DNA from: a virus
Taxonomy: Duplodnaviria > Caudoviricetes
IMG/VR virus record: IMGVR_UViG_3300037313_000574
Coordinates: 1-64,000 of that record
Strand: one strand, 5' to 3'
DNA: 64,000 nucleotides
Under the pieces are notes generated by a model. The model searched no databases. It saw only the letters and a list, made by a program, of their open reading frames with translations, and had not been told where the DNA came from. Made by a program: the position numbers and the translations under genes. Positions 1 through 64,000 of this stretch are shown piece after piece. The number at the start of each line of letters is the position of its first letter. Positions within the stretch are counted from its first letter, which is position 1.

Positions 1-397
1 TCAGCATGTCGCGGTCATTGCGAATGCCCAGCGGCGGAAGCAAGTCCACATCCTGCCCGCCTGCATTTGCAGCCGCACTGGCGGCAGTAGGGCCGTCATA
101 CAGCGCCACCATGCCATCATCACGTTCCTTGTGAAGCATCATTCCGACGCCGGCAACGAGAGGGCTTGCCAGCTTTTCCAGTTCTTTAGTGCGAACATAG
201 GCAATAGGCTGCCCGCCTGCATTGGCGGCTGGCGTGACTGCGGATTGCAGAGCGGCGAACTGTTTGCGCAGGTTTTCACCAATGTCGATTGATTGACCAA
301 CATCGTCATACATGCAGCCATCCCAGCTTTCCGCAATTTCTTCCAGTGCTGCTTTGTCTTGTTCGGTATTCATCTCATCCCCAATTCTGGTAATCAT
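1..397 (-). CDS. hypothetical phage protein, runs off left edge (MITRIGDENTEQDKAALEEIAESWDGCMYDDVG...)
   Basis: Translated by hand: ATG at 397, open frame to the window edge, continuing the leftward operon. Confidence 0.6.
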   Translation of the reverse strand, partial: MITRIGDEMNTEQDKAALEEIAESWDGCMYDDVGQSIDIGENLRKQFAALQSAVTPAANAGGQPIAYVRTKELEKLASPLVAGVGMMLHKERDDGMVALYDGPTAASAAANAGGQDVDLLPPLGIRNDRDML

Positions 398-482
398 TCC
401 AGTCCTTATTAGCTGCGCAGTACAGCCAGCATCCAATCCAGCCGACCGCGAAGCCGATCAGCAGCCAGATCACTTCCTTCAC
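375..482 (-). CDS. 35-aa small membrane peptide (MKEVIWLLIGFAVGWIGCWLYC...)
   Basis: GTG start overlaps the stop of the upstream GNAT gene (GTGA); single hydrophobic helix. Confidence 0.45.
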   Translation of the reverse strand: MKEVIWLLIGFAVGWIGCWLYCAANKDWNDYQNWG

Positions 483-796
483 GCTGCGCTCCGCACTTCA
501 AAGCCCCATACTTCCGTTTGCTCGCCTGTTCTGGCATTGGCGAACGATGACAGCTTGGACCAGCCGGCCCGTTTAAGAACGCGCTTTTGCGGCTCATTTC
601 CAGCAGCAACGGTGCAAGTGGCGAAGTCATAGCCAAGCTGTGCCAGTGTCGCGTTCTGGTGCTGCTTCAACTGGTGGCCAAAGCCATTGCCGCGAGATTC
701 CGGGCGGACGAACAGCGAATGGCAGTGCGCTACCTGCGGCTGGCCGGGGATGCTGTCGATCTCGTAGGCTCCGAATGGGGTGGCGTAGCGGGTCAT
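479..796 (-). CDS. GNAT-family N-acetyltransferase
   Basis: Motif A-like LFVRPESRGNGFGHQL and motif B-like NEPQKRVLKRAGW; overlapping start/stop with neighbours. Confidence 0.75.
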   Translation of the reverse strand: MTRYATPFGAYEIDSIPGQPQVAHCHSLFVRPESRGNGFGHQLKQHQNATLAQLGYDFATCTVAAGNEPQKRVLKRAGWSKLSSFANARTGEQTEVWGFEVRSAA

Positions 797-1089
797 GGTT
801 GCGCCTTTGCCATTTCATCGAACTTGGCCACAGCTTCTGCCGGCGCGTGATCATAGAGCCGGATTGTTACCGGACCTTCACGGAAATCCCCCTCCATGAC
901 GCCATGTAACGCCAAAATTTCCTTCCTACTCATGTTCCGCCACTTGGAGATCAGGTAGTCGCCGTACAGGATTCCCCGCGGCGCACCGCGCTGCATGCTG
1001 CCAACGGAAAACCCGCAGGATCTGGCAAAGTCTTCGGCGGCGTAGTTGGCGGCAAACGTGCCGGCATTATTGAAGGTGATCGTTCTCAT
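793..1089 (-). CDS. hypothetical phage protein
   Basis: 98-aa ORF translationally coupled (ATGA) to rdgC. Confidence 0.7.
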
Positions 1090-2036
1090 GCTGCTTCCTT
1101 CATTTCCGGAATGTCAGCAATATCCAACTGGCCTTTTTCCGGAGCACCCTCGCCGCCGAGCGCTGCTACCAGGCTGTTAAGCAGACCGTCCAGTTCGCCG
1201 GCCATCAGGGCAAAGTCGCTGTCGAAACGCTCATCGTCGTCCTGAGAGCCGGTTCCGGCGTTTTCCTTCAATACATCCAGCGCCGCCACGCGCTTGATGG
1301 TCAGCGAATCGGTCAGCACGAAGGAAATGCGGTCGTTCCAGGTCAGTGCCAGCTTGGTGACGCGCTTGCCGCCCTTGATGTGGCGCCGGGTGTCATCAGC
1401 CTCCAGGGTGTGCCGCACATAGCGCACGGTCGCCTTGCTTTCGCCTGTGCTGCACAGTTCTGCGTCCTGATCGACGGTGAAGCCGGCCGGCGCCTCGTCC
1501 AGTTCCAGCCAATTGGTCATAGCTTCGCCGGGCGAGCGCACCACGCGCAAGGACGTTACCGGCAGGTTGGGAATGGAGCGCAGCAGCCACTTGAAGACAT
1601 CATCGGTCTTGGTCGGGCTAGCGGAATCGACCACCAGCCAGCCGTGCACCGGGTCGATCCAGATATGGGTATTGCTGCTGACGGCGAAGGCGCGCGGCAG
1701 CAGTTCATCGGTGACTTGCTCCTTGACTTCCTTGCGCTGCTTCTTGCTGGGCTTGAAGCCCTGTTGTTCTTCGATTTCTGCCACCTTGGCCGCCGTCGCC
1801 TGGTTGATGACGGATGCCGGTAGTAGCTTTTTCTCGGTGCAGAAGCGCAGCAACATCTGGCGGTTGACCGTATGCACCAGACCGCCCTTGTCACGAACCG
1901 GCATCCAGCCGCGGCTTTGCATGTCGGCGCTGCCGCACGGCGCAAAGGCTTGCTTGGAAAGTAGTTCTTCCAGTTCCGCCGCAGCGATTGCCCATGCAGG
2001 CGACAAACGAAAGATTTGTAAATTCTTAAACCACAT
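1086..2036 (-). CDS. rdgC: recombination-associated protein RdgC
   Basis: N-term [11 protein letters not shown]; [23 protein letters not shown]; C-term [13 protein letters not shown]. Confidence 0.95.
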
Positions 2037-2048
2037 ACATCCCCCTGG

Positions 2049-2528
2049 TTAATTTAATAATTCAAAGCTGTCGATGATGCGATCGATCATTTCAAAGCCC
2101 TGGGCGTCGCTCAGGTGCGGCCACAGGAACCGGGTTGCCCTAGTCGAGCGCAGGAACGTCTTTACCTTCTTGTGCACTTCGCCGAACTCGACGTCATCCA
2201 GCTTTTCATATGCGATCGACAACGGCATGGCGCACATGACGCCGTTCGGGCCTGGCACCAGCTTGCAGTAGCCGGCGCCGACTTCCGCCCACTTGCGCAT
2301 GTCATCTGGATCCGCGAACTGCTCTTGCGACTTGAACAGGGCGCCGAGAATGGCGAAGTGAAATTTATGAAACTGTGGGCTGCGCGGCTCCCACCATTTC
2401 AAGACCAGCACCGCATCCGAGGTCAGCGATTGCATGCGCTTAACGAAACGGGCGTAGGCGCGCTGGTCCTTCTCGTTGGCGCCGTCGATCTTGCCGAGTT
2501 CGTTGCGAGTGATGGTCACTTGTGGCAT
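2049..2528 (-). CDS. DUF1367-like phage protein
   Basis: Likely start MPQVTITR at 2528; EPRSPQFHKFHFAIL and PLSIAYEKLDDVEF motifs. Confidence 0.6.
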   Translation of the reverse strand: MPQVTITRNELGKIDGANEKDQRAYARFVKRMQSLTSDAVLVLKWWEPRSPQFHKFHFAILGALFKSQEQFADPDDMRKWAEVGAGYCKLVPGPNGVMCAMPLSIAYEKLDDVEFGEVHKKVKTFLRSTRATRFLWPHLSDAQGFEMIDRIIDSFELLN

Positions 2529-2529
2529 A

Positions 2530-3747
2530 TCAGGCTGCCTCTGCCATCCGATGCGCGGCCATCGCCTGTTCAATCCGCTTGATGAGCGCAACGCCGATTC
2601 CAGGGAACTGGTGCTCGTGGTAGAGAACGGCGCCGCGTTGCTTGTCTGCCGGCTCGAACCCGAGTTCGCGCAGGAAGTCGGCCGACAGGGCAAAACCCAG
2701 GCGCTCGGCGATTACGCCCAAGCGCAGGGTTGGCGGCGAAACGGGTGCAGCCGTCCCCATGGAAGGAAATGGCCAGGTTTCATCCGGCACGTACCCGTTA
2801 TCGCTGGGCTGCTCGGCCAGGGCTTCCAATGCCCGCGGCGCCACGTCTTGCGCGATGCTGGCGGCATGGGCTGCTGCCTCTTCCTCTTCGCGGCGGCGCT
2901 GGGCTGCTTCCAGTACGGCTTGCTGGCGGGCGATATCGCGCTGCCGCTGCTCCAGCTCTGCGCGCTGGGCTGCAACTTCGGCGTTGTGCTTGTCGCGGGC
3001 GGCCTGCAGTTCAGCCTGAGCGGCTTCGCGTTCTGCCTTGGCTTTCGCCTCATCGGCGGCGCGGCGGGCTTCGGCTTCGGCGCGCAGGCGGGCCAGTTCT
3101 TCGCGCTCAGCCTTGATGCGGGCGGCTTCGGCTTCCTGCACCTCGGCAGCCGCGGCTGCTGATTCGAGCTTGTTGAATGCCTCCGATCGTACTGCCATTG
3201 CCTCGTCGCGAAATTCTGCAAATGATTCATCAATGATGGTATCGGCGACAAGTTGCGCTGCGTGACGAATTGATGCAGCCGGCATGCCAATAGCTTTCAA
3301 TGGCTGGCTTCTTATCCAGTCAATCTTGGCTTGGATCGCCGCGACACGCTCCTGCTCGGCCTTGATCTTGGCCTGGCGCTCGGCTTCCTTACGCGCTTCT
3401 TCGGCCTTGATGTCGGAATCAAACCGGCTTTCCAGCGGGGAGATTTCCGCTTCCAGTTCCTTGTATCGGCTGTCCAGCAGCTTGCCGATTTCCAGAATTG
3501 GGGCTTTTCGTTCCTTGCGCGCCTTTTCGGCATCGACGCGCACTTGGCGGAACTTGGCCCGGTGCTCGGTGGCGATCTTCATGCCGGCCGTGGTCGTGAT
3601 ATCGTAGGTAATACCTTCGGCTTCGGCCTTCAGCAAGGCCAGTTCAGCACGGAATGGGTTGAATACCTCAGCAACGTACTGCTCGGGCGTCAGGGTGAGC
3701 AGGGTTGATACGGACTTCTTTTCGGTGGTGGTGAGTTGGGCGGACAT
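2530..3747 (-). CDS. coiled-coil phage recombination-region protein
   Basis: Start MSAQLTT coupled to the upstream stop (TAATG); long E/A/R-rich helices; C-term LRLGVIAERLGFALSADFL domain. Confidence 0.75.
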   Translation of the reverse strand: MSAQLTTTEKKSVSTLLTLTPEQYVAEVFNPFRAELALLKAEAEGITYDITTTAGMKIATEHRAKFRQVRVDAEKARKERKAPILEIGKLLDSRYKELEAEISPLESRFDSDIKAEEARKEAERQAKIKAEQERVAAIQAKIDWIRSQPLKAIGMPAASIRHAAQLVADTIIDESFAEFRDEAMAVRSEAFNKLESAAAAAEVQEAEAARIKAEREELARLRAEAEARRAADEAKAKAEREAAQAELQAARDKHNAEVAAQRAELEQRQRDIARQQAVLEAAQRRREEEEAAAHAASIAQDVAPRALEALAEQPSDNGYVPDETWPFPSMGTAAPVSPPTLRLGVIAERLGFALSADFLRELGFEPADKQRGAVLYHEHQFPGIGVALIKRIEQAMAAHRMAEAA

Positions 3748-4517
3748 TACGCAGCCTCCTTCATTCTTAATGTTGTTTCGTATTGGTCGACGAGCAATTT
3801 GAATTCCCACAGTTCGGACTCCATTTGCTCGATGTAGTTATCGTCGCGCTTGAACTCTTGCATCCACAGCTGGCGCCCGACTGGCTCAAGTGCCGGGCAA
3901 TACACGCCTGCATGCCACCACTTGCGGCCGGTGATCCACATGCAGCCCTGCATCTGGTCCATGATCCCGCTGGCATCGTTATCAATATGGAAGGCGCGCA
4001 GCTTCGCCGGATCAACAAAACACTTGTATTCGCTGCCACCATCGACTTCGATCAGGCCGTCAGCACTGGCGCCAAAGATGCGATCATCGGTCAGCACAAA
4101 TCCTGCGCGCTGCACGATCAGGCCGGTTTGCATTTCATGCTCCATGCGCGCGGCCGGCTCAAGTTCGTGGCCGCGCTTCATCGACCACGTTTCAAAGCCT
4201 TCATCGAGCGCCTTGCCGCTGATACGCTCGATCGCCACGCGAAAGGCATAATCCTTGGCGGCGTCGGAATACTCCCCTACTTTCTCGCCTGCCAGAGCGC
4301 GCTCGACAGTTTCGGATTTCGGCTTGGCCTTGTAGCCGGCTGCCACCATTGCTGCGCTTTCCGACGCGCCGGCACGAATCGCCGCCACATATTTTTCCTG
4401 CTGTTCGGTCAGGCCGTTGACCTTCTTGCGCGCGACACTGAACATGCTGGCCGTGATGACGCCGGCCCGTGCGGCATGCCATTCTTCGCTGCCCTGTTCG
4501 CATTCGATGATCAGCAT
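3747..4517 (-). CDS. YqaJ / lambda-exonuclease family 5'-3' exonuclease
   Basis: EQGSEEWHAARAGVITAS, RGHELEP, GASADGL, EYKC, Q-x-Q motifs; adjacent to recT. Confidence 0.92.
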   Translation of the reverse strand: MLIIECEQGSEEWHAARAGVITASMFSVARKKVNGLTEQQEKYVAAIRAGASESAAMVAAGYKAKPKSETVERALAGEKVGEYSDAAKDYAFRVAIERISGKALDEGFETWSMKRGHELEPAARMEHEMQTGLIVQRAGFVLTDDRIFGASADGLIEVDGGSEYKCFVDPAKLRAFHIDNDASGIMDQMQGCMWITGRKWWHAGVYCPALEPVGRQLWMQEFKRDDNYIEQMESELWEFKLLVDQYETTLRMKEAA

Positions 4518-4519
4518 GA

Positions 4520-5608
4520 TTACGCCCCCGCTTTCTCGGCGCGGGCAATAAAGCCGTCATAGACACCGGGGATGGCGTTGATCTTGGCCCGCGTCGCATC
4601 CGACAGGCCGTTCCAGGATTCCAGGAAGGCATCTGTTCCGCTATCGGCCAATGCTTCTAGATCCGCAATGAGCCCCTCCATTTCCGGCGGAATGCCCACG
4701 TCGACGACCGCATTGGCAGCCGCCTTCTTGAACACGTTGCCGGCTGCTTCCACGGCCGCCTTGAATTCGGTGTAGATGCTCATGTCGCCGGTCGGCTTGA
4801 TTTCGGCCAAGCCATCTTTCCAGACTTGCGCCAGCGCGGCGGCATCCTTGGCGTCATTGGCGCGCCCGATCCACTTGTCGAGCAAGCCGGTGGTGACGAC
4901 TTCGGCCCGCCCCATATCGCGCGGCGCCTGGCGCGGCGACTCGTCAAGCTCGTCCGGTGTATAGACGCCAAGGATCACGTCCGGGCAATACAGGCGCGCC
5001 CAGCGCTTGGTAGCCAGGTAGGCTAGTTGCTGACGCGGATCGTCCGCCCACAGGGTTGAATTGCGGGTGCGCGCCTGCGCCATCAGAAGCGTAAGCTCGC
5101 GCGGCTCGTCTTCGCCTTTGAGCGTGGACCACACGCGCACGCCTAGACCGTCCTCGTCCTTCAAATTCCAGTTCGGCACACGGAATTTCATCGGGTTGCC
5201 TGCATCGTCTTTCTTGGACTTACTTTCGACTTCCTTGAATTGTCCGAGGATTCGCTCCCACGGGCCGAACCATTCAAAGTGCAGGCGGTCCCTGGTCGGC
5301 GCCATGGCGGTGATGACCGCATTCACCAATTGCGCCTCGTAGCCGATTTTTCCAGATACAAAGTGCGTTTTTTGCGCGACGGCAAACGGGTTCATTTTCC
5401 ACTGGACTGATTGCATGACGATGGCTAAGCAGTCGCCGGGGGAGTTGCGGAATTCGGCCGGCATCGTGCAGCGGCCGGTTGCCATGATTTCAGCTAGGCG
5501 CATCATGCTATCCATGCTGGCCGAATCCAGTACCAGAGCACTCGTGCTGGTGTTGGGCACGACGACATTCAATTGCGCGTCGGCGGGCAGTTCAGTAATT
5601 GCGTTCAT
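4520..5608 (-). CDS. recT: RecT-family single-strand annealing protein
   Basis: DCLAIVMQSVQWKMNPFAVAQKTHFVSGKIGYEAQLVNAVI; LWADDPRQQLAY; LGVYTPDEL. Likely start MNAITEL at 5608. Confidence 0.9.
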   Translation of the reverse strand: MNAITELPADAQLNVVVPNTSTSALVLDSASMDSMMRLAEIMATGRCTMPAEFRNSPGDCLAIVMQSVQWKMNPFAVAQKTHFVSGKIGYEAQLVNAVITAMAPTRDRLHFEWFGPWERILGQFKEVESKSKKDDAGNPMKFRVPNWNLKDEDGLGVRVWSTLKGEDEPRELTLLMAQARTRNSTLWADDPRQQLAYLATKRWARLYCPDVILGVYTPDELDESPRQAPRDMGRAEVVTTGLLDKWIGRANDAKDAAALAQVWKDGLAEIKPTGDMSIYTEFKAAVEAAGNVFKKAAANAVVDVGIPPEMEGLIADLEALADSGTDAFLESWNGLSDATRAKINAIPGVYDGFIARAEKAGA

Positions 5609-5642
5609 CGTTTTCCCCAAAAATGTTGTTATTGACTGCGAC

Positions 5643-5846
5643 TTAAATCCGAGAAGAGCGCGCCAGGGCGGCACGTTTCTGGTAATAGGCGACGTTCTGA
5701 TGGGCTTCCTTAGCGCGTTTTGCTTCGGTGGCCGCGCAAATCAGGTAATGGTCCTCGGCCTTCTGTAGCCACTAGTTGCGCAGCGATTTCAGCAGCGGCA
5801 TAGTTGAGTAGCCAAGCAGGCCGGAAGTGGTGTGGATGCGGCTCAT
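5643..5846 (-). pseudogene. small early protein interrupted by an in-frame TAG
   Basis: ATG coupled to the upstream stop; reads MSRIH...KSLRN*WLQKAEDHYLICAATEAKRAKEAHQNVAYYQKRAALARSSRI*; TAG at 5772-5774. Confidence 0.5.
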
Positions 5847-6136
5847 GCGGGCTCCTGTTCTTTTATTGGCTGCATACTGAGCAGTTGCTTAACTTTGGCG
5901 TTCGCCCACTCTGTGAGGCCTTGCTTTGGTGGTTTGCGTCGCAGATGAAAATCGCACGCATAAAGTTCTTTGCCATCACAAAGCCGAACAAGGCACATTA
6001 GGTATTCTTTGCCAATAGAAGCCACTCGCAACTCCCATCCAGATACGACGACGCACTCTGTGCCGTTATATTTTTCCGAATTGTGTGTGGCGTTCTGCAC
6101 AATGCAGATTTCTCCAACTTTGAATTGCTCACTCAT
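5843..6136 (-). CDS. hypothetical phage protein (SH3/KOW-like start FKVGEICIV)
   Basis: Likely start MSEQFKVGE at 6136, coupled to the upstream small ORF. Confidence 0.65.
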   Translation of the reverse strand: MSEQFKVGEICIVQNATHNSEKYNGTECVVVSGWELRVASIGKEYLMCLVRLCDGKELYACDFHLRRKPPKQGLTEWANAKVKQLLSMQPIKEQEPA

Positions 6137-6240
6137 TGGAAGCCTCCGATAATCAGAATGCAGACAGCAATCCCAGCCAGCGGAACCCACTGGTTGCGGT
6201 CGGTGAAGTCCATGCCGGTAAAGAGAAGGCGGGCGATCAT
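6133..6240 (-). CDS. small membrane peptide (MIARLLFTGMDFTDRNQWVPLAGIAVCILIIGGFQ)
   Basis: ATGA overlaps at both ends; C-terminal hydrophobic helix. Confidence 0.5.
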   Translation of the reverse strand: MIARLLFTGMDFTDRNQWVPLAGIAVCILIIGGFQ

Positions 6241-6641
6241 GCGGCGCTCCCGGTGGCTTTAGCGATGGCGGCGCGTGCTGCATCGAACTCGTCCGTCGCA
6301 CGGTCGGCAACCCGAAGAACGCCTTGTAGCGCGGCTAGCAGGTCAGGTGCAGCAGCTATCAGCCTAGCGTCAGGGTGGATGACAAACTGGAACCAGTCGC
6401 GGTGATGGTGCCGTCCCTCCGCTGGTGCGATCCATTCCGGCTTGTCGCACAGCCGATCCATTAAGTTCAGACCGTCCTCTGCGGTGTCGCGGAAGCGCGG
6501 AACTGCGCCGCTCAATCCCCAGCGAGCAAAGTCCATCACCGTCAGGTCATATTGGGGACGCAATCCACCGACAAGCTGAACGCTCTTGTGCTTCTGGTTG
6601 AACTCCCAGCGCCACGGTCCAGGTGTATGCATTGCGCTCAT
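6237..6641 (-). CDS. hypothetical phage protein (HTPGPW...DARLIAAAPDLL family)
   Basis: Characteristic HTPGPW start and ARLIAAAPDLLAAL end. Confidence 0.8.
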   Translation of the reverse strand: MSAMHTPGPWRWEFNQKHKSVQLVGGLRPQYDLTVMDFARWGLSGAVPRFRDTAEDGLNLMDRLCDKPEWIAPAEGRHHHRDWFQFVIHPDARLIAAAPDLLAALQGVLRVADRATDEFDAARAAIAKATGSAA

Positions 6642-7000
6642 GCTGCCTCCTGCGCATCAAGCCACTTGCTGTATCCGGTGGATTCCTTGTCGTCACGGAG
6701 ACGTTGCGCGGCTTCTTCATCGAGGCATACCGAAGCCTGGGCTTGCGCGCGCGGCAGCCAGTATGTGGTGGAAGTTTCGAGCATCAGCTTGGCCACTTCA
6801 TCGCCCTTACCTGCCCGGATCAGCTTGCCGATCGCCGCGAAGTTATCATTGGCGTCATCGCCGCCAGCAATGGCGGTCGCCAGGTTTGCGCCTTCCAGGG
6901 GATCGAAATCTTCGCCGGGCGCCATCATCGACTTGGCGCGTTCATCAACGGCTTGTTTGTGCTGCTGGCTTTCCAGCCATTCATCACGCGGTTTGCCCAT
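6638..7000 (-). CDS. hypothetical protein, first gene of the pL operon
   Basis: 120-aa ORF with an upstream GGAG RBS, downstream of pL. Confidence 0.75.
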   Translation of the reverse strand: MGKPRDEWLESQQHKQAVDERAKSMMAPGEDFDPLEGANLATAIAGGDDANDNFAAIGKLIRAGKGDEVAKLMLETSTTYWLPRAQAQASVCLDEEAAQRLRDDKESTGYSKWLDAQEAA

Positions 7001-7074
7001 TTGCCACTCCTTTGTTCGCGCCGTAGCGCATACGATTTACTGCAATAGACCCTCGCCATCAGCGAGCACAAAAC

Positions 7075-7163
7075 AGACATTAGTTTGTTTAATACCTCTA
7101 ATAACAAACTCATGTTTATGAGTGAGATTATAGACACTTGTTTGTTGATGTCAACTATTGTTT
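7075..7163. promoter_or_regulatory. OL operator array (AAAC-N4-GTTT-like sites)
   Basis: AGACATTAGTTT 7075, AAACTCATGTTT 7106, AGACACTTGTTT 7132, CAACTATTGTTT 7152; the 7106 site is the exact reverse complement of the OR site at 9166. Confidence 0.7.
7127..7154 (-). promoter_or_regulatory. pL-like sigma70 promoter
   Basis: Minus-strand TTGACA (7154-7149), 16-nt spacer, TATAAT (7132-7127): perfect consensus hexamers. Confidence 0.85.
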
Positions 7164-7215
7164 GTTTTGTTGATCAAATTTTTTTGATGGCGGTCAAATC
7201 AGAAATGGATAGGCG

Positions 7216-7237
7216 AAAAAAAACCGCCGAAGCGGTT
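7216..7237 (-). terminator. intrinsic terminator for leftward immunity-region transcripts
   Basis: AACCGC-CGAA-GCGGTT hairpin preceded by an A-run (U-tract on the minus strand). Confidence 0.8.
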
Positions 7238-7264
7238 AGTGGATATTGCGGGAAGTAGGGGCAG

Positions 7265-7552
7265 CTATATTTGCCGGATCATTTTCGTCAGCGCATCCGC
7301 CTTGTCTGCCAACAGCCAGACGATTTCGCGCAAATCAGGGTCCAGCTCAGCGCCGCGCATCTTATGCAGCATGCTCCGTATCTGGTGGGATTCTGTTTCG
7401 ATATGCCGGTACAAATCATTGTGTGAAAAAGTAATTTGTTTTCCATCAAACTGCTGAAACCGCACTTGCTTTGCGGCCTTTAATTCCGGAATCCCCCCTG
7501 GAAGGCCGGCATAGCTATCAACGAAATTATGTTGTTGCAAGTTCTTGTACAT
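7265..7552 (-). CDS. AT-rich hypothetical moron protein
   Basis: 95-aa ORF in a visibly AT-richer stretch, ending just before the terminator. Confidence 0.55.
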   Translation of the reverse strand: MYKNLQQHNFVDSYAGLPGGIPELKAAKQVRFQQFDGKQITFSHNDLYRHIETESHQIRSMLHKMRGAELDPDLREIVWLLADKADALTKMIRQI

Positions 7553-7723
7553 TTTCCTGTCCCACTGAATTAAGAGAGGCCGTCGGTCTTATATTGCCGT
7601 TCGTAATATTGTCTCTTCCTTATATGGCCCATTGAATTGGAAATTTGAAACATTTCCACTGTTAAATATATAACATCAACTCAATAATTGCTACATAAGT
7701 GTTACTACCGGTAATTTGTCGGT

Positions 7724-7993
7724 ATGGCTACACTTGCGCTTATGATAAAAGATATAGCGCCAATGGGTTTGCGCATGCCGCCCGAACTAAAAGCCCAAAT
7801 AAGAAAGGTTGCCAAGGAGAATGGCCGCTCGATGAATAGCGAGATATTGGCGCGCCTAGCATCGAGCTTTGACCCCCGCGTCGATTTATCTCGGGTGCCA
7901 ACAAGCGAGCTTGTCCGTGAGCTGCTGGATCGCAATGAGCCAGGAAAAATATTTATAGAAATTAAAGGCCCGCTGGCGAGGGCCGCCAAGTAA
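7724..7993 (+). CDS. Arc-family ribbon-helix-helix DNA-binding protein
   Basis: MGLRMPPELKAQIRKVAKENGRSMNSEILARL matches the Arc/Mnt pattern. Confidence 0.9.
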   Translation: MATLALMIKDIAPMGLRMPPELKAQIRKVAKENGRSMNSEILARLASSFDPRVDLSRVPTSELVRELLDRNEPGKIFIEIKGPLARAAK

Positions 7994-8031
7994 GCCCGCA
8001 TGGGCCGCGCGGCACCGCTCCAGTGCTTATG

Positions 8032-8334
8032 TCAGCGCGCGCGAATGCACACGCCCTGAATGGCGCCCTGTTCCTTCAGGCACCTGGATGAGGGACCGCA
8101 ATCAGGATCAAACGAGCAGGTATTGCCATAGGTGCGATTGGGGTCGAGCGGCGCATAGACCGGCTGTCGATCATTGCTGTTTCCAGGCGAGATCCCGCCC
8201 GCACATACGCCATGAAGTTGATAATTCGATTTGATACACCGGCTTCCCGGGCTGCAATCGGTATCAAATGAGCACGCCATGGCGATGGCAGGACAGAGAA
8301 GTGCGGCGGCAAGTGCGGCTTGATTGAATTTCAA
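8032..8334 (-). CDS. secreted Cys-rich protein with two 4-Cys repeats
   Basis: TTG start at 8334 with GGAG RBS; signal peptide; CSFDTDCSPGSRCIK..GVC and CSFDPDCGPSSRCLK..GVC. Confidence 0.75.
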   Translation of the reverse strand: MKFNQAALAAALLCPAIAMACSFDTDCSPGSRCIKSNYQLHGVCAGGISPGNSNDRQPVYAPLDPNRTYGNTCSFDPDCGPSSRCLKEQGAIQGVCIRAR

Positions 8335-8374
8335 TTGAATTCTCCCTGGCCGGCAAGGTGGCGCCGGCATGCCA

Positions 8375-9106
8375 TTAGAATTTAGGTCTTCTGCTGCGCT
8401 TTCTGTGCTCGGCCATCACGCCAATGATCTCCAGGGATTCCCGGTCGCTGCGTAATGTCGGGTAATCCTCGTTGAGTGGCACCAGCTCGAATATCTGGCT
8501 ACCATCTTCGGCCGTACCGCGTGGGCGGTATTTTTTGAAGGTGGCTTCGTTCCTGCTGTTTTTCGCCACAACAAACTCCCCTGGCCGCGGGCTCCACTCC
8601 GGCTCAATGATGACGCGATCGCCCTGCTTGAACTCGGGCAGCATCGCGTCGCCTTCAATTTCCAGCGCAAATGCCCAGCGCGACAAATCCGTGTCGGCAT
8701 AGACGATATCCAGGCCGGCGCCCGGTGGATAGGGTTCGCTCAAGTCTTTCATGCGCCCAGCCTGAGCCATGGAGATGACCGGGAGGGGCTGTTTTCCTGA
8801 TGCCGATGGCGCCACGGCGGCCGCCCGATTGCTCCCCTGCCCTTCAAATTGAGGCACCGGCCAGCGTGACCGGATCTCGTCAAGGCTTAGGTCAGTCATG
8901 TTTTCATCGAGCAAGGCGCGCAGCGATACCTGAAAAACCTCCGCCAGCGCGGTCGCATATTCAGACCGCACGCTATCCCTAGTTTCCAGCGCGTAAATCG
9001 CTTGCGCCAACTGGACCGCGTTATCCGGGTCAATGCGACGCGCCAGGTCCGGACGCCCTAGCCCGGCCTGTGTTCTTAAGTGCTCGATGTTCTTTCCTAG
9101 TGCCAT
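8375..9106 (-). CDS. cI: CI-like repressor (HTH + S24 domain; catalytic Ser replaced by Ala)
   Basis: N-term HTH; AQAG cleavage-site motif; LEIEGDAMLPEF and EATFKKY; divergent from cro. Confidence 0.92.
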   Translation of the reverse strand: MALGKNIEHLRTQAGLGRPDLARRIDPDNAVQLAQAIYALETRDSVRSEYATALAEVFQVSLRALLDENMTDLSLDEIRSRWPVPQFEGQGSNRAAAVAPSASGKQPLPVISMAQAGRMKDLSEPYPPGAGLDIVYADTDLSRWAFALEIEGDAMLPEFKQGDRVIIEPEWSPRPGEFVVAKNSRNEATFKKYRPRGTAEDGSQIFELVPLNEDYPTLRSDRESLEIIGVMAEHRKRSRRPKF

Positions 9107-9120
9107 AAACACCACTATAT

Positions 9121-9182
9121 AAACATTTGTGGATACCCACAATAGACAAGTGTTGACTTGCCAGCAAACATGAGTTTATTAT
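9121..9182 (+). promoter_or_regulatory. pR promoter and OR operators
   Basis: TTGACT 9153-9158, TATTAT 9177-9182; operator-like AAACATTTGTGG 9121, AGACAAGTGTTG 9144, AAACATGAGTTT 9166, spaced 22-23 bp. Confidence 0.75.
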
Positions 9183-9189
9183 CTGAAAC

Positions 9190-9429
9190 ATGAACACAAA
9201 CAATCATGCTTTACAGACACTTCTCTTCGCCATCGGCCGTTTTGACAGCCAGGCGGAATTCGCACGTCAGGTAAAACGGCGTCCGCAGGAGGTTTGGAAC
9301 TGGATCAACCGCGACAAGAAGGCGCCGGTCGAGGCATGTCCATTTATTGAAGCGGCGTGCAATCACCCTCGCGTGACGTGCGAAAAACTGCGCCCGGATT
9401 ACGAAGGCTGGAAATTGATGCGCAAGTAA
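9190..9429 (+). CDS. cro: Cro-like repressor (YdaS/Cro family)
   Basis: SQAEFARQVKRRPQEVWNWINR HTH; CPFIEAA...VTCEKLRPD; divergent from cI. Confidence 0.88.
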   Translation: MNTNNHALQTLLFAIGRFDSQAEFARQVKRRPQEVWNWINRDKKAPVEACPFIEAACNHPRVTCEKLRPDYEGWKLMRK

Positions 9430-9495
9430 AAAAACATCGCCGCCTCGTCCTGAGCGGATGGCCCTACTCCACTTGTATAGAAAAGGTACTTAACC

Positions 9496-9729
9496 ATGTC
9501 ACTCGACCTCAAAGACTTTCGCGGAAAAATCACCGTCGAAACTGATGCGGCACTTGAAGCAATGAACTGTGTCACCGGCAAAGAGAAGTCCGAAATCGTG
9601 CGCGAGATTCTGCACAAGTGGGCGACGGACAAGATCAATGAGGCAAGGTTACTCGATTCAGCCCTGGTTGGACAGGGACTATCGGGGATCGGCAGGGCGC
9701 CGCAGGGCAGCGCGGGCAAGTCTCGATAA
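9496..9729 (+). CDS. small DNA-binding protein in the cII position (RHH-like)
   Basis: 77 aa; KEKSEIVREILHKWA pattern; directly after cro. Confidence 0.6.
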   Translation: MSLDLKDFRGKITVETDAALEAMNCVTGKEKSEIVREILHKWATDKINEARLLDSALVGQGLSGIGRAPQGSAGKSR

Positions 9730-9902
9730 ATATCAAACTAATCGGGGCCGACCATGCGCGATTTTCTCACAAAGCTCTTGCACGGAAAAATCACATTTTC
9801 CCGCACAGCCGATGCCATGATCGGCTATGACCGTTGCTGTTATGGCGCCTGGGATTATTACGTTTTTTATCTCGTGTTCTTCAAGGTCATGGTGTCGAAG
9901 TG

Positions 9903-10319
9903 ATGGCAAACGATAGCGCATCCGATACCGCAGCCATCAAGGCAATGATCCTTGAAGTGCTGGAGGCCCATGAGCATGGCTTGATGCTGGTACCGCTGCG
10001 CGAGGCCGTCAATGCGCAACTGGTTAATCAGCAGATATTGCCGCAAGGCTGCAGCCATGATCAGGTGCGCTATGCGCTACGTTGGCTGATCGAGCATACG
10101 TTTGTTTGCGCAAAGCCGTCAGATGGCCAACAAGGCAATCACTATACCTACTACTTCATCAAGGGTAGTGAATTACTGCGCAACGACGCCCCCAAAAAGC
10201 CCGCCGGAAAAACCGTTGAGATGCCGACGCGCCGCTTGTCACCCATGGCGTCGATTATCCACTCCCTATCGCAAATCCCAACGACTTGGGATCCCACTCA
10301 AGATATCGCAAAGGACTAG
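9903..10319 (+). CDS. hypothetical winged-helix-like protein
   Basis: Likely start MANDSA; HDQVRYALRWLIEHTFV. Confidence 0.55.
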   Translation: MANDSASDTAAIKAMILEVLEAHEHGLMLVPLREAVNAQLVNQQILPQGCSHDQVRYALRWLIEHTFVCAKPSDGQQGNHYTYYFIKGSELLRNDAPKKPAGKTVEMPTRRLSPMASIIHSLSQIPTTWDPTQDIAKD

Positions 10320-10320
10320 C

Positions 10321-10494
10321 ATGAATGATCCCGTCGCCAGCATTGCGCAGATCAAGCGCCAAGCCGAGCATGCCGCTGACAACAATCACGGCTCCTGCGC
10401 CTGCCAATACCCGGTTGAATCGGAAGCCTTCAGGGTGTGGGTGGAAGCCTATTACGCCCGCGTGAAGTTCAATGCCGAGCAGGTGGCGGCATGA
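10321..10494 (+). CDS. small hypothetical protein (MNDPVASIAQIKRQA...CQYPVES)
   Basis: ATG two nt after the upstream stop, coupled to the next gene. Confidence 0.6.
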   Translation: MNDPVASIAQIKRQAEHAADNNHGSCACQYPVESEAFRVWVEAYYARVKFNAEQVAA

Positions 10495-10754
10495 ATGAAA
10501 GTATTCTCGGGTTGCGGCAGGTCGCTCCAAACGGAACCACGGTCAGCGCCGCAGAAACTCCATTCGGCTACATGATCACCTTTGATACGCCAGAGGACGA
10601 GTCGGGACCAGGACTGATCACCGCGTTCAATATCACGCATGACACGCTTGCCACTCTACTTGCCGTCCTGATGAAGCTGCCAGGAGGACTGCGCGTTCCA
10701 TGTATCGGCGCAATTCACGTCACCGACAAACCGGAAATTGAGGTGGCGGCATGA
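10491..10754 (+). CDS. hypothetical phage protein
   Basis: ATGA-coupled ORF in the pR operon. Confidence 0.6.
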   Translation: MNESILGLRQVAPNGTTVSAAETPFGYMITFDTPEDESGPGLITAFNITHDTLATLLAVLMKLPGGLRVPCIGAIHVTDKPEIEVAA

Positions 10755-10847
10755 AAATTATAACCCTGCTTCTGGCGGTGCTCGTCTACCTTGGATTCAT
10801 TTTTCTAATTGCTCGGGTCTTTGGATTCAATAACCAGGGGCGCGTCG

Positions 10848-11195
10848 ATGAATCGTAACTTTGCCGAATACGCCACTAGCACGGCGTTCTCCATCCAGCT
10901 ATCGAAGAATCAATGCAATGCGCTGCTGCGTTGCGAATCGTTCGATCCCAAAAAGCACAAAGGCGCTGAGTGGCGTGACGGCCCGATGTATCTGCTGCAA
11001 GTCGGCACACTGAAGCCGCTGGAAGCGCGCGGGCTCGTATTCTGGCACCGCGATAGCCAAGGCCGCGCAAATGGTTTCGGCGGATTGACGGGAGCCGGCA
11101 TGCTGATGGTCGGCCTGCTGAAAGAAGCCGGACTCACTGTCGAGAACACGAACACGATCAGCATGTTGCGCCGCATGCAACGGGAGGTCGAATGA
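10848..11195 (+). CDS. hypothetical phage protein
   Basis: Start MNRNFAEY; coupled to the next ORF. Confidence 0.65.
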   Translation: MNRNFAEYATSTAFSIQLSKNQCNALLRCESFDPKKHKGAEWRDGPMYLLQVGTLKPLEARGLVFWHRDSQGRANGFGGLTGAGMLMVGLLKEAGLTVENTNTISMLRRMQREVE

Positions 11196-11416
11196 TCAGC
11201 ATCATCCTGGAATGGCGGGCGCGCGCCGTTAAAAGGCAGGCCGCGAAGATGGTATTGAATGCGTTCGATGGCGTCGATTGGCAAAAGCAGTGCTTCACCA
11301 TCAACGGCGGGACACTTCTCCATGACGGCAGTGGCGAAACGCACTTCTACCGTGCCGATGAGATTGACCGCGCGATCGCCCGCCTCAATGAGGTCTTGAT
11401 GGAGTTGCAGGCATGA
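11192..11416 (+). CDS. hypothetical phage protein
   Basis: ATGA overlaps at both ends. Confidence 0.65.
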   Translation: MISIILEWRARAVKRQAAKMVLNAFDGVDWQKQCFTINGGTLLHDGSGETHFYRADEIDRAIARLNEVLMELQA

Positions 11417-11745
11417 CTCAATCCGCATTCGACCTGGCCGAGCATGGCGCGAACTTGGCTGCAGCCAAAGCTAACCGGCTACATGAGGACTGGACAGAAA
11501 AGGCGCTGGAGGCATTCCGCCTGCATGCGCTGAAAAACCGGGAATTCACTACCGAGGATGTGGTTCTGGCCAATCCCGGCCTGCCGGAAATTCCGGAAAA
11601 GCGCGCATGGGGTGCCGTGACCAACAAAGCAAAGCGCTTAGGTTACGTGCGCCCTACTGACAAGGTGGCGCGCTCAAAACTCCCGAACTCGCATAAGCGC
11701 GTGCTACTGGTATGGCGCTCGACCTTTTTGCCGCTGACATTCTGA
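11413..11745 (+). CDS. hypothetical phage protein (AWGAV...GYVRPT family)
   Basis: Coupled ORF with a recurrent phage motif EKRAWGAV. Confidence 0.7.
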   Translation: MTQSAFDLAEHGANLAAAKANRLHEDWTEKALEAFRLHALKNREFTTEDVVLANPGLPEIPEKRAWGAVTNKAKRLGYVRPTDKVARSKLPNSHKRVLLVWRSTFLPLTF

Positions 11746-11768
11746 TAGACATAAAAAATAACTAGATC

Positions 11769-12203
11769 ATGAAAAAACAACCGCCCAATTCCACACAAGC
11801 CACTGCTGACCAAGAGCGCACTCAATTCTCCGAACGCTTGCGCCAAGCGCTGTGCGATGCCAACTACAACGATAACAGCCCAACCGACTTGTCGCGGCAA
11901 TTCAATGCGCGGTTCTCTGGACGCCCGATCACTGTACACGCCGCCCGCAAATGGCTGGTTGCCGAAGCGATCCCTGCCCAGGAGAAGTTGCGCGTACTTT
12001 CGGACATGCTTGGCGTGACGGCTGAATGGCTCCGATTTGGTGGCAAGGCAGAGAAGCCGGCCGCTCACGGCGGCGATGCCATGCTGGCCGCGGCGGATGC
12101 GCGCTTGGTATCCGATATCCGCCACTTGTCCAAGCGTGACCATGCGATTGTCCGCGAACTGATCCGTACATTGGTCAGGACTTCAGTTAAAGAAGCCGCA
12201 TGA
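11769..12203 (+). CDS. XRE-like HTH transcriptional regulator
   Basis: FSERLRQAL...VHAARKWLVAEAIPAQEKLRVLSDMLGVTAEWLRFG. Confidence 0.85.
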   Translation: MKKQPPNSTQATADQERTQFSERLRQALCDANYNDNSPTDLSRQFNARFSGRPITVHAARKWLVAEAIPAQEKLRVLSDMLGVTAEWLRFGGKAEKPAAHGGDAMLAAADARLVSDIRHLSKRDHAIVRELIRTLVRTSVKEAA

Positions 12204-12273
12204 AATAGCGGCCGATTTTTTGTTCGGCCGGCAAATAACAAAAACCTCCAAAACGGAAAAACAGGAGCAGATC

Positions 12274-13323
12274 GTGATCATTCCCAAGCAGGCATTCCGA
12301 GACGCCATCAACGCCGTAGCGCCCTTCTCGCCACCGCGCAGCACATTGCCGATCCTGACGAATATTCGTGTGGAATCTACTGGCGAGCAGCTAACCTTTG
12401 TTGCATCGAATTTGGATTCGCAAATTGAATATTGGATCGACGCCCCAGGTGAGCCGTTTGCCTTTTGCGTGGATGCTACCGCCTTGAAGCGCATCGCGCA
12501 GTTTGCTGACGATGATGTCGATCTGTCTTGCAAAAACGGGAAAGCCGTTATCGGCATCGGGAAAGCCAAAACCCGCCTAGCATCTTTGCCGGCAAAAGAC
12601 TTCCCGAAGTTGGAACGCGCAGAATCTGCGTTAGTGGAACTGGAATGGGCGCCCCTGGAAGAACAATTTCAGTTTGCCGCGCAGTTTTGTGCCACGAACA
12701 TGGTTCGACCACACCTGAATTGCGTTCATATCAAATCGACGAGTACCGAAATTAATGTTTTCGGCACCAATGGCATCAATCTCGGTTTCGTTTCTGTTCC
12801 ACATATTGCGGCCGAGTTCGGCATTTGCATTCAGGTTGATGTCGCGCGCCGCATGGCTGGAGATTTTAAGACCGTGACGATTCGTGACAACCAGGTGGAA
12901 TTGCGCGGCGATAGAGCCATAGCGCTGTTCAAGACGGCCGCCAGCAAGCCATTGGATATGCGTCGAATCATCGGGCTCGAACTGCCAGATTCCGGCGAGG
13001 TCGAGCGCAAAAGTCTTCTGGAAGCCATTTCCTTTGTTGGCAGCTTCCCCGATCAAGGGAAGGCTCGCCCGATGGTGAAGATTGAAGCCGGGGAGTCGAA
13101 TCACGTTGCCCTGGTTGGTCGAGACAATGAGGCAACAGCGCCCTTCGAATACGAAGGAAGCCCCGTGATGTTCGGTGCGTATGTCTCCGACTTTTCCGGG
13201 TTCCTCAAATCTCTGCAAGGCGACAAGCTGAAACTGCAATTCAAAGCTGCAGACACAAGCAATACGCAAATTCGCATCCTGGATGGCAATCGGATCATTT
13301 GCACAATGCCGGCAAGGTTCTGA
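12274..13323 (+). CDS. dnaN: DNA polymerase III beta sliding clamp homolog
   Basis: LPILTNIRVE, LTFVASNLDSQIE, LPAKDFPKL, RPHLNCVHI; about 350 aa; GTG start with AGGAG RBS. Confidence 0.88.
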   Translation: MIIPKQAFRDAINAVAPFSPPRSTLPILTNIRVESTGEQLTFVASNLDSQIEYWIDAPGEPFAFCVDATALKRIAQFADDDVDLSCKNGKAVIGIGKAKTRLASLPAKDFPKLERAESALVELEWAPLEEQFQFAAQFCATNMVRPHLNCVHIKSTSTEINVFGTNGINLGFVSVPHIAAEFGICIQVDVARRMAGDFKTVTIRDNQVELRGDRAIALFKTAASKPLDMRRIIGLELPDSGEVERKSLLEAISFVGSFPDQGKARPMVKIEAGESNHVALVGRDNEATAPFEYEGSPVMFGAYVSDFSGFLKSLQGDKLKLQFKAADTSNTQIRILDGNRIICTMPARF

Positions 13324-13324
13324 C

Positions 13325-13606
13325 ATGAGCAACTATATCCCAGCTAATTTCTCGATCCAAGAGATCGCCCACATGATCGACATGGATCCGAATGCAACAT
13401 CACGCGAGCGAATATTGGTCGCGCGTTTGGGCGAGCTTTCTGCCGAGGTCGCTGAGAAGGAAGGCGAACTCTCTTCAGCGGAAAGCAAAAATGAAGAACT
13501 TCAGGTTGACATCAATGAGATGGAGTCTAAAAACCAAGAATTGAAAGGCAAGGTCCAAAACTTGAAAGACAAGATCGCTGCGATTGCGAAGGCATGCGAA
13601 GCATGA
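13325..13606 (+). CDS. small coiled-coil protein
   Basis: Heptad-rich C-terminal half. Confidence 0.65.
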   Translation: MSNYIPANFSIQEIAHMIDMDPNATSRERILVARLGELSAEVAEKEGELSSAESKNEELQVDINEMESKNQELKGKVQNLKDKIAAIAKACEA

Positions 13607-13770
13607 ACGCCCAGCACCCTTTGGCGGCGAACTATCAAGCCCGCTACCGCGCCGAGAGCGACAGGCCGGCCCCGGTCCTGCGCCGGAAGAAATGCGCTTG
13701 CGGCGCCACGGTGACAGCCAAGCAGCTGCAGCAGTTCGGATGCTGTGTTAAGTGCGCGAGGGCGGCATGA
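13603..13770 (+). CDS. small Zn-finger-like protein (KKCACG...GCCVKC)
   Basis: Translated by hand; ATGA overlaps at both ends; two CxC/CxxC pairs. Confidence 0.6.
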   Translation: MNAQHPLAANYQARYRAESDRPAPVLRRKKCACGATVTAKQLQQFGCCVKCARAA

Positions 13771-14582
13771 TTATCCAGGCTAGCTTAATTAAACAGCAAG
13801 AAGCAAAGCCCCCTGTATGCCTGAACACAGCGCATGCACGCGACATGCTGCATAAGCGCTATGCGGCGCCAGAATGGGCATTGCTTGAGGAAGTCGCGCC
13901 CAAGACAGGTGGCGGAACCAGATATGCCGATGCGGTCGCGGTGAACCTTTGGAGCAGCCGCGGACATGCCGTGCACGGATTTGAGATCAAGGTAAGCCGT
14001 TCCGATTGGTTACGCGAGTTGAAGCAGCCGGAAAAAGCCGAGGACGTTTATCAATACTGTGATTACTGGTGGATCGTCGCCCCAAAGGGAATTGTTAAGG
14101 ACGGTGAATTGCCGCCGACATGGGGGTTACTCGAATTAAGGGAATCCGGGTTGGTGCAATCCGTGGCAGCACCAAAGTTGTCGCCGAAGCCAATTACACG
14201 CGGGTTCTTTGCATCGCTGATGCGGCGCGGGCATGAGCAGGTAACGTCAATTGCCGAGCGCATGCAGCGAAATGCCATTAACGCGGCCCACGCTGAAATC
14301 AATGAGCGCGTGAAAAGAGAGGTCGAGTACGGCACAAAGCATTTGCGAGAGTTGGAGGCGAAGCTCGCAGAGTTGAAGGAAAAGACCGGCATCGACATCC
14401 AGCGTTACGGCGGCACATCTGCCGAGACAATCAAGCTCGCTCACAAACTCGAATCCTTATCAGGTTGGCGCGGTGATGGTGCACTTTCAAAGCTGACAGA
14501 ACTTGCCGCTGATCTTGAGAGTGCTGCAGCTAAGGTTCGCAAAGCCGTCGAAGAAACCGGATTGAACGAAGGTGCAGCATGA
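13767..14582 (+). CDS. MmcB-like PD-(D/E)xK nuclease-fold protein
   Basis: YADAVAVNLW...HGFEIKVSRSDWLREL...YCDYWWIVAP. Confidence 0.75.
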   Translation: MIIQASLIKQQEAKPPVCLNTAHARDMLHKRYAAPEWALLEEVAPKTGGGTRYADAVAVNLWSSRGHAVHGFEIKVSRSDWLRELKQPEKAEDVYQYCDYWWIVAPKGIVKDGELPPTWGLLELRESGLVQSVAAPKLSPKPITRGFFASLMRRGHEQVTSIAERMQRNAINAAHAEINERVKREVEYGTKHLRELEAKLAELKEKTGIDIQRYGGTSAETIKLAHKLESLSGWRGDGALSKLTELAADLESAAAKVRKAVEETGLNEGAA

Positions 14583-15079
14583 CCGGCATCGGATCACATC
14601 AAAGCGCTAGTATGAAAAATGACGAATGGCTGACGCCGCCTGAAATTATCCGGGCGCTTGGACGTTTTGACCTGGACCCATGCAGTCCGATTAATCGGCC
14701 ATGGGATACTGCGGAGGACCATTACTCAGTGCTTGATAACGGCCTGGAGCAGCCGTGGCACGGCAGGGTGTGGCTTAACCCACCATACGGCCTTGAAGCG
14801 GCACAATGGTTGAATCGCCTAGCGCAACACGGCACCGGAACTGCGCTGATCTTCGCGCGTACCGAAACAGCCATGTTCTTCGATCATGTATGGAGCCGCG
14901 CTAGCGCACTGCTATTCATTCGCGGCCGGCTGCACTTTCATTTCGTGGATGGTACGCGGGCCAGGGCCAACGGCGGCGCCCCAAGCGTGCTAGTGGCTTA
15001 CGGCAGCGAGGATGCAGGCATCCTACGCAACTGCCTTATTGAAGGGCACTTCGTTGGCCTAAGCGGGGTGAGTAATTGA
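14579..15079 (+). CDS. phage DNA N6-adenine methyltransferase (Dam-like)
   Basis: DEWLTP, FDLDPC, VWLNPPYG, LIFARTET, FIRGRLHF. Confidence 0.9.
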   Translation: MTGIGSHQSASMKNDEWLTPPEIIRALGRFDLDPCSPINRPWDTAEDHYSVLDNGLEQPWHGRVWLNPPYGLEAAQWLNRLAQHGTGTALIFARTETAMFFDHVWSRASALLFIRGRLHFHFVDGTRARANGGAPSVLVAYGSEDAGILRNCLIEGHFVGLSGVSN

Positions 15080-15477
15080 CCTACTCCACCCTCAAGCCCA
15101 GCACCAAGCCCATGGCGCGCACGCCAATGAAGCGCGGCACCAAGCGCATGAAGTCGCGCGGCCCGAAGATGACGCCAATCCGCAAGAGCGCCAGGGATCA
15201 GGAATGCACGATCCGGCTGCCGGGCGTGTGCAACTTTGACACATCGACCACTGTGCTCTGCCATTCCAATGAATCGACGGATGGAAAAGGCATGGGATTG
15301 AAGGCATCGGATGAATGCGCCGCCTACGGCTGCAGCGCATGTCATGACGTTGTAGACGGTCGCCGGCCGCGCCCGGAAGGCATGAGCCTTGAATTGATGC
15401 TGTCGATTTTCCGTGAAGCGATCGCGCAGACCCGGCGGATATTGAAGCGCAAGGGATTGCTGGAGACTGCCGAGTGA
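15076..15477 (+). CDS. DUF1364 (YbcO-like) Zn-binding nuclease
   Basis: RKSARDQECTIRLPGVCN...VLCH...GMGLK...AAYGCSACHDVVD. Confidence 0.88.
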   Translation: MTYSTLKPSTKPMARTPMKRGTKRMKSRGPKMTPIRKSARDQECTIRLPGVCNFDTSTTVLCHSNESTDGKGMGLKASDECAAYGCSACHDVVDGRRPRPEGMSLELMLSIFREAIAQTRRILKRKGLLETAE

Positions 15478-16592
15478 ACGAATTACCAACACCGCTGACC
15501 CCATCTGAATGCGACTTGAGGGATTTTCCCTTCATGCCGCTGGACGTTGTGCGTCTGCGGGATAGCGATATCAGCGCATTGTCGAACGGCGATGAATTCC
15601 GTTGCGCTGTGCTGCTTTGGTGCGCGTCATGGCACCAAGTGCCCGCAGCTAGTTTGCCGGACGACGACAAGATTCTTTGTCAGCTCGCAGGCTTCGGCCG
15701 CGTGGTCAAGGAATGGCAGAAGGTGCGTGAAGGATCTTTGCGCGGCTGGGTGAAATGTTCCGATAGCCGGCTGTATCACCCGGTTGTCGCCGAGAAGGCG
15801 ATCGAAGCCTGGAATAGCCGCGTCAAATACAGGGAAGCCAAAGAGCAAGACAGGCAGCGAAAAGCCGAGGAGCGGGCACGCAGAAAAGCAGAGGAACAAG
15901 CAAGACATGAAGCGGAAATGCGCAAGCTGTCCGGCGGACAAGATGCAAATGTCCAGCGGACAAATGCCGAAAATCCGCAGGAAAACGCTCTGATAGGGAC
16001 AGTGGACAGGGACAGTGGACAGGGACAGGGAGAATTAAATACTTCCGTTCCTATCGGAACGGGCGCCGAGGCGCCGGGCGCACAAGCTGAAAAGCCTGCC
16101 GACGACATGACGAAGGTAGAGCTTTGGCGTGCAGGGAAATCCCTGCTTAAAGAGCAAGGCATGCCAGCCGCCCAATGCGGCACGTTCGTCGGGAAGCTCT
16201 GCAAGGACTATACCGACGAGATTGTTATTGAAGCAGTGCGCGCTGCTGTCGTTGCACAACCGGCTGACGCTGCCTCATTCCTGAAGGCTGCTTGCATGGC
16301 ACGGAAAAATGAGGGCGGAAAGACGCTGATCCCCTGGCATGCAACTGATGCCGGCGTGATTGCCAAGGGTGCGGAATTGGTGCCGCCATTGTCGCCCATA
16401 CCCGGCGAAAAGATGATCGTGTTTAAGGCGCGTGTGATCGCGGCAATCGACAAAGTGAACAAGCCGCCCGAGCCAATGCCTGCGCCATCCATCGTGCCGG
16501 CTGAGCCAGTAGCACCGGCACGGCAATTGGCCACGCCGGAAGTTAAGGCAGCGCGCAGCGCGGCATTGCGCGCAGCGGCGGCGCCGAAATGA
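15474..16592 (+). CDS. DUF1376/YdaU-family replication initiation protein
   Basis: CDLRDFPFMPLDVVRLRDS...LLWCASWHQVPAASLPDDD...RLYHPVVAEKA. Confidence 0.85.
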   Translation: MNELPTPLTPSECDLRDFPFMPLDVVRLRDSDISALSNGDEFRCAVLLWCASWHQVPAASLPDDDKILCQLAGFGRVVKEWQKVREGSLRGWVKCSDSRLYHPVVAEKAIEAWNSRVKYREAKEQDRQRKAEERARRKAEEQARHEAEMRKLSGGQDANVQRTNAENPQENALIGTVDRDSGQGQGELNTSVPIGTGAEAPGAQAEKPADDMTKVELWRAGKSLLKEQGMPAAQCGTFVGKLCKDYTDEIVIEAVRAAVVAQPADAASFLKAACMARKNEGGKTLIPWHATDAGVIAKGAELVPPLSPIPGEKMIVFKARVIAAIDKVNKPPEPMPAPSIVPAEPVAPARQLATPEVKAARSAALRAAAAPK

Positions 16593-16803
16593 AAACCTGC
16601 CCTGCCTGCGGCATCACCGGCGGTCGTATGGCGTTCGAGTGCATGGAGTGCGTACAGAACTGGTTGAGCAAGATGGACCGGCCAACGATGGCAATCAATG
16701 CCCCGGTCATCGAAAAAGTGATGGGGGCGGTTTACCTGAACAAGGTCCGCGAAGAGTGGAAAGCAAGGCAATTAACGAAGGCTAACCAAGGAAGGAGAAG
16801 TGA
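16589..16803 (+). CDS. small Zn-ribbon protein (KTCPACG...FECMEC)
   Basis: Two CxxC motifs, coupled to the initiator gene; the exact end is uncertain (the computed ORF runs to 16909). Confidence 0.45.
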
Positions 16804-17051
16804 TGGAAACGAACGAAAGCAGGATCATGAAACTGATCGAAAGCCAATCCGGCATCAGCGAGCAGGACATCAAGCCCGAATCCCGACTGGCCGACGATCT
16901 CGGCTTTGACAGCCTGGATGACCTTGAACTGGTCATGGCGATCGAGGATGAATTCGAGATCGATCTGCCGGATGAAGAAATCGAGGCAGCCAAGACCGTG
17001 CAGGACGTGTTCAACGTGGTAGCCAAGCACGCCGGCCAAAAGGCGGCGTGA
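16803..17051 (+). CDS. acpP: acyl carrier protein
   Basis: 82 aa, acidic; LADDLGFDSLDDLELVMAIEDEFEI with the intact DSL phosphopantetheine Ser; AAGGAG RBS. Confidence 0.93.
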   Translation: METNESRIMKLIESQSGISEQDIKPESRLADDLGFDSLDDLELVMAIEDEFEIDLPDEEIEAAKTVQDVFNVVAKHAGQKAA

Positions 17052-17251
17052 TGCTGAAAAAGCTATTGGGGTTAGCCGTGCTGGGCGCCTTTGGTGCCGG
17101 TGGAAATTTTGCGATACAGGGCATGCGTGCTGGCGCATCCCTGCTTAGCGAAAGCCAGGCTCCTGCAAGGCGTCGCTCGCGCGGCACAGTGGCGCAGGCC
17201 AAGCGCGCCGCAATCAAGGCCCGTAACCGCGCGAGCAACAAGCGCAAGTAA
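17051..17251 (+). CDS. small basic hypothetical protein
   Basis: Coupled to acpP; hydrophobic N-term, R/K-rich C-term. Confidence 0.55.
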   Translation: MLKKLLGLAVLGAFGAGGNFAIQGMRAGASLLSESQAPARRRSRGTVAQAKRAAIKARNRASNKRK

Positions 17252-17286
17252 CGATTTTTAACGCAGCACCAGACAAGGAGAAAGAA

Positions 17287-17577
17287 ATGTTTGACAAAGT
17301 ATCTGCAGCGCAGCCCAAAACAACCGTGACCGCAGAAAGCAGCATGAGCGCCGCAATCTCTTTGCTCTCGTCGAAGATTGGCGAAGCGGAATCGCAATTT
17401 GAATCGCTGGCAAATCGCTTGGAGCCGGTCCTGTCGCCCAGAGGGGGTGAGGAAGGGAGCGAGAGTCCATCGATCATTCCGAGTTGCGAAATTGAAGGGC
17501 GGATTCTCTCGCTCGCACATCGCATTGATGTGCTGACGAACTTTATCCGGTCGAACCACCATCGCCTGTGCGTCTGA
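17287..17577 (+). CDS. hypothetical coiled-coil protein
   Basis: AAGGAG RBS; 96 aa. Confidence 0.7.
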   Translation: MFDKVSAAQPKTTVTAESSMSAAISLLSSKIGEAESQFESLANRLEPVLSPRGGEEGSESPSIIPSCEIEGRILSLAHRIDVLTNFIRSNHHRLCV

Positions 17578-17635
17578 ATATTCGATAAACCCCGTGCCAG
17601 CCTTCTGGCTGACAAACCAACCAAAGGAAGAAATC

Positions 17636-17911
17636 ATGACCACTAAAAAATCGCAAACAACGAAGCTCAATCCCAACAACCTGCTGGATGCGCTGATCAA
17701 GAAGCTGCACCTGAAAAACGATGCTGCCCTGTCGCGCACGCTGGAAGTGGCGCCGCCCGTGGTGAGTAAGATCCGCCACGGCCGCTTGCCGGTAGGCGCA
17801 TCGATGCTGATCCGTATGCACGAGCTCACCGAGCTGAGCATCCGCGAATTACGCGCGCTGATGGGCGACACCAAAGAAAAATTCCATCACCGAAACGAGC
17901 TGGCGGCGTAA
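17636..17911 (+). CDS. small HTH protein (NDAALSR..LEVAPPV..KIRH family)
   Basis: NPNNLLDALIKKLHLKNDAALSRTLEVAPPVVSKIRHGRLPVGASMLIRMHE. Confidence 0.85.
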   Translation: MTTKKSQTTKLNPNNLLDALIKKLHLKNDAALSRTLEVAPPVVSKIRHGRLPVGASMLIRMHELTELSIRELRALMGDTKEKFHHRNELAA

Positions 17912-18166
17912 ATGCCGCGCAAGGGCCAATTCAAACCGCCCGTCCTGCCGCTGACTGAATCATGCGACATGGCCGTGCGGTCCATCGAGCGGCACGTCGA
18001 AGGCGTGGCCATTTTTATGGTTGGCGGGGAAGTGAAGGCGGTGAGAAAGTCGGCGCCATCGTTTGATAGCACGGTGGACCGACTGGCTTCCCACTTGGTT
18101 GGCATCTACAACCTGGGATTCGATCATCGCAACTTGCGTGCAGATATGGAGACTTTTTACCGATGA
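17912..18166 (+). CDS. hypothetical phage protein
   Basis: Abuts the upstream stop, coupled to the next gene. Confidence 0.65.
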   Translation: MPRKGQFKPPVLPLTESCDMAVRSIERHVEGVAIFMVGGEVKAVRKSAPSFDSTVDRLASHLVGIYNLGFDHRNLRADMETFYR

Positions 18167-18468
18167 CGGCTTGCACAAAAGTTGTACCGCTGTCCGGATG
18201 CTTGGCTATTCCGATGGTTGTGTTTGAGGACGAGCGGTATCAATTGCTCAGGCGATCGGAAAAACTTCTGCTGCTGGAGTTGTACGTGCAGTTCTTCGAT
18301 ACCATGCTGTTCACTGCAGAATTTCCGGATTCGGTCAGGAGCGTGCAATTGGCGAGATTAAAGCGACTCACGGAGATCGGCTTCCTGGTGGTGGACCATG
18401 AAATCAAGGCCCGGCGTGGTTACGGCCGGCGCGTATTCCGGTTCGCCTATGCGGCCGAAACGGATTGA
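18163..18468 (+). CDS. hypothetical winged-helix-like protein
   Basis: ATGA-coupled; LKRLTEIGFLVV. Confidence 0.6.
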   Translation: MTACTKVVPLSGCLAIPMVVFEDERYQLLRRSEKLLLLELYVQFFDTMLFTAEFPDSVRSVQLARLKRLTEIGFLVVDHEIKARRGYGRRVFRFAYAAETD

Positions 18469-18540
18469 ATCAAGAATTTAACGCAGGACTGGCCAGGCTG
18501 CACCAGACAAAGCAGCCACAAAACCAAGGGAATCAAAATC

Positions 18541-18921
18541 ATGAAAAAACAACTTTATTTCGTAGTGTCTGCAATCCTGATGGCTTTTGCACTGGCCGGC
18601 TGCGGCAGCAAATCGGCAGAAGAAAAGATTCAAGCGCAAATCAAGGATAAGGTGCATGCCTTGACCGCCGATGAACGTCCGCGCGCAGTTGCCAATGCCA
18701 AGTCTTACTTTGAAAAGGAATTCCCGGTCATCGTCAATGGCCAGCGCGGAACCGATCGCGGCGTGTTCCTCGAATGCCGACCCTCGGACAGCAACTTCAA
18801 CGGCTTGGTGACATGCAAGGGTCAGGTTCCCCAGCTGCAGGGTGGATTCAGGGAGGTGACACGCTATTGCGGCTACACGCCGGAACTCGTGGGATGTTCT
18901 GACGAGGACACGGTGAAATGA
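18541..18921 (+). CDS. lipoprotein
   Basis: Signal peptide with lipobox LAGC; four further Cys. Confidence 0.8.
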   Translation: MKKQLYFVVSAILMAFALAGCGSKSAEEKIQAQIKDKVHALTADERPRAVANAKSYFEKEFPVIVNGQRGTDRGVFLECRPSDSNFNGLVTCKGQVPQLQGGFREVTRYCGYTPELVGCSDEDTVK

Positions 18922-19016
18922 CGGTCCTGAACATCCTGATCGGTGTCGGGGTGTTCGCTCTGCTGGCGGTCAGCTTCATTGCCGGCCGCCGCTTTGAGCG
19001 AACTTTTTGCAAATAG
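18918..19016 (+). CDS. 32-aa membrane peptide
   Basis: MTVLNILIGVGVFALLAVSFIAGRRFERTFCK, coupled to the lipoprotein gene. Confidence 0.5.
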   Translation: MTVLNILIGVGVFALLAVSFIAGRRFERTFCK

Positions 19017-19031
19017 CAGATAGAGGCAGCC

Positions 19032-19241
19032 ATGAAATTTTCACTCAAATTGGCAGCGCTGGCCTTGAGTGGCCTGATCGCCGGCGCTGTACAGCCGTTC
19101 ACCTTGAACACGCATAACTGCATTGCCCCAGGCGGACGAAAGACCGGCCCGTTGACTCGGGAAGACCGGCGCGCGCTGGAGCGAGCCCAGCAAAAGCGCG
19201 AGCGCAAGGCAGCCAAGCGCCGCCGGGACATGGGCTTATAA
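19032..19241 (+). CDS. small hypothetical protein
   Basis: GAGG RBS; hydrophobic N-term and basic C-term. Confidence 0.55.
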   Translation: MKFSLKLAALALSGLIAGAVQPFTLNTHNCIAPGGRKTGPLTREDRRALERAQQKRERKAAKRRRDMGL

Positions 19242-19286
19242 CTTTTAACTACCCGGCCTTCGGGCCGACTCTTTTGGAGAACCCGC

Positions 19287-20342
19287 ATGAGCAATGAACA
19301 AGCCGCCGTCATGCAGCAGGACGTTATTGCGAAGATCGACGCATTGCTCGACGAAGCGCAGGAATATAACAAGTACGGTGGCAGCGAGGATGCTGATGGC
19401 GGGCTTAATCCTGGCGTTGTCGATTGGGAGACGTTGCGCGCAGATATTCTGAGCGCGCTGCAATCCGCATTTGCGCCAGCAGTCGCACCAACTCAATTAG
19501 CCGAGCCGATGACCAAATCCATGCAAGTCTTAATGGCAAGGCTTGCCAACCTGCTGGACGAGGATCAGTTTTCCGAGTGCGAACGGATCGTGACCGGGGC
19601 GGGAGCCGTGCAGCCTGTCAGCAGCAAAGTAGATTATGGGGCAACCATTACCCTTCCTTATTGTGAGGAATGCTGCAGGTTTGGTGGTGGGCACTGGAAT
19701 TTTTGCAGTAAGGTGAAAGCCAGCAGCGCTGCACCGGCACAGTTCACACTATGCGCCCCATTTCTCGAAATGGATCAGCCGTGGACCGAGGAAACGAAAG
19801 CTGAGTTCGATGCTGCGCTTAGTGCCTATGAAACCACTTCTGCACCGGCACAGCCACAAGAGCCGCTGTATAGGAAAGTGAAAAAGCCTTACTGCTACTG
19901 CTACCCAGCCGACCCATTGACAGGGAAAGGGCTGAGATACTGGCCTGTGGAAATCAATCCGGGCAGAACACCGCCAGAAGGGTGGAGCCACATCGTCTAC
20001 ACAGAAATGTATGAACCTGTTGAATCTTCCCCTATCGCCCAGTCAGTCGCCCAGCCGGATGATGTGATCGAAGCCATGCGCGACGGCATACCGCTAACAG
20101 AGCCAGTCCATATCGCTAAAGCTTTGCTGGCCCATTGTGAAGCAAGGGCGGTGCTCGCCGGCGGGACGGGGCCACTCGCCTGCGTAATGCTGGTGAATAT
20201 CCAGATGACGCCTTGGATTCTCAACGAGGAGACAGCCAAAGCCTTTGCCCAAGGCTACAACAAAGCGCTGAAACAGCTTCGCGCCGCGCTGCTGGATTTT
20301 GCCACCAAAGGGAAGACCGCACCAGAAGCGGCGAAAAGCTGA
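19287..20342 (+). CDS. mosaic hypothetical protein with Ala/Pro/Gln linkers
   Basis: 351 aa; modules separated by APAVAPTQ, SSAAPAQ and TSAPAQPQ. Confidence 0.7.
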   Translation: MSNEQAAVMQQDVIAKIDALLDEAQEYNKYGGSEDADGGLNPGVVDWETLRADILSALQSAFAPAVAPTQLAEPMTKSMQVLMARLANLLDEDQFSECERIVTGAGAVQPVSSKVDYGATITLPYCEECCRFGGGHWNFCSKVKASSAAPAQFTLCAPFLEMDQPWTEETKAEFDAALSAYETTSAPAQPQEPLYRKVKKPYCYCYPADPLTGKGLRYWPVEINPGRTPPEGWSHIVYTEMYEPVESSPIAQSVAQPDDVIEAMRDGIPLTEPVHIAKALLAHCEARAVLAGGTGPLACVMLVNIQMTPWILNEETAKAFAQGYNKALKQLRAALLDFATKGKTAPEAAKS

Positions 20343-20449
20343 CGTCGGTAATACCGATGGCAGGTCGAAGCGCGCCGGAGGCAGACGCATTACCAAGCAA
20401 TAAATAGTAGTCCCCGGCAGTATTTATCCACCAACCAGAAGGAAAGACA

Positions 20450-20797
20450 ATGAGCACTGAACAAATCACCAACGACGAAATCAATGGTCACGACAGCGCG
20501 GACCTGATCGCGGTAGCACCGGCCAGCGGCGACCAGCAGCCGGAATTGCAGGCGGCGGATCCTGATGCGCGGCAGATCGCCAACCTAGCAGCCGTGGCGC
20601 AGATGGCCGATGACTTCGCCAAGAAGGTCAAGGAAACTCGCGCGCAGGCATTCATGGCCATTATCCTGACAGCAGACGGCCAGCTTGCCACGATGGAAAC
20701 GCACCCGCGCGGCTCGGTGGCACCGTTCGATGACATCGATGCCCTGCTGGACAGCAAATGCACGCCGGCGGACAGCGCCGCGCCGACGGAGCATTGA
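20450..20797 (+). CDS. hypothetical protein
   Basis: GAAGGA RBS; 115 aa. Confidence 0.65.
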   Translation: MSTEQITNDEINGHDSADLIAVAPASGDQQPELQAADPDARQIANLAAVAQMADDFAKKVKETRAQAFMAIILTADGQLATMETHPRGSVAPFDDIDALLDSKCTPADSAAPTEH

Positions 20798-21081
20798 TGC
20801 GCGCTCCCTGGCTGCAGTCGCTGCACCTGGCCGCCCTGCTATCAGGCGGGGTGGCTTCCTGGCTGGTGCAAGCGCTCATCTTCATTTCCGGTGCTGCGGC
20901 GATCTGGATGACGCAATCGGATAGCGCGGTGCTGCGCCAGTGGGCGCCGGTTATTGGTCTGGCTGGCCAGCCGTTCTGGCTGTACACGACCATCAAGGCC
21001 CAGCAGTTCGGCATGACGTTGCTGACCCTGATCTATACGGCAGCCTGGATCAAGGGCGTGTTTGCGTTGCTGGCAGGGTGA
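20797..21081 (+). CDS. small membrane protein
   Basis: Three hydrophobic segments; GLAGQPFWLY. Confidence 0.7.
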   Translation: MRAPWLQSLHLAALLSGGVASWLVQALIFISGAAAIWMTQSDSAVLRQWAPVIGLAGQPFWLYTTIKAQQFGMTLLTLIYTAAWIKGVFALLAG

Positions 21082-21084
21082 GCG

Positions 21085-21588
21085 GTGACAAAGGCGGCAC
21101 GATGGAGCCCGGCGCAGCTTGCCAACTTCGAGGCGAAGAAGGCAGCCGTCGCCGCGCTGCGCAGTAGCGCCGCCGCCCAATTAGCCGAGCAGAAGGCCAA
21201 GCGGCACGCAGACCCCGCCATCAATGACCAGCTGCGGGAAAGCGCCATTCAGTGCGCGTTCATCGACTGGGTGCATGCGCAAGAGGTGCTGGACTGGCGC
21301 CTGCGCCTGCTGTTCGCCGTTCCCAATGGCGGCAAGCGCGGTATCAAGACGGCGATCACGATGAAGGCCGAGGGCCAGCGCGCCGGGGTGTGCGACATCC
21401 TGCTGCCCTACCCTGCCGGCGGCTTCGCTGGGCTTGCCATGGAGTTCAAGAGCAAGGACGGCACGACCAGCGACGCGCAGGACCAGTACATGGAAGATCT
21501 GCAGCGGGCAGGCTGGCGCGTCGAGGTAGTGCGATCGACCTTGGGCGCAATTGAGATCGTTAAAGAATACCTGGCGGCGGATACATGA
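21085..21588 (+). CDS. VRR-NUC domain nuclease (resolvase-like)
   Basis: LLFAVPNGGKR..MKAEGQRAGVCDI..LAMEFKSKDGTTSDAQ. Confidence 0.9.
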   Translation: MTKAARWSPAQLANFEAKKAAVAALRSSAAAQLAEQKAKRHADPAINDQLRESAIQCAFIDWVHAQEVLDWRLRLLFAVPNGGKRGIKTAITMKAEGQRAGVCDILLPYPAGGFAGLAMEFKSKDGTTSDAQDQYMEDLQRAGWRVEVVRSTLGAIEIVKEYLAADT

Positions 21589-21659
21589 AAAATTGCCGGG
21601 GTGATGCAAAAGTCTCCATTAGTATGCAAAAAACCAATCGCACAGGGGCGATTTAAAAA

Positions 21660-22214
21660 ATGGCAATTTTTAAAACGTCAGGCCAGGCTATCCATTTTTC
21701 GTATGTCATCCAGGCATACGACGCATCCCCGCAATCGCAGATGGCCATCATTATGCGCAACGGCGTGCGGCAGATGGACCGCAGTGACGCCAGCAGCGGC
21801 CCAAAAATCAATTTCGGTGGCCTGACCCCGCTGGAGGTACGCGGCCAGTGCGCCATGATCCGCGCATGCGTGCAGGATCACCTGCAGCCCAGGGAGGCAT
21901 GGGCACTGGAGGCACGCTATTCCCGCGACCGCGACACCAAACGCTTCGCCATCCGCGAGCTGGCCAATTACTACGGCCCGGTGCTGGGTATCAGCGCCGA
22001 CCTGGTGCTGGCCCTGATGTGGCGCCAGCATGTGGAAAAAAGCCGGCAAAAGGATTTTTCGCTGCGGGCGATCGCCAGTGACTATTCGGTGCCCTACTCC
22101 ACCGTGCAGCGCGCCGCCAAGGCGCTGGATGAACACTTGCACGCGCTGGAAGGCATGGCGCTGTCGAATCTACATGGCCGGTTCGTTGAGGCTGGCGTGA
22201 TCGAGCAGGGGTGA
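21660..22214 (+). CDS. Q-like late transcription regulator/antiterminator
   Basis: C-terminal HTH FSLRAIASDYSVPYSTVQRA; lies after VRR-NUC and upstream of pR'/tR'. Confidence 0.65.
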   Translation: MAIFKTSGQAIHFSYVIQAYDASPQSQMAIIMRNGVRQMDRSDASSGPKINFGGLTPLEVRGQCAMIRACVQDHLQPREAWALEARYSRDRDTKRFAIRELANYYGPVLGISADLVLALMWRQHVEKSRQKDFSLRAIASDYSVPYSTVQRAAKALDEHLHALEGMALSNLHGRFVEAGVIEQG

Positions 22215-22216
22215 GT

Positions 22217-22558
22217 ATGAAAAAAGAATTGCTAGAGCTGGCTGCAAAGGCGGCCGGAATCGTGATCGTCAAGCACCCTACTGGAGGCTTCGAGCATAGT
22301 GATAGCGGATACCTGACAATTCAAACACCTGGCTATCGCGGTCTGAAAGGCTGGAACCCACTCACCGATGACGGCGACGCGCTGCGGCTGGCTGCAACGC
22401 TTCTGATCAATGTGAACCAAGATGGCAACATCGTTGAGGCTTATGGCGCGTCACGGGGGCGGGACCACTTCTGCACAGAGCAAGCGTCCCCCGATAGGCT
22501 GGCCGCCACCCGTCGCGCTATCGTTCGAGCGGCCGCAGAGATTGGTAAAAGCAAATAA
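22217..22558 (+). CDS. phage NinX-like hypothetical protein
   Basis: ELLELAAKAAG...WNPLTDDGDALRLA...ATRRAIVRAAAEIG. Confidence 0.75.
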   Translation: MKKELLELAAKAAGIVIVKHPTGGFEHSDSGYLTIQTPGYRGLKGWNPLTDDGDALRLAATLLINVNQDGNIVEAYGASRGRDHFCTEQASPDRLAATRRAIVRAAAEIGKSK

Positions 22559-22563
22559 GGAGC

Positions 22564-22980
22564 ATGATGGACCATTTCGGCATCGGCGCAGCAATGCGTG
22601 GCATCACACAAATCTACATCCAGTCGGCGCGCAGGACCGGCCGCACCACATCACTGGTGGAAAGCGTTAAGAACGGCGACCGCATCATTTTCGTTGACAA
22701 CAACGAAGCGGAACGCGTGAAGCGCCTATGTTTGGAACGTGGCGTGAAGGTGGAATGCATTGTTATTGACCCGAAGAAGCCTGGGGATGTGTTCAAGCGC
22801 GGAACGCCGGAGGGGCGCACGCTGTTCGATCATTCATGGGTTGAGCAATACTACGTGAACGCCATTGAGTTTGCCAAGAATGATATTGACCGCCTTCAGC
22901 AGCAGACATCCTGCTATGGCGAGGCGCACCGCGAAACACGCCGGCGCGCAGAAGAAGAATTAGCGAAGTGGAATATATGA
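22564..22980 (+). CDS. hypothetical protein with degenerate P-loop (ARRTGRTT)
   Basis: AAGGAG RBS; Walker-A-like motif lacking the Lys. Confidence 0.7.
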   Translation: MMDHFGIGAAMRGITQIYIQSARRTGRTTSLVESVKNGDRIIFVDNNEAERVKRLCLERGVKVECIVIDPKKPGDVFKRGTPEGRTLFDHSWVEQYYVNAIEFAKNDIDRLQQQTSCYGEAHRETRRRAEEELAKWNI

Positions 22981-23243
22981 AGGAGTCTATTGTGCGCGAG
23001 TACCATCTTGACGATGCTGCGGCCCTGCTCGACGCTGAACTGCCGGATTGGGCCTGGGAGTTCGCCAGGATTCGGAACCCGCGACACATGAGCCACCCGA
23101 TGGGGGAAGGTGTATGTCTGACACTGATCAGCCAGGACGGCAAGCTGCGCGTGTTTGAAAAGCATGGCTCATCAGCACTTGAGTCTGCCAGAAAGGCAAT
23201 TCCGCGCGCTCGCGCTCGCATGGCTGGGGATAGTGGCGCATGA
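22977..23243 (+). CDS. hypothetical protein
   Basis: Coupled ORF. Confidence 0.55.
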   Translation: MKESIVREYHLDDAAALLDAELPDWAWEFARIRNPRHMSHPMGEGVCLTLISQDGKLRVFEKHGSSALESARKAIPRARARMAGDSGA

Positions 23244-23575
23244 ATATCAATTACAAGGTCGACACCAATATCCTGGAAAATGGCGACATTGAGCAAATCA
23301 CATCAATGCAAGCGCTCATTAACGACAAGGCGGAAATAATCACTCGCCAGTTGGTCCATATGCGGGATGCTGGTGTGCGCGATGCGCTGATCCAGCTGGG
23401 ATGGGCGCCGCCGGAAGTCGCCAGTGATATCGAGCACCTGCGTAAGCGTGTTGCCGATCTCGAAGGCGGATTGCGCTACGCAATCAAGGAAGCGGACGAC
23501 TGGTATGACTATGGCAATGGCGGCAAGATTAAAACCGCAGAAATGGACTCCGCTCGTAAGCTTGTTGAGTGGTAA
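23240..23575 (+). CDS. hypothetical protein
   Basis: Coupled ORF ending just before pR'. Confidence 0.65.
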   Translation: MNINYKVDTNILENGDIEQITSMQALINDKAEIITRQLVHMRDAGVRDALIQLGWAPPEVASDIEHLRKRVADLEGGLRYAIKEADDWYDYGNGGKIKTAEMDSARKLVEW

Positions 23576-23605
23576 GGGCGCGTTGCAACACCACCGGAAA
23601 ATAAT

Positions 23606-23634
23606 TTGCACCCCTGAATCAGAATGTGCATAAT
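23606..23634 (+). promoter_or_regulatory. pR'-like late promoter
   Basis: TTGCAC (23606-11), 17 nt, CATAAT (23629-34), followed about 45 nt later by a terminator. Confidence 0.75.
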
Positions 23635-23678
23635 TTTCCCATCCTAGCAGTTCTGCCCCCGTAAGAATTGCACAGGCG

Positions 23679-23702
23679 GCCCGCTCATAAGGCGGGCTTT
23701 TA
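23679..23702 (+). terminator. tR'-like intrinsic terminator
   Basis: GCCCGC-N7-GCGGGC followed by TTTT. Confidence 0.8.
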
Positions 23703-23704
23703 AT

Positions 23705-24075
23705 TTCCGCGCCAAGCCTAGAACACCGGGGGTTCTCGGCAGTGCTGGCACGACAGTGCGATGCTTAAACAGGCGCGGTCCATCTGATAGGTCGGGCTTA
23801 CGCCGGATGTGGCAATGTTGCAGGCGGTAGCTTGGGGCTGGCAATCCCTTAATCGAGTCAATTAGCCTTATACGATACGCGCAAGATACAGCGGCGAGTG
23901 AACCTAGGCTCGCTCAGCTTCAGTGAGCGCCGAATAGCAGACGTACAGCCTAACGTCGCCGGACGCTGTAACCGGCACAATTTCTGGAGATCAGCTATGG
24001 GCGGCGACGCAAGCATTGAAGGCTGGGATTTGTGACTGACGCCGAATACTGGCGCAGGATCGGGCCAATACCAAA
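23705..24075 (+). ncRNA. putative structured late-leader RNA
   Basis: No plausible CDS; many inverted repeats (see findings). Confidence 0.35.
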
Positions 24076-24083
24076 GGTGACAC

Positions 24084-24290
24084 ATGCTTGATGCAGAAGA
24101 AGCGCGGCTGACCGAGTTCGGTACGGTAACGATTCGCCCAGACGGAATTGTCGTTGAAGGATTCAGCGCTGAAAATGGCACATGCCGCGATGTTGCTGCG
24201 CTCGCCACTCTATGGGCGATCGGGAGGCTGCAAGAAGAACTGATGAAAACGCTTGAGCGACCGGGTGGCGGCAATATCTGCGTTGGGTAG
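24084..24290 (+). CDS. small hypothetical protein
   Basis: AAAGGTG RBS; 68 aa. Confidence 0.6.
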   Translation: MLDAEEARLTEFGTVTIRPDGIVVEGFSAENGTCRDVAALATLWAIGRLQEELMKTLERPGGGNICVG

Positions 24291-24388
24291 ATTGAGTCGA
24301 TTCCGAAGATGTGATTTGTGGGGCGCAAGACTGCAAGACAAAACCCCTATTCCGGCCCGCAAGGGTGCTTTTAACTTATAGGTGAAAT

Positions 24389-24649
24389 ATGTCTGTAGTC
24401 GCAAAAATGCAGTGCCACATGAATGAATCCCGCCCACAGAGTGATCCGGAGCAGCCGCATCTGTCACAAATCCGCTTGGGTGGTGTATGGGAAGGGTCAA
24501 CCGAAAAGCAGCGGGCAAGTGAGAATGCGATTTTCGGCCATTGGACGCCGAGTGCATCCGTAGATATGAGTATCCGTAACCCGGAAGCGGCGGATTTTTT
24601 CAAGCCCGGCAAGAAGTATTACGTGACCTTCACCGAAGCGCCTGATTAA
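24389..24649 (+). CDS. conserved small phage protein (TPSA..MSIRNPEAADFFKPGKKYYVTF)
   Basis: Motif pattern recurrent in phage late accessory regions. Confidence 0.75.
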   Translation: MSVVAKMQCHMNESRPQSDPEQPHLSQIRLGGVWEGSTEKQRASENAIFGHWTPSASVDMSIRNPEAADFFKPGKKYYVTFTEAPD

Positions 24650-24791
24650 TTAATAAGAAGGCGGCGCCGGCCGCTATCAACAATCAAAGCCCGATACGGT
24701 TAATCCCGGTCGGGCTATTTCGTTTGGCCGATCGTATCGGCACGGCGGCCATCGCAGCAATGCGCTTGGCCGTTATTTATTTGAGGACGCA

Positions 24792-25223
24792 ATGACGGTT
24801 ATCGCATGGGATGGCAAGACGCTTGCGGCCGACAAACAGAGCACCAACGAAGGTCATGCGCGCACAGTGACGAAGATCCACCAGGTGCCCGGCGGCATTT
24901 TGGGATTGACTGGCGACGCGCCGGCAGCCATGGCTTTGCTTGATTGGTGTGCCGGCGGGCGGGATGCGGACAAGTGGCCGAAAGCCATGCCTAACCTTGT
25001 CTGTCATGCCATTTTCATCGACCGCGAGCGCAAGATTCACCTGTATTCCAGTGACGCAGGACCGTATCCGGAAATCCTGGAGGATAAGTTTTACGCTGCC
25101 GGCCATGGGCGAGACTTCGCGCTGGCTGCAATGTACTTAGGTAAGGATGCCGCAGATGCCGTGAAGGTTGCCTGCGCCCTGGATAAGTTTTGCGGAATGG
25201 GCGTGGATACGCTGGCGCCATAA
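24792..25223 (+). CDS. Ntn-hydrolase / proteasome-beta (HslV)-like protein
   Basis: N-terminal M-T-VIAWDGKTLAAD (Thr nucleophile), TKI, AAGHGRDFALAAM, AVKVACALD..CG. Confidence 0.75.
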   Translation: MTVIAWDGKTLAADKQSTNEGHARTVTKIHQVPGGILGLTGDAPAAMALLDWCAGGRDADKWPKAMPNLVCHAIFIDRERKIHLYSSDAGPYPEILEDKFYAAGHGRDFALAAMYLGKDAADAVKVACALDKFCGMGVDTLAP

Positions 25224-25295
25224 AAACCGGGATCGCCACAGCGGCGCTCGCGCGCTCCCCGCGGACAAGGATTCTCAACCCGAAAGGAGGTGATC

Positions 25296-25388
25296 GTGCA
25301 TCTGATAACGATTTGGCTACTCTTGTTCGGGAGAGCACTGAGAAAGCCTGACCGTCCGAAAGTTTCAAGGAATTGGCCCTACCGATAA
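25296..25388 (+). CDS. 30-aa peptide with a full-length Shine-Dalgarno (possible type I toxin-like)
   Basis: AAAGGAGGTGATC immediately before GTG; MHLITIWLLLFGRALRKPDRPKVSRNWPYR; followed by a terminator. Confidence 0.55.
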   Translation: MHLITIWLLLFGRALRKPDRPKVSRNWPYR

Positions 25389-25413
25389 CCAGGTAAGGCA
25401 GTAAGGCGGGTTT

Positions 25414-25446
25414 GCCCTGCAGCGGAAGCGTTGCGGGGCTTTTTTT
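25414..25446 (+). terminator. intrinsic terminator
   Basis: GCCCTGCAGCG-GAAG-CGTTGCGGGGC followed by a T-run. Confidence 0.8.
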
Positions 25447-25490
25447 ATGGTGCAGCGGACACCGGGCATCATACGAAAAGGTAATTAATC

Positions 25491-26111
25491 ATGGCGAAGA
25501 AGAAAGAGGTCAACTGGACAGCGCTCGAAATTGACTACCGCGCGGGCGTTAAATCGTTGCGCATACTTGCATCGGAATATGGGATATCAACTGCCCGCAT
25601 CGGGCAAGTCGCAGAGGACCGAGGCTGGACGCGCGACATATCCGCGAAGATCAAAGCACAGGCGCAAGCCAGACTGGACAGAGCCGCACTGGACAGCGGA
25701 CTGGACACGGAAAAGAAGATTACCGAAAAACAGGTAATCGACGCCAATGCGCAGATCCAGACCGACATCATCCTGTCGCATCGCACCGATGTAACCCGCA
25801 CCCGCAAGCTCACGATGATCCTGCTGGAAGAAGCGGAGATCGCCACAGGGAATAACGAGTTGCTGCGCGACTTGGCCAATCTGATGTACTTGCCGGACAA
25901 GAATGGCGTGGACAAGCTCAACGAGGCATATCAAAAGGTTATCTCCATGCCTGGCCGCGTGGACGCAGTGAAGAAGTTGGCCGAAACGCTGAAAACCCTG
26001 ATCGCCCTGGAGCGTCAGGCATTCGGAATGGACGACACCGACCGCGGCGCCGGCGGCCCCGAAGAATTCTTGAAGCGCCTGGCGGCATCCGGCCATGTCG
26101 ATCTCAGCTGA
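25491..26111 (+). CDS. terminase small subunit
   Basis: N-term VNWTALEIDYRAGVKSLRILASEYGIS HTH; IALERQAFG; precedes terL. Confidence 0.85.
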   Translation: MAKKKEVNWTALEIDYRAGVKSLRILASEYGISTARIGQVAEDRGWTRDISAKIKAQAQARLDRAALDSGLDTEKKITEKQVIDANAQIQTDIILSHRTDVTRTRKLTMILLEEAEIATGNNELLRDLANLMYLPDKNGVDKLNEAYQKVISMPGRVDAVKKLAETLKTLIALERQAFGMDDTDRGAGGPEEFLKRLAASGHVDLS

Positions 26112-27612
26112 TGAGGTCTATGCCGGGCTCAAGCGCAAGTTCGAGCTGTACGCGGCACATTGCCTGTTCATCCTGGACAAAGGCGGCCAGCGGCTGCCGT
26201 TCCTGCTGAATCGAGCGCAAAAGTATGTCGACGCAAAGCTCAACGAGCAGCTAGAAAAGACTGGCAAGGTCCGGGCGCTGATCCTCAAAGGGCGTCAGCA
26301 AGGGATTTCGACTTACGTTGGCGGCCGCTATTACTGGCGGACGTCGATGTCGATGGGCTTGTCGGCGTTTATCGTCGCGCATGAGCAGAAGGCGACGGAT
26401 AACCTGTTCACGATGGTCAAGCGCTATCACGAACATAATCCGTTGGCGCCGTCGACCAGTGCGACGAACGCCAAGGAACTGGTTTTCAACATCCTGGATG
26501 GCGGCTACAAGCTGGCCACGGCGGGATCGAAAGATGTCGGGCGCTCGAACACGGCGCAGCTGCTGCACGGCTCGGAATTCGGCTTTTGGGATAACGCCGC
26601 CCTGCACCTAGCCGGCCTGGGCAACACGATTGCCGACCGCGATGGCACCGAGATCATTCTGGAGTCGACGGCAAACGGCATCGGCAACAAGTTCCACCAG
26701 ATGTGGCAGGACGCCGAGGCCGGGATTGGTGAATACATCGCCATTTTCGTTCCGTGGTTCTGGCAGGACGAGTACCGCTCGCCGGTGCCGGCTGACTTTG
26801 TGCTGACGTCGGACGAGATCAAGTACAAAGAGGCGTACAAGCTCGATAACGAGCAGATGGTGTGGCGCCGCAACAAGATCATCACCTACGGCCAGGGCTT
26901 TGAATGGCTGTTTGATCAGGAATACCCGGCCACCCCTGCCCTAGCGTTCAAATCGGCGACGACGGACCCGCTGATTAACCCGACTACCGTGATGGCGGCC
27001 GTGAATAGCGGCTACCGGGAAATGTACGGGCCGCTGGTCATTGGCTGCGACCCGGCCGAATACGGTCCGGACCGAACGACGATTGCTTTCCGGCGCGGCC
27101 GCGTGGTGTATCGGATCGAGAAGCACGAAAAGAAGGGGCCGATGGAGGTTGCCGGCATCCTGGCGTCGTATTGGAATGAATTCCAGCCGGACGGCATGCT
27201 GATCGACAAAATCGGCATTGGTTCGGGCATCGTGGACCGCTTGAAGGAACTGAACATCCCTTGCATTGGCGTCAATAGCGCCGCCAAGGCCGAGGACAGC
27301 GAGACATACGCGAATAAGCGCGCGGAGATGTGGTACCGCATGAAGCACTGGATGGAGGATATGCCCGCCAGGCTGCCCAACAATGCGGAAATGATCGCGG
27401 ATATCTCGGCGCCGAAGTTCAAGACCAGTAGCAACGGCCGCAAGCTGGTCGAATCGAAGGATGAAATGAAGAAGCGGCAAATCCGCTCGCCTGACTTTGC
27501 CGATGCTATCGCGCTGACCTTTGCCGAGAACATTGCGCCCAAACCGGCAGCGCTGGAAGGCCGCGGCGGGATCGCGGCGGAACACCGGCCGGCGACCACG
27601 GCTGGATATTAA
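26095..27612 (+). CDS. terminase large subunit
   Basis: Walker A ILKGRQQGISTY, Walker B LLHGSE, ESTANG, nuclease IGCDPA and DFADA motifs. Confidence 0.95.
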   Translation: MSISADEVYAGLKRKFELYAAHCLFILDKGGQRLPFLLNRAQKYVDAKLNEQLEKTGKVRALILKGRQQGISTYVGGRYYWRTSMSMGLSAFIVAHEQKATDNLFTMVKRYHEHNPLAPSTSATNAKELVFNILDGGYKLATAGSKDVGRSNTAQLLHGSEFGFWDNAALHLAGLGNTIADRDGTEIILESTANGIGNKFHQMWQDAEAGIGEYIAIFVPWFWQDEYRSPVPADFVLTSDEIKYKEAYKLDNEQMVWRRNKIITYGQGFEWLFDQEYPATPALAFKSATTDPLINPTTVMAAVNSGYREMYGPLVIGCDPAEYGPDRTTIAFRRGRVVYRIEKHEKKGPMEVAGILASYWNEFQPDGMLIDKIGIGSGIVDRLKELNIPCIGVNSAAKAEDSETYANKRAEMWYRMKHWMEDMPARLPNNAEMIADISAPKFKTSSNGRKLVESKDEMKKRQIRSPDFADAIALTFAENIAPKPAALEGRGGIAAEHRPATTAGY

Positions 27613-27631
27613 TAGGCCAACACTAATTCAC

Positions 27632-27656
27632 AAGCTCGCTTAGGCGGGCTTTTTTT
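27632..27656 (+). terminator. intrinsic terminator after terL
   Basis: AAGCTCGC-TTAG-GCGGGCTT followed by a T-run. Confidence 0.65.
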
Positions 27657-30032
27657 ATGAGCGAAACATCGATGACCAACGCACCAGACGACGATAGCCA
27701 GCTGAGTGCAATGGCACATGCCATGCTCACCGCCAAGGCTGAAGCCGCCCGCAAGGACGCCGAGCGCGAATACGCGCAGGCTTCTGCCGAGGTCATGCGC
27801 GCCGACGAGGAAGGTGCCGAGCCCGCATTTGCCACCCTGGCCGGGCTGGGCTCGATCTTCCTGAGTGAATTCGCGCAGGCCGAGTCTGATCGCCGCTCGA
27901 CTGAACTGCGCTGGCTGAAGGATTTGCGCCAGTATCGCGGCCAGTACGACGAAGAAGTCGAAGCGCTGATGGACAAGAATCGGTCTAAGGCATTCGTGCG
28001 TAAGACCCGCGTGAAGGTAAAAACGGTCGACTCGCGCGTGTTCGACCTGCTGTTCCCGGCCAATTCCGACCGCAACTGGGCACTGGAAGCAACGCCGGTG
28101 CCGACCGTGGCGCCGGAAATCAAGGACAAGCTCAAGCGCGACCTGACTGCCGCCTTGCAGCGCGCGCCGGAAGAAAACGAGATCCAGCAGGCCGTCAAGC
28201 ATCTGGTCGACACTGCCGCCAAGGGTATGGCCAAGGCGATCGATGACCAGTTGACGGAATCCCGCTACAAGAAGGCCGCGCGCCAGGTGATGCACTCCGG
28301 TCACCTGTACGGCACCGGCATCCTGAAAGCGCCGCTGATCGAGCGGAAGATTCGTACCCGCTTTGTCAATGAAGATGGCAAGTGGGTGATGAAAACGGAA
28401 TCCTACGTGGTGCCGTTTGTCGATTTCGTGCCGATCTGGCGCTTTTTCCCGGATATGTCGGCGACCGAGCTGGAGAATTGCCGCTACGTGTACGAGCGCC
28501 ATGTGATGAGCAAGTCGGCCGTGCTGGCACTGGCTGAGCGCAAGAGCTTCGACACGCAGAAGTTGCGTGATTACGTGACCTCGCACCCGAACGGTGCCAG
28601 AACGCGCAAGCCCTACGACGATGAAATCCGCCAGGTGGGCGACCGCACCACCGCGCACAATGACGACGGCCAGTACGAGATCCTGGAGCGCTGGGGCTGG
28701 GTCGATGCGGCGCAGTTGCACCAGTGCGGCGTGACCGTGCCGGAAAACCGCATGCACGAGACGTTTTTCGCCAACGTGTGGCTGCTGCCATCGGGCGAAA
28801 TCGTCAAGGCCGCGCTGCAGCCGATCAATGGCGTGACCTGGCCGTATCACCTGTATTACTTCGACAAGGACGAAACCAGCATTTTCGGTGAAGGCTTGGC
28901 AACGATCATGCGCGACGACCAGACCATGCTCAACGCCGGCACTCGCATGATCCTCGATAACGCTGCCATCACCGCTGGGCCGCAGTTCGAGGTCAACATG
29001 GACCTGATGTCGCCCACCGAGAAGGCGGATGCGATGTTCCCGTTCAAAATTTGGGGGCGCAACGGCCGGAATCCGGAATCGCCCGCTGTCCGCGTGCTCA
29101 ACATCCCCGGCAATCTGGAAGATCTGCTTCCGATCATTTCCATGTTCGAGGCGAACGCCGACGAAGTGACGGCCGTGCCGCGCTTCATGTCGGGCGAGAA
29201 CGCCACCCAAGGCGCTGCCGGTACCGCATCGGGCTTGTCCATGCTTATGGGCAACACGTCGATCGTCATGAAAGACCTGATCGCCGGCTACGACGAGGGC
29301 ATTACAGCGCCTTTCATCAACGCGCTGTATCGCTGGAACATGCAGTTCAATCCAGACAACGCGGTCAAGGGCGATTTCAACGTCAAGGCCAGCGGCACCG
29401 CGTCGCTGGTGGCGAAGGAAATCCGCGCCCAGCAGCTGGATAACTTTGCCGCGCAGACCAGCAACCCGATGGATGCGCCATTCATCAAGCGCGAAAAGCT
29501 CTTGCGCCAGCGCGCCGAAGCGCACGACCTGGTGGATGTGGTGAAGACCGAAGAGGAAGTATTGGCCGAGCAAAGCAACGACTTGGCCAAGAAGCAGCAG
29601 GAGCTGGCGCAGCAGCAGCAGGAGCTGACCTTGAAGCTGCAAATGGCCACGCTCGACAAGCTGACGGCCGAGGTGCAGAAGGTGCTGGCCGAGGCGCGAC
29701 TGAAAACGGCCGATGCCGTGGCCAAGAACGTGGGCTCGGTCTACGCGGCGACACAGGCGGGCGGCGTGGCGGCAACCAATCCCGCCATTGCACCGGCGAC
29801 CGACGAGATTCTGCGTTCCGCGGGCTTCGAGTCTTCCGGTGCGCCGGTCGGTATGCCCCAGGCACCGCAGGGCACGCTGCCTGAACAAGCTGGCGCGGCG
29901 AACGACTTGCCGATGCCGCAGGAGGCCGATCCGCAAGCGCCGGGAGCAGGTCATCCTGCGCCCGTCCCGCCGATGCAAGGACCGGGGCAAGGACTGCGCG
30001 CCGGTATTGAGACAACGAGGATTGAGCAATGA
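27657..30032 (+). CDS. portal protein
   Basis: 791 aa after terL; RWLKDLRQYRGQY, FGEGLATIMRDDQ, TASGLSML; coiled-coil/Pro-rich C-terminal tail. Confidence 0.9.
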   Translation: MSETSMTNAPDDDSQLSAMAHAMLTAKAEAARKDAEREYAQASAEVMRADEEGAEPAFATLAGLGSIFLSEFAQAESDRRSTELRWLKDLRQYRGQYDEEVEALMDKNRSKAFVRKTRVKVKTVDSRVFDLLFPANSDRNWALEATPVPTVAPEIKDKLKRDLTAALQRAPEENEIQQAVKHLVDTAAKGMAKAIDDQLTESRYKKAARQVMHSGHLYGTGILKAPLIERKIRTRFVNEDGKWVMKTESYVVPFVDFVPIWRFFPDMSATELENCRYVYERHVMSKSAVLALAERKSFDTQKLRDYVTSHPNGARTRKPYDDEIRQVGDRTTAHNDDGQYEILERWGWVDAAQLHQCGVTVPENRMHETFFANVWLLPSGEIVKAALQPINGVTWPYHLYYFDKDETSIFGEGLATIMRDDQTMLNAGTRMILDNAAITAGPQFEVNMDLMSPTEKADAMFPFKIWGRNGRNPESPAVRVLNIPGNLEDLLPIISMFEANADEVTAVPRFMSGENATQGAAGTASGLSMLMGNTSIVMKDLIAGYDEGITAPFINALYRWNMQFNPDNAVKGDFNVKASGTASLVAKEIRAQQLDNFAAQTSNPMDAPFIKREKLLRQRAEAHDLVDVVKTEEEVLAEQSNDLAKKQQELAQQQQELTLKLQMATLDKLTAEVQKVLAEARLKTADAVAKNVGSVYAATQAGGVAATNPAIAPATDEILRSAGFESSGAPVGMPQAPQGTLPEQAGAANDLPMPQEADPQAPGAGHPAPVPPMQGPGQGLRAGIETTRIEQ

Positions 30033-30274
30033 AGCCGCCCGAAGTCATCCGCGCCGAGTTGATCGAAACGCTGGCGACTGCACGCGCCTACAAGAGCAGC
30101 GATGCCTATGCCGCGATCGTGAAGCTGCTGGACGCGATCGATGAAGTTCACCGCGAGAGCTTGCTGACGGCCAGCATCGACGGCGTAGCACGGATTCAGG
30201 GCGCAGCTGCCCAGGTGCGCCAGCTGCGCAATGCGCTGGTCAGCGACAGCATTCACGCATCGCCCGTTTTATAG
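30029..30274 (+). CDS. small portal-adjacent structural protein (Bbp19-like)
   Basis: 81 aa coupled to portal; RIQGAAAQVRQL. Confidence 0.7.
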   Translation: MKPPEVIRAELIETLATARAYKSSDAYAAIVKLLDAIDEVHRESLLTASIDGVARIQGAAAQVRQLRNALVSDSIHASPVL

Positions 30275-30289
30275 ATCGGATAGGACAGC

Positions 30290-30922
30290 ATGAACACAGT
30301 TATCTTGAAAAACGGCCGCAAGGCATATCAAGTAACGCGCATAAGGATATTTGATTCCCCGGTGCAGAGCGTGTTCGGGTCGCCTGTGGCGGCGTGCGCA
30401 TACACCGACTTGGGCGAGATTCCAATCCCAGCAGGAGCGTTACAGCCGCAATTGGGCGATTACTACCAGCCGTCAGAGCGCGCCGGCGAAATGGGAATGT
30501 TCATGACTGCAGGCGAGGTGGCTTTGGACTATGCGGAGCGGGCATTGTCCATGTCAGAGCGGTTTGCAGCCGCTGCCGCTGATTATGCTGCATTCATGGA
30601 TGAGCAAGCCAAGATCCATGCGGCGGGCTGCGCGTCGCACACCATGGACTTCGGCGATGCGCTCAAGGCTTTGAAAAATGGCAAGCGCATCGCGCGCGCC
30701 GGCTGGAACGGCAAAGGCATGTGGCTATGTCTCGGCCAAGGCCATGCTGGGCTGGAAGCCGAGAAGTTTTGGAACCCGCACACCCGCGCCTTCGCTGAAC
30801 AGAACGGCGGCACCGCGCCGGTCCTGCCCTACATCATCATGAAAACCGCTGCCGGCGAAATTCTCATGGGCTGGCTCGCAAGCCAAACCGACATGCTGGC
30901 CGAAGACTGGCAAATCCTGTAA
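30290..30922 (+). CDS. uncharacterised N-domain fused to DUF2829/Tad2-like sponge domain
   Basis: C-term MDFGDALKALKNGKRIARAGWNGKGMW...PYIIMKT...WLASQTDMLAEDWQI is the DUF2829 (Tad2-like) signature. Confidence 0.85.
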   Translation: MNTVILKNGRKAYQVTRIRIFDSPVQSVFGSPVAACAYTDLGEIPIPAGALQPQLGDYYQPSERAGEMGMFMTAGEVALDYAERALSMSERFAAAAADYAAFMDEQAKIHAAGCASHTMDFGDALKALKNGKRIARAGWNGKGMWLCLGQGHAGLEAEKFWNPHTRAFAEQNGGTAPVLPYIIMKTAAGEILMGWLASQTDMLAEDWQIL

Positions 30923-30954
30923 CGCCGCCCTACTTTTGAAACCTGGAGAAAAAC

Positions 30955-31422
30955 ATGACACATGAATACATCGGTACCAAGATTGTCACGGCTTGGCCGC
31001 AGGAGAGCGCCGCCAAGGCTCGTGTTTGCGGAGTGGACTGCCATCCTGGCGCCGGATCCTGCAACGGCTATTGCACCGGTAAAGCCGATCGGCCGCCAGC
31101 CCTGCCAGCCCAACCAGGCTATGCCGTGAAATATGCGGACGGCTACACCAGCTGGAGCCCGAAAGACGTTTTCGAGGCTGCATACATCGACATCGGCCAT
31201 GTATCGCACCTGCCACCGCACCAGCAGCGCCTGATTGGCGAAAGGGCTGAACTGGGCGACAAGCTGGGCAAGCTGCGCGCCTTCATGGCTGGCGAAGCAT
31301 TCCTCGCCTTGCCGGAACCGGAGCGCTTTCGTATGGCCGAGCAGGCCGTCGTCATGGATCAGTATCACAAGATCCTTGCCGCCCGCATCGCTGCCTTTGT
31401 CGGCGACCAGCCCACCACGTAA
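30955..31422 (+). CDS. two-domain candidate anti-defence protein (YIGTK..SWSPKDVFE domain + crAss001_48-like helical domain)
   Basis: YIGTKIVTAWP...GYAVKYADGYTSWSPKDVFEAAY, then LPPHQQRLIGERAELGDKLGKLRAF...MDQYHKILAARIAAF. Confidence 0.8.
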   Translation: MTHEYIGTKIVTAWPQESAAKARVCGVDCHPGAGSCNGYCTGKADRPPALPAQPGYAVKYADGYTSWSPKDVFEAAYIDIGHVSHLPPHQQRLIGERAELGDKLGKLRAFMAGEAFLALPEPERFRMAEQAVVMDQYHKILAARIAAFVGDQPTT

Positions 31423-31456
31423 CGATTCTTTGACCCCTGCGCAAGCAGGACAGCCA

Positions 31457-31484
31457 AAGCCACTCCGCAAGGGTGGCTTTTTTT
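31457..31484 (+). terminator. intrinsic terminator
   Basis: AAGCCACT-CCGCAAG-GGTGGCTT followed by a T-run. Confidence 0.8.
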
Positions 31485-31509
31485 ATAAGCCAACCACCTG
31501 GAGGAACAC

Positions 31510-32430
31510 ATGGCGAGCACTACCGAAGACGGCAACAAAAAAGCAGCCGAGGATTTTGAATCCGGCTTCAACGAAGAAATCACCAAGCCGGAGCAGACCG
31601 AGGACGAGGCTTTTGGCCTGACCCCGGACGAAGCGCCGGGCACTGAATCGACGGAAGGCAGCGCGCCGGCCGTGGCGATCGTCGTCACAGGCGACAAGGA
31701 TGCGCCGCACGGCGAAATGCCGACCGGCGGCGACGAAACCGCTGCTGCAACGAACGAAGAAGCGCCTGCCGCCACCGAAGCCGAACCTGCCCTGGATATC
31801 GAGAAGGAAAAGCAACGCCTGAAGTCGTGGGAAGGCCGCTTGCGCGCCAAGGAAGCTGAGTTGGCCGCGCGCCAGGCTGAAGAAGCCACCGAAACGCCGG
31901 CCGCAGAAGCCGCTGAACAGGCTGCCGGCGAAGTGCCTGACGAAGACGACGCCGATATCAAGGCGCTGTCGGAAGACTTCGGCCCGGAATTCGTCACCCT
32001 GCTCACTTCCCTGATCGCCAAGATCGCGCGCAAGACCGCCGCGGAAACCGCCAGCGAGCATACCGCGCCGTTCCGCAAGGATATCGACGATGTGATTGCT
32101 GAAATGACCAACGAAAAGCAGCGCTTGCACTTCGAGAAGATTTCGGACGCCTTCCCCGACTTCATGGAAATCGCCGAATCGGATGCCTTCAAGGCATGGG
32201 GCGATGCCATGGCGCCGGAAGACAAGGCGGAATTCGATCGCATCGTCGCCTCCGGCAGCGCCCGCGAAATCATCGGGCTGCTCAAGCGATACAAGGCTGC
32301 CAGCACCACCGATTCGGGCATTGACGAGGACGCGCTGGACAACGCTGAAGGCGTGCGCTCGACCGGCTTGAAGCTGCCCGAGTCCCCATCCAGCAAGGAT
32401 GACTTCGCCTCGGCGTGGAACGAACACTGA
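31510..32430 (+). CDS. capsid scaffolding protein
   Basis: Acidic, low-complexity protein between portal and MCP; RLKSWEGR; GGAGG RBS. Confidence 0.75.
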   Translation: MASTTEDGNKKAAEDFESGFNEEITKPEQTEDEAFGLTPDEAPGTESTEGSAPAVAIVVTGDKDAPHGEMPTGGDETAAATNEEAPAATEAEPALDIEKEKQRLKSWEGRLRAKEAELAARQAEEATETPAAEAAEQAAGEVPDEDDADIKALSEDFGPEFVTLLTSLIAKIARKTAAETASEHTAPFRKDIDDVIAEMTNEKQRLHFEKISDAFPDFMEIAESDAFKAWGDAMAPEDKAEFDRIVASGSAREIIGLLKRYKAASTTDSGIDEDALDNAEGVRSTGLKLPESPSSKDDFASAWNEH

Positions 32431-32703
32431 TCCTTCATTAACCACTGGTCCCGGCGCAGTCAGCCGGGCGCCCACCGCCAGCGAAATGGCCGAACACCGC
32501 AGGACTGAAACCATAGCGCAGATCCGCGCAGCACCGCGTTACGCCACAAGCGCCGCACCGCTTCGCGCTATCTGCATACGACTGGTTCCCGAATTTCATG
32601 GTGAGAACGGACAGGCTTTACGCCCCCGATCCCGCGCTGAATCGACTGTTGGCGACTTCATTTTTTATTCGATTTTGCATCCATTTCTTTTAGAGGAAAC
32701 ACT

Positions 32704-33681
32704 ATGTCTGTCTATGGCGATATCTCCCCCCGTACCGCGGCTTATGCTGAAAAAGAACTGCTCAAGCGCGGCCTACCCTACCTGATCCTGGAAAAGTTCG
32801 GCCAGTCCAAACCGCTGCCGGGCAATTCCAGCAAGGTCATGAAGTTCCGCCGCTACAACGCGCTGGACGCCACCCCGACCGCGCTGACCGAAGGCGTGAC
32901 CCCGAGCGCGCAGACCCTGACTGTGACCGACGTAACGGCCACCCTGACCCAGTACGGCAGCCGCATCCAGATCACCGACGTCATCATCGACACCCATGAA
33001 GACCCGGTACTGAATGAATCGATCACCCTGCTTGGCGAACAAGCCGCGCAGATGATCGAGAAGATGCGCTTTGGCGTGCTGAAGGCCGGTACCAACGTCC
33101 TGTATGGCAACGGCGCCGCACGCACCGATGTCAATACCGCGCTGACCCTGGCCAACCAGCGCAAGGCAACCCGCTCGCTGAAGCGCCAGAACGCCCGCCC
33201 CATCACCACCATTGTCAAGTCGACGCCGGCATACGGCACCGAGGCGGTCGCCCCCGGCTTCATCGGCCTGGCCCATCCGGACCTGGAAAGCGACATCCGC
33301 AGCCTGGCTGGCTTCGTGCCGGCCGAGAAATACGGTTCGATGACGCCGTTCGAGAACGAAATCGGCAAGGTGGAAGACGTGCGTTACCTGACGTCGACCA
33401 TCTTTGCGCCGTTCGCCGACGCCGGCGGCGCCAAGGGCACGATGATCTCGACCACCGGCACCAACGCCGACGTCTACCCGGTCCTGTACCTGGGCGCCAA
33501 TGCTTACGGCATCGTCGCCTTGAAGGGTATGTACGCCTGCACCCCGATGGTCGTCAATCCGAAGCCTTCGGACAGCGATCCGCTGGGCCAGCGCGGCCAC
33601 TGCGCATGGAAGTCCATGCAAACCGCCGTCATCCTGAACGACGCCTTCATGGCTCGCCTGGAAGTCGCTGCTACCGCCTAA
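32704..33681 (+). CDS. major capsid protein, N4-gp56 family
   Basis: YGDISPRTAAYAEKELL, KFRRY, TATLTQYG, ENEIGKVEDVRY, SDSDPLGQRG..WK. Confidence 0.95.
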   Translation: MSVYGDISPRTAAYAEKELLKRGLPYLILEKFGQSKPLPGNSSKVMKFRRYNALDATPTALTEGVTPSAQTLTVTDVTATLTQYGSRIQITDVIIDTHEDPVLNESITLLGEQAAQMIEKMRFGVLKAGTNVLYGNGAARTDVNTALTLANQRKATRSLKRQNARPITTIVKSTPAYGTEAVAPGFIGLAHPDLESDIRSLAGFVPAEKYGSMTPFENEIGKVEDVRYLTSTIFAPFADAGGAKGTMISTTGTNADVYPVLYLGANAYGIVALKGMYACTPMVVNPKPSDSDPLGQRGHCAWKSMQTAVILNDAFMARLEVAATA

Positions 33682-33700
33682 TCAGCCGGTAGCAACCACT

Positions 33701-33729
33701 AAAGGCCCGCTTCACTGCGGGCCTTTTTC
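33701..33729 (+). terminator. intrinsic terminator after MCP
   Basis: AAAGGCCCGC-TTCACT-GCGGGCCTTTTT. Confidence 0.85.
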
Positions 33730-33762
33730 ATTCCCGCATCTCATATTCAAGGAAACCGCACC

Positions 33763-34152
33763 ATGAACGCTCCCACCAAAAACAAAGATAAATCGGAAAC
33801 CACCCAAATCACCACCCTGGACGATGGTGCCAATGTGGCGCAAGTCGTTGATGCCTTCACTGGCGAGGCTGTTGTCGGCACCAGCCACGACGCCGCCCTG
33901 AGCGGCGAGCGCGTCAGCCTGACCATTTACGAACAAGAAGGCGATGCCGGCCGCGAAGCCGTGTTCGTCGGCATCAACGGCGTCGGCTACCAGATCCCGC
34001 GCGGCAAGCCGTTCAACGTGCCGGTCGAGGTCGTGCATGTGCTGGAAAACGCCGTGCAGACCATCTACGAGCCGGTCGAAGGCGGCGAAACGCGCGAGCG
34101 CACCCTGAAGCGATTCAACTTCACGGTCCACGGTCCAGCTGCCAAGCAGTAA
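33763..34152 (+). CDS. conserved post-capsid structural protein
   Basis: AVFVGINGVGYQIPRGKPFNVPVEVVHVLENA; fixed position after N4-type MCP. Confidence 0.75.
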   Translation: MNAPTKNKDKSETTQITTLDDGANVAQVVDAFTGEAVVGTSHDAALSGERVSLTIYEQEGDAGREAVFVGINGVGYQIPRGKPFNVPVEVVHVLENAVQTIYEPVEGGETRERTLKRFNFTVHGPAAKQ

Positions 34153-34232
34153 CCAGCCAACAGAGCGCCCTTCGGGGCGCCAGCAGAAACCCGCTTCGGC
34201 GGGTTGGAGATCACCAGACCGAGAGCAGATAC

Positions 34233-37211
34233 ATGATCACCCTTAGCCCCGCCCTGCAGAGCATCGCCGCCGCCGCCGTCAACAATGCGGAATACTGGTC
34301 CTTGGTGATCGGCACATTAGGCGCCAACCGCCGCGTGATCGCTTCAAAGGGCGGCACGCCGTTCCGCGACTGCGCCCTGACAGGCGCCATGACGACCTCT
34401 GGCGGCACACTAACCGGAATCGGCGTCGCCTCTGATACGGTGGTGTACGAGGCCGCCGATCTGGCTACGCCCGGCACGCTGCGCGTCACACACGCCACTG
34501 ATGCCACGCTGTACCTGGAAGGCACGCTCGGCCTGTCCGGGCAGGATTTCAACCTGACGGAAAACCCGACCACCAGCAATGGATTCGGCATCGGCACAAT
34601 CGCCATTCAAGCGCCGGCGGCATTACCAGATGCAGGCGGCGGCGGGGAAAGTCCGCCGATTGGCACGGCGCTGGCTACGCTTTCTCTCGTCAATACTTCC
34701 GGGTCGATCGTTGCTGCAGACTTCATTCCTCCGATGTTTGGGCATCCATTCCGAAAGGGCGATGTGCCGGCGGGAGCTTACCCGCGGTTTGAACTGGCCG
34801 ACACGACCGAAGTGCCTTACACCATGTTCAATAAGGCGACCTGGAGCGACGGCTCGCTGAAATTTGCCTCGTTCCTGTTGCGCGTGCCGAGCACAGTAGC
34901 GGGGAGCGGGTCGCTTGCGGTGACGGTCAAGGCATCAGAATCTGCGCCGGCAACGTCATCCTCGCGCAGCTTGGCTGATCTATCATCCGGCAGCGCCGAC
35001 TTGAAGGTGGAGGTAGTCGGCCTGGATAACTTGTCCGGCACCTGGACATCCAGCCTGAACCAGGGCGTCACCGACAACGATGACGTGATTACCTTCGGCG
35101 ATGGCGTAGTGGGTAAGGTCTGGCGCATCCGCCAGCAGTTCATGCAATCCGCCGCTAACCACGGCCAGCTCGAATGTTACTGGTATGTTGCGGCCTTGCA
35201 GGATGCGTCGGGCAACTTGTACGGCCTGCGCTACCTCGGTCGTGTGTCGCAGCCCTGGTTTGACGTGGATACGCCCGCGAAGGCATACCGCTCGTTCAGT
35301 AGCGTCTTGGTCAAGAATGGCGCATCCACCTTGCGCGACGTGTGGGCAAGCCATGCCTCGCCTAAGCCAATGACGTATTCGGGCGGCATCAACCTCGGCG
35401 TCGCCGCGCACGGCTTCCGCACGTATAGCCTGTTCCGGGCGTCCGGCACCACCCTTCCTACGCCGCTCTCGGCCAATACATCGTATCGGGTGAGCTACAA
35501 CAACACCAACGCCAACGTGTTCGGCGTGATCCCGGTGAATAGCAGCAGTGACGTTTCCCTGAGCGGCACGGCGTCCGGCGATGCGCAAGTGCAGGCGTAC
35601 CCCTACCTGCCGCACTTCTGTTCGATATTCACAGCCGGCCCGGAAGGCATGTGGGATTACCTGCAAGCAGGCGGCTCGGTGGCAGACGAGGCAACGGTGC
35701 GCGTGCAGCACGATGCCGCCTACTGGCAAACGACCGGCGTGGTGCCGACTTATGAGTCGGTGGTGCCGACCGCGCAAGCCAGCTTCGACTACGAACCCAA
35801 TTACATGGGGCCGTCGCGTTCCGCCATCAACGGCACTGGCGAAGACCCAAGTTTGGGCGTCATGCCGGATTGGCACGTCAAGCACTTGCTGCTGCAAAGC
35901 GCCGCGGCCGAGCGCACCTCGCGCGCCAGCGGCCTGTCGGCGGGCAACTGGCCGGGGCAGCTTTACCATTCCACCAACAAGACCTTGAAGCCTGCCAACG
36001 GCGGCACCTACACAGGCATGCCAAGCGGCTCTAGCAGCTTCCGCTGGGCACCAGGGATCGCCACGGCTGGGTTCACCGAACCGGCCTCAGGGCCGTACCT
36101 GTCGGGGGTGGATGAAGCCGATCACAGCCATAAGCCAGCCTGGGCTTATTACCCGTACCTGATGACGGGTGAGCCGCAATACCTCGACCTAGTGCTGGAA
36201 TCGGCTAACTACGCCCTGTCGTACGAATACTCCGTGCCATTCACCGCCAACGCGGCCGGCTCCGTCGGGCGTAATTCCACCGTCAACGGCACCACCTACA
36301 ACGGCTCGACGCTGTTGCACCCGTCGCTGCGCTCTGCCGCGTGGGCAACCCGTGAGCTGGCGTGCGCGGCAGGCATCGTGCCGGACATCGCCCCGCAGTG
36401 CGCGGCGTACAAGACCTACTTTACCGACGCGGTGAACACGACTTTTGCTGCCATCACCGATTTCGTCGCTAATGTCGCACCACCCTTCCTGCGCACGGCC
36501 GGCTTCATCTGCTTCGAGAATATGCCCTTCACCCAGCCGTGGATGCACGGCTACCAAATGCAGGCCATCGCCCTGGCAGCCAAGATGACGGAAAACGCCA
36601 ATGCGATGACCTACCTGAATCACTTGGTCAAGTGGCCGGCGTATATCCGCAGCACCTTCGGCACCTACTACGTGCCAGCGTTCGAGGTCATGGTGCGCAG
36701 CGGGCAGACCGGTGCCGACCCCTACGTCACCAGCAGCGCTGGCATGTCCTTCTACGGTATTGCCTTGAGCTGGGATAACGCGACCGACACCTTCACGGCA
36801 GGTGCCAACAATGCCAACTACACCCCCAACAATGGAGATGTGGTGGCCTTCGACGGCATCGGCTACAACGGATCGGTACCGCCTGGCCTTACCGCCGTGA
36901 CACAGTATTACATCGTGAATGCCTCGGGCAATAACTTCCAGCTTGCGCTGGCGCCGGGTGGCGCGCCGGTCTCGGTGACGGGAACCGGCTCGGGCACGGG
37001 CATGTTCTTCTACCAGAACCCGCCGCCTTCCGGGTCGATCCAGGGCACGCCCAACGCCGATGGCTATGCGGCCAATATCCTGGGCGGGCTGAAACTGGCG
37101 AAAGCCGCTGGCGCGACGGTAGATCAAGCGACCATCAACGCGCTGGAATCCCTGTGCGCGTCGGTGAATTTCACCACCCTGCCGAAGTACCGCTTTGCGG
37201 ATGCCTTTTAG
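34233..37211 (+). CDS. 992-aa virion-associated putative glycan-modifying protein
   Basis: TWSDGSLKFASFLL (RIFT-barrel-like), aromatic-rich helical core (QPWMHGY), two PLSANTSY / GLTAVTQYYI beta inserts. Confidence 0.6.
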   Translation: MITLSPALQSIAAAAVNNAEYWSLVIGTLGANRRVIASKGGTPFRDCALTGAMTTSGGTLTGIGVASDTVVYEAADLATPGTLRVTHATDATLYLEGTLGLSGQDFNLTENPTTSNGFGIGTIAIQAPAALPDAGGGGESPPIGTALATLSLVNTSGSIVAADFIPPMFGHPFRKGDVPAGAYPRFELADTTEVPYTMFNKATWSDGSLKFASFLLRVPSTVAGSGSLAVTVKASESAPATSSSRSLADLSSGSADLKVEVVGLDNLSGTWTSSLNQGVTDNDDVITFGDGVVGKVWRIRQQFMQSAANHGQLECYWYVAALQDASGNLYGLRYLGRVSQPWFDVDTPAKAYRSFSSVLVKNGASTLRDVWASHASPKPMTYSGGINLGVAAHGFRTYSLFRASGTTLPTPLSANTSYRVSYNNTNANVFGVIPVNSSSDVSLSGTASGDAQVQAYPYLPHFCSIFTAGPEGMWDYLQAGGSVADEATVRVQHDAAYWQTTGVVPTYESVVPTAQASFDYEPNYMGPSRSAINGTGEDPSLGVMPDWHVKHLLLQSAAAERTSRASGLSAGNWPGQLYHSTNKTLKPANGGTYTGMPSGSSSFRWAPGIATAGFTEPASGPYLSGVDEADHSHKPAWAYYPYLMTGEPQYLDLVLESANYALSYEYSVPFTANAAGSVGRNSTVNGTTYNGSTLLHPSLRSAAWATRELACAAGIVPDIAPQCAAYKTYFTDAVNTTFAAITDFVANVAPPFLRTAGFICFENMPFTQPWMHGYQMQAIALAAKMTENANAMTYLNHLVKWPAYIRSTFGTYYVPAFEVMVRSGQTGADPYVTSSAGMSFYGIALSWDNATDTFTAGANNANYTPNNGDVVAFDGIGYNGSVPPGLTAVTQYYIVNASGNNFQLALAPGGAPVSVTGTGSGTGMFFYQNPPPSGSIQGTPNADGYAANILGGLKLAKAAGATVDQATINALESLCASVNFTTLPKYRFADAF

Positions 37212-37220
37212 GAGCTAGTC

Positions 37221-39308
37221 ATGGCACTTAAATACCTTGTTGCCAGCGGCGCGAACGGCACCACCAGCTTCGCGTCTATCACCGACTGGTGGACGTCGCT
37301 GCCGGCGACCTTCACCGAGCCGGAAGAACTGGCGTGTGATGACTTTGCCCTAGTGGAAACTGGCGGCGTTGCCTTGTCAGGCAAAACCACCAGCGCGGCG
37401 AACTACGCTCGTATCTATGCGACTGCCGCGAATCGCCATGACGGCCGACCGCGCGCGGCGAGCGGTAAAGGCCTCCGTGTCAGCGATTCGTCCGGCGGCG
37501 GAACGATCCGTGTCGGTGTCAACCACCTGCGCCTGGAGGGGCTGGAGATCGAGCAGACGGGCGGCAACGAGGCGCTACGGCTAAGCTCTGCCTTTGCGGT
37601 GGGGTCGGACATTCGCGTGGATGGCTGCATGATCCACGACGTTGCTACTGGGGCGGGCCACACCATCATGGCGATGGGCGCGAACCTGAACCTGAACCTG
37701 ACAAATAACATCGTGTACGGCTCGCAGCGGTCGATCGACACCCGCGGAGCCAATTCTGTCACTGGAGAGAATAATGTCTTTTGGCGGCACGCCGACCAGC
37801 TGGGCGTCGTCTCGGGGTCGGAACTCAGCCTCAAGGATAGCTACTCCGGGCGCGGGGCCGGATCGACGGAATGCTTCTGGTCGGGCGGTGCGCCCACCGG
37901 CAACAACAATGCCTCGTCGGATGCCACGGCGACGGCGCGATTCACCAGCAGCCTGGCCAACATCGCCGGCAGCGACGTGTTTGTGTCGGTGACGCCGGGC
38001 GCGGAAGACTTCAACCTGAAAGCCGGCGCCAATGCACTGGTGGATGCGGGCGGCGCGGTGACCGTGACCACTGATGCCCTTGGCAACCCGCGATCCTATG
38101 GCGGTGGGGTGGATATCGGGGCAATCGAGCGCGATGCCGGCGCCCCGCCCCCCGACGCGCCCACCGGCGTCGCCACGCAAGACGCGCCAGACGGCCAATC
38201 CATCCGATTCCATGGAACTACCACTGATGCCACCAGCGGCACATATACGCTGACAGGCTCTAACGGCGGCGTGACTGTCGGGCCGCTGTCATTCGCCGTC
38301 AGCGGCGACGCATTCGATTTCACCGTGGCGGGTCTGGTGCCAGGCGATTACACACCGACGCTGACCGTGACCGGCTCCGGCGGAACGGCAGGGGTAACGG
38401 GCACCAGCACATTTTCGATCATGGGCGTATCTGGTGCCGGCGAGGTGTCGGAGCCGACTGACACGACAGCACCGACTTTGACGGGTTCCATCACCCCAAG
38501 CAGCATAACCACTACCGGCTTTACTATCAGCTGGCCAGCAGGTACGGACAACGTGGCGGTGACGGGGTATGAGTTCAGCACCGACGGCGGCGCAACCTGG
38601 TCCGACGCTGGAAATGTGCTCACCAAGGCGATTTCTGGGCTGACGGCTGGCACGGCCTATCAGGTGCGCGTGCGCGCCTATGATGCTGCCGGAAACAGGT
38701 CGACACCGGCGCTTTCCGCCACGATCACGACGAGCGCCTCCGGCGATACGACTGCGCCAACGTTGGCCGGATCAATCACGCCAAGTAATATTGCGCAAAC
38801 ATCGTTCACCATCTCTTGGCCAGCGGGCGCGGATAATGTTGGCGTTACAGGGTATGAATACCGACTGAACGCAGGTACTTGGGTCAACGCCGGGAATGTC
38901 CAGACAGCCAATGTCACAGGGCTGACTGCCAATACCCTGTATAACGTCGATGTCCGAGCCTATGACGCCGCTGGGAATCGTTCAACACCTGCCATTACTG
39001 CCGGCATCACCACGCTGGCGGTAGCACAGAAGTCCGTCACGCTCACGCTGGTCAATGCAGCGGGCGCGGCAAGCGCCAACTTGGCCAATCTGAAATGGGC
39101 CTGGTTCGATGCAGCCACCCCCAGCGGGTTCGCTGCACCAACGGACAAGGGGGCGATTGAGACAACGGACGCTTCCGGGGTGGTGACTATCCCGTTGCCG
39201 AACACCACGCTGGCATCCGGGCAGATTGGCTGGCTGATTATTACCGATAGCGACGGCAATCCAGCGACGAATCACAAGGCATTCTCCGGCCCGGCACAGG
39301 TGAACTAA
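37221..39308 (+). CDS. 695-aa protein: beta-helix-like domain + 2 FN3 + C-terminal beta domain
   Basis: DFNLKAGANALVDAG...DALGNPR...DIGAIE; two DTTAPT...DNVxVTGY...VRAYDAAGNRS FN3 repeats. Confidence 0.8.
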   Translation: MALKYLVASGANGTTSFASITDWWTSLPATFTEPEELACDDFALVETGGVALSGKTTSAANYARIYATAANRHDGRPRAASGKGLRVSDSSGGGTIRVGVNHLRLEGLEIEQTGGNEALRLSSAFAVGSDIRVDGCMIHDVATGAGHTIMAMGANLNLNLTNNIVYGSQRSIDTRGANSVTGENNVFWRHADQLGVVSGSELSLKDSYSGRGAGSTECFWSGGAPTGNNNASSDATATARFTSSLANIAGSDVFVSVTPGAEDFNLKAGANALVDAGGAVTVTTDALGNPRSYGGGVDIGAIERDAGAPPPDAPTGVATQDAPDGQSIRFHGTTTDATSGTYTLTGSNGGVTVGPLSFAVSGDAFDFTVAGLVPGDYTPTLTVTGSGGTAGVTGTSTFSIMGVSGAGEVSEPTDTTAPTLTGSITPSSITTTGFTISWPAGTDNVAVTGYEFSTDGGATWSDAGNVLTKAISGLTAGTAYQVRVRAYDAAGNRSTPALSATITTSASGDTTAPTLAGSITPSNIAQTSFTISWPAGADNVGVTGYEYRLNAGTWVNAGNVQTANVTGLTANTLYNVDVRAYDAAGNRSTPAITAGITTLAVAQKSVTLTLVNAAGAASANLANLKWAWFDAATPSGFAAPTDKGAIETTDASGVVTIPLPNTTLASGQIGWLIITDSDGNPATNHKAFSGPAQVN

Positions 39309-39660
39309 ATGAATCTTTTTCTGCCACAACGCCAAGGCGGAAATGCCGTTTTCGGCGCGCAGCTTTACGCCGCCGCCCAGGCAGACGCCACGCCACCGGT
39401 ACTGACCGGCGCTATTACTGCCAGCGGCATCTCAACCGCGGGCTTTACAATCTCCTGGCCGGCTGCGACTGACAATGTGGGTGTCACCGGGTATGAATAT
39501 AGCGTCGACGGTGGCAGTTCATGGAATGACGCTGGCAATGTGCTCACCAAGGCGATCGCAGGCTTATCCGCGAGCACTGCATACGGCGTGCGCGTCCGGG
39601 CCTACGACGCAGCGGGTAACAAATCAACGCCAGCCCTCGCGGCGACCATCACGACTGCGG
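38458..39660 (+). repeat. three homologous fibronectin type III modules spanning two genes
   Basis: Copies at about 38460-38735, 38745-39015 and 39385-39660 share GFTISWPA..DNV.VTGYE..AGNV.T..I.GL...Y.V.VRAYDAAGN.STPA. Confidence 0.9.
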
Positions 39661-40478
39661 CGATTTCTATTCCGCCAGTCCTGTCAGCTGGAAATTCGGC
39701 CAAAGTAAAGGACATCCTGTTTCGCGTTTGCACGCAACTGCAGGACATTTCGCCGCAGTTCAGGTCATGGACCGAGCGCGAGCTGGTGGACTGGCTCAAC
39801 GATGGCCAAAAGGCGATCGCCAAATATATCCCGTTCGCCTGCTCGCGCGTCGATGCGGTCAAGCTCAATCCCGGCACGCGGCAGTCGATCGATATGATCG
39901 ATGCCGATAACCTTCTGCCTGGCGACGGCACGACCGCCATCACCGTCTATGGCAATTTCCTGAATGATGTCGTGCGCAACATGGGCACGGATGGCATGAC
40001 GCCGGGCCGGGTCATTCAAGTGGTATCCCGCGAAATGCTCGATTACAGCAATCCCGACTGGCACACCGCGCCGGCGACTGGACGGGTGGATGAATACACC
40101 TTCGATATCCGCACGCCGAAGGTTTTCTATGTCTCGCCGCCGGTTGGCACCACGCCGGTATGGGTGGAAATCTCGTTCATGGCCGATCCGGACGTCATCC
40201 CCAACACGGGCACCCCGCAAGCGCCGCTGTACGGCATGGATGGTGACAGCGAGGCGGCAATTACGATTGACGATAAATACATCGATGATCTGGTGAACTA
40301 TGTGCTAGCGCGCGCCCAATTCAAGGATGCCGACTATGCCATGGCGCCGGGCAGCGCGGCATCGTACATGCAGTTATTCGTTAGCTCGATCAATTCCCAG
40401 GTGCAGGCGATCACCGGCAACAATCCGAACTTGAAGACTCTCCCCTTCACCCCGCAACTTCCTGCCGCAGCGAGCTAA
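39309..40478 (+). CDS. head-tail adaptor (DUF6682-like) with N-terminal FN3
   Basis: VKDILFRVCTQLQD...WTERELVDWLNDGQKAI...DDKYIDDLVNYVLARA. Confidence 0.7.
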   Translation: MNLFLPQRQGGNAVFGAQLYAAAQADATPPVLTGAITASGISTAGFTISWPAATDNVGVTGYEYSVDGGSSWNDAGNVLTKAIAGLSASTAYGVRVRAYDAAGNKSTPALAATITTAAISIPPVLSAGNSAKVKDILFRVCTQLQDISPQFRSWTERELVDWLNDGQKAIAKYIPFACSRVDAVKLNPGTRQSIDMIDADNLLPGDGTTAITVYGNFLNDVVRNMGTDGMTPGRVIQVVSREMLDYSNPDWHTAPATGRVDEYTFDIRTPKVFYVSPPVGTTPVWVEISFMADPDVIPNTGTPQAPLYGMDGDSEAAITIDDKYIDDLVNYVLARAQFKDADYAMAPGSAASYMQLFVSSINSQVQAITGNNPNLKTLPFTPQLPAAAS

Positions 40479-40481
40479 TCC

Positions 40482-41120
40482 ATGACCGTCAGCATCGATA
40501 CCTTCTTGCCGCACATCCTGCCGGATGTTGCCGGCTGCCCGCGCTTCACGGCGCTGCAGGCCGTCATCGAGTCCGCGATTGCCTTTTGCGAGGAATCGCA
40601 CGCCTGGAAAGAAACCCTGCCGCTGATCGCGCTGGTCGATGATCAGCATTCGTACGCGCCGGTCCTGCCGGCTGGTTCGCGCGTGATCCTGGTCACGGAA
40701 GTATGGGCGGCGGACAGGGAATTGCACCCGGCGACCATGAGCGAGATCACCGACCTCTATCCGGACTGGCAAACCGCGCAGGGAACGCCGCGCCACTATA
40801 ACCAGCAGGATTGGCAGCAATTCCGTGTGTATCCCATCCCGAAGGACCAGGTATCGGCCAGCCTGACGGTACGCGCAGCCCTGGCACCGACTCGCGCGGC
40901 GACCACGCTTCCCGACTTCATGGCGGATCGGCATTTTCAGGGGATTGTCTCGGGCGCCTTGAAGCGACTCATGCTCAAACCCGGCCAGGCATGGAGCAAT
41001 CCAACCTTGGCCGCATATTACGAAAACGAGTTCAGGCTGGCGTGCGCCAACGCCAAGACTGCGATTTTCCATGACCGCGTGCAGGGTAGCGCCCGCGTGC
41101 GTCCACGCCGGTTCGGATGA
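40482..41120 (+). CDS. second head-tail adaptor / tail tube-like protein
   Basis: FLPHILPDVAGCP..ALQAVIESAIAFCEES; GALKRLMLKPGQAWSNP. Confidence 0.7.
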   Translation: MTVSIDTFLPHILPDVAGCPRFTALQAVIESAIAFCEESHAWKETLPLIALVDDQHSYAPVLPAGSRVILVTEVWAADRELHPATMSEITDLYPDWQTAQGTPRHYNQQDWQQFRVYPIPKDQVSASLTVRAALAPTRAATTLPDFMADRHFQGIVSGALKRLMLKPGQAWSNPTLAAYYENEFRLACANAKTAIFHDRVQGSARVRPRRFG

Positions 41121-41145
41121 TGAATTTGCAGTAAGCAGCGCAACT

Positions 41146-41166
41146 AACCCGCTTCGGTGGGTTTTT
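41146..41166 (+). terminator. intrinsic terminator
   Basis: AACCCGC-TTCG-GTGGGTTTTT. Confidence 0.75.
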
Positions 41167-41186
41167 ATTACCTCAATAAGAAAGCC

Positions 41187-41567
41187 ATGAAAATGAACGA
41201 CGGATTGTCTGGAAGCGCTGTATTTGGATTCTTCAAGCTGTACGGCGTGAAGGTGGGGCTCGGCATGATTGGCGCCGCGCTGCTGTATTTAGTGCTCCCG
41301 CCTGTGACGAAAGACGGGAAGTTTGATCGACATGAGTTCGTCATGCGCCTTGCGGTTGCCGGGTTCTTTTCTGTCATGTTCGGGGATTGGGCGGTGGCCA
41401 TCCTTGGAAACTGGCAATTCCTGCATGCTGCCGATAACAAGGCACCGATTTACCTGCTAGTTGGCGCGCCGGGGTGGTGGCTATCGCGGGCGGTTGCGCT
41501 CTGGTTCCAGAAGCGCAAGGATAAGGATGCTGGCGAGCTGGTGAAAGATGCGAAGGAAGTGCTATGA
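41187..41567 (+). CDS. holin
   Basis: Three TM segments with a charged C-term; MKM dual-start pattern; precedes endolysin. Confidence 0.75.
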   Translation: MKMNDGLSGSAVFGFFKLYGVKVGLGMIGAALLYLVLPPVTKDGKFDRHEFVMRLAVAGFFSVMFGDWAVAILGNWQFLHAADNKAPIYLLVGAPGWWLSRAVALWFQKRKDKDAGELVKDAKEVL

Positions 41568-42046
41568 CGCCGCAGCAAAAAGCCTTCCTCGATATGCTGG
41601 CCGTGTCGGAGGGGACCAGCACAAGCCCGGCGACCAAGTGCGACGGCTACGATGTGATCGTGACGGGAATCGACAAAAAGCCGGAGATCTTCACTGATTT
41701 CAGCAATCACCCGTTCGCCAATGGCCGCAAGTCAAAAACGATCAATCGCAACGGCTTGACCTCGAACGCCTCCGGCCGCTACCAGTTCATGCTGCGCGAC
41801 TGGGCGCATTACCGCTCACTGCTTGGCTTGCAGAATTTTGGCCCGGACTGCCAGGATAAATGGGCGCTGCAACTGATCAAAGAGCGCCGCGCGCTGATCG
41901 ACATCGAGACAGGCCATTTCGCCTTGGCTGTCTCGAAATGCCGGAACATTTGGGCATCGCTGCCTGGCGCTGGATACGGCCAGCCAGAGCATGACATTGC
42001 CAAGTTGACGCTCGCATTTGTCAAGGCCGGAGGGAAACTGGCATGA
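41564..42046 (+). CDS. endolysin, lambda R-like transglycosylase (GH104)
   Basis: QKAFLDMLAVSEGT, DFSNHP, ASGRYQF, FGPDCQD, IWASLPGAGYGQ. Confidence 0.95.
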   Translation: MTPQQKAFLDMLAVSEGTSTSPATKCDGYDVIVTGIDKKPEIFTDFSNHPFANGRKSKTINRNGLTSNASGRYQFMLRDWAHYRSLLGLQNFGPDCQDKWALQLIKERRALIDIETGHFALAVSKCRNIWASLPGAGYGQPEHDIAKLTLAFVKAGGKLA

Positions 42047-42426
42047 ATCCGCTTTCCATCAACCCATTGGCCGGCTTGGCTAGCCTGGCCGTCGCCGCGG
42101 CGCTCGGATTTGGCTCGGGCTGGACCGTCAACGGCTGGCGGCTGAACGGCGAGATCCAGACCATCAAGGCGGAACACGCAAATGACCGCGCCACCCTGGC
42201 AACCGCCGCGATCAGCGACATAACGCAGGCCGCCCATCTAATCAAGGAAGCGGCTGATCGTGCGCAGGTCGATGTTTCTTCTCTTGATGTCCAGTTGACT
42301 GCGATACGAAAGGATTTCAAAAATGCGAATGCCAAGCCTTTGCCTGCTGATTGCCGCCCTGATTCTCCAAGGGTGCGCAAGCTCGCAAACTCTGCCGCCG
42401 CCGTTGACAAAGCCATCGCTCGATAG
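42043..42426 (+). CDS. i-spanin (Rz-like)
   Basis: N-terminal TM with GWTVNGWR, then coiled coil. Confidence 0.85.
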   Translation: MNPLSINPLAGLASLAVAAALGFGSGWTVNGWRLNGEIQTIKAEHANDRATLATAAISDITQAAHLIKEAADRAQVDVSSLDVQLTAIRKDFKNANAKPLPADCRPDSPRVRKLANSAAAVDKAIAR

Positions 42427-42577
42427 CGCCTTGTCGGCGGATTGCAAGCCTGTTGGTCAGCCCGAAAACCCGGATGACTACGATTCCTGGCTGGCCTGGG
42501 TAACGGACGTAGTTCTACCGAATTACGGCGACTGCGCGATCCGGCATCGCAAGACCGTTGACGCCTGGCCGAAATAG
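42323..42577 (+). CDS. o-spanin (Rz1-like) lipoprotein
   Basis: Overlaps Rz in another frame; lipobox LQGC; Pro-rich. Confidence 0.85.
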   Translation: MRMPSLCLLIAALILQGCASSQTLPPPLTKPSLDSALSADCKPVGQPENPDDYDSWLAWVTDVVLPNYGDCAIRHRKTVDAWPK

Positions 42578-42612
42578 AAGACCGCCACAAACAAAGCACT
42601 CCAGCCACCACG

Positions 42613-42640
42613 AAGCCCGCCATCCGCGGGCTTTTTTCAT
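42613..42640 (+). terminator. intrinsic terminator after lysis cassette
   Basis: AAGCCCGC-CATCC-GCGGGCTTTTTT. Confidence 0.8.
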
Positions 42641-42651
42641 TTCAGGGCGCC

Positions 42652-44250
42652 ATGATCTCCATTACCAACTTCGCCGGCATGATGCCGCGGCGGAATGCTG
42701 CGCTGCTGCCGGATAACGCTGCGCAGAACGCACAGAACTGCACGCTTTGGCATGGCGACTTGCGCCCGCTGAAAAGCCCGCTGACGGTCATCACACCAAC
42801 CGCGCTGGGCGGGGCGATCCGGAGCATTTACCGCATCGGCATGTCGCTGCCGGAGACGCAATTCTGGATGGCCTGGACCGCCGATGTCGATGTCGTGCGC
42901 GGCATGATCGCCAATGACACCTCCGAGCGCACCTACTTTACCGGCGACGGCGTGCCGAAGGTCACGAACCTGCAGATGGCGACGCAGGGCGGCACCAGCT
43001 ACCCGGTCAATGCCTATGCGCTGGGCGTGCCGGCGCCGACCGTTGCACCGACCTGCTTGGCCAGCGACACCACCGCGCCGAATGAAACGCGCGCCTACAT
43101 TTATACCTACGTCACCGCCTGGGGCGAGGAAGGCATGCCCTCCCCTCCAACGCGCGTCGTCGTCAGCAGCACCGCCGCCGTGGCGCTTTCCGGCATGGCC
43201 ACCGCGCCGACTGGCAATTACAACATCACATCCAAGCGGATTTACCGCAGCCAGCAAACAGCAGGCGGCACGGCGATTTATGAATTTGTCGCCGAGATTG
43301 CCGACGCCGGCATAACCTTCAATGACACGCTGACCGGCACCCAGCTGGGCGAAGAACTCACGACGCTCACCTATGCGATGCCGCCGGCCGATCTGGCGGG
43401 CCTGGTCGCGCTGCCGAACGGGATCATGGCCGGGTTTTCCGGGTATGACCTGTATTTTTGCGAGCCGTTCTTGCCTTACGCCTGGCCGGAGGCATACCGG
43501 CTTACCGCCGACTACCCGATTGTCGGCCTGGGCGTGTTCGGCTCAAGCCTGCTGGTCTGCACCAAAGGATCGCCCTATCTGGTCAGCGGCGTGCATCCGG
43601 ACAGCATGAGCATGGAGCGCATCGAACTGGATCAGGCATGCGTGGCCAAGCGATCAATCATTTCCATTGGCGGCGGCGTGATGTATGCGTCACCGGATGG
43701 CCTGGTGTATGTCGGCGCCGGCGGCTCCCGCGTCGTCACCCAGGAACTCTACACCCGCGAAGAATGGCAGGCACTGAACCCGGCCACGATCGAGGCGTAT
43801 TTCCATGACGGGAAATACATCGGCATGTTTTCCAGTGGTGGCGGTTTCATCCTGAATTCACTAGAGGATGCCAGTCTGACCTTCTTTGACGAGGCGGTGA
43901 CGGCCGGCTATGCCGACAAGATCAATGATGCGCTGTACCTCTGTATCGGAGGCGTGATCAAGAAGTTCAATGCGGGCACGGACAAATCCTATACCTGGCG
44001 CTCGAAGAAGTTCCAGGTGGCGCAAAGCCCGGCACCAGCCTGCGTGCGCGTGGATGCCGACACCTACCCGGTGACTCTCAAGCTGTATGCCGATGGCGTC
44101 CTGAAACACACGGAAACCGTCGCCAATGAGCGTGTTTTCCGTCTCCCCAAGGGCTACCGACCGCGCGAGATCGAGATGGAACTGAGCGGCACGGCGCGCG
44201 TGCGCCTGCTGGCGGTCGCCAACAAACCGATGGAGCTGAAAATTGGCTAA
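42652..44250 (+). CDS. tail nozzle / stabilisation protein (beta-propeller)
   Basis: ITNFAGMMPR, RAYIYTYVTAWGEE, FCEPFLPYAWP, YASPDGLV, YTWRSKKF. Confidence 0.75.
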   Translation: MISITNFAGMMPRRNAALLPDNAAQNAQNCTLWHGDLRPLKSPLTVITPTALGGAIRSIYRIGMSLPETQFWMAWTADVDVVRGMIANDTSERTYFTGDGVPKVTNLQMATQGGTSYPVNAYALGVPAPTVAPTCLASDTTAPNETRAYIYTYVTAWGEEGMPSPPTRVVVSSTAAVALSGMATAPTGNYNITSKRIYRSQQTAGGTAIYEFVAEIADAGITFNDTLTGTQLGEELTTLTYAMPPADLAGLVALPNGIMAGFSGYDLYFCEPFLPYAWPEAYRLTADYPIVGLGVFGSSLLVCTKGSPYLVSGVHPDSMSMERIELDQACVAKRSIISIGGGVMYASPDGLVYVGAGGSRVVTQELYTREEWQALNPATIEAYFHDGKYIGMFSSGGGFILNSLEDASLTFFDEAVTAGYADKINDALYLCIGGVIKKFNAGTDKSYTWRSKKFQVAQSPAPACVRVDADTYPVTLKLYADGVLKHTETVANERVFRLPKGYRPREIEMELSGTARVRLLAVANKPMELKIG

Positions 44251-47200
44251 GTTACCCGCCATCCCCTCGGTATCGTCGCGCGTACCGACTGAAATCAGCG
44301 CCTTGCTGCGCCCGATGCGCGAGATTTTGACGGCCTTCACCACGGGCGACAGCCAAGTAGTCAGCATTGGCAGCCTGCGTCGTGCCGGCATTATCGGCGG
44401 CACCGATGGCGATGGCGTTCTGATCCCGCCAGGCGGATTTGATATTCCGCCCGCGCCTACTGGATTGGCCGCTGGCGGCGCCCTGGCAAGCATCATTCTG
44501 ACCTGGGATAGCATCGGCTATGGCCGGGTATCCCATACGGAAATCTGGCGCGCGCAAACGGATGACTTTAGCCTTGCGCAGTTGGTCGGGCGCAGCGATG
44601 GCTTTATCTATGTCGATCCAGTGGGCGGCGCGGCCGTCCGGTATTACTGGATTCGCTACGTTTCCTACTCCAATAATCCGGGTCCATTCAATGCCCAATC
44701 CGGGACGATGGGCGAAACCGGGCAAGATCCTGCCTACCTGCTCGACCTGCTGACTGGTCAAATCACGGAAACCCAGTTGTATGCTGACTTGGGCGCGCGC
44801 ATCAACTTGATCGATGCCGAGGGGACCGGGCTGGTGGACCGAGTAGATGCCTTGGTTGCCACGTATGGCGATACGGCCAGCGCTGCGGAATCCGCTGCCG
44901 AGGCGGCGCAATCCGCGGCGGATGCCGTTGCCGCTGAAGCGGCGGCATTAGGCGCAAGCACGGATGCGATTGCAGCGAAGGCTGCGGCATTGCTTGCACA
45001 GGGATCAGCCGAAAGTGCGGCATTGGCGTCGGAATCTTCCAGGATTTCCGCCGAGTCGGCCAAGGCTGGCGCCGATACATCAGCCGCAGCGGCAGCCACG
45101 TCAGAAACCAATGCCGCCAGCTATGCGACTAGCGCCGAGGCGGCGTCGACGGCGGCAAACAATTCCAAGTTGGCAGCCGAAGCGGCCAAGACTGATTCGG
45201 CAACCAGTGCAACAGCGGCAGCAACGTCAGCCACGAGCGCCGCAACTTCGGCAACGAACGCAGCCGCATCAGCAACTGCGTCCGATAGTGCCAAGCTGTC
45301 AGCCGAGGCCGCAAAAGCAGATGCCGCCACCAGTGCCAGCGCCTCCGCCACTTCGGCCACCAACGCATCCAGCTACGCAACTGCCGCCGAGTCGGCAGCA
45401 TCGGCGGCGAACACGTACAAACTGGCAGCAGAATCGGCAAAGGGATCGGCTGAATCTGCTGCCACGGCGGCGGTGACGGCGAAAGATACTGCCGTCACTA
45501 AAGCATCGGAAGCCAGCACTTCCGCCGCTGCTGCATCGACCAGTGCCACCACCGCCGCAACCAAAGCGGGCGAAGCGTCGACCTCAGCCACAAATGCGGC
45601 CACATCGGAAACGAATGCAGCCGGCAGCGCATCGAGCGCGTCGACCAGCGCCAGCAACGCGGCCGGGTCCGCCACGGCGGCGGGCGGCAGTGCCACGGCT
45701 GCTGCAGGATCGGCATCAACCGCCGCTACCCATGCGACCAATGCCGGCAATTCAGCGTCCGCCGCGTCCGCCGCGCAAGTCGCGGCCGAGAGCGCACGCG
45801 ACACCGCCGCAGGCCACGCTAGCGCCGCCAGCACCAGCGCCAGCACCGCCAACACGCGCGCCAACGATGCGCAGTCTTATGCCAATGCCGCCAGCAGCAG
45901 CGCCAATACTGCCAGCACGGCAGCCAGCAATGCCCTGACGTACAGAGACAGCGCGGCCAGCAGCGCCACCACGGCAGAGGGTTACGCCACGGCGGCGGCG
46001 ACGGATTACACGGCCGTCAATGCCCGGCTCGACAATGCCGGCGGCACCGGCGTCACGGTTGAGCAGAAACTGACGGCGAATGCCGATTCCATTACCGGGC
46101 TGAATGCGCAATACACCGTCAAGATCAGCACGGACAACGTGTCCGGCGGCTTTGGGCTGGCCACTACCGGGCCGACCGACGCGCCGACCCTGGATTTCGG
46201 CGTGCGCTCCAACAGGTTCTACGTCGCCCCGCCAAGCAACTTCATCCAGGAATCGACGCCATCCGCCACCGCAGTCGGGCAAGTCTGGTACAAGCCATCG
46301 ACCAAGGAAACCTTCTATTCCACGGCGACGGGCACGGCTGGATGGTCATTGGTCAACCCAACCATCCCGTTTGTGGTGCAGACCACGGATCAGGTCGTTA
46401 ACGGCGTGACGATCCCCAAGGGCGTCTACATGGATGCCGCGTACATCAAGAACTTAACGGCTTTGGTTGCACGACTTGGCAATGCCTGGATTGACAATGC
46501 CATGATCGCCGATCTTTCGGCGGAAAAGATCAATGCCGGCGACATTGCCGCCACCCGAATGAGCGCCAATATCGTCACGGCATTGAGCGGCAAGTTTTCT
46601 TCCCTGTCGGCGATTACCGCGAATCTTGGCACCGCGACGATCAGCAGCACGGGATTCCTGAATACCACCGATGCCGTCGCTTATGGCACCGGCGTCGGTA
46701 TCTGGATGGGCTATTCAGGTGGTGCGTATAAATTCCGCGTGGGTGATCCGAACGGCCAATACATCAAGTGGGATGGAGCCATCCTGAAAATGTCCGGCTC
46801 CCTGATGTCCGGCGCATACACCAGTTACGCATGGCCGTCTGCCGGGCAGACAGGCTACTACCTTGGCGCTGAAGGTCTGCTGATTGGCAACTATAACAAC
46901 GGCAAATACGTCCAGATCGACATCGATGGCAATCTGTACATGCCGCAATTCAGTGTAGTGAATGGTAACGCAACATTTAGTGGCGCCCTGAGCGCGGCAA
47001 CGGGTACGTTTTCCGGATCGCTTTCTGCTGCCACAGGGACGTTTTCTGGAACGCTTACGGCAAGTGCGATCAACGCCATTAATACCATCAACCTAGCAGG
47101 CAATGCCGTTACGCAGATGATTGCGGGGAGTGGGACAAGCAGCATTAGTTTCCCAACGATGACTACTTATGGCGGGTCAGTACAGATTTTAGTGCAATCC

Positions 47201-47434
47201 TTTTTCACAGTTGGTGCGGGTAGCTCCGGAGGCATCGTCGTGAAACGGGATGGCGTAACCATCACAGGCAATACAAGAACCAATGCCAGCGAAAGTTCTA
47301 TGGAGTTCGACCTCTCTGTACTGTACGTGGACACGCCCAGCGGGTCGCTTGCAAGCCCTGGTTCGCACACGTACACCGTTACGGTAGTGGGAGGGGTTAG
47401 CGTGTATGCCACATTATTTGAGGCGAAACGATGA
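44243..47434 (+). CDS. tail fibre / host-specificity protein with Ala-Ser-Thr stalk and J-like (DUF1983) domain
   Basis: N-term FN3-like, YYWIRYV; long A/S/T repeat region; NAQYTVK..GGFGLA..FYVAPP; GVYMDAAYIKN. Confidence 0.85.
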   Translation: MAKLPAIPSVSSRVPTEISALLRPMREILTAFTTGDSQVVSIGSLRRAGIIGGTDGDGVLIPPGGFDIPPAPTGLAAGGALASIILTWDSIGYGRVSHTEIWRAQTDDFSLAQLVGRSDGFIYVDPVGGAAVRYYWIRYVSYSNNPGPFNAQSGTMGETGQDPAYLLDLLTGQITETQLYADLGARINLIDAEGTGLVDRVDALVATYGDTASAAESAAEAAQSAADAVAAEAAALGASTDAIAAKAAALLAQGSAESAALASESSRISAESAKAGADTSAAAAATSETNAASYATSAEAASTAANNSKLAAEAAKTDSATSATAAATSATSAATSATNAAASATASDSAKLSAEAAKADAATSASASATSATNASSYATAAESAASAANTYKLAAESAKGSAESAATAAVTAKDTAVTKASEASTSAAAASTSATTAATKAGEASTSATNAATSETNAAGSASSASTSASNAAGSATAAGGSATAAAGSASTAATHATNAGNSASAASAAQVAAESARDTAAGHASAASTSASTANTRANDAQSYANAASSSANTASTAASNALTYRDSAASSATTAEGYATAAATDYTAVNARLDNAGGTGVTVEQKLTANADSITGLNAQYTVKISTDNVSGGFGLATTGPTDAPTLDFGVRSNRFYVAPPSNFIQESTPSATAVGQVWYKPSTKETFYSTATGTAGWSLVNPTIPFVVQTTDQVVNGVTIPKGVYMDAAYIKNLTALVARLGNAWIDNAMIADLSAEKINAGDIAATRMSANIVTALSGKFSSLSAITANLGTATISSTGFLNTTDAVAYGTGVGIWMGYSGGAYKFRVGDPNGQYIKWDGAILKMSGSLMSGAYTSYAWPSAGQTGYYLGAEGLLIGNYNNGKYVQIDIDGNLYMPQFSVVNGNATFSGALSAATGTFSGSLSAATGTFSGTLTASAINAINTINLAGNAVTQMIAGSGTSSISFPTMTTYGGSVQILVQSFFTVGAGSSGGIVVKRDGVTITGNTRTNASESSMEFDLSVLYVDTPSGSLASPGSHTYTVTVVGGVSVYATLFEAKR
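44880..46010 (+). repeat. Ala/Ser/Thr-rich low-complexity coding repeats (Stf-like stalk)
   Basis: Repeated SATAAATSATSAA / SETNAA / KLAAEAAK units. Confidence 0.85.
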
Positions 47435-48027
47435 AAAATTACGTGCTTTATAACGCCGATGGGGTGATTGTCCAGCATGGCACCTGCCCTGACGAGATGA
47501 TCTTATCTAATTGGGGGGATGGTTTGTATGTCATGGAGGGTTCGGCAAACCACGAGCAGCATTACATCTCGAATGGCGAAATCTGCGCCTATACCGAATC
47601 GGAGCTGCTGGCAAAAAATAACCTGCCGCAAGGATGGGCGTGGCAAATGCCGGAGCGGATCGCCGTCGATCTGCGTGCGCTCGACGATGCCAAGGTGCAG
47701 GCGTGGCAGCGCATCAAGAAAGCCCGCCTGGCTGCCGAGGCGGCCAATTTTGCCTGTGACGGCGCCTTGTACCAGCCGGACAAGGAACGTATCGGCGGCG
47801 CGGTGCAGATGGCCTTGATGGCGCAACTGGCAGGCCAGCCGTTCAGCATCGACTGGACGCTGGCCGACAATTCCGTCAAGACCCTTGATGCGGCTGGCAT
47901 GATCGCCGTGGGCACAGCCTTGGGCATGAAAGTAAGCGCCGCATTTGACACTGCGCGCGCCCTGCGTGACCAGATTGCCAATGCCGCAACCATTGCCGAA
48001 GTCGACGCAATCGGGTGGCCAGCATGA
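47431..48027 (+). CDS. DUF4376-domain tail fibre assembly protein
   Basis: WQRIKKAR...FSIDWTLADNSVKTLDAAGM...IANAATIAEVDAIGW. Confidence 0.85.
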   Translation: MKNYVLYNADGVIVQHGTCPDEMILSNWGDGLYVMEGSANHEQHYISNGEICAYTESELLAKNNLPQGWAWQMPERIAVDLRALDDAKVQAWQRIKKARLAAEAANFACDGALYQPDKERIGGAVQMALMAQLAGQPFSIDWTLADNSVKTLDAAGMIAVGTALGMKVSAAFDTARALRDQIANAATIAEVDAIGWPA

Positions 48028-48302
48028 ACCGCCTGATTCTGCTGGCGTTCTGGCTCTTGTGTCAGTTCGCCCATCTGGTGGCGTCGGCATGGATGCTGGC
48101 CGCCATCCTCGGCGGCAGCCGGCGCGCACTGGATATTGCCCTGGCCTATGACCGGGTTGCAAACGTGGCAACGGGCGGAAACGGGCTCGAAACCATCAGC
48201 CGGCGCGCTGCGCGCGGGGCCAGCGCGGGTGTGCGGAAGTGGTGTCTGCTGTGCCGGCTGCTGAACTTTCTCGATAAGGACCACTGCAAGTATTCACCCT
48301 GA
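48024..48302 (+). CDS. small tail-associated membrane protein
   Basis: AYDRVANVATGGNGLETISRRA...CLLCRLLNFLDKDHC. Confidence 0.75.
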   Translation: MNRLILLAFWLLCQFAHLVASAWMLAAILGGSRRALDIALAYDRVANVATGGNGLETISRRAARGASAGVRKWCLLCRLLNFLDKDHCKYSP

Positions 48303-48320
48303 TTTACCTGGCACTTCCAT

Positions 48321-48343
48321 AACCGCCTGCGGGCGGTTTTTTT
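48321..48343 (+). terminator. intrinsic terminator
   Basis: AACCGCC-TGCG-GGCGGTTTTTTT. Confidence 0.85.
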
Positions 48344-48432
48344 ATGCCCAAACGCTAAAAATATTGCCGGGGTGATCGAGAAATTATGGCTAACATTTTT
48401 ACGCTCGCGCGCACGCACATGAGGATACCAAA

Positions 48433-49002
48433 TTGAAAAACTTCCAGCTTATCGCCCTGAACATGGACATTACTCCCCTCCTGCTGTCGGTCAAGCGCCG
48501 GCCGGATTTGTGGCGAGAAGACACCTACCTACGCGACTACCCGCAGGGACCGTTCGGCCAGGTAGAAACGATCATGCTGCGGTTCCCGGAGAAGCGCGTG
48601 TTCGAGTTGGAAGCTGACTTGGAACGCTACAAGGGCAGCGTGGAGCAGCATTTTTGCATCGATTATCCGGCATACAAGATTCTGACGGATGCGCGCCCGC
48701 TGGTCATGTGGCTAGCTGCGCGCGTCGGTGCTGAACAAATCGGCCGATGCTTTATCAACAAGGTCGGGCCTGGCGGTCGTATCTTCCCGCATATCGACAC
48801 GCCGGCGCATACCGCCTTCTATTCGCGCTTCCATATCGTTCTCGAATCCAACGACGATGCACTGTTCCGCGCGGGCGATGAAATGATCAACATGCGCGCC
48901 GGTGAAGTCTACTGGTTCGACAACAAGCAGGAGCACGAAGTCAACAACAATGGCACAACGGATCGCATCCACCTGGTCTGCGACATGCGGTGCGCCCAAT
49001 GA
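48433..49002 (+). CDS. aspartyl/asparaginyl beta-hydroxylase (AspH)-family Fe(II)/2OG dioxygenase
   Basis: IFPHIDTP (HxD), RFHIVL, GEVYWFDNKQEHEVNN, RIHLVCD; TTG start with GAGG RBS. Confidence 0.9.
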   Translation: MKNFQLIALNMDITPLLLSVKRRPDLWREDTYLRDYPQGPFGQVETIMLRFPEKRVFELEADLERYKGSVEQHFCIDYPAYKILTDARPLVMWLAARVGAEQIGRCFINKVGPGGRIFPHIDTPAHTAFYSRFHIVLESNDDALFRAGDEMINMRAGEVYWFDNKQEHEVNNNGTTDRIHLVCDMRCAQ

Positions 49003-49454
49003 TCACCTTCCAGACAGAAAAATGGCGTGATGCGCTGCCGGAAATGGAGCCGATCCTGGTCAAGCACTGGCGCGAAATCGCCCTTGGCCATGACAAGGTG
49101 CCGCTGGATATCGCCCGCGACAAGTATCAGGCGCTATGCGATGCCGGCGTGCTGCATATTGTCACGGCGCGTGATAACGGCGTGCTGGTCGGCTACCACG
49201 TCGCCATTGTTTCCGGCCACCTGCACTACCTGAGCACGCTTCACGCAATTACCGACGTGTATTTCATCTTGCCGGGCTATCGCCGCGGCTTTACCGGCAT
49301 CCGCCTGTTCAAGCAGGTCGAGGTTTTCATGCGTGCGCTGGGCGTCAAGAAGTTGATCACCGCAACAAAACTACATCTGGATATGGGCAAGATCCTGATC
49401 CGCCTCGGCTACACCCCGACTGAAACGACTTACACAAAGTATATAGGTGCTTAA
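48999..49454 (+). CDS. GNAT-family acetyltransferase (pre-ejection-gene type)
   Basis: DVYFILPGYRRGFTGIRLF; LIRLGYTPTETTY; coupled to AspH. Confidence 0.85.
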   Translation: MITFQTEKWRDALPEMEPILVKHWREIALGHDKVPLDIARDKYQALCDAGVLHIVTARDNGVLVGYHVAIVSGHLHYLSTLHAITDVYFILPGYRRGFTGIRLFKQVEVFMRALGVKKLITATKLHLDMGKILIRLGYTPTETTYTKYIGA

Positions 49455-50469
49455 CATGAAATTGCTTCGTGGTGAACGCAAACAGATTGCCGTCATGGAC
49501 GGCGACATGCGCTATTGCGGCGTCGCCGCTGCCATGATTGGGGCGGCTGTTATCGGCGGCGTTGCGACATCCTCGGCAGCAGATAGCGCAGCAGACTCTG
49601 CATCCGCTTCAGCCGCGAATTCTACTAATGCGCAGGAGCGCATAGCGGCTCGCGAACTTGATTTCGCCAAGGAGCAAGATGCTGCGAACCGCATTCGATT
49701 CGCCAAAGCCGATGAGTTGACTGAAAAAGTCACGAATAAACAGCTTGCGTCCATGGATCAGAACATGGCGCTGGCGGCGGATTACGACAATTACAACAAG
49801 ACCACGTTCAGGCCGCTTGAACAAGGCATCATTGACGAGGCCAAGAAATACGATTCGCCGGCAGAGCAAGAGCGCGCTGCAAGCGAAGCCTCGGCATCTG
49901 TCAAACAAAACATTGCGCAGGCAACCGAGGCGAACAATCGCAATCTGGCGCGGATGGGTGTGAACCCGAGTTCTGGCCGCTCGCAGGTCACGGCCAGCCA
50001 AACCGCCATCACCGGCGCGCTGGGCGAAGCCAGCGCCGAGAATACCGCGCGCCAGAACGTCAAGACCCTGGGCGCAGCCAAGCGCATGGATGCGGCCAGC
50101 CTGGGCCGCAACCTGCCAAGCGCACAAGCGACCAGTGCCAGTGTTGGCATCAATGCAGGCAACGCTGCAATCAATGGGACTGCAACGACCAACAACAGCG
50201 TCACCAACGGTAATAACTCGGTAGGCGGCCTATACGGAGCAGCCGGAAATCAGTTTAGCAGTGCAGCATCAAACTATTCCAACATTGCTGGCGCGGCTAA
50301 TGCTGCAGCAGCAAGGAGTGGAGCTGCATGGGGACAGATTGGCGGGATGGCGATGAATTACGCGATGAATAGGCCGCCCGCATCCTTTACGCCGAATTCG
50401 GGCGGGGTCGGTGCTGATCCCTATGCTGGCTTTGACGCCGCATCGGCTGGCGGATGGGGAATTGAATAA
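49447..50469 (+). CDS. internal virion / ejection protein (P22 gp7-like)
   Basis: Short leader then an A/G/S-rich body; LARMGVNP; located before larger ejection genes. Confidence 0.7.
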   Translation: MLNMKLLRGERKQIAVMDGDMRYCGVAAAMIGAAVIGGVATSSAADSAADSASASAANSTNAQERIAARELDFAKEQDAANRIRFAKADELTEKVTNKQLASMDQNMALAADYDNYNKTTFRPLEQGIIDEAKKYDSPAEQERAASEASASVKQNIAQATEANNRNLARMGVNPSSGRSQVTASQTAITGALGEASAENTARQNVKTLGAAKRMDAASLGRNLPSAQATSASVGINAGNAAINGTATTNNSVTNGNNSVGGLYGAAGNQFSSAASNYSNIAGAANAAAARSGAAWGQIGGMAMNYAMNRPPASFTPNSGGVGADPYAGFDAASAGGWGIE

Positions 50470-50519
50470 TGATGACGCCCACGTTGGCGGCGCTTGCTGA
50501 ATAATCAAAAAGGAAAATC

Positions 50520-52352
50520 ATGAACGGTTCCGCATTGTCTGGATTTGTCGGTGGTCTGCAGCAGGGCTACGATTGGGTGCGAGATCAAAAACGTAAGGGC
50601 GAAGATGATGACTTCGCAAAAAAAGAGCGTGGTCGCGTCGAGAAAAAATGGGACCGCGAGGATGCCCACCAGGCTGAGATTGATGAGCTGAACAAAACTT
50701 TTTTCCCCAGTGAAGCGAAGACGGCGCCGGCACCGGCGATCGGCGTGAAGCCGCCGGACGCAGGGGGCGCTGCCATGACCGAGCTCGTACCGGAGCAAGC
50801 AGCGCCGGAAGTCAGATCGCTGAATGCGCCGCCGCAGGCGAAGGCGACACAGGCAAGCGCGACAGTGGCGGGCCCGCAATCTCCGGCACCTGCCATACCC
50901 GCGCAAGGTCAAGCCGTTGCGGTGCCGGTTGTTGCCACCCAGGAAAGCCGCCCTGTTGCCCTGACTGGCGGCATGCGCCCGCCAGCAGCGCAGGATCAAC
51001 CCGGCCAGGCCCAGCCGCAAGGCATGCCGATCCAGCCGAACCAGATGACCAGCATGAATAATTCGCTGGAATACATGATCCAGCGCGCGGCGATCAATCT
51101 CAAACATGGTGTCGATGACGGCAAGACGCTGATGTCGCTGTACAAATTCCGGGATACGAGCCAAAAGGAAGGACTGGACGACGCAATCCGCCTGTTGAAC
51201 ATGGGCGACAATGAAGGCGCCATGCGCAAGTACAACAGCACCGGACAGTCCACCGGCTGGACTGTGAAATCATCGGTCGACGGCGTATTCAAGTATGGTG
51301 GCGCCGACATTCCAACGAAGCTGGTCACGGTGCAGGATGCCAATGGCACGGTACGCACGATCAATACCGCGCAGGCGATGGTGCAGAATCAGACGATCGA
51401 CAAGCTAATTACCCAGGCGCAGAAAGGCGTGGAGCAAGACGATAAGCGCGCCGACAATGAAGCCAATCGCCGCATCCAGCAGCAGAATGCCGATACGCAG
51501 GAGAACTATCGGCGTGACGTGGCTGCGGCCAAGACTGCCGCAAGCCAGCCGCAAGCCGCCCCAGTATGGGATGACAAGGCCGACACCTTCCTCAAGCAAC
51601 GCTATACCGTCACCGATCCCGTATCGGGCGCCGTGACGGTGGATGGCGATGGCCTGCAGTTCGGCAAGGCCGTTGCCTTGTCGCGCGCCCGCACCAATGG
51701 CGGCGATGCCACCAGCGGATTGGGCTATGCCTTCGACGTTGATAACCGATTGAAGCAGAGCGCCGGCGACGACCCGGCTAAATTGCGCCAACTGCGCAAT
51801 GACTATCTGCGCAGCATTGCGCCACCACGCACGGCACCAGCCGCAGCGGCAAGTCAAAGCCCGGAATTTTCCAGGGTGCAGGCGGCGTATGACGCTGGCC
51901 AAGCCGGCCGCAATGCAGACCAAAGAGCCATTCTTGAGCGGGAATTAGCTGCTGAAACGAATCCAGATAACCGGGCCGCGCTTGAGCGTGAGATTGCCAG
52001 GCTCCCGGCAGCAGCGCCCGTCACGGCACGGGAAAAACTTGCGCCGGCAGGCGGCATACCAAAATCGCCCGCCGCACCCGCCGCAACAAATGGCCGATCA
52101 ACAGCCGAACGCGATCAGCGCATCGCTGAAATGAACAGGTTGAGCGGGAATTCCATGGAGGCGCGCAGGAGCGCCATCGCGATGCGTGAAACCGACGCCA
52201 AAGAGAACTTTGACAGCCAATTGGCCCAACTCAGGCCCAACATGCCGCGCGCCGAAAAATTCAAACTCATGGAGTGGTTCGATGCCCATGAGGATTCATT
52301 GAGCAACGAGCAGCGCAAGAGATTGCGCGAAGCCAAGGCAAAAGTCGGCTAA
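50520..52352 (+). CDS. internal virion / ejection protein
   Basis: 610 aa; FVGGLQQGY N-term; Pro/Ala/Gln linkers. Confidence 0.65.
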   Translation: MNGSALSGFVGGLQQGYDWVRDQKRKGEDDDFAKKERGRVEKKWDREDAHQAEIDELNKTFFPSEAKTAPAPAIGVKPPDAGGAAMTELVPEQAAPEVRSLNAPPQAKATQASATVAGPQSPAPAIPAQGQAVAVPVVATQESRPVALTGGMRPPAAQDQPGQAQPQGMPIQPNQMTSMNNSLEYMIQRAAINLKHGVDDGKTLMSLYKFRDTSQKEGLDDAIRLLNMGDNEGAMRKYNSTGQSTGWTVKSSVDGVFKYGGADIPTKLVTVQDANGTVRTINTAQAMVQNQTIDKLITQAQKGVEQDDKRADNEANRRIQQQNADTQENYRRDVAAAKTAASQPQAAPVWDDKADTFLKQRYTVTDPVSGAVTVDGDGLQFGKAVALSRARTNGGDATSGLGYAFDVDNRLKQSAGDDPAKLRQLRNDYLRSIAPPRTAPAAAASQSPEFSRVQAAYDAGQAGRNADQRAILERELAAETNPDNRAALEREIARLPAAAPVTAREKLAPAGGIPKSPAAPAATNGRSTAERDQRIAEMNRLSGNSMEARRSAIAMRETDAKENFDSQLAQLRPNMPRAEKFKLMEWFDAHEDSLSNEQRKRLREAKAKVG

Positions 52353-52420
52353 TCACCCTGCCAGACCATTGCTGCGCCAAGACTGAACGCCACCATCAAA
52401 ACACCAAGGATTCCACCGCC

Positions 52421-55400
52421 ATGGCAACAAAGAAGCCCCAGCCGCAATACCTGCAAAACGAAGAAGCGCAGCCGAATTGGGATGCGGGCGAAGATTTCCT
52501 AAAAAATCTTGAAGCCAATGGCAATCAGGACAAGCCGCAGGAAGGCGCGGGCATCTTGCGCACTGCGGGCGACATGGCCATCAAGGGCGCGCAGGGCGTG
52601 GTCGGGCTGGGCCAGTCAGCAGTGGGCCTGGGAAGCCTGGCGACGGGGGGGCTGGTTGGCGAAGGCATGCGCGCTATTGGCTATGATCCCAAGCGCACGA
52701 ACGACATGCTGGGCGAATATCTCAGCGATGCGCAAAAGGCTTCCGATGCTGCAGTACAAAAGGAAGATACGTTCCTCGGCGCGGTCGGCGCTGCCGTAGC
52801 CAATCCGCGCGCCATAGTCGGCAGCGTCGTGCAATCCCTGCCGGCCATGATCGCCGGCATGGGCGCGGCCGGCGCGGCAGCACGCGCGATTGGTGCCAGG
52901 GCGGCGGCGGCTTATGGTGGCATGGGCACGGAAGCCGGCGCAGTGGCGGCCAAGGCAGCGATCGAGCAAGCCAGCGGCAAACTGCTGGCGACCAGTGCAG
53001 GTATCGAGGGCGCGCAGACAGCCGGGCAGATTGCCGATGATGCGCAGGCAGCCGGACGCGCCTATAGCGATTATGCGCCGGCGGCGCTGGCGGCCGGCGC
53101 CGGCACGGCTGCAATCGGCTTCGGGGCGGGCAAGCTGGTGGGCGACGCCGCAACGGATATCGCCACCGGCGCGCATACGCTCAAGGGCAGCAAACTTGCC
53201 AAAATCGGCAAGGAGTTTCTGAGCGAGGGCGCGCTGGAGGAAATGCCGCAGTCGGCGCAGGAACAATACTTTACCAATATCGCCAATGGCGAAGCGGACC
53301 CGATGAAGGGCGTGGCCAATGCTGCCGGCATGGGCTTGGTCACTGGCGGCGTCATGGGCGCTGGCATGGGCGCGCTGCATGGGCACCCGCAACCGGAATC
53401 GCAGCCGGTGCCGCTGGCCGATACTGGCCCCCTCTCCCGCGCCGCCAATGCCGTCGCTGCCGCACAGGCAGCCGCGCAAGCCGCGCGCACTGGCCCCATC
53501 GATTACCAGCGCTATGACCCGCCCATGCTGCAGCCGCAGCAGCAATCACAGGAACTGGCATTACAAACGCCGGCCGAGAATGGCATTGATTTCGAGCCGC
53601 AGCCGGACGCCCGCGGCGCGCTGGCCCGCCAGCCGATCCCGGAACTACGCGAAGCCACGATTACCACGGAAGCGCCGGCCGGCTATGACAATGGCGTCGA
53701 TTTCCTGTCGTCCAACAGCGAAGAACCGGCACTGCCGCGCGACGCCGCCAGCGTCGAGGCGCAGACCTTCAAGAGCAAGGGCTTGGCGAAAATCGCCATG
53801 AACCAGAGCAAAACGACCGAATCGCATGAAGTCGTGCCGGCCGATGACGGCAATGGTTTCGTCGTGCGGCCGAAATTCGCCGCCGCGCCGGACCAGGGCA
53901 TTGCTGGCGCCGGTACCAAGATCCTGCGCGATGGCTTGGCCGCCATTTCGACGCTGTACCAGGAAGGTGCGGCCGACAAACAGCACGCCGACGAGGCGCA
54001 AGCCATCCTGGCAGGGCTGGATGACAATTCGATCAGCGTCAACGAGGCGCAAGCGCGTTTCGATGCCATTTACGACGAGATCAATACGCCGGCGGCAGTG
54101 CCGGGCGAAGACGACTTGCTCACGGCAACACCAGACGAAACGCCGGCACTAACCGAGGCGACGCCAGACGCGCCCAGCGTTGACGAAATAGATCTCGAAG
54201 AGACGCGCATCGGCCTGGAGGTTGACCAGGCGGATCTGGAGGCGCTGGGCGAAGCACTTGCCAACGACATGGACCCGGCCACCGGCAAGAAAATCGCTTC
54301 GCAAGGCATCCGCGACCAGTACCAAAGCGAGTATGAAAACCTGCAAGCCTCCGTTGCCGCCGCAACCGAGTACCTGCGCCAGAAGAATGCGTTGATTGCA
54401 CCGCCACCGGCCCCGCGTGCGGATGCCGCGCCTGCCACGATCGACCCGATTGCCGAGGCTGCCAACGAAGCCGCCACCTCCCCGCTGAATGATCTCCCCG
54501 AGCCGACGCAGGCACAGAAGGAGGCCGGCAACTACAAGAAGGCCCATGTGCGCGTGCATGGCCTGGATATCACCATTGAAAACCCGGTCGGCTCCTTCCG
54601 CCGCGGTGTCGACAAGGACGGCACGCCGTGGGAAACCGAGATGCAGCACCACTATGGCTACATCAAGGGCACGGTGGGGATGGACAAGGACCATATCGAT
54701 GTTTTCATTGGCCCGAACCATGAAAGCAACAAGGTTTTTATCGTCGACCAGATCGACCCGAGCACCGGCAAGCCGGATGAACACAAGGTCATGCTCGGTT
54801 TTGACAGCATGGAGCAGGCGCGCGCCGCCTACCAGGCAAATTACGCCGATGACTGGACCGGCGGCAAGGCCATCACTGAAACCACCGTGCAGGGCTTCAA
54901 GGATTGGCTGGAGAACGGCAATACCAAGAAGCCGTTTGCCCAGCAGGCCAAGAAATACCCGCCAGCAGCACAAGTAGAACCTCAGGAGATTACCACCAAT
55001 GCTACCCAACCTGAACAAGTGGCTGAAAAAGCGCAAGAAGCGGCAGGAACGCAAGCTGCGCAGGAAGATGCGCCGGTAGCAGCCGTACCGGCAGCCGAAC
55101 CAGTCCTGTCCAAGCAAGACTTGAACAAGTTGACAGTCAAGGACATGACGGATGCCCAGTTGCTGCAGGCCCGCGACGTGTTCGACGGCGGCCCGCGCGC
55201 GCCGAAGATCGAGAAGGAAATCAAGAAGCGCGGGCTGGATGCCGCCCCTGAGGCCGCGCCAGCAGCACCGGCACAAGAAGGGAACGCGAATAATCCTGGC
55301 ACTGGCAATGCCAAAGCCGCGCCGGGGGAAAAGCCAACCATCGAAACGGCGATGCAAGAAGGTAGCGAATTGCGCGCCGTGATGGAAAAGGATACCTATG

Positions 55401-58400
55401 CCTTGCCGCTGATTATTCGGCACCCGCTTGAGGCTGACGCGCAAGGCGTCATCATTGGCGCAAAAACCAGTACCGATCGCGTCGTAGAAGAAGGCGGCGA
55501 TGAATACAAGGAGCTATATGACGGCTTCAACAATACCCGCGATTATTTGCGCAATACATTTGGCGACACGGTAACGCTGTACCGCGCCGACGCCACCCAG
55601 GATGAGAAGCGGGTAGAGAACAAGCCGACCCTGTATTTCGGAACCAAGAAGGTTGCATCCAACTTTGAGAGCAAGGGCCGTAAGGTCAAGGCTTACGATA
55701 TAAAAGTGGATGACATCATTGCGGCGCCGCTGTTCCACAATGGCTATTTTGATTTTGTGGTGCGCAATCCTGAGTATGTCGAAAAAGGCCAGGATAAAGG
55801 CCCGCAGCGCGCCACCACAATGGACGAAGCCAAGGCCGCCGTGCGCGCCTACTTCGATTGGTACTTGCGCGAAAGCCCCAACGCCAAGGAGCCGATGCCT
55901 GGCATCCATGGCGGGAATGCCTTCACGATGGACGCCGGCGGCGCACCCTTCACCAAGGCTGGGGAAATCCTGGTCAATGGTCCGACTGGCGATTTGAAGT
56001 TCAAGTATGCCGATTTGTGGAAGGAGGCCAAGGAGGCCGCCAAGCCGGCGCCCCGTGGCGTACTGGTCAAGCCGGCCGAGAGCAAAGGTGAGACTTTGCA
56101 GGAACCGGCACCGGCGAAGAAGAAGCCGACCGCCAAGCAAAAGCAAGCCGCCGCAGAAGAAGCCATGCGCAAGATGCTGGGCGCTGAAGTTGGTGACACG
56201 ATCACCATGACTTTCAAAGGCAGTTTCGGCTACCTGACCAGCGGCAAGCCTATGGTCATTGAAAGCATTAATAGCGACAAGAGCATTTATTTCCGTGATC
56301 CAGTCAACGGTTCTGGCACGTTTGAATCGCTGTCGTCGATGCAGGCCGCAGCCAGGAATTCATTCGTCAAATTGACTTGGGAAGTTCAGCCAAAGGCCGA
56401 GTCGAAGCTGGCACCGGCTGAATCAGCGCCGGCACCAACAGCCGCGCCCGTCGACACCCGTCCCACCCTGGCCGACGAAGCCGCCAAGGCTAAGGCGCAA
56501 GCCGACCTGATGGACGGCCTTGCCGATCTGGCCAATATCTTCGGCAAGAATGCCAAGCTCAACATCACCCCCGAGCAAGAGCAAAAGCTCTTGCCGGTCT
56601 TGACCAAAGTGATGGATGCCGCCTTCCGACTGGGCTATTATCAATTTAAGGATGCCGCGCGCTTCGTGCTGACCACGATCCGCGAGAAAATCGGCGCCGA
56701 CGTGGCCGAGCAAATCACCCTGGACCATGTACAGGGTGCCTATATCGGCATGGCCGGCAAGTACAAGGACCAAGGCGCGTCGACCAAGAAGGAGGTCATT
56801 GGCGTGGAAAGCCTGGTCGAATTGGCCGATGTTGCTGAAAATCAAGATGACAATTCCGCCGAACCGTATAAACTGGAAGAAACAACCCCGCAAGAGGAAG
56901 CCGATAATGATTCCACCGCTTCAACCGATTCGCCTCCGGTCGATTTCGACTTGGTTGCGGAACAACGCCCCGAAGGCAGCGCTGCACCCGTCCGAGGAGC
57001 TAAACCGCCGCGCGCTCGATCTGGACGAGCAAATGATCGAAGCGTTCGAGGACCGCGAGGACGCGCTGAAAAATCAAATGATGGCCAACTCGACTTGGGG
57101 GACGGAGCAGGGAATAACCCAGTTTCCGCTGGACAGAATGACGCTGTGGCAGGAAGTGTGCAGCGAGTTTCTGCCGACTTCCGCCCTGCAATCGGAGGAC
57201 TGACGCGCGAAGGTTCCTGGTTCGATACGGCTGGACGCAATATCGACCTGATTGAATTGGCGATCACCATTGAAAAAGAAGGTCGCGCCGCCACCCCGGA
57301 AGAACAAGCCAAGCTGTCGAAATACGTAGGTTTTGGCGCCTCCGCCATCCGTAACCCGCTATTTCCTATCCCGCCGTCTTACGCCAAGCAGCAAGACCCG
57401 AACCGCCTGATCTGGCCGCAGTATGTCGAACCGCGCTGGAAGCCATTGGCCGAACGGCTGGATGCCTTGCCGCGCGAGTGGCAGAAATCCATCCTGCAAT
57501 CGTCCCAGTACGCCCATTACACCAGTGAAGGCATGATCCGCTCGATTTGGTCGGCCATGCAGCGCCTTGGCTTCACCGGCGGCAAGATCATGGAACCGGG
57601 CATGGGGATTGGCTCGTTCTCGATGCTGATGCCGGACGCTGTGCGACTGGGCTCGACCTATACCGGGATTGAGTTCGATGGCCCGACCGCCTTGATTGCT
57701 AAGTTGCTCTCCCCGGACCAGAACATGATCCATGGCGACTTCATCAAGCGCAAATTGCCGCGCGATTTCTTTGATGCTGCCATCGGCAACCCGCCGTTCT
57801 CGCAAACCAAAGTCTTGGCGGACCCGGATTACGAAAAGCATGGCTTCATGCTGCATGATTTCTTCTTTGCTAAATCCATCGATCGCGTGCGCCCTGGCGG
57901 CCTGCTGGCCTTTGTGACCAGCAAGGGAACGATGGACAAGCAAGCCGACAAGGCCCGCAAGTACCTGGCCGAGCGCGCCGACCTGATCGGCGCCATCCGC
58001 CTGCCATCGACCGCCTTTGAAGATAATGCCGGTACCAGCGTGGTTACGGATGTGATTTTCTTGCGCAAGCGCGCACCGGGCGCCGCGCCGGCGGGCGCAG
58101 CCTGGCAGAACGTGGCGGCCGTGGAAACCAAGGATGGCCCGGCCGTCATCAATGAGTATTTCGCCGCGCACCCCGAGATGGTGCTGGGCCAAAACCGGAT
58201 TTCCGGCAACGTCGATGACGAGGGCCGCCGCATCAATAGCAACGGCATGGGCGGCGAGAAATATACCGTTGTGTCGTATGACAAGACGCCGGCCGAGCTG
58301 GAAGCCAAATTCGCCGCGGCGATCGAGCGCTTGCCGGAAAACGTCTATTCCGTCATGAATATGAGCCCTGAGGCCATCAAGGCGGAAACCGCCAAGGTGG

Positions 58401-61400
58401 ACTTTGACCCGCGTATCAAGCGCGATGGCGTGGTCTATGTGGGCGACGATGGCACGCTGATGCGCGTCGAGCATGGCGTCGGCAAGCCGCTGGGCGACTC
58501 CGTGAAATTCACGGAAAAAGACCACCAGTGGATGAAAAGCTATGTCGGCTTGCGCGACCTGGTGCAAGCCGCACGCGCGACGCAGGCGCAGGACGGCGAT
58601 TGGGAAAAGCCGCTCAAGGCACTCAACAAGGCTTACGACAAGTTCCGCAAGGAGCATGGTCCGATCAATGCCTTCCGCACGCAGGTCCGCAAATCCACCG
58701 ATGAAGATGGCAACCCGGTGGAAACTGAAATTCGCATCTTCACCAACCGGCGCCGCTTCCGCGAGGATTACGACGCTGCCATCGTGACCCAACTGGAAAC
58801 CATCAACGAAGCCGGCGAAGTCGTCAAGGCGCCGTTCCTGTTGGGCCGCACCATCGGCAAGCCCGTTACTCGCACCATCCAAAGCATTGGCGACGCCCTG
58901 GCTGTGTCGCTGGACGCACTGGGCAAGCTCAATCTTGCCGATGTGGCCAAGCGCATCAACCTGTCGGAAGAAGAAGCGATCGCCGCACTGGGCGACCAGG
59001 TATATAAAACTCCATCCGGGCAATGGCAATTGTCGGATGAATACCTGTCCGGCGATGTGGTCACGAAGCTGGAAGAAGCCGAGGAAGCCGCGCGCCTGGA
59101 CCCGAGCTTGAAGCGCAACGTCGAAGCCCTGAAGAAGGCCCAGCCGGAAAAGCTGGGGCCGTCGCAGATTTCCGTCAAGCTGGGCGCTTCCTGGATTCCG
59201 GCCGAGCATGTCAACGCCTTTGCCAAGGAAATCGAAGCAGGCGCCGTGACGTTCGACTCGAAAACGGAGACTTGGCAAGTAGCTGGCGGCAATGAGCGTT
59301 CCGGCCGCCGCGCTGGCGCCGAATACGGCACTGCCGCCCGCTCTCCTTCGGAATTGCTGGAGGCGGCCTTGAATAGCCGCAGTGTCAAGGTCACGACTAA
59401 AGACGCCGACAAGAAAACGGTCGTGGATACCGAAGCCACCACCGCCGCCAATGAAGCCTTAAAGAAGATCAAGGATAAGTTCAAGGGCTGGGTATGGACC
59501 GATTCGAGCCGCGCCGCCGAACTGGTGGAAAGCTACAACAAGCGTTACAACAATATCGCACCGCGCCTGTTTGATGGCTCGCACCTGACACTGCCTGGCG
59601 TGTCGCTGCGCTTCAAGCTCCACCCGCACCAGTTGCGCGCGATCTGGCGCGTCATCCAGACAGGCAACACTTATCTGGCGCATGCTGTCGGCGCCGGCAA
59701 GACGATTGAAATGATCGCCGCCGGCATGGAGCAAAAGCGCTTGGGACTGATCAAAAAGCCCATGTACGTGGTGCCGAACCACATGCTGGAGCAATTTTCC
59801 AACGAGTTCATGGAGCTCTACCCGCTGGCCAATATCATGGTGGCGGACGATGAAAACTTTTCGCCGGAGCGCCGCCGCGCCTTTATCGCCTCGGCTACGC
59901 TGAACAACCCGGACGCCATCATCATCACGCACGATGCCTTCCAGCGTATCGGCGTCAAGGAAGAATCGATCGCGCCGATCCGCGACGAGATCCTGTCCGA
60001 CCTGGAGATTGAGCTGGAAAGCATGGCCAAGGACTCGGGTGCCCGCGTGCGCCGGGGCCAGTTGGAGCAGCAAATCGAGGCCGTGACACAGCGTTTCGAC
60101 CGCATCATCGCGGCCGGCGGCAAGGATTCCACCATCAAGTTTGAGGATATCGGGGCCGACTTCATCTTTGCCGATGAGGCGCATGTATACCGCAAGCTGG
60201 ACTTCCATACCGCCCAGCAGATCAAGGGCATCGACCCGAACGGCTCCAAGCGGGCGCTCGATATGTACGTCAAGACCCGCTACCTGGAAAAGCAGCGGCC
60301 GGGCCGCTCGATGGGCTTTGCCTCGGGTACGCCCGTCACCAATACCATGGGCGAGTTGTACACCATCATGCGTTTCTTTGCCGCTGACGAGCTCGACCGC
60401 GCCGGTATTTCCAGCTTTGATGCCTGGGCGCGCATGTTTGGCGAAGTCGTGCCGGCACTGGAGCCAAACGCCGCCGGCAAGTACGAGATTGTCGAGCGCT
60501 TCGCCCGCTTCGATAACGTGCCGGAATTGATGAGCCGCGTGCGGCAATTCATGGATGTGCTGACCTCGGAACACTTGGGCGCACTGGTCAAGCGCCCGGA
60601 TCTGAAGGGCGGTAAGCCGAGCCTGAATATCGTGGCGCCGACTGCCGCGCTGGACGCCTACATGAAGGGCGAACTGGCACGCCGCATCGAGGCTTCCAAA
60701 AAGTGGAAGCCGAGTAAGGATGAACCGAGCAACCCGGACCCGATTGTGGCCATCATCACCGATGGGCGCTTTGCCGCGATCGATCCGCGCTTCTTTGGCG
60801 GTGACTTGGAAGAAGGCGACACGTCTATCATCCATGAAATGGCCGACAAGGTAGCGGCGGAATACCACGCCACGGCCGATAACGTCTATCTCGACAAGCA
60901 GCAGAAGCCGGAACCGATCAAGGGCGGCACTCAGATCGTATTCTATAACCTCGGCTTTGGCGCTGCCTCGCAAGCCAACCGGGGATTCAATGCCCGCGCC
61001 GCCTTCACCAAGCGATTAACCGATGGCGGCGTCAAGCGCAGCGAAATCGCCTGGTTTGACGATGCCAACACCGACGCCAAGAAGGAAGCAATCTTCAAGG
61101 CCATGCGCGCCGGCCAGATCCGCGTCTTGATTGGTTCGGCCAAGAAGATGGGCACCGGCGTCAACGTGCAAAAGCGCCTGACCAAGCTGCATTACCAAGA
61201 TCCGCCCTGGTTCCCGGCCGATGTGGAGCAGCCGCACGGCCGCATCATCCGACAGGGCAACCAAAATGGCGAAGTGGGAATCGACTGGTACACCACCAAG
61301 GGCACCTATCAATCAACCATGTGGCAGATGGTGGCGCGCAAGCAGCGCTTTATCGACCAGGCTTTCACCGGCGATAAGAACATGCGCTCGATGGATGACA

Positions 61401-64000
61401 TGGGCGAAGCCTCGCTATTCGAGCAAGCCGCCGCCGTGGCCTCGGGCGATCCGCGCGCCATCCAGCTGGCCGGCTTGAAACAGGATGTGGAGCGCTTCGA
61501 GCGCCTGCAAGCCGCGCACGCCAATGAGCAAATCGCCGTGCGCAGTGCCTTAAAGAGCGCCGAATGGCAAAAACAGGATACCACTTCTAACATTGCCGCC
61601 CTGACCAAAGCCTATCAAGCCATCGGCGAAAAGTATTTTGCCTTCACCGCCGGCACGGTCGACGGCCGCGCCTATGACAAGGTGGGCGAGTTTGGCCAAG
61701 CCTTGAAAGATGCATTCAACAAGATCGCCAAGGAAGCCAAGGAATTTGCGCCAGCCGGCAATGACCGCGAAATCGGCAAGATTGGCGACAAGATCACCAT
61801 TCGCATGGTCGGCACCTTGGACAGCAAGGAAAAGCCGACCGGCAAGTTCAAGATTTACCTGTCCGTGGGCGGTATGAACTTGGACAGCCTGGTCTACAGC
61901 GATGTGCTGGGCGAGGAAGTGGATGCCGTGGGCCTGGGCCGGCGCGTGGGCAACCAGTTGAATGGCATCGAGCCAGAATTGAACAAGTCCAAGCGCAGCC
62001 TGACGCAAGCCGAAACCGATATCGTGCGCCTGACCAAGAAGATGGGCGCGCCGTTCGAGTATCAGCAAGAAATGCTGGACAAGTATGGGGAATTGAAGCG
62101 CCTGGAAGAAGAATTGCGGCAAGAAGGCTTGGCCGCTGCCCAGCAAGCCGCCGCGCAGCCGGAAGCGCCCGCCGTTATCAATGCGGACGGTGCCGCGCCA
62201 GGCGAAGCGGCGCAGGATGGCGACGTGCTGGCCTATTCCCGCGGCCCCAGCCCCGCCGCCGGCATGACACTGGAAGCCGCGCAAGCCGAAGTGGACCGCC
62301 TGAAAGCCGGCTGGGAGAATGCCCCGCGCATTACGGTGGTAGAGTCGGTTTCCAGCTTGCGCACCCTTCTGGCAGACCCGAACATTAAGGCGGATGCGCG
62401 CGGCATCTACTTGGACGGCCGTATCTGGATTGTGGCCGAAAACAACGGCTCGCCGCTGGACATGCAGACGACGCTATTCCATGAAGTCCATGGTCACGCT
62501 GGCTTGAGCGGGCTGTTTGGTGACGACTTGCGCAACCAGTTAATTGCGCTGTCCATGAAAAACGAGAATATCCGCGCGGCGGCTGCCCAGTGGCGCGCGG
62601 CCAATCAGGATATCCGCGATAACCTCGACGATGCAGCCTGGCTGTCGCTCTCGATCGAGGAGGCGCTGGCGGACATGGCAGGCGAAGGCCGTCAGCTCAA
62701 TGGCTTTGCCAAGTTCATGAACGCGCTCCAGTCAGCCCTGCGTGCGATCGGCTTCACGGAATTTGCCAACTGGCTGGGGAAACGCACCGATGCCGAGGCG
62801 CTGGCGATGCTTGCCAATGCCCGCCAATTCATCGAGCGCGGCGACCAGGCGCATGTATTCAGTGCGCAGGAGGCGCAGGAGTATGCCAATCCCGCAGACA
62901 AGATCAACAGCGCTGCATTCCGCAAGTGGTTTGGCGACTCTAAGGTGGTGGATGCCGATGGCAAGCCGCTTGTTGTATATCACGGTACGACCAGAGATTT
63001 CTCGCAGTTCGACCCGGAACGCGCTGAAACCGACTTCGGCTCATTCTTCACTGATCAAGCTGATCACGCACAGGAGTACAGCCAAGGCAACGGCGGGAAC
63101 ATGATGCCAGTATATTTGAGCATCAAAAATCCGTATGAAGTGACGAGCAGCCAATGGGCGTTAGCAGAAGGGTTATCACCAGAGCAAGCGCGTGATGCCG
63201 GGTATGACGGGTACAAAATAACCAGTCTGAATGGTAGCGCAGAGACTACTTGGGTCGCTTTCAGGCCGGAGCAAATTAAATCCGCCATCAGTAACAACGG
63301 CGATTTTGATCCTGCCAACCAGGATATCCGCTATTCCACCATCGGCAGCAAGGGTGCAGGCGCACAAATGGCGCTGGATTTTGCCGCCAGCGACAACATC
63401 CTGGAAGAACTGTCGCGGCACGATGAACTGTTCCGGCTGCCGAAATCCAACAAGGATACCGTCGCCGGCATCGCTGCCGATAACGATACTGGCATCACCG
63501 TGCGGGAATTCTTCAATATTCCCGGCGAGACGCGCTACAACTTCACCACACCGGACGGACAAGTGGCGCGCATGACCGTGCGCAAGTTCAATCCGCGCGC
63601 CAATCAACTCTACAGCTTTGATCTGGTCGATGGCGAAATGGTTGGCCAGGTCGATGAGCGCCCCGGCCGCAATGCCGAGGAAGTCGAAGGCAAGGATGAC
63701 CTGTGGCTGGATGTTTCCGGACTCAAGCCGGGTTCAGGGTACGGCGCCAAAATCTACAACATCGCCGCCACCTACGCGCACAATACCGGCAAGGTATTCA
63801 TCGGCGACCCGGCCGGTCTGTCGGACGATGCGATGCGGCGCCGGCCGGAGCAAATGCTGTCGTCTGCCCTGAAGTTCGGCACTACCGAGCACTTGGCCCC
63901 GCACCCCTGGCAAGTCGCCGGCGATCCGAAGATTGGCGTTCCGCGCCTGGATTGGGTGTATGGTGACCACATCGGCAATATCCAAAAACTCATCAAGTTG
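52421..64000 (+). CDS. giant DarB-like polyvalent protein, >3860 aa, truncated by window end
   Basis: ATG 52421 with AAGGA RBS; same frame verified at 54527, 56903, 59681, 62480 and 63962; the ORF track lists no terminated ORF in this frame. PPase-like DKDHIDVF, MTase EPGMGIG/GNPPF, SNF2 HAVGAGKT/DEAH, HEVHGH peptidase, ART YHGT. Confidence 0.92.
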   Translation, partial: MATKKPQPQYLQNEEAQPNWDAGEDFLKNLEANGNQDKPQEGAGILRTAGDMAIKGAQGVVGLGQSAVGLGSLATGGLVGEGMRAIGYDPKRTNDMLGEYLSDAQKASDAAVQKEDTFLGAVGAAVANPRAIVGSVVQSLPAMIAGMGAAGAAARAIGARAAAAYGGMGTEAGAVAAKAAIEQASGKLLATSAGIEGAQTAGQIADDAQAAGRAYSDYAPAALAAGAGTAAIGFGAGKLVGDAATDIATGAHTLKGSKLAKIGKEFLSEGALEEMPQSAQEQYFTNIANGEADPMKGVANAAGMGLVTGGVMGAGMGALHGHPQPESQPVPLADTGPLSRAANAVAAAQAAAQAARTGPIDYQRYDPPMLQPQQQSQELALQTPAENGIDFEPQPDARGALARQPIPELREATITTEAPAGYDNGVDFLSSNSEEPALPRDAASVEAQTFKSKGLAKIAMNQSKTTESHEVVPADDGNGFVVRPKFAAAPDQGIAGAGTKILRDGLAAISTLYQEGAADKQHADEAQAILAGLDDNSISVNEAQARFDAIYDEINTPAAVPGEDDLLTATPDETPALTEATPDAPSVDEIDLEETRIGLEVDQADLEALGEALANDMDPATGKKIASQGIRDQYQSEYENLQASVAAATEYLRQKNALIAPPPAPRADAAPATIDPIAEAANEAATSPLNDLPEPTQAQKEAGNYKKAHVRVHGLDITIENPVGSFRRGVDKDGTPWETEMQHHYGYIKGTVGMDKDHIDVFIGPNHESNKVFIVDQIDPSTGKPDEHKVMLGFDSMEQARAAYQANYADDWTGGKAITETTVQGFKDWLENGNTKKPFAQQAKKYPPAAQVEPQEITTNATQPEQVAEKAQEAAGTQAAQEDAPVAAVPAAEPVLSKQDLNKLTVKDMTDAQLLQARDVFDGGPRAPKIEKEIKKRGLDAAPEAAPAAPAQEGNANNPGTGNAKAAPGEKPTIETAMQEGSELRAVMEKDTYALPLIIRHPLEADAQGVIIGAKTSTDRVVEEGGDEYKELYDGFNNTRDYLRNTFGDTVTLYRADATQDEKRVENKPTLYFGTKKVASNFESKGRKVKAYDIKVDDIIAAPLFHNGYFDFVVRNPEYVEKGQDKGPQRATTMDEAKAAVRAYFDWYLRESPNAKEPMPGIHGGNAFTMDAGGAPFTKAGEILVNGPTGDLKFKYADLWKEAKEAAKPAPRGVLVKPAESKGETLQEPAPAKKKPTAKQKQAAAEEAMRKMLGAEVGDTITMTFKGSFGYLTSGKPMVIESINSDKSIYFRDPVNGSGTFESLSSMQAAARNSFVKLTWEVQPKAESKLAPAESAPAPTAAPVDTRPTLADEAAKAKAQADLMDGLADLANIFGKNAKLNITPEQEQKLLPVLTKVMDAAFRLGYYQFKDAARFVLTTIREKIGADVAEQITLDHVQGAYIGMAGKYKDQGASTKKEVIGVESLVELADVAENQDDNSAEPYKLEETTPQEEADNDSTASTDSPPVDFDLVAEQRPEGSAAPVRGAKPPRARSGRANDRSVRGPRGRAEKSNDGQLDLGDGAGNNPVSAGQNDAVAGSVQRVSADFRPAIGGLTREGSWFDTAGRNIDLIELAITIEKEGRAATPEEQAKLSKYVGFGASAIRNPLFPIPPSYAKQQDPNRLIWPQYVEPRWKPLAERLDALPREWQKSILQSSQYAHYTSEGMIRSIWSAMQRLGFTGGKIMEPGMGIGSFSMLMPDAVRLGSTYTGIEFDGPTALIAKLLSPDQNMIHGDFIKRKLPRDFFDAAIGNPPFSQTKVLADPDYEKHGFMLHDFFFAKSIDRVRPGGLLAFVTSKGTMDKQADKARKYLAERADLIGAIRLPSTAFEDNAGTSVVTDVIFLRKRAPGAAPAGAAWQNVAAVETKDGPAVINEYFAAHPEMVLGQNRISGNVDDEGRRINSNGMGGEKYTVVSYDKTPAELEAKFAAAIERLPENVYSVMNMSPEAIKAETAKVDFDPRIKRDGVVYVGDDGTLMRVEHGVGKPLGDSVKFTEKDHQWMKSYVGLRDLVQAARATQAQDGDWEKPLKALNKAYDKFRKEHGPINAFRTQVRKSTDEDGNPVETEIRIFTNRRRFREDYDAAIVTQLETINEAGEVVKAPFLLGRTIGKPVTRTIQSIGDALAVSLDALGKLNLADVAKRINLSEEEAIAALGDQVYKTPSGQWQLSDEYLSGDVVTKLEEAEEAARLDPSLKRNVEALKKAQPEKLGPSQISVKLGASWIPAEHVNAFAKEIEAGAVTFDSKTETWQVAGGNERSGRRAGAEYGTAARSPSELLEAALNSRSVKVTTKDADKKTVVDTEATTAANEALKKIKDKFKGWVWTDSSRAAELVESYNKRYNNIAPRLFDGSHLTLPGVSLRFKLHPHQLRAIWRVIQTGNTYLAHAVGAGKTIEMIAAGMEQKRLGLIKKPMYVVPNHMLEQFSNEFMELYPLANIMVADDENFSPERRRAFIASATLNNPDAIIITHDAFQRIGVKEESIAPIRDEILSDLEIELESMAKDSGARVRRGQLEQQIEAVTQRFDRIIAAGGKDSTIKFEDIGADFIFADEAHVYRKLDFHTAQQIKGIDPNGSKRALDMYVKTRYLEKQRPGRSMGFASGTPVTNTMGELYTIMRFFAADELDRAGISSFDAWARMFGEVVPALEPNAAGKYEIVERFARFDNVPELMSRVRQFMDVLTSEHLGALVKRPDLKGGKPSLNIVAPTAALDAYMKGELARRIEASKKWKPSKDEPSNPDPIVAIITDGRFAAIDPRFFGGDLEEGDTSIIHEMADKVAAEYHATADNVYLDKQQKPEPIKGGTQIVFYNLGFGAASQANRGFNARAAFTKRLTDGGVKRSEIAWFDDANTDAKKEAIFKAMRAGQIRVLIGSAKKMGTGVNVQKRLTKLHYQDPPWFPADVEQPHGRIIRQGNQNGEVGIDWYTTKGTYQSTMWQMVARKQRFIDQAFTGDKNMRSMDDMGEASLFEQAAAVASGDPRAIQLAGLKQDVERFERLQAAHANEQIAVRSALKSAEWQKQDTTSNIAALTKAYQAIGEKYFAFTAGTVDGRAYDKVGEFGQALKDAFNKIAKEAKEFAPAGNDREIGKIGDKITIRMVGTLDSKEKPTGKFKIYLSVGGMNLDSLVYSDVLGEEVDAVGLGRRVGNQLNGIEPELNKSKRSLTQAETDIVRLTKKMGAPFEYQQEMLDKYGELKRLEEELRQEGLAAAQQAAAQPEAPAVINADGAAPGEAAQDGDVLAYSRGPSPAAGMTLEAAQAEVDRLKAGWENAPRITVVESVSSLRTLLADPNIKADARGIYLDGRIWIVAENNGSPLDMQTTLFHEVHGHAGLSGLFGDDLRNQLIALSMKNENIRAAAAQWRAANQDIRDNLDDAAWLSLSIEEALADMAGEGRQLNGFAKFMNALQSALRAIGFTEFANWLGKRTDAEALAMLANARQFIERGDQAHVFSAQEAQEYANPADKINSAAFRKWFGDSKVVDADGKPLVVYHGTTRDFSQFDPERAETDFGSFFTDQADHAQEYSQGNGGNMMPVYLSIKNPYEVTSSQWALAEGLSPEQARDAGYDGYKITSLNGSAETTWVAFRPEQIKSAISNNGDFDPANQDIRYSTIGSKGAGAQMALDFAASDNILEELSRHDELFRLPKSNKDTVAGIAADNDTGITVREFFNIPGETRYNFTTPDGQVARMTVRKFNPRANQLYSFDLVDGEMVGQVDERPGRNAEEVEGKDDLWLDVSGLKPGSGYGAKIYNIAATYAHNTGKVFIGDPAGLSDDAMRRRPEQMLSSALKFGTTEHLAPHPWQVAGDPKIGVPRLDWVYGDHIGNIQKLIKL
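56907..57203 (+). CDS. 98-aa overprinted ORF in the +1 frame inside the giant gene
   Basis: GAGGA RBS then ATG; helical protein-like sequence; the overlapping main frame becomes Arg/Gly-rich only here. Confidence 0.6.
   Translation: MIPPLQPIRLRSISTWLRNNAPKAALHPSEELNRRALDLDEQMIEAFEDREDALKNQMMANSTWGTEQGITQFPLDRMTLWQEVCSEFLPTSALQSED

What the first reader, a model, noticed from the sequence alone, without database searches (positions are those of the whole stretch)
30290..30922. Tad2/DUF2829 immune-signal sponge fused to an unknown N-terminal domain
Seen: the C-terminal ~92 aa carry the full FGxALxALKxGKRxARxGWNGKGM...WLASQTDMLAEDW signature; the N-terminal ~115 aa (KAYQVTRIRI...PQLGDYYQ) match nothing I recognise. 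Established: Tad2 (DUF2829) sequesters Thoeris gcADPR signals, and sponge domains often fuse to other anti-defence domains. Inference: the N-domain is a candidate new anti-defence module.
Basis: partly seen in the sequence, partly recalled or inferred. Interest (0 to 1): 0.8.

Follow-up and report, generated by a model that had tools for sequence, protein, structure and literature searches.

The report
Tad2 sponge with decayed sponge-like head
A phage gene encodes an intact Tad2 "sponge" that should soak up a bacterial alarm molecule; its unrecognised front half is most likely a worn-down copy of the second sponge gene next door, so this is a variant of a published design rather than a new anti-defence module.

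Summary
ORF 30290-30922 (+, 210 aa) ends in a full Tad2/DUF2829 domain: PF11195, 90.7 bits, residues 119-210. Nine of 11 gcADPR-contact residues of HgmTad2 are identical and two are conservative; the cyclic-dinucleotide pocket residues are not kept.

Residues 1-118 match no Pfam, PHROG or NCBIfam family, nothing real among 1.84 billion protein representatives, and nothing in IMG/VR.

They do resemble one protein: the next gene, ORF2 (30955-31422). BLASTP gives E 5e-5. The Smith-Waterman score is 71 against about 29±5 for shuffles (0 of 15,000 reached it), and ORF2 is the top hit among 555 six-frame ORFs of the window.

ORF2 is a clear Sequestin (PF21825), a published 3'cADPR sponge, behind a common "SWSPK" N-domain. 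SWSPK-Sequestin-Tad2 fusions occur in IMG/VR (8 of 80 loci sampled). ORF1's aligned stretch has lost all four Sequestin ligand residues.

ORF1 and ORF2 form a two-gene cassette inserted at a cargo hot spot in the head operon of a Bcep22-like phage of Oxalobacteraceae. The closest relatives lack it.

Verdict: a new variant of a known kind, of moderate interest. The scan also noted this same stretch in an overlapping window, but not on other DNA.

The parts
30029..30274 (+). Backbone gene 'orf81' (81 aa, no family), the last gene before the cassette
   Evidence: ORF. Homologues in 26 related phage loci, where it is followed directly by the scaffold gene.
30275..31421 (+). Two-gene accessory cassette (ORF1 + ORF2) inserted into the head operon
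   Evidence: By blastn, window 30149-30247 aligns to L005 4563-4661 and window 31418-31681 to L005 4690-4950. About 1.17 kb here therefore replaces 29 nt in the relative. The orf81-to-scaffold gap is 44-180 nt in most relatives and 1236 nt here.
30282..30285 (+). Shine-Dalgarno-like AGGA, 4 nt before the ORF1 ATG
   Evidence: Read directly from the sequence.
30290..30922 (+). ORF1, 210 aa: orphan N-part plus Tad2 domain
   Evidence: The protein is a singleton cluster in a 5.8-billion-protein collection.
30290..30424 (+). ORF1 residues 1-45: beta-rich segment, possibly a remnant of the SWSPK-type N-domain
   Evidence: The single-sequence AF2 model gives strands 4-8, 11-15, 17-26, 32-39 and 42-47 at pLDDT 47-73. 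hhalign places residues 10-40 on the GYAVKY..SWSPK..AAY part of the ORF2 family, without significance.
30383..30637 (+). ORF1 residues 32-116: stretch similar to ORF2 residues 71-147 (end of the SWSPK domain plus the Sequestin domain); degenerate, with 0 of 4 ligand residues kept
   Evidence: BLASTP 27.7 bits, E 5e-5. Smith-Waterman 71 against shuffles of mean 28-30, sd 5, max 60; 0 of 5000 reached it in each of three schemes. Best of 555 six-frame ORFs, with the next at 52. ORF2-family HMM E 0.003 with Z=1. hhalign P 0.015-0.05. Collinear in-frame DNA matches.
30644..30919 (+). ORF1 residues 119-210: Tad2 (PF11195) domain, predicted gcADPR sponge
   Evidence: It agrees with the subfamily consensus at every column that is at least 85% conserved, except I134 where the consensus is V.
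30945..30948 (+). GGAG Shine-Dalgarno, 6 nt before the ORF2 ATG
   Evidence: Read directly from the sequence.
30955..31422 (+). ORF2, 155 aa: SWSPK-type N-domain (residues 1-84, with a Cys-rich insert at about 17-50) plus a Sequestin/crAss001_48 domain (residues 87-146)
   Evidence: PF21825 at 62.4 bits against a cut-off of 24.8. 667 homologues. R92, E96, Q130 and R144 correspond to the Sequestin residues R8, E12, Q47 and R61; three are invariant and R92 nearly so in the family alignment. AF2 model pLDDT 90.8. BFVD matches include a crAss001 protein at TMt 0.95.
31456..31490 (+). Intrinsic terminator of the backbone (10-bp stem plus T run), downstream of the cassette
   Evidence: The same hairpin follows orf81 in relative L005, so it belongs to the backbone and not to the cassette.
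31510..32430 (+). Scaffold-like gene of the backbone, first gene after the cassette
   Evidence: Homologous in 63 related loci.

Best explanation
ORF1 is a Tad2-family immune-signal sponge. Its C-terminal 92 residues should assemble, like solved Tad2 proteins, into a tetramer that sequesters the Thoeris signal 1''-3' gcADPR (3'cADPR). That would keep the ThsA effector switched off.

Its N-terminal 118 residues are most likely the decayed remains of an 'SWSPK N-domain + Sequestin' module. That module is intact in the adjacent gene ORF2, and other phages carry it fused in front of Tad2. In ORF1 it has kept some core positions but lost every Sequestin ligand-contact residue. It probably no longer binds 3'cADPR and now serves at most as a spacer, an oligomerisation piece or a head piece.

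ORF1 and ORF2 arrived together as a two-gene sponge cassette. It sits at a cargo hot spot at the end of the portal transcription unit of a Bcep22-like podophage of Oxalobacteraceae, upstream of the backbone terminator, so it should be expressed with the late head genes.

Shown here: the domain identities, the residue conservation, the cassette insertion, the pairwise similarity and the existence of triple fusions. Inferred: ligand binding, oligomeric state, timing of expression and the loss of function of the N-part.
For: Tad2 domain:
- PF11195 at 90.7 bits over the full profile.
- Sequence matches to the solved SptTad2, HgmTad2 and SPO1 Tad2.
- In that alignment the HgmTad2 gcADPR contacts W21, N22, G23, M76, W87, L88, S90, T92 and D93 are identical (ORF1 W139, N140, G141, M184, W195, L196, S198, T200, D201). 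A78 becomes T186 and V84 becomes L192. The residue list is from 10.1101/2023.11.15.567273.
- All columns conserved at 85% or more in the subfamily are kept, except I134 for V.

N-part similar to ORF2:
- BLASTP E 5e-5.
- Smith-Waterman 71 against 28-30±5, with 0 of 5000 shuffles reaching it in each of three schemes.
- Best of 555 window ORFs, with the next at 52.
- The HMM and hhalign give the same alignment register.
- Collinear in-frame DNA matches.

ORF2 is a Sequestin. Its function is taken from 10.1101/2025.07.12.664507.

Precedent for the architecture: SWSPK+Sequestin+Tad2 in one ORF in 8 of 80 IMG/VR loci, and as a split adjacent pair in L194. Sixty Tad2-PF21825 fusions are reported in Pfam.

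Cassette and hot spot:
- Insertion junctions and gap lengths.
- The same site holds two DNA methyltransferases in L058.
- The scaffold-to-capsid gap holds a Tad2 gene in L052 and a Sequestin gene in L031.

Host plausibility: the closest relatives are in Janthinobacterium assemblies. ThsB_TIR genes occur in 23 of 151 genomes of that family.
Against: - Family-level support for 'N-part = Sequestin-derived' is weak. Pfam gives no PF21825 hit even at E<=10. The ORF2-family HMM scores only 2.3-3.8 bits. hhalign gives probability 1-3%.
- Smith-Waterman scores against other ORF2-family members (26-48) and against the triple-fusion N-parts (z -1 to 2) are near background.
- The structural neighbours of the ESM Atlas model of residues 1-118 or 40-118 are not PF21825 clusters.
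- No confident structure of the N-part was obtained; the AF2 single-sequence model has pLDDT 43.6.
- There is only one sequence of this N-part, so selection on it cannot be measured.
- Nothing was tested at the bench: ligand binding, oligomeric state and expression are all inferred.
Confidence: 0.58

Rival explanations
1. The N-part is a functional domain of its own. It could be a new or neofunctionalised anti-defence module, for example a Sequestin-derived pocket retuned to another signal. It could be a head domain that gates the Tad2 core, as the 48-residue head of pdAcrIIA7 does. Or it could be a piece that pairs with ORF2.
For: - The frame stays open for 118 codons, about 2% by chance at this base composition (my estimate).
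- GC is highest at codon position 3 in this frame.
- The ESM Atlas holds a model of the whole protein at mean pLDDT 0.81.
- Fusion partners of Tad2 are often sponges.
- pdAcrIIA7 shows that an N-terminal helical head on a Tad2 fold can switch activity (PMC13133391). phmmer extends the ORF1 alignment into that head, ORF1 73-118.
Against: - There are no homologues anywhere, so there is no sign of a conserved function.
- All four Sequestin ligand residues are replaced (P53, D57, Y99, G113), and proline and glycine lie in what should be helix 1.
- GC3 is 0.65 here against 0.70-0.83 in the neighbouring genes, which suggests weaker constraint or a different history.
- The alignment to the AcrIIA7 head has low posterior support.
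Confidence: 0.25
2. The N-part is not part of the working protein. Translation starts at Met119, which aligns with Met1 of stand-alone HgmTad2, and gives a 92-aa Tad2. The upstream 354 nt would be an untranslated or dispensable leader left by a rearrangement.
For: - Met119 followed by DFGDAL aligns with the first residues (MTFGQAL) of HgmTad2.
- 19 of 80 related Tad2 genes have little or no N-terminal extension.
- The N-part is an orphan with lower GC3.
Against: - There is no Shine-Dalgarno sequence before the ATG at 30644 (GCGTCGCACACC precedes it), whereas AGGA precedes the ATG at 30290.
- No promoter-like site was found on the + strand inside the ORF.
- Genes here are tightly packed, and a 370-nt non-coding stretch that happens to stay open in frame with the Tad2 domain is unlikely.
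Confidence: 0.1
3. The likeness between the ORF1 N-part and ORF2 is chance or compositional (two Ala-rich helical stretches), and the N-part is an unrelated orphan sequence of unknown origin.
For: Profile methods give only P 0.003-0.05. There is no similarity to other family members or to the triple fusions. The Atlas structural neighbours are unspecific.
Against: - Shuffles that keep global or local composition never reach the observed score: 0 of 15,000 in all, z about 8.
- ORF2 is the top hit among 74,000 residues of six-frame ORFs from the same DNA, by a margin of 19 units.
- Three methods give the same register.
- Family-invariant or nearly invariant core positions of ORF2 (Y77, G81, Q91, F110, M134; G95 is conserved in the family consensus) are matched in ORF1.
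Confidence: 0.07

Closest known systems
Tad2 (Thoeris anti-defence 2; PF11195/DUF2829): SPO1 Tad2, HgmTad2, SptTad2
   Same: The full domain is present and the gcADPR-contact residues are kept (9 of 11 identical, 2 conservative). Sequence similarity to solved members is strong.
   Different: - It carries a 118-residue N-terminal extension.
- The loop between beta2 and beta5 is about 33 residues with its own conserved motif (FWNPHxRAFAExNGG). That lies between SPO1 (24 residues) and HgmTad2 (41 residues).
- The HgmTad2 cyclic-dinucleotide contacts are replaced: R31, P32, F70 and N85 become G149, Q150, V178 and M193. cGG or cGAMP binding in the HgmTad2 manner is therefore not predicted.
Sequestin-Tad2 and SWSPK-Sequestin-Tad2 fusion proteins (bioRxiv 10.1101/2025.07.12.664507; IMG/VR loci L226, L228, L232, L235, L240, L243, L247, L249)
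   Same: The layout and size are the same: a module of about 120-135 residues in front of a C-terminal Tad2 domain, 210 aa here against 231-240 aa there. The ORF1 N-part aligns with the SWSPK-tail-plus-Sequestin part of ORF2.
   Different: - In ORF1 the Sequestin-like part is not recognised by PF21825.
- It lacks all four ligand residues and has proline and glycine in place of helix 1.
- There is no direct similarity to the sampled triple fusions.
Sequestin (PF21825, crAss001_48-related): the neighbour ORF2
   Same: ORF2 is a regular member. It passes the HMM cut-off, has the R/E/Q/R ligand residues and shows the helical-hairpin fold. ORF1 and ORF2 together would target the same Thoeris signal.
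   Different: ORF2 is a separate gene, and it carries a Cys-rich insert in its SWSPK N-domain. In the 160 sponge loci sampled (80 Tad2, 80 ORF2-type) only L194 has separate Tad2 and Sequestin genes side by side, in the reverse order.
pdAcrIIA7 (PDB 9kzr): a Tad2-fold protein with a 48-residue two-helix N-terminal 'head domain'
   Same: It has a helical N-terminal extension on a Tad2 core. In pdAcrIIA7 the head is flexible and blocks the tracrRNA-binding anti-CRISPR activity (PMC13133391). phmmer aligns ORF1 73-118 with that head.
   Different: The alignment in the head is of low confidence. ORF1 has a further 70 residues upstream. No anti-CRISPR role is implied here, and that role is itself disputed for HgmTad2.
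SWSPK-Tad2 proteins (phrog_872; e.g. Escherichia phages Louie, Huey and IME10, annotated 'anti-CRISPR protein')
   Same: This is the commonest architecture in the subfamily: a beta-rich N-domain of about 45-75 residues in front of Tad2.
   Different: HMMs of that N-domain score about 0 bits on the ORF1 N-part. ORF1 is 40-50 residues longer.

Membership tests
Tad2 / PF11195 (ORF1 residues 119-210) | Matches the family HMM above the curated cut-off, over the whole domain | tested here: met
   90.7 bits against a cut-off of 25, profile 1-73/73; 92.5 bits in the genome search.
Tad2 / PF11195 (ORF1 residues 119-210) | gcADPR-contact residues (HgmTad2 W21, N22, G23, M76, A78, V84, W87, L88, S90, T92, D93) | tested here: met
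   Nine are identical, and A78 to T and V84 to L are conservative, by the phmmer alignment to 8kbi. The residue list is from the paper.
Tad2 / PF11195 (ORF1 residues 119-210) | Homotetramer with pockets at protomer interfaces | not tested
   No oligomer job was run.
Tad2 / PF11195 (ORF1 residues 119-210) | Binds 1''-3' gcADPR and relieves type I Thoeris | not testable with these tools
   Needs binding and plaque assays.
Cyclic-dinucleotide-binding Tad2 subclass (HgmTad2/SptTad2 type) | Long beta2-beta5 insertion (35-41 residues) carrying R31, P32, L36, S47, F70, N85 | tested here: not met
   The insertion is about 33 residues. R31, P32, F70 and N85 align to G149, Q150, V178 and M193.
Sequestin / PF21825 (ORF1 residues ~46-116) | Matches the family HMM | tested here: not met
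   No Pfam hit for residues 1-118 at E<=10. My own ORF2-family HMM gives 3.8 bits, E 0.003 with Z=1. hhalign gives P 0.015-0.05.
Sequestin / PF21825 (ORF1 residues ~46-116) | Ligand residues R8, E12, Q47, R61 (SequestinA numbering); E12A, Q47A or R61A each abolish activity | tested here: not met
   The aligned positions in ORF1 are P53, D57, Y99 and G113 (alignment; residue list).
Sequestin / PF21825 (ORF1 residues ~46-116) | Significant similarity to a bona fide member | tested here: met
   Similarity to ORF2 only: BLASTP E 5e-5; Smith-Waterman z about 8, with 0 of 15,000 shuffles reaching it; top of 555 window ORFs. Scores against other members are near background.
Sequestin / PF21825 (ORF1 residues ~46-116) | Antiparallel helical-hairpin fold | tested here: inconclusive
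   The low-confidence AF2 model shows helices 74-86 and 90-110, but coil where helix 1 should be. The Atlas structural neighbours are unspecific.
Sequestin / PF21825 (ORF2) | HMM above cut-off, ligand residues and fold | tested here: met
   62.4 bits against 24.8. R92, E96, Q130 and R144 are present and conserved. The model has pLDDT 90.8 and matches a crAss001 protein at TMt 0.95, rmsd 0.4.
SWSPK-type N-domain (N-part of phrog_872, phrog_9467, phrog_32732) for ORF1 residues 1-45 | Matches profiles of the domain (YIGTK...GY.V.Y.DGY.SWSPK..FE.AY) | tested here: not met
   The short, long and combined HMMs score -1 to 0.6 bits. No PHROG hit at E<=10. Only a non-significant hhalign placement.

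The most novel reading that the evidence does not exclude
The ORF1 N-part is a Sequestin-derived 'pseudo-sponge' that has taken on a new role. One possibility is a retuned pocket for a different immune nucleotide, such as a type II Thoeris or another ADPR-derived signal. Another is a regulatory or assembly head that gates the Tad2 tetramer, or that pairs with the ORF2 Sequestin domain to build a mixed sponge complex. It would be the first described case of a sponge domain evolving into a non-binding or re-specified accessory domain.
Probability: 0.15. Interest if true: 0.6.

Novelty: new variant of a known kind. Interest (0 to 1): 0.36.

Why it matters
- It gives a natural case of two sponges aimed at the same Thoeris signal, Tad2 and Sequestin, carried side by side.
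- One of them drags along what looks like a decayed second sponge domain. This is a snapshot of how modular sponge fusions are built, duplicated and degraded.
- It shows that the end of the portal unit and the scaffold-to-capsid gap in this phage group are hot spots for anti-defence cargo: sponges in some members, DNA methyltransferases in others. That is useful for finding new anti-defence genes by position.
- Placement among late head genes fits reports that Thoeris TIR proteins sense capsid proteins (PMC12578639, title and abstract only). This link is inference.
- The widespread SWSPK N-domain, which sits in front of both Tad2 and Sequestin domains and has no Pfam family, deserves study in its own right.

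Tried and rejected
- **Common N-domains fused to this Tad2 subfamily.** HMMs of the SWSPK type, the long HKQV..GDYLV..SPK type and both combined score about 0 bits on ORF1 1-118. phmmer of the N-part against 110 such N-termini gives a best E of 1.1. My first eyeball alignment to these domains is therefore withdrawn.
- **Frameshifted remnant of a canonical N-domain.** Six-frame translations of 30200-30700 do not match those HMMs.
- **Homologue searches with the N-part alone.** The word search finds only the protein itself. The exhaustive phmmer search finds two spurious hits in long repetitive proteins. IMG/VR gives none. tblastn against 160 related loci gives none.
- **BLAST extension into the N-part of phage Louie's protein**. 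About 20% identity with a 10-residue gap; judged to be drift from the strong Tad2 match.
- **ESM Atlas.** No feature hits; the structural neighbours are unspecific small barrels and helical pieces.
- **Structure of ORF1.** The single-sequence AF2 model is too poor to search with.
- **ORF2 model against PDB.** Foldseek gives nothing at E<=0.001. The VIA wide search returns only generic helical hairpins, and the N-domain was barely tested.
- **PDB sequence search with ORF2.** Only spurious polyubiquitin repeats sharing 'PP.QQRLI'.
- **NCBIfam.** No hits for ORF1, ORF2 or orf81.
- **ThsB_TIR in the four genomes that hold related phage contigs.** None found. The wider family sample was used instead.
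Full report
**1. Observation**

The window has an ATG-started ORF at 30290..30922 (+), 210 aa. An AGGA lies 4 nt upstream of the ATG, and the ORF begins 15 nt after the stop of an 81-aa gene. Pfam PF11195 (Tad2-like) covers residues 119-210 with the complete profile, at E 8.5e-26 and 90.7 bits against a cut-off of 25. The whole virus record holds one such match.

Solved Tad2 proteins match by sequence:
- SptTad2 8wjd, E 1.8e-18
- HgmTad2 8kbi, E 3.9e-15
- pdAcrIIA7 9kzr, E 3e-14
- SPO1 Tad2, E about 2-3e-12

Residues 1-118 hit nothing in Pfam or PHROGs at E<=10 and nothing in NCBIfam.

**2. The Tad2 domain is intact**

The HgmTad2 paper lists the gcADPR contacts as W21, N22, G23, M76, A78, V84, W87, L88, S90, T92 and D93. 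The double mutant W21A/N22A and the triple mutant S90A/T92A/D93A both reduce binding (10.1101/2023.11.15.567273).

In the phmmer alignment these positions fall in ORF1 as follows:
- Identical: W139, N140, G141, M184, W195, L196, S198, T200, D201.
- Conservative: T186 (for A78) and L192 (for V84).

That is nine identical and two conservative. Against 119 subfamily members, ORF1 agrees with the consensus at every column conserved at 85% or more, except I134 where the consensus is V.

The cyclic-dinucleotide pocket of HgmTad2 is not kept. R31, P32, F70 and N85 align to G149, Q150, V178 and M193. The beta2-beta5 loop is about 33 residues with its own conserved motif. I therefore predict gcADPR binding but not HgmTad2-style cGG or cGAMP binding. 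Both are inferences from alignment.

**3. The N-part has no family, and extensions are normal here**

Three searches with residues 1-118 found no relatives:
- A word-based search of 5.8 billion clusters found only the protein itself.
- An exhaustive phmmer search of 1.84 billion representatives gave two weak hits in long repetitive proteins, which I regard as spurious.
- IMG/VR gave none.

N-terminal extensions, however, are the rule in this Tad2 subfamily. Most of the 120 best homologues carry 45-135 extra residues. In 80 IMG/VR loci the breakdown was as follows:

| N-terminal type | Loci |
|---|---|
| Beta-rich 'SWSPK' domain (YIGTK...GY.V.Y.DGY.SWSPK..FE.AY) | 26 |
| Longer variant of that domain | 5 |
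| KKPV...YPCK type | 2 |
| Almost no extension | 19 |
| Other, including Acb4 (L126; PDB 9e4w, E 5.7e-4) | 28 |

Profiles of the common domains score about 0 bits on ORF1. No frameshifted remnant is visible.

GC by codon position in the N-part is 0.585, 0.483 and 0.653. Periodicity is therefore in frame, but GC3 is lower than in the neighbouring genes (0.70-0.83).

**4. The neighbour explains most of it**

ORF2 (30955..31422, 155 aa) has the SWSPK domain at residues 1-84, with a Cys-rich insert, followed by PF21825 'crAss001_48' at residues 87-146 (62.4 bits).

PF21825 has been shown to be a sponge family, named Sequestin, that binds 3'cADPR and blocks type I Thoeris. It is the commonest Pfam fusion partner of Tad2, with 60 instances. 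Its key residues are R8, E12, Q47 and R61, and the alanine mutants of E12, Q47 and R61 are inactive (10.1101/2025.07.12.664507).

ORF2 meets the tests for membership:
- It has R92, E96, Q130 and R144 at these spacings. All are invariant or nearly so in 58 homologues.
- Its AF2 model is confident, at pLDDT 90.8.
- The model matches viral Sequestin-like proteins, including a crAss001 protein at TMt 0.95 and rmsd 0.4.

ORF1 residues 32-116 align with ORF2 residues 71-147:
- BLASTP gives 27.7 bits, E 5e-5.
- The Smith-Waterman score is 71. Shuffles give mean 28-30, sd about 5 and max 60, and none of 5000 reached 71 in each of three shuffling schemes. By a Gumbel fit I estimate p of about 1e-5.
- Among all 555 six-frame ORFs of the window, ORF2 ranks first and the next scores 52.
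- Two collinear in-frame DNA matches support the alignment.
- The ORF2-family HMM (E 0.003 with one target) and hhalign (P 0.05 and 0.015) give the same register but are not significant on their own.

ORF1 matches family-conserved core positions of ORF2: Y77, G81, Q91, G95, F110 and M134. At the four ligand positions, however, it has P53, D57, Y99 and G113. It also has proline and glycine where helix 1 should be, and the AF2 model shows coil there. By the membership rules the N-part is not a Sequestin. It looks like something derived from one.

**5. Precedent for the architecture**

Scanning IMG/VR with the ORF2-family alignment gave 80 loci. In eight of them a single ORF of 231-240 aa has SWSPK, Sequestin and Tad2 in that order. 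In L194 an SWSPK-Sequestin gene is followed by a separate Tad2 gene. ORF1 (118 + 92 residues) has the same layout. It shows no direct similarity to those particular N-parts (z -1 to 2), and they come from a different Tad2 lineage.

**6. Context**

The window is 64 kb of a 72,290-bp virus record that CheckV rates complete. Around the finding lie the large terminase, an SU10-type portal, orf81, ORF1, ORF2, a scaffold-like gene and the major capsid protein.

There are 140 IMG/VR relatives with capsid identity up to 85%. The closest genome-borne copies are in Janthinobacterium and other Oxalobacteraceae assemblies. A giant ORF from 52292 to beyond the window end (at least 3903 aa) is DarB-like, which fits a Bcep22-like podophage.

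In the closest relatives, orf81 is followed within about 100 nt by the scaffold gene. The DNA junctions are window 30247|31418 against L005 4661|4690. The cassette is therefore exactly ORF1 plus ORF2. The strong terminator at 31456-31480 is shared with L005, so it belongs to the backbone.

The same site and a nearby one carry other cargo in relatives:
- L058 holds a winged-helix-like gene and two DNA methyltransferases at the same site.
- L052 holds a canonical SWSPK-Tad2 gene in the scaffold-to-capsid gap.
- L031 holds a Sequestin gene in that gap.

These are cargo hot spots, and the cargo is repeatedly of the anti-defence kind. ThsB_TIR (PF08937) genes occur in 23 of 151 sampled genomes of the family that holds the Janthinobacterium host, several of them in tandem. 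A Thoeris-type pressure is therefore plausible. PF08937 alone does not prove a complete Thoeris system.

**7. Mechanism proposed**

- Shown: domain identity, conservation of contact residues, the cassette insertion, the pairwise similarity and the existence of triple fusions.
- Inferred: the Tad2 domain tetramerises and sequesters 1''-3' gcADPR. ORF2 sequesters the same signal as a dimer. Both are made with the late head genes, when capsid proteins, which are reported Thoeris triggers (PMC12578639, title and abstract only), accumulate. The ORF1 N-part no longer binds the signal.

I put 0.58 on this package. The rivals are:
- 0.25 on a functional N-part, either new or re-specified.
- 0.10 on translation from Met119.
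- 0.07 on the similarity to ORF2 being chance.

**8. Comparison and novelty**

ORF1 is a regular member of the Tad2 family. The design 'other sponge module plus Tad2' is published. Three things are unusual:
- The front module is decayed beyond family recognition.
- It sits directly beside an intact copy of that module type.
- The pair is lodged in the head operon.

I class it as a new variant of a known kind, with moderate interest (0.36). The pdAcrIIA7 head domain, which blocks that protein's activity (PMC13133391), is a functional analogy worth testing. It is not evidence.

**9. Limits**

- No confident structure of the N-part was obtained.
- Only one sequence of the N-part exists.
- No bench data exist.

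Noticed in passing
window 52292-64000 (+), runs off the window end: A single open frame of at least 3903 aa. PHROGs call it DarB-like antirestriction (phrog_10089, E 0 for the second half), with DNA-methyltransferase and helicase parts and a lysozyme/endolysin-like stretch near residues 710-885. It marks the phage as Bcep22-like. The default ORF list missed it because it is open-ended, and listed spurious minus-strand ORFs inside it instead.
   Followed up: partly
L058:781-4600: In a related phage, the orf81-to-scaffold site that holds the sponge cassette here holds a 152-aa winged-helix-like gene, a 701-aa gene that looks like a C5 cytosine DNA methyltransferase, and a 420-aa gene that looks like an N6/N4 DNA methyltransferase (judged from their sequences; not run through Pfam). 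This marks the site as a hot spot for anti-defence cargo.
   Followed up: partly
L052:4880-5398 and L031:1467-1694: A second hot spot, between the scaffold and major capsid genes, holds a canonical SWSPK-Tad2 gene (172 aa) in L052 and a stand-alone Sequestin gene in L031.
   Followed up: partly
L226, L228, L232, L235, L240, L243, L247, L249 (ORFs near 2400-3200); L194:2438-3211: Eight IMG/VR loci encode one protein of 231-240 aa with SWSPK, Sequestin and Tad2 in that order. L194 has the same parts as two adjacent genes.
   Followed up: yes
window 30955-31206 (ORF2 residues 1-84), and the N-termini of many Tad2 and Sequestin proteins: The 'SWSPK' beta-rich N-domain (about 45-75 aa) sits in front of both Tad2 and Sequestin domains in hundreds of proteins, yet has no Pfam family. 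It appears only as the N-parts of phrog_872, phrog_9467 and phrog_32732. Its role is unknown. In ORF2 and its closest relatives it carries a four-Cys insert (VCGVDC...CNGYC) that looks like a small metal-binding knuckle; model pLDDT there is 72-81.
   Followed up: partly
L001:3983-4453 (Escherichia phage Louie, PQ850616.1): P22-like coliphages Louie, Huey and IME10 carry an SWSPK-Tad2 gene between the spanin and small terminase genes. It is annotated 'anti-CRISPR protein' in Louie and Huey and left unannotated in IME10. The label probably stems from the AcrIIA7/DUF2829 link.
   Followed up: no
genomes G010-G144 (family of the Janthinobacterium host of L164): ThsB_TIR (PF08937) genes occur in 23 of 151 sampled genomes, with tandem copies in G030, G042 and G103. 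None was found in the four genomes that carry related phage contigs.
   Followed up: no
L126:2626-3291: An Acb4-Tad2 fusion. The N-domain matches PDB 9e4w (Acb4) at E 5.7e-4. It is an example of the published dual-sponge design within the same Tad2 subfamily.
   Followed up: partly

Follow-up and report, generated by a model that had tools for sequence, protein, structure and literature searches.

A predicted Sequestin-family anti-Thoeris sponge with a widespread, unnamed N-terminal module and a four-cysteine insert, encoded in the head operon of a Caudoviricetes virus

The open reading frame at positions 30955–31422 (+ strand) of the 64,000-nucleotide stretch analysed here (the window), part of a virus record of 72,290 bp rated complete, encodes a protein of 155 residues in which a small N-terminal module is followed by a Sequestin domain. 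We consider it probable that this gene is a Sequestin-family counter-defence sponge against the Thoeris signal 3'cADPR, with a conserved front module and with Tad2 as its partner in a cassette. The Sequestin family was already known; what is new is the front module, which is widespread, unnamed and, in this lineage, carries a four-cysteine (Cys4) insert. We regard the reading frame as a real conserved gene because 667 homologous clusters were recovered at E ≤ 1e-3. The family phrog_32732 matched the whole protein (6e-36), and the AlphaFold2 (AF2) model reached a mean pLDDT of 92. A Shine–Dalgarno sequence read from the DNA, GGAG (30945–30948, + strand), lies 6 nt before the ATG. The motifs quoted in the original prediction were all present in the translation, namely YIGTK (aa 5–9), CGVDCHPGAGSCNGYC (aa 25–40), GYAVKYADGYTSWSPKDVFEAAY (aa 55–77), PHQQR (aa 88–92) and LAARIAAF (aa 141–148). 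The front module, the Sequestin domain and the Tad2 domain each occur a single time in the record.

By sequence and structural model, the C-terminal half is clearly assigned to the Sequestin family, because of its PF21825 score, its predicted contact residues and its helical-hairpin model. The domain (aa 87–146; 31213–31392, + strand) matched PF21825 at 62.4 bits, well above the cut-off of 24.8, covering profile positions 1–60 of 61; in a genome-wide search the score was 64.5 bits. This agrees with the resemblance to crAss001_48 that had been suggested for this domain, since the family formerly labelled 'crAss001_48 related protein' is the one now named Sequestin (Tal et al., bioRxiv 10.1101/2025.07.12.664507). 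AF2 predicted a two-helix hairpin (helices 88–111 and 121–150, pLDDT 97–99), which superposed on the 63-residue crAss001 protein in BFVD with a TM score of 0.97 normalised by target and an rmsd of 0.4, and also on many phage Sequestins of 60–80 residues (TM 0.8–0.97 by target for crAss001 and other members of 60–70 residues).

Sequestin was described as the family of unknown function that most often accompanies Tad2 and Acb4 in fusion proteins; 10 of the 13 members tested inhibited type I Thoeris, and a purified Sequestin bound and depleted 3'cADPR and then released it (Tal et al., bioRxiv 10.1101/2025.07.12.664507). In the same work, modelling and mutagenesis identified the ligand contacts as R8/E12/Q47/R61 in SequestinA and R7/E11/Q45/R59 in SequestinB (bioRxiv 10.1101/2025.07.12.664507). 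In the protein studied here, R92, E96, Q130 and R144 show exactly the spacing of SequestinB (+4, +34, +14), a correspondence made by spacing and not by an alignment with SequestinA or SequestinB. Across 32 aligned homologues, Q130 and R144 were invariant and R92 and E96 were conserved in at least 90% of the sequences. The counterparts of these four residues in the gp59 protein from Pseudomonas phage vB_PaeP_C2-10_Ab09 are R89, E93, Q127 and R141, according to an ungapped pairwise alignment that is non-significant when taken alone (E = 1.7). Ab09 gp59 is an Acb4–Sequestin fusion with tight binding of gcADPR, and crystals of its Sequestin domain showed an antiparallel dimer (Fedorova et al., bioRxiv 10.64898/2026.06.04.730250).

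The protein therefore resembles SequestinA, SequestinB and T4 Y16O in its C-terminal 60 residues, in the predicted hairpin and in the four residues that contact 3'cADPR. Most Sequestins, however, stand alone with 60–80 residues, whereas this one has an N-terminal extension of 86 residues comprising the front module and its Cys4 insert. In size and layout it is closer to Ab09 gp59 and the YH6 fusion, in which a front domain of about 80 residues also precedes the Sequestin domain; gp59 is, in addition, a phage counter-defence gene located beside other anti-signalling genes, as the gene described here is predicted to be.

From these comparisons we propose that the hairpin of residues 87–146 would pair in antiparallel fashion with a second copy, and that this pairing may form two elongated pockets in which 3'cADPR (1''-3' gcADPR), the Thoeris signal made by TIR proteins, is bound and sequestered. 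R92, E96, Q130 and R144 would hold the ligand, so that the ThsA effector would never be switched on. Judged by its C-terminal half, the gene is credibly an ordinary Sequestin anti-Thoeris sponge, and both the activity and the ligand of this half are predicted on the basis of sequence. Nevertheless, 3 of the 13 Sequestins were inactive against the Thoeris system used, and therefore family membership guarantees neither activity nor ligand. The N-terminal module, which would sit as a highly conserved and rigidly linked β module in front of the hairpin, could also alter or even supplant the behaviour expected of the Sequestin half.

The front module spans aa 2–81 (30958–31197, + strand), has no family name and was matched by profile A3 at 4e-26. 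Its elements are β strands at residues 3–6, 10–19, 52–59, 65–69 and 78–81 and a helix at 70–76. The module was folded and searched alone, as the whole-protein fold searches were swamped by generic helical hairpins. When folded in isolation (pLDDT 87), it was modelled as a small barrel of five strands with a single short helix. The alignment behind profile A3 showed invariant residues at K9, A13, G55, Y60, G63, Y64, S66, W67, S68, P69, F73 and Y77. We found no Pfam family for this module and no sequence relative in the PDB (profiles A1 and A3 gave nothing meaningful), and Foldseek with the isolated module returned no significant match. With VIA-align, the best match was the DUF1653 structure 3be3 (Z = 5.8), followed by Tudor/SH3-like domains of Mfd, UvrD and CarD (Z = 4.8–5.3). 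These small barrels aligned over 47–57 residues with Z values of 4.8–5.8, show no sequence kinship with the module and have scores in the range expected by chance, so they justify no functional inference; since Z values below 6 are within the chance range for small barrels, the modelled fold may at best be called SH3/Tudor-like.

Two apparent relationships were discarded in the course of these searches. Weak Foldseek rows and a loose likeness of motifs had suggested that the module could be a cut-down Tad2, but the Foldseek matches to Tad2 structures had E values of about 1–5 and TM scores of about 0.3, and hhalign gave no support (probability 0.4% for profile A2 of the front module against the Tad2 domain of the window itself). 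In a PDB sequence search with the protein, the only matches, to polyubiquitin entries, were spurious, and arose from a chance match to PPxQQRLI repeated nine times, each with an i-Evalue of about 1e3. Residues 68–102 (SPKDVFEAAYIDIGHVSHLPPHQQRLIGERAELGD) match a ubiquitin segment by chance, which inflates the E-values against polyubiquitin chains.

The sponge papers that we consulted do not mention this module, yet it is abundant. Profile A3, which covers the module only and was built from 33 sequences cut from viral loci, searched 1.84 billion proteins and retrieved 5,740 cluster representatives (E ≤ 1e-3), of which 2,095 remained when the threshold was tightened to E ≤ 1e-10. Of the best 149 of the 5,740 representatives, Pfam models identified 41 with a Sequestin domain, 36 with Tad2 and 4 with Acb4; our own HMMs classified about 22 of these 149 as stand-alone modules (66–100 aa) and left many others with unassigned C-terminal parts. 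The architectures recovered with the official Pfam models were N-module–Acb4, N-module–Sequestin–Acb4, N-module–Sequestin–Tad2 and N-module–Tad2. Two scans of viral contigs revealed the module with Sequestin, Tad2, Sequestin–Tad2, Acb4 and Sequestin–Acb4, as well as in tandem and stand-alone forms. Phages place it N-terminal to no fewer than three sponge folds that are unrelated to one another (Sequestin, Tad2 and Acb4), and also encode it alone. The suggestion of the original prediction that the first domain is a common fusion partner of Tad2 finds support in phrog_872 and in the N-module–Tad2 architectures. The Tad2/DUF2829 (PF11195) fusions phrog_872 and P0120 carry the same kind of front module, with the Cys4 insert in P0120; in the window, by contrast, the module is attached to a Sequestin, and Tad2 is supplied by an adjoining gene with a different N-terminus.

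A module with 5,740 representatives, no Pfam entry, no solved structure and three unrelated sponge partners deserves attention, since it could reveal a new family of signal-binding domains or a widely used phage mechanism for adjusting how sponges assemble. Being unnamed, such a domain would escape the search by which the Sequestins were discovered, because that guilt-by-fusion search used Pfam families only.

Some minor observations emerged from the same survey. In a structure search of the ESM Atlas, one cluster paired the module with an Acb2/Tad1 hairpin, which we mention as a lead only. The protein cluster P0193 (352 aa) has the N-module–Tad2 architecture, but HNH_3 and AP2 domains divide its Tad2 match in two, which resembles an insertion of the homing-endonuclease type within a sponge gene.

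One possibility, to which we give tentative weight, is that the front module is itself a second, unrecognised ligand-binding sponge domain, not of the Acb4 type, and that the gene is a true dual sponge. Sequestin came to light because a domain of unknown function was joined to established sponges, and the same logic applies to this module, given its fusions to Sequestin, Tad2 and Acb4. In addition, we detected 16 stand-alone module genes (57–97 aa) with no Tad2, Sequestin or Acb4 gene within 1.6–3 kb. The idea that stand-alone modules are halves of split sponge genes was therefore rejected, as the module is not merely one half of a split sponge, and their isolation argues for an autonomous activity. 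The invariant aromatic residues together with Lys and Ser (K9, Y56, Y60, Y64, S66, W67, K70, F73 and Y77) would also suit base stacking and phosphate contacts. However, the core of the module is small, at about 48 residues, no pocket is predicted in it, a large share of the conserved aromatics may do no more than pack the interior of the barrel, and no similarity to known sponge or nucleotide-binding families was observed.

About equally plausible is that the module binds no signal and acts as an assembly or valency element, a 'dimerising head' that links or stabilises sponge oligomers. This would agree with its constant N-terminal location and very short linker (4–6 aa), and with the fact that its partner folds all act as oligomers, Tad2 and Acb4 as tetramers and Sequestin as a dimer or tetramer. 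Tandem copies also exist: P0122 (169 aa) and P0123 (166 aa) each contain two N-modules and no other recognised domain. On the other hand, a purely accessory role does not readily account for stand-alone modules lacking an adjoining sponge gene, and many Sequestin, Tad2 and Acb4 proteins function without it.

A role in docking appears less likely than either of these. Here the module would be a Tudor/SH3-like adaptor that brings the sponge to a protein of the host or the phage, such as the signal-producing enzyme, RNA polymerase or the procapsid. Its best structural matches are indeed protein-binding barrels (the RID of Mfd, Z = 5.3; the Tudor domain of UvrD/PcrA, 4.8–4.9; CarD, 4.8; and SH3 domains), weak matches to Tudor_5 and Ago_N_2 were obtained, and the position within head operons recurs. 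Nonetheless, every Z value is below 6, as unrelated small barrels also give, and most homologues are located outside head operons.

The original prediction had suggested that the first domain may be of the Acb4 type, and a divergent Acb4 domain (PF13876) would make the gene an Acb4–Sequestin fusion comparable to Ab09 gp59 or YH6, a common and characterised arrangement with a matching layout (a domain of about 80 residues and then PF21825); we consider this identity highly improbable, as it is contradicted by the PF13876 searches, the comparison with gp59 and the architectures in which both domains co-occur. PF13876 gave no match at E ≤ 10 on the N-terminal domain, the whole protein or the 72-kb genome, and the positive control, Ab09 gp59, scored 83.4 bits; no similarity was detected between the module and the PF13876 part of gp59; the front domain of gp59 is PF13876 and the one described here is an unrelated module. 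The module is also distinct from the Acb4 domain because it precedes true PF13876 domains in other viral contigs: L064 (module aa 42–88, PF13876 aa 96–168), L070 (module aa 7–53, PF13876 aa 66–140) and L022 (module, then PF21825 at aa 80–139 and PF13876 at aa 213–308). The model of the N-terminal domain has the order strand-strand-(insert)-strand-strand-short helix-strand, and this predicted order, with its single late helix, appears to differ from the α-β-β-β-α dsRBD-like fold of Acb4, with N-terminal helices, three strands and two C-terminal helices. Acb4 (PDB 9E4W) was absent from the match lists of Foldseek and VIA-align, although absence from a list is not proof.

The original prediction had gone further in proposing that the two genes carry four modules that neutralise nucleotide signals. 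The Tad2 and Sequestin domains do belong to validated sponge families, but neither the front module nor the N-terminus of the Tad2 gene has an assigned function, and in this respect the claim went too far. A bolder proposal, which we advance only tentatively, is that the YIGTK...DGYxSWSPKxxFExxY module represents a further, unrecognised family, with thousands of members, by which phages bind immune signals, or else potentiates sponges universally. If this is true, its Cys4 form would be a metal-stabilised variant, and the amount of sponge would be linked, through the recurrent insertion of such genes between portal or minor head genes and scaffold or capsid genes, to the late structural proteins by which Thoeris and CBASS are triggered.

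The Cys4 insert of about 33 residues lies in the β2–β3 loop of the module (aa 19–51; 31009–31107, + strand; alignments A1 and A3). Most homologues have 116 residues and a four-residue β2–β3 turn that lacks the insert. In distant relatives, unrelated segments of 15–25 residues occupy this loop, which indicates that insertions are tolerated at this point. The insert is borne by 35 of the 120 closest clusters, including that of the window protein; its length is fixed in 34 of them and the four cysteines are invariant in all 35, with the consensus (K/R)V.(V/I)CGxDC-x6-CN(G/S)YC.G. The putative metal site, C25-x3-C29-x6-C36-x3-C40, is contained in CGVDCHPGAGSCNGYC (31027–31074, + strand). Because of the fixed length and the invariant cysteines in a cytoplasmic protein, the variable loop of the module is probably a small metal-bound mini-domain in this case, most simply a structural zinc site; two disulfides or an Fe–S site would be alternatives.

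In P0120, the insert-bearing module is fused directly to Tad2. On a tree built from the remaining columns, the insert-bearing proteins clustered, requiring 16 changes as compared with 28 for shuffled labels, but a single clade of Cys4 proteins was rejected on this tree (p-AU = 0.003). This fits shuffling of the insert, or of the module bearing it, among backbones, or else repeated loss. In P0054, P0061 and P0085, about 60 residues with no Pfam family lie C-terminal to the Cys4 module and could be a further partner domain. Separately, in one large metagenome set, many N-module–Sequestin proteins have short Cys-rich tails (for example CECDCKSPC, ECGCTCGCNSAQSC, CDFCPSETTDC...HIC), found at L029:3995-4450, L031:3998-4576, L037:3986-4450, L039:3983-4498 and L052:2687-3163. 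These tails are a second, independent tie of cysteine clusters to N-module–Sequestin proteins.

The gene is preceded, at a distance of 32 nt, by its cassette partner (30290–30922, + strand), which encodes 210 residues and matched PF11195 at 90.7 bits. Its Tad2 domain (aa 119–210; 30644–30919) is genuine by sequence comparison, with matches to the solved SptTad2 (8wjd, 1.8e-18), HgmTad2/AcrIIA7 (8kbi, 3.9e-15) and SPO1 Tad2 (3e-12). The N-terminus of this protein (aa 1–118; 30290–30643) differs from the YIGTK module: about 72 N-terminal residues had no match in Pfam, PHROGs or the ESM Atlas, and residues 73–118 aligned with 9kzr, a long AcrIIA7 structure, in its N-terminal portion. Downstream, the cassette is closed by a terminator-like hairpin of 10 pairs followed by a run of seven T (31456–31487, hairpin 31456–31480, + strand). 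This hairpin ranked first among the terminator-like sites of the region (centroid −14.5 kcal/mol), and its energy is ordinary for its composition (z = −1.3). Another strong terminator-like hairpin with a T run was noted at 27632–27651, between the large terminase and portal genes, where it falls inside what otherwise resembles a single late operon.

Upstream of the cassette the order is large terminase, portal and an ORF of 81 residues. The portal gene (27657–30032, + strand; PF23899; phrog_332/1216), which forms the upstream border of the slot, encodes a protein with 23% identity to the portal of phage DES1 (E = 3e-47). At the downstream border there is a scaffold-like gene (31510–32430, + strand), so called for its position just before the capsid gene; it weakly resembles its positional equivalent in DES1 (E = 6e-4) and is followed by the major capsid gene (32704–33681). 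Taken together, the upstream Tad2 fusion gene, the separate terminator and the portal and scaffold flanks were as originally described. In DES1 and Rollin, the genes run from terminase and portal through a small ORF to scaffold and capsid, and sponge genes are absent from this series; for this reason the Tad2 gene, the 155-residue gene and the terminator can be considered a 1.2-kb insertion. The capsid proteins of DES1 and Rollin share 40–44% identity with that of the window. No DNA-level relative of the phage was found; within the 7.9-kb head region, only the two cassette genes had DNA-level matches in cultured phages. GC3 was 0.70 in the cassette genes, as compared with 0.74–0.83 in the flanking genes.

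The location in a head operon, as originally claimed for this anti-defence cassette, holds and is a recurrent arrangement. In L023, the order is terminase, portal, minor head/morphogenesis, the Cys4 homologue, scaffold and capsid. In L003, a stand-alone Acb4 gene (L003:3669-4447; PF13876, 52 bits) overlaps the start of a Cys4 N-module–Sequestin gene in a slot between the head-morphogenesis and scaffold genes, which parallels the Tad2 and Sequestin pair of the window. In L004 and L012, the homologue is flanked by a portal-proximal gene on one side and the capsid gene on the other. The head modules of these four loci belong to different PHROG families, and the slot recurs in unrelated phages. 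Across about 50 non-redundant loci, head genes were a minority of the neighbours, and lysis, methyltransferase and replication genes were also observed.

Because the terminator-closed cassette is inserted between portal and scaffold genes, both sponges would be produced together with the late structural proteins. A search for a promoter of the cassette found none, and late expression, or the action at packaging time that had been envisaged, is suggested by gene order only. The recurrence of the slot suggests that, in some phages, sponge output is coupled to those structural proteins by which signalling defences are triggered.

In this position the gene differs from Ab09 gp59, which is located in a replication-side hotspot of N4-like phages, whereas the phage described here is not N4-like and has the gene in its head operon. 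An N4-like assignment had been considered in view of a giant ORF and of the N4-like anti-signalling hotspots in the literature, but it was unsupported, as the capsid protein is closest to those of phages Y3, Rollin, StenR_269 and DES1 (40–46% identity). The giant ORF itself (52421–64000, + strand) exceeds 3,860 residues, is open at the 3' end of the window and encodes a giant protein of the virion type, alongside a capsid that is not N4-like.
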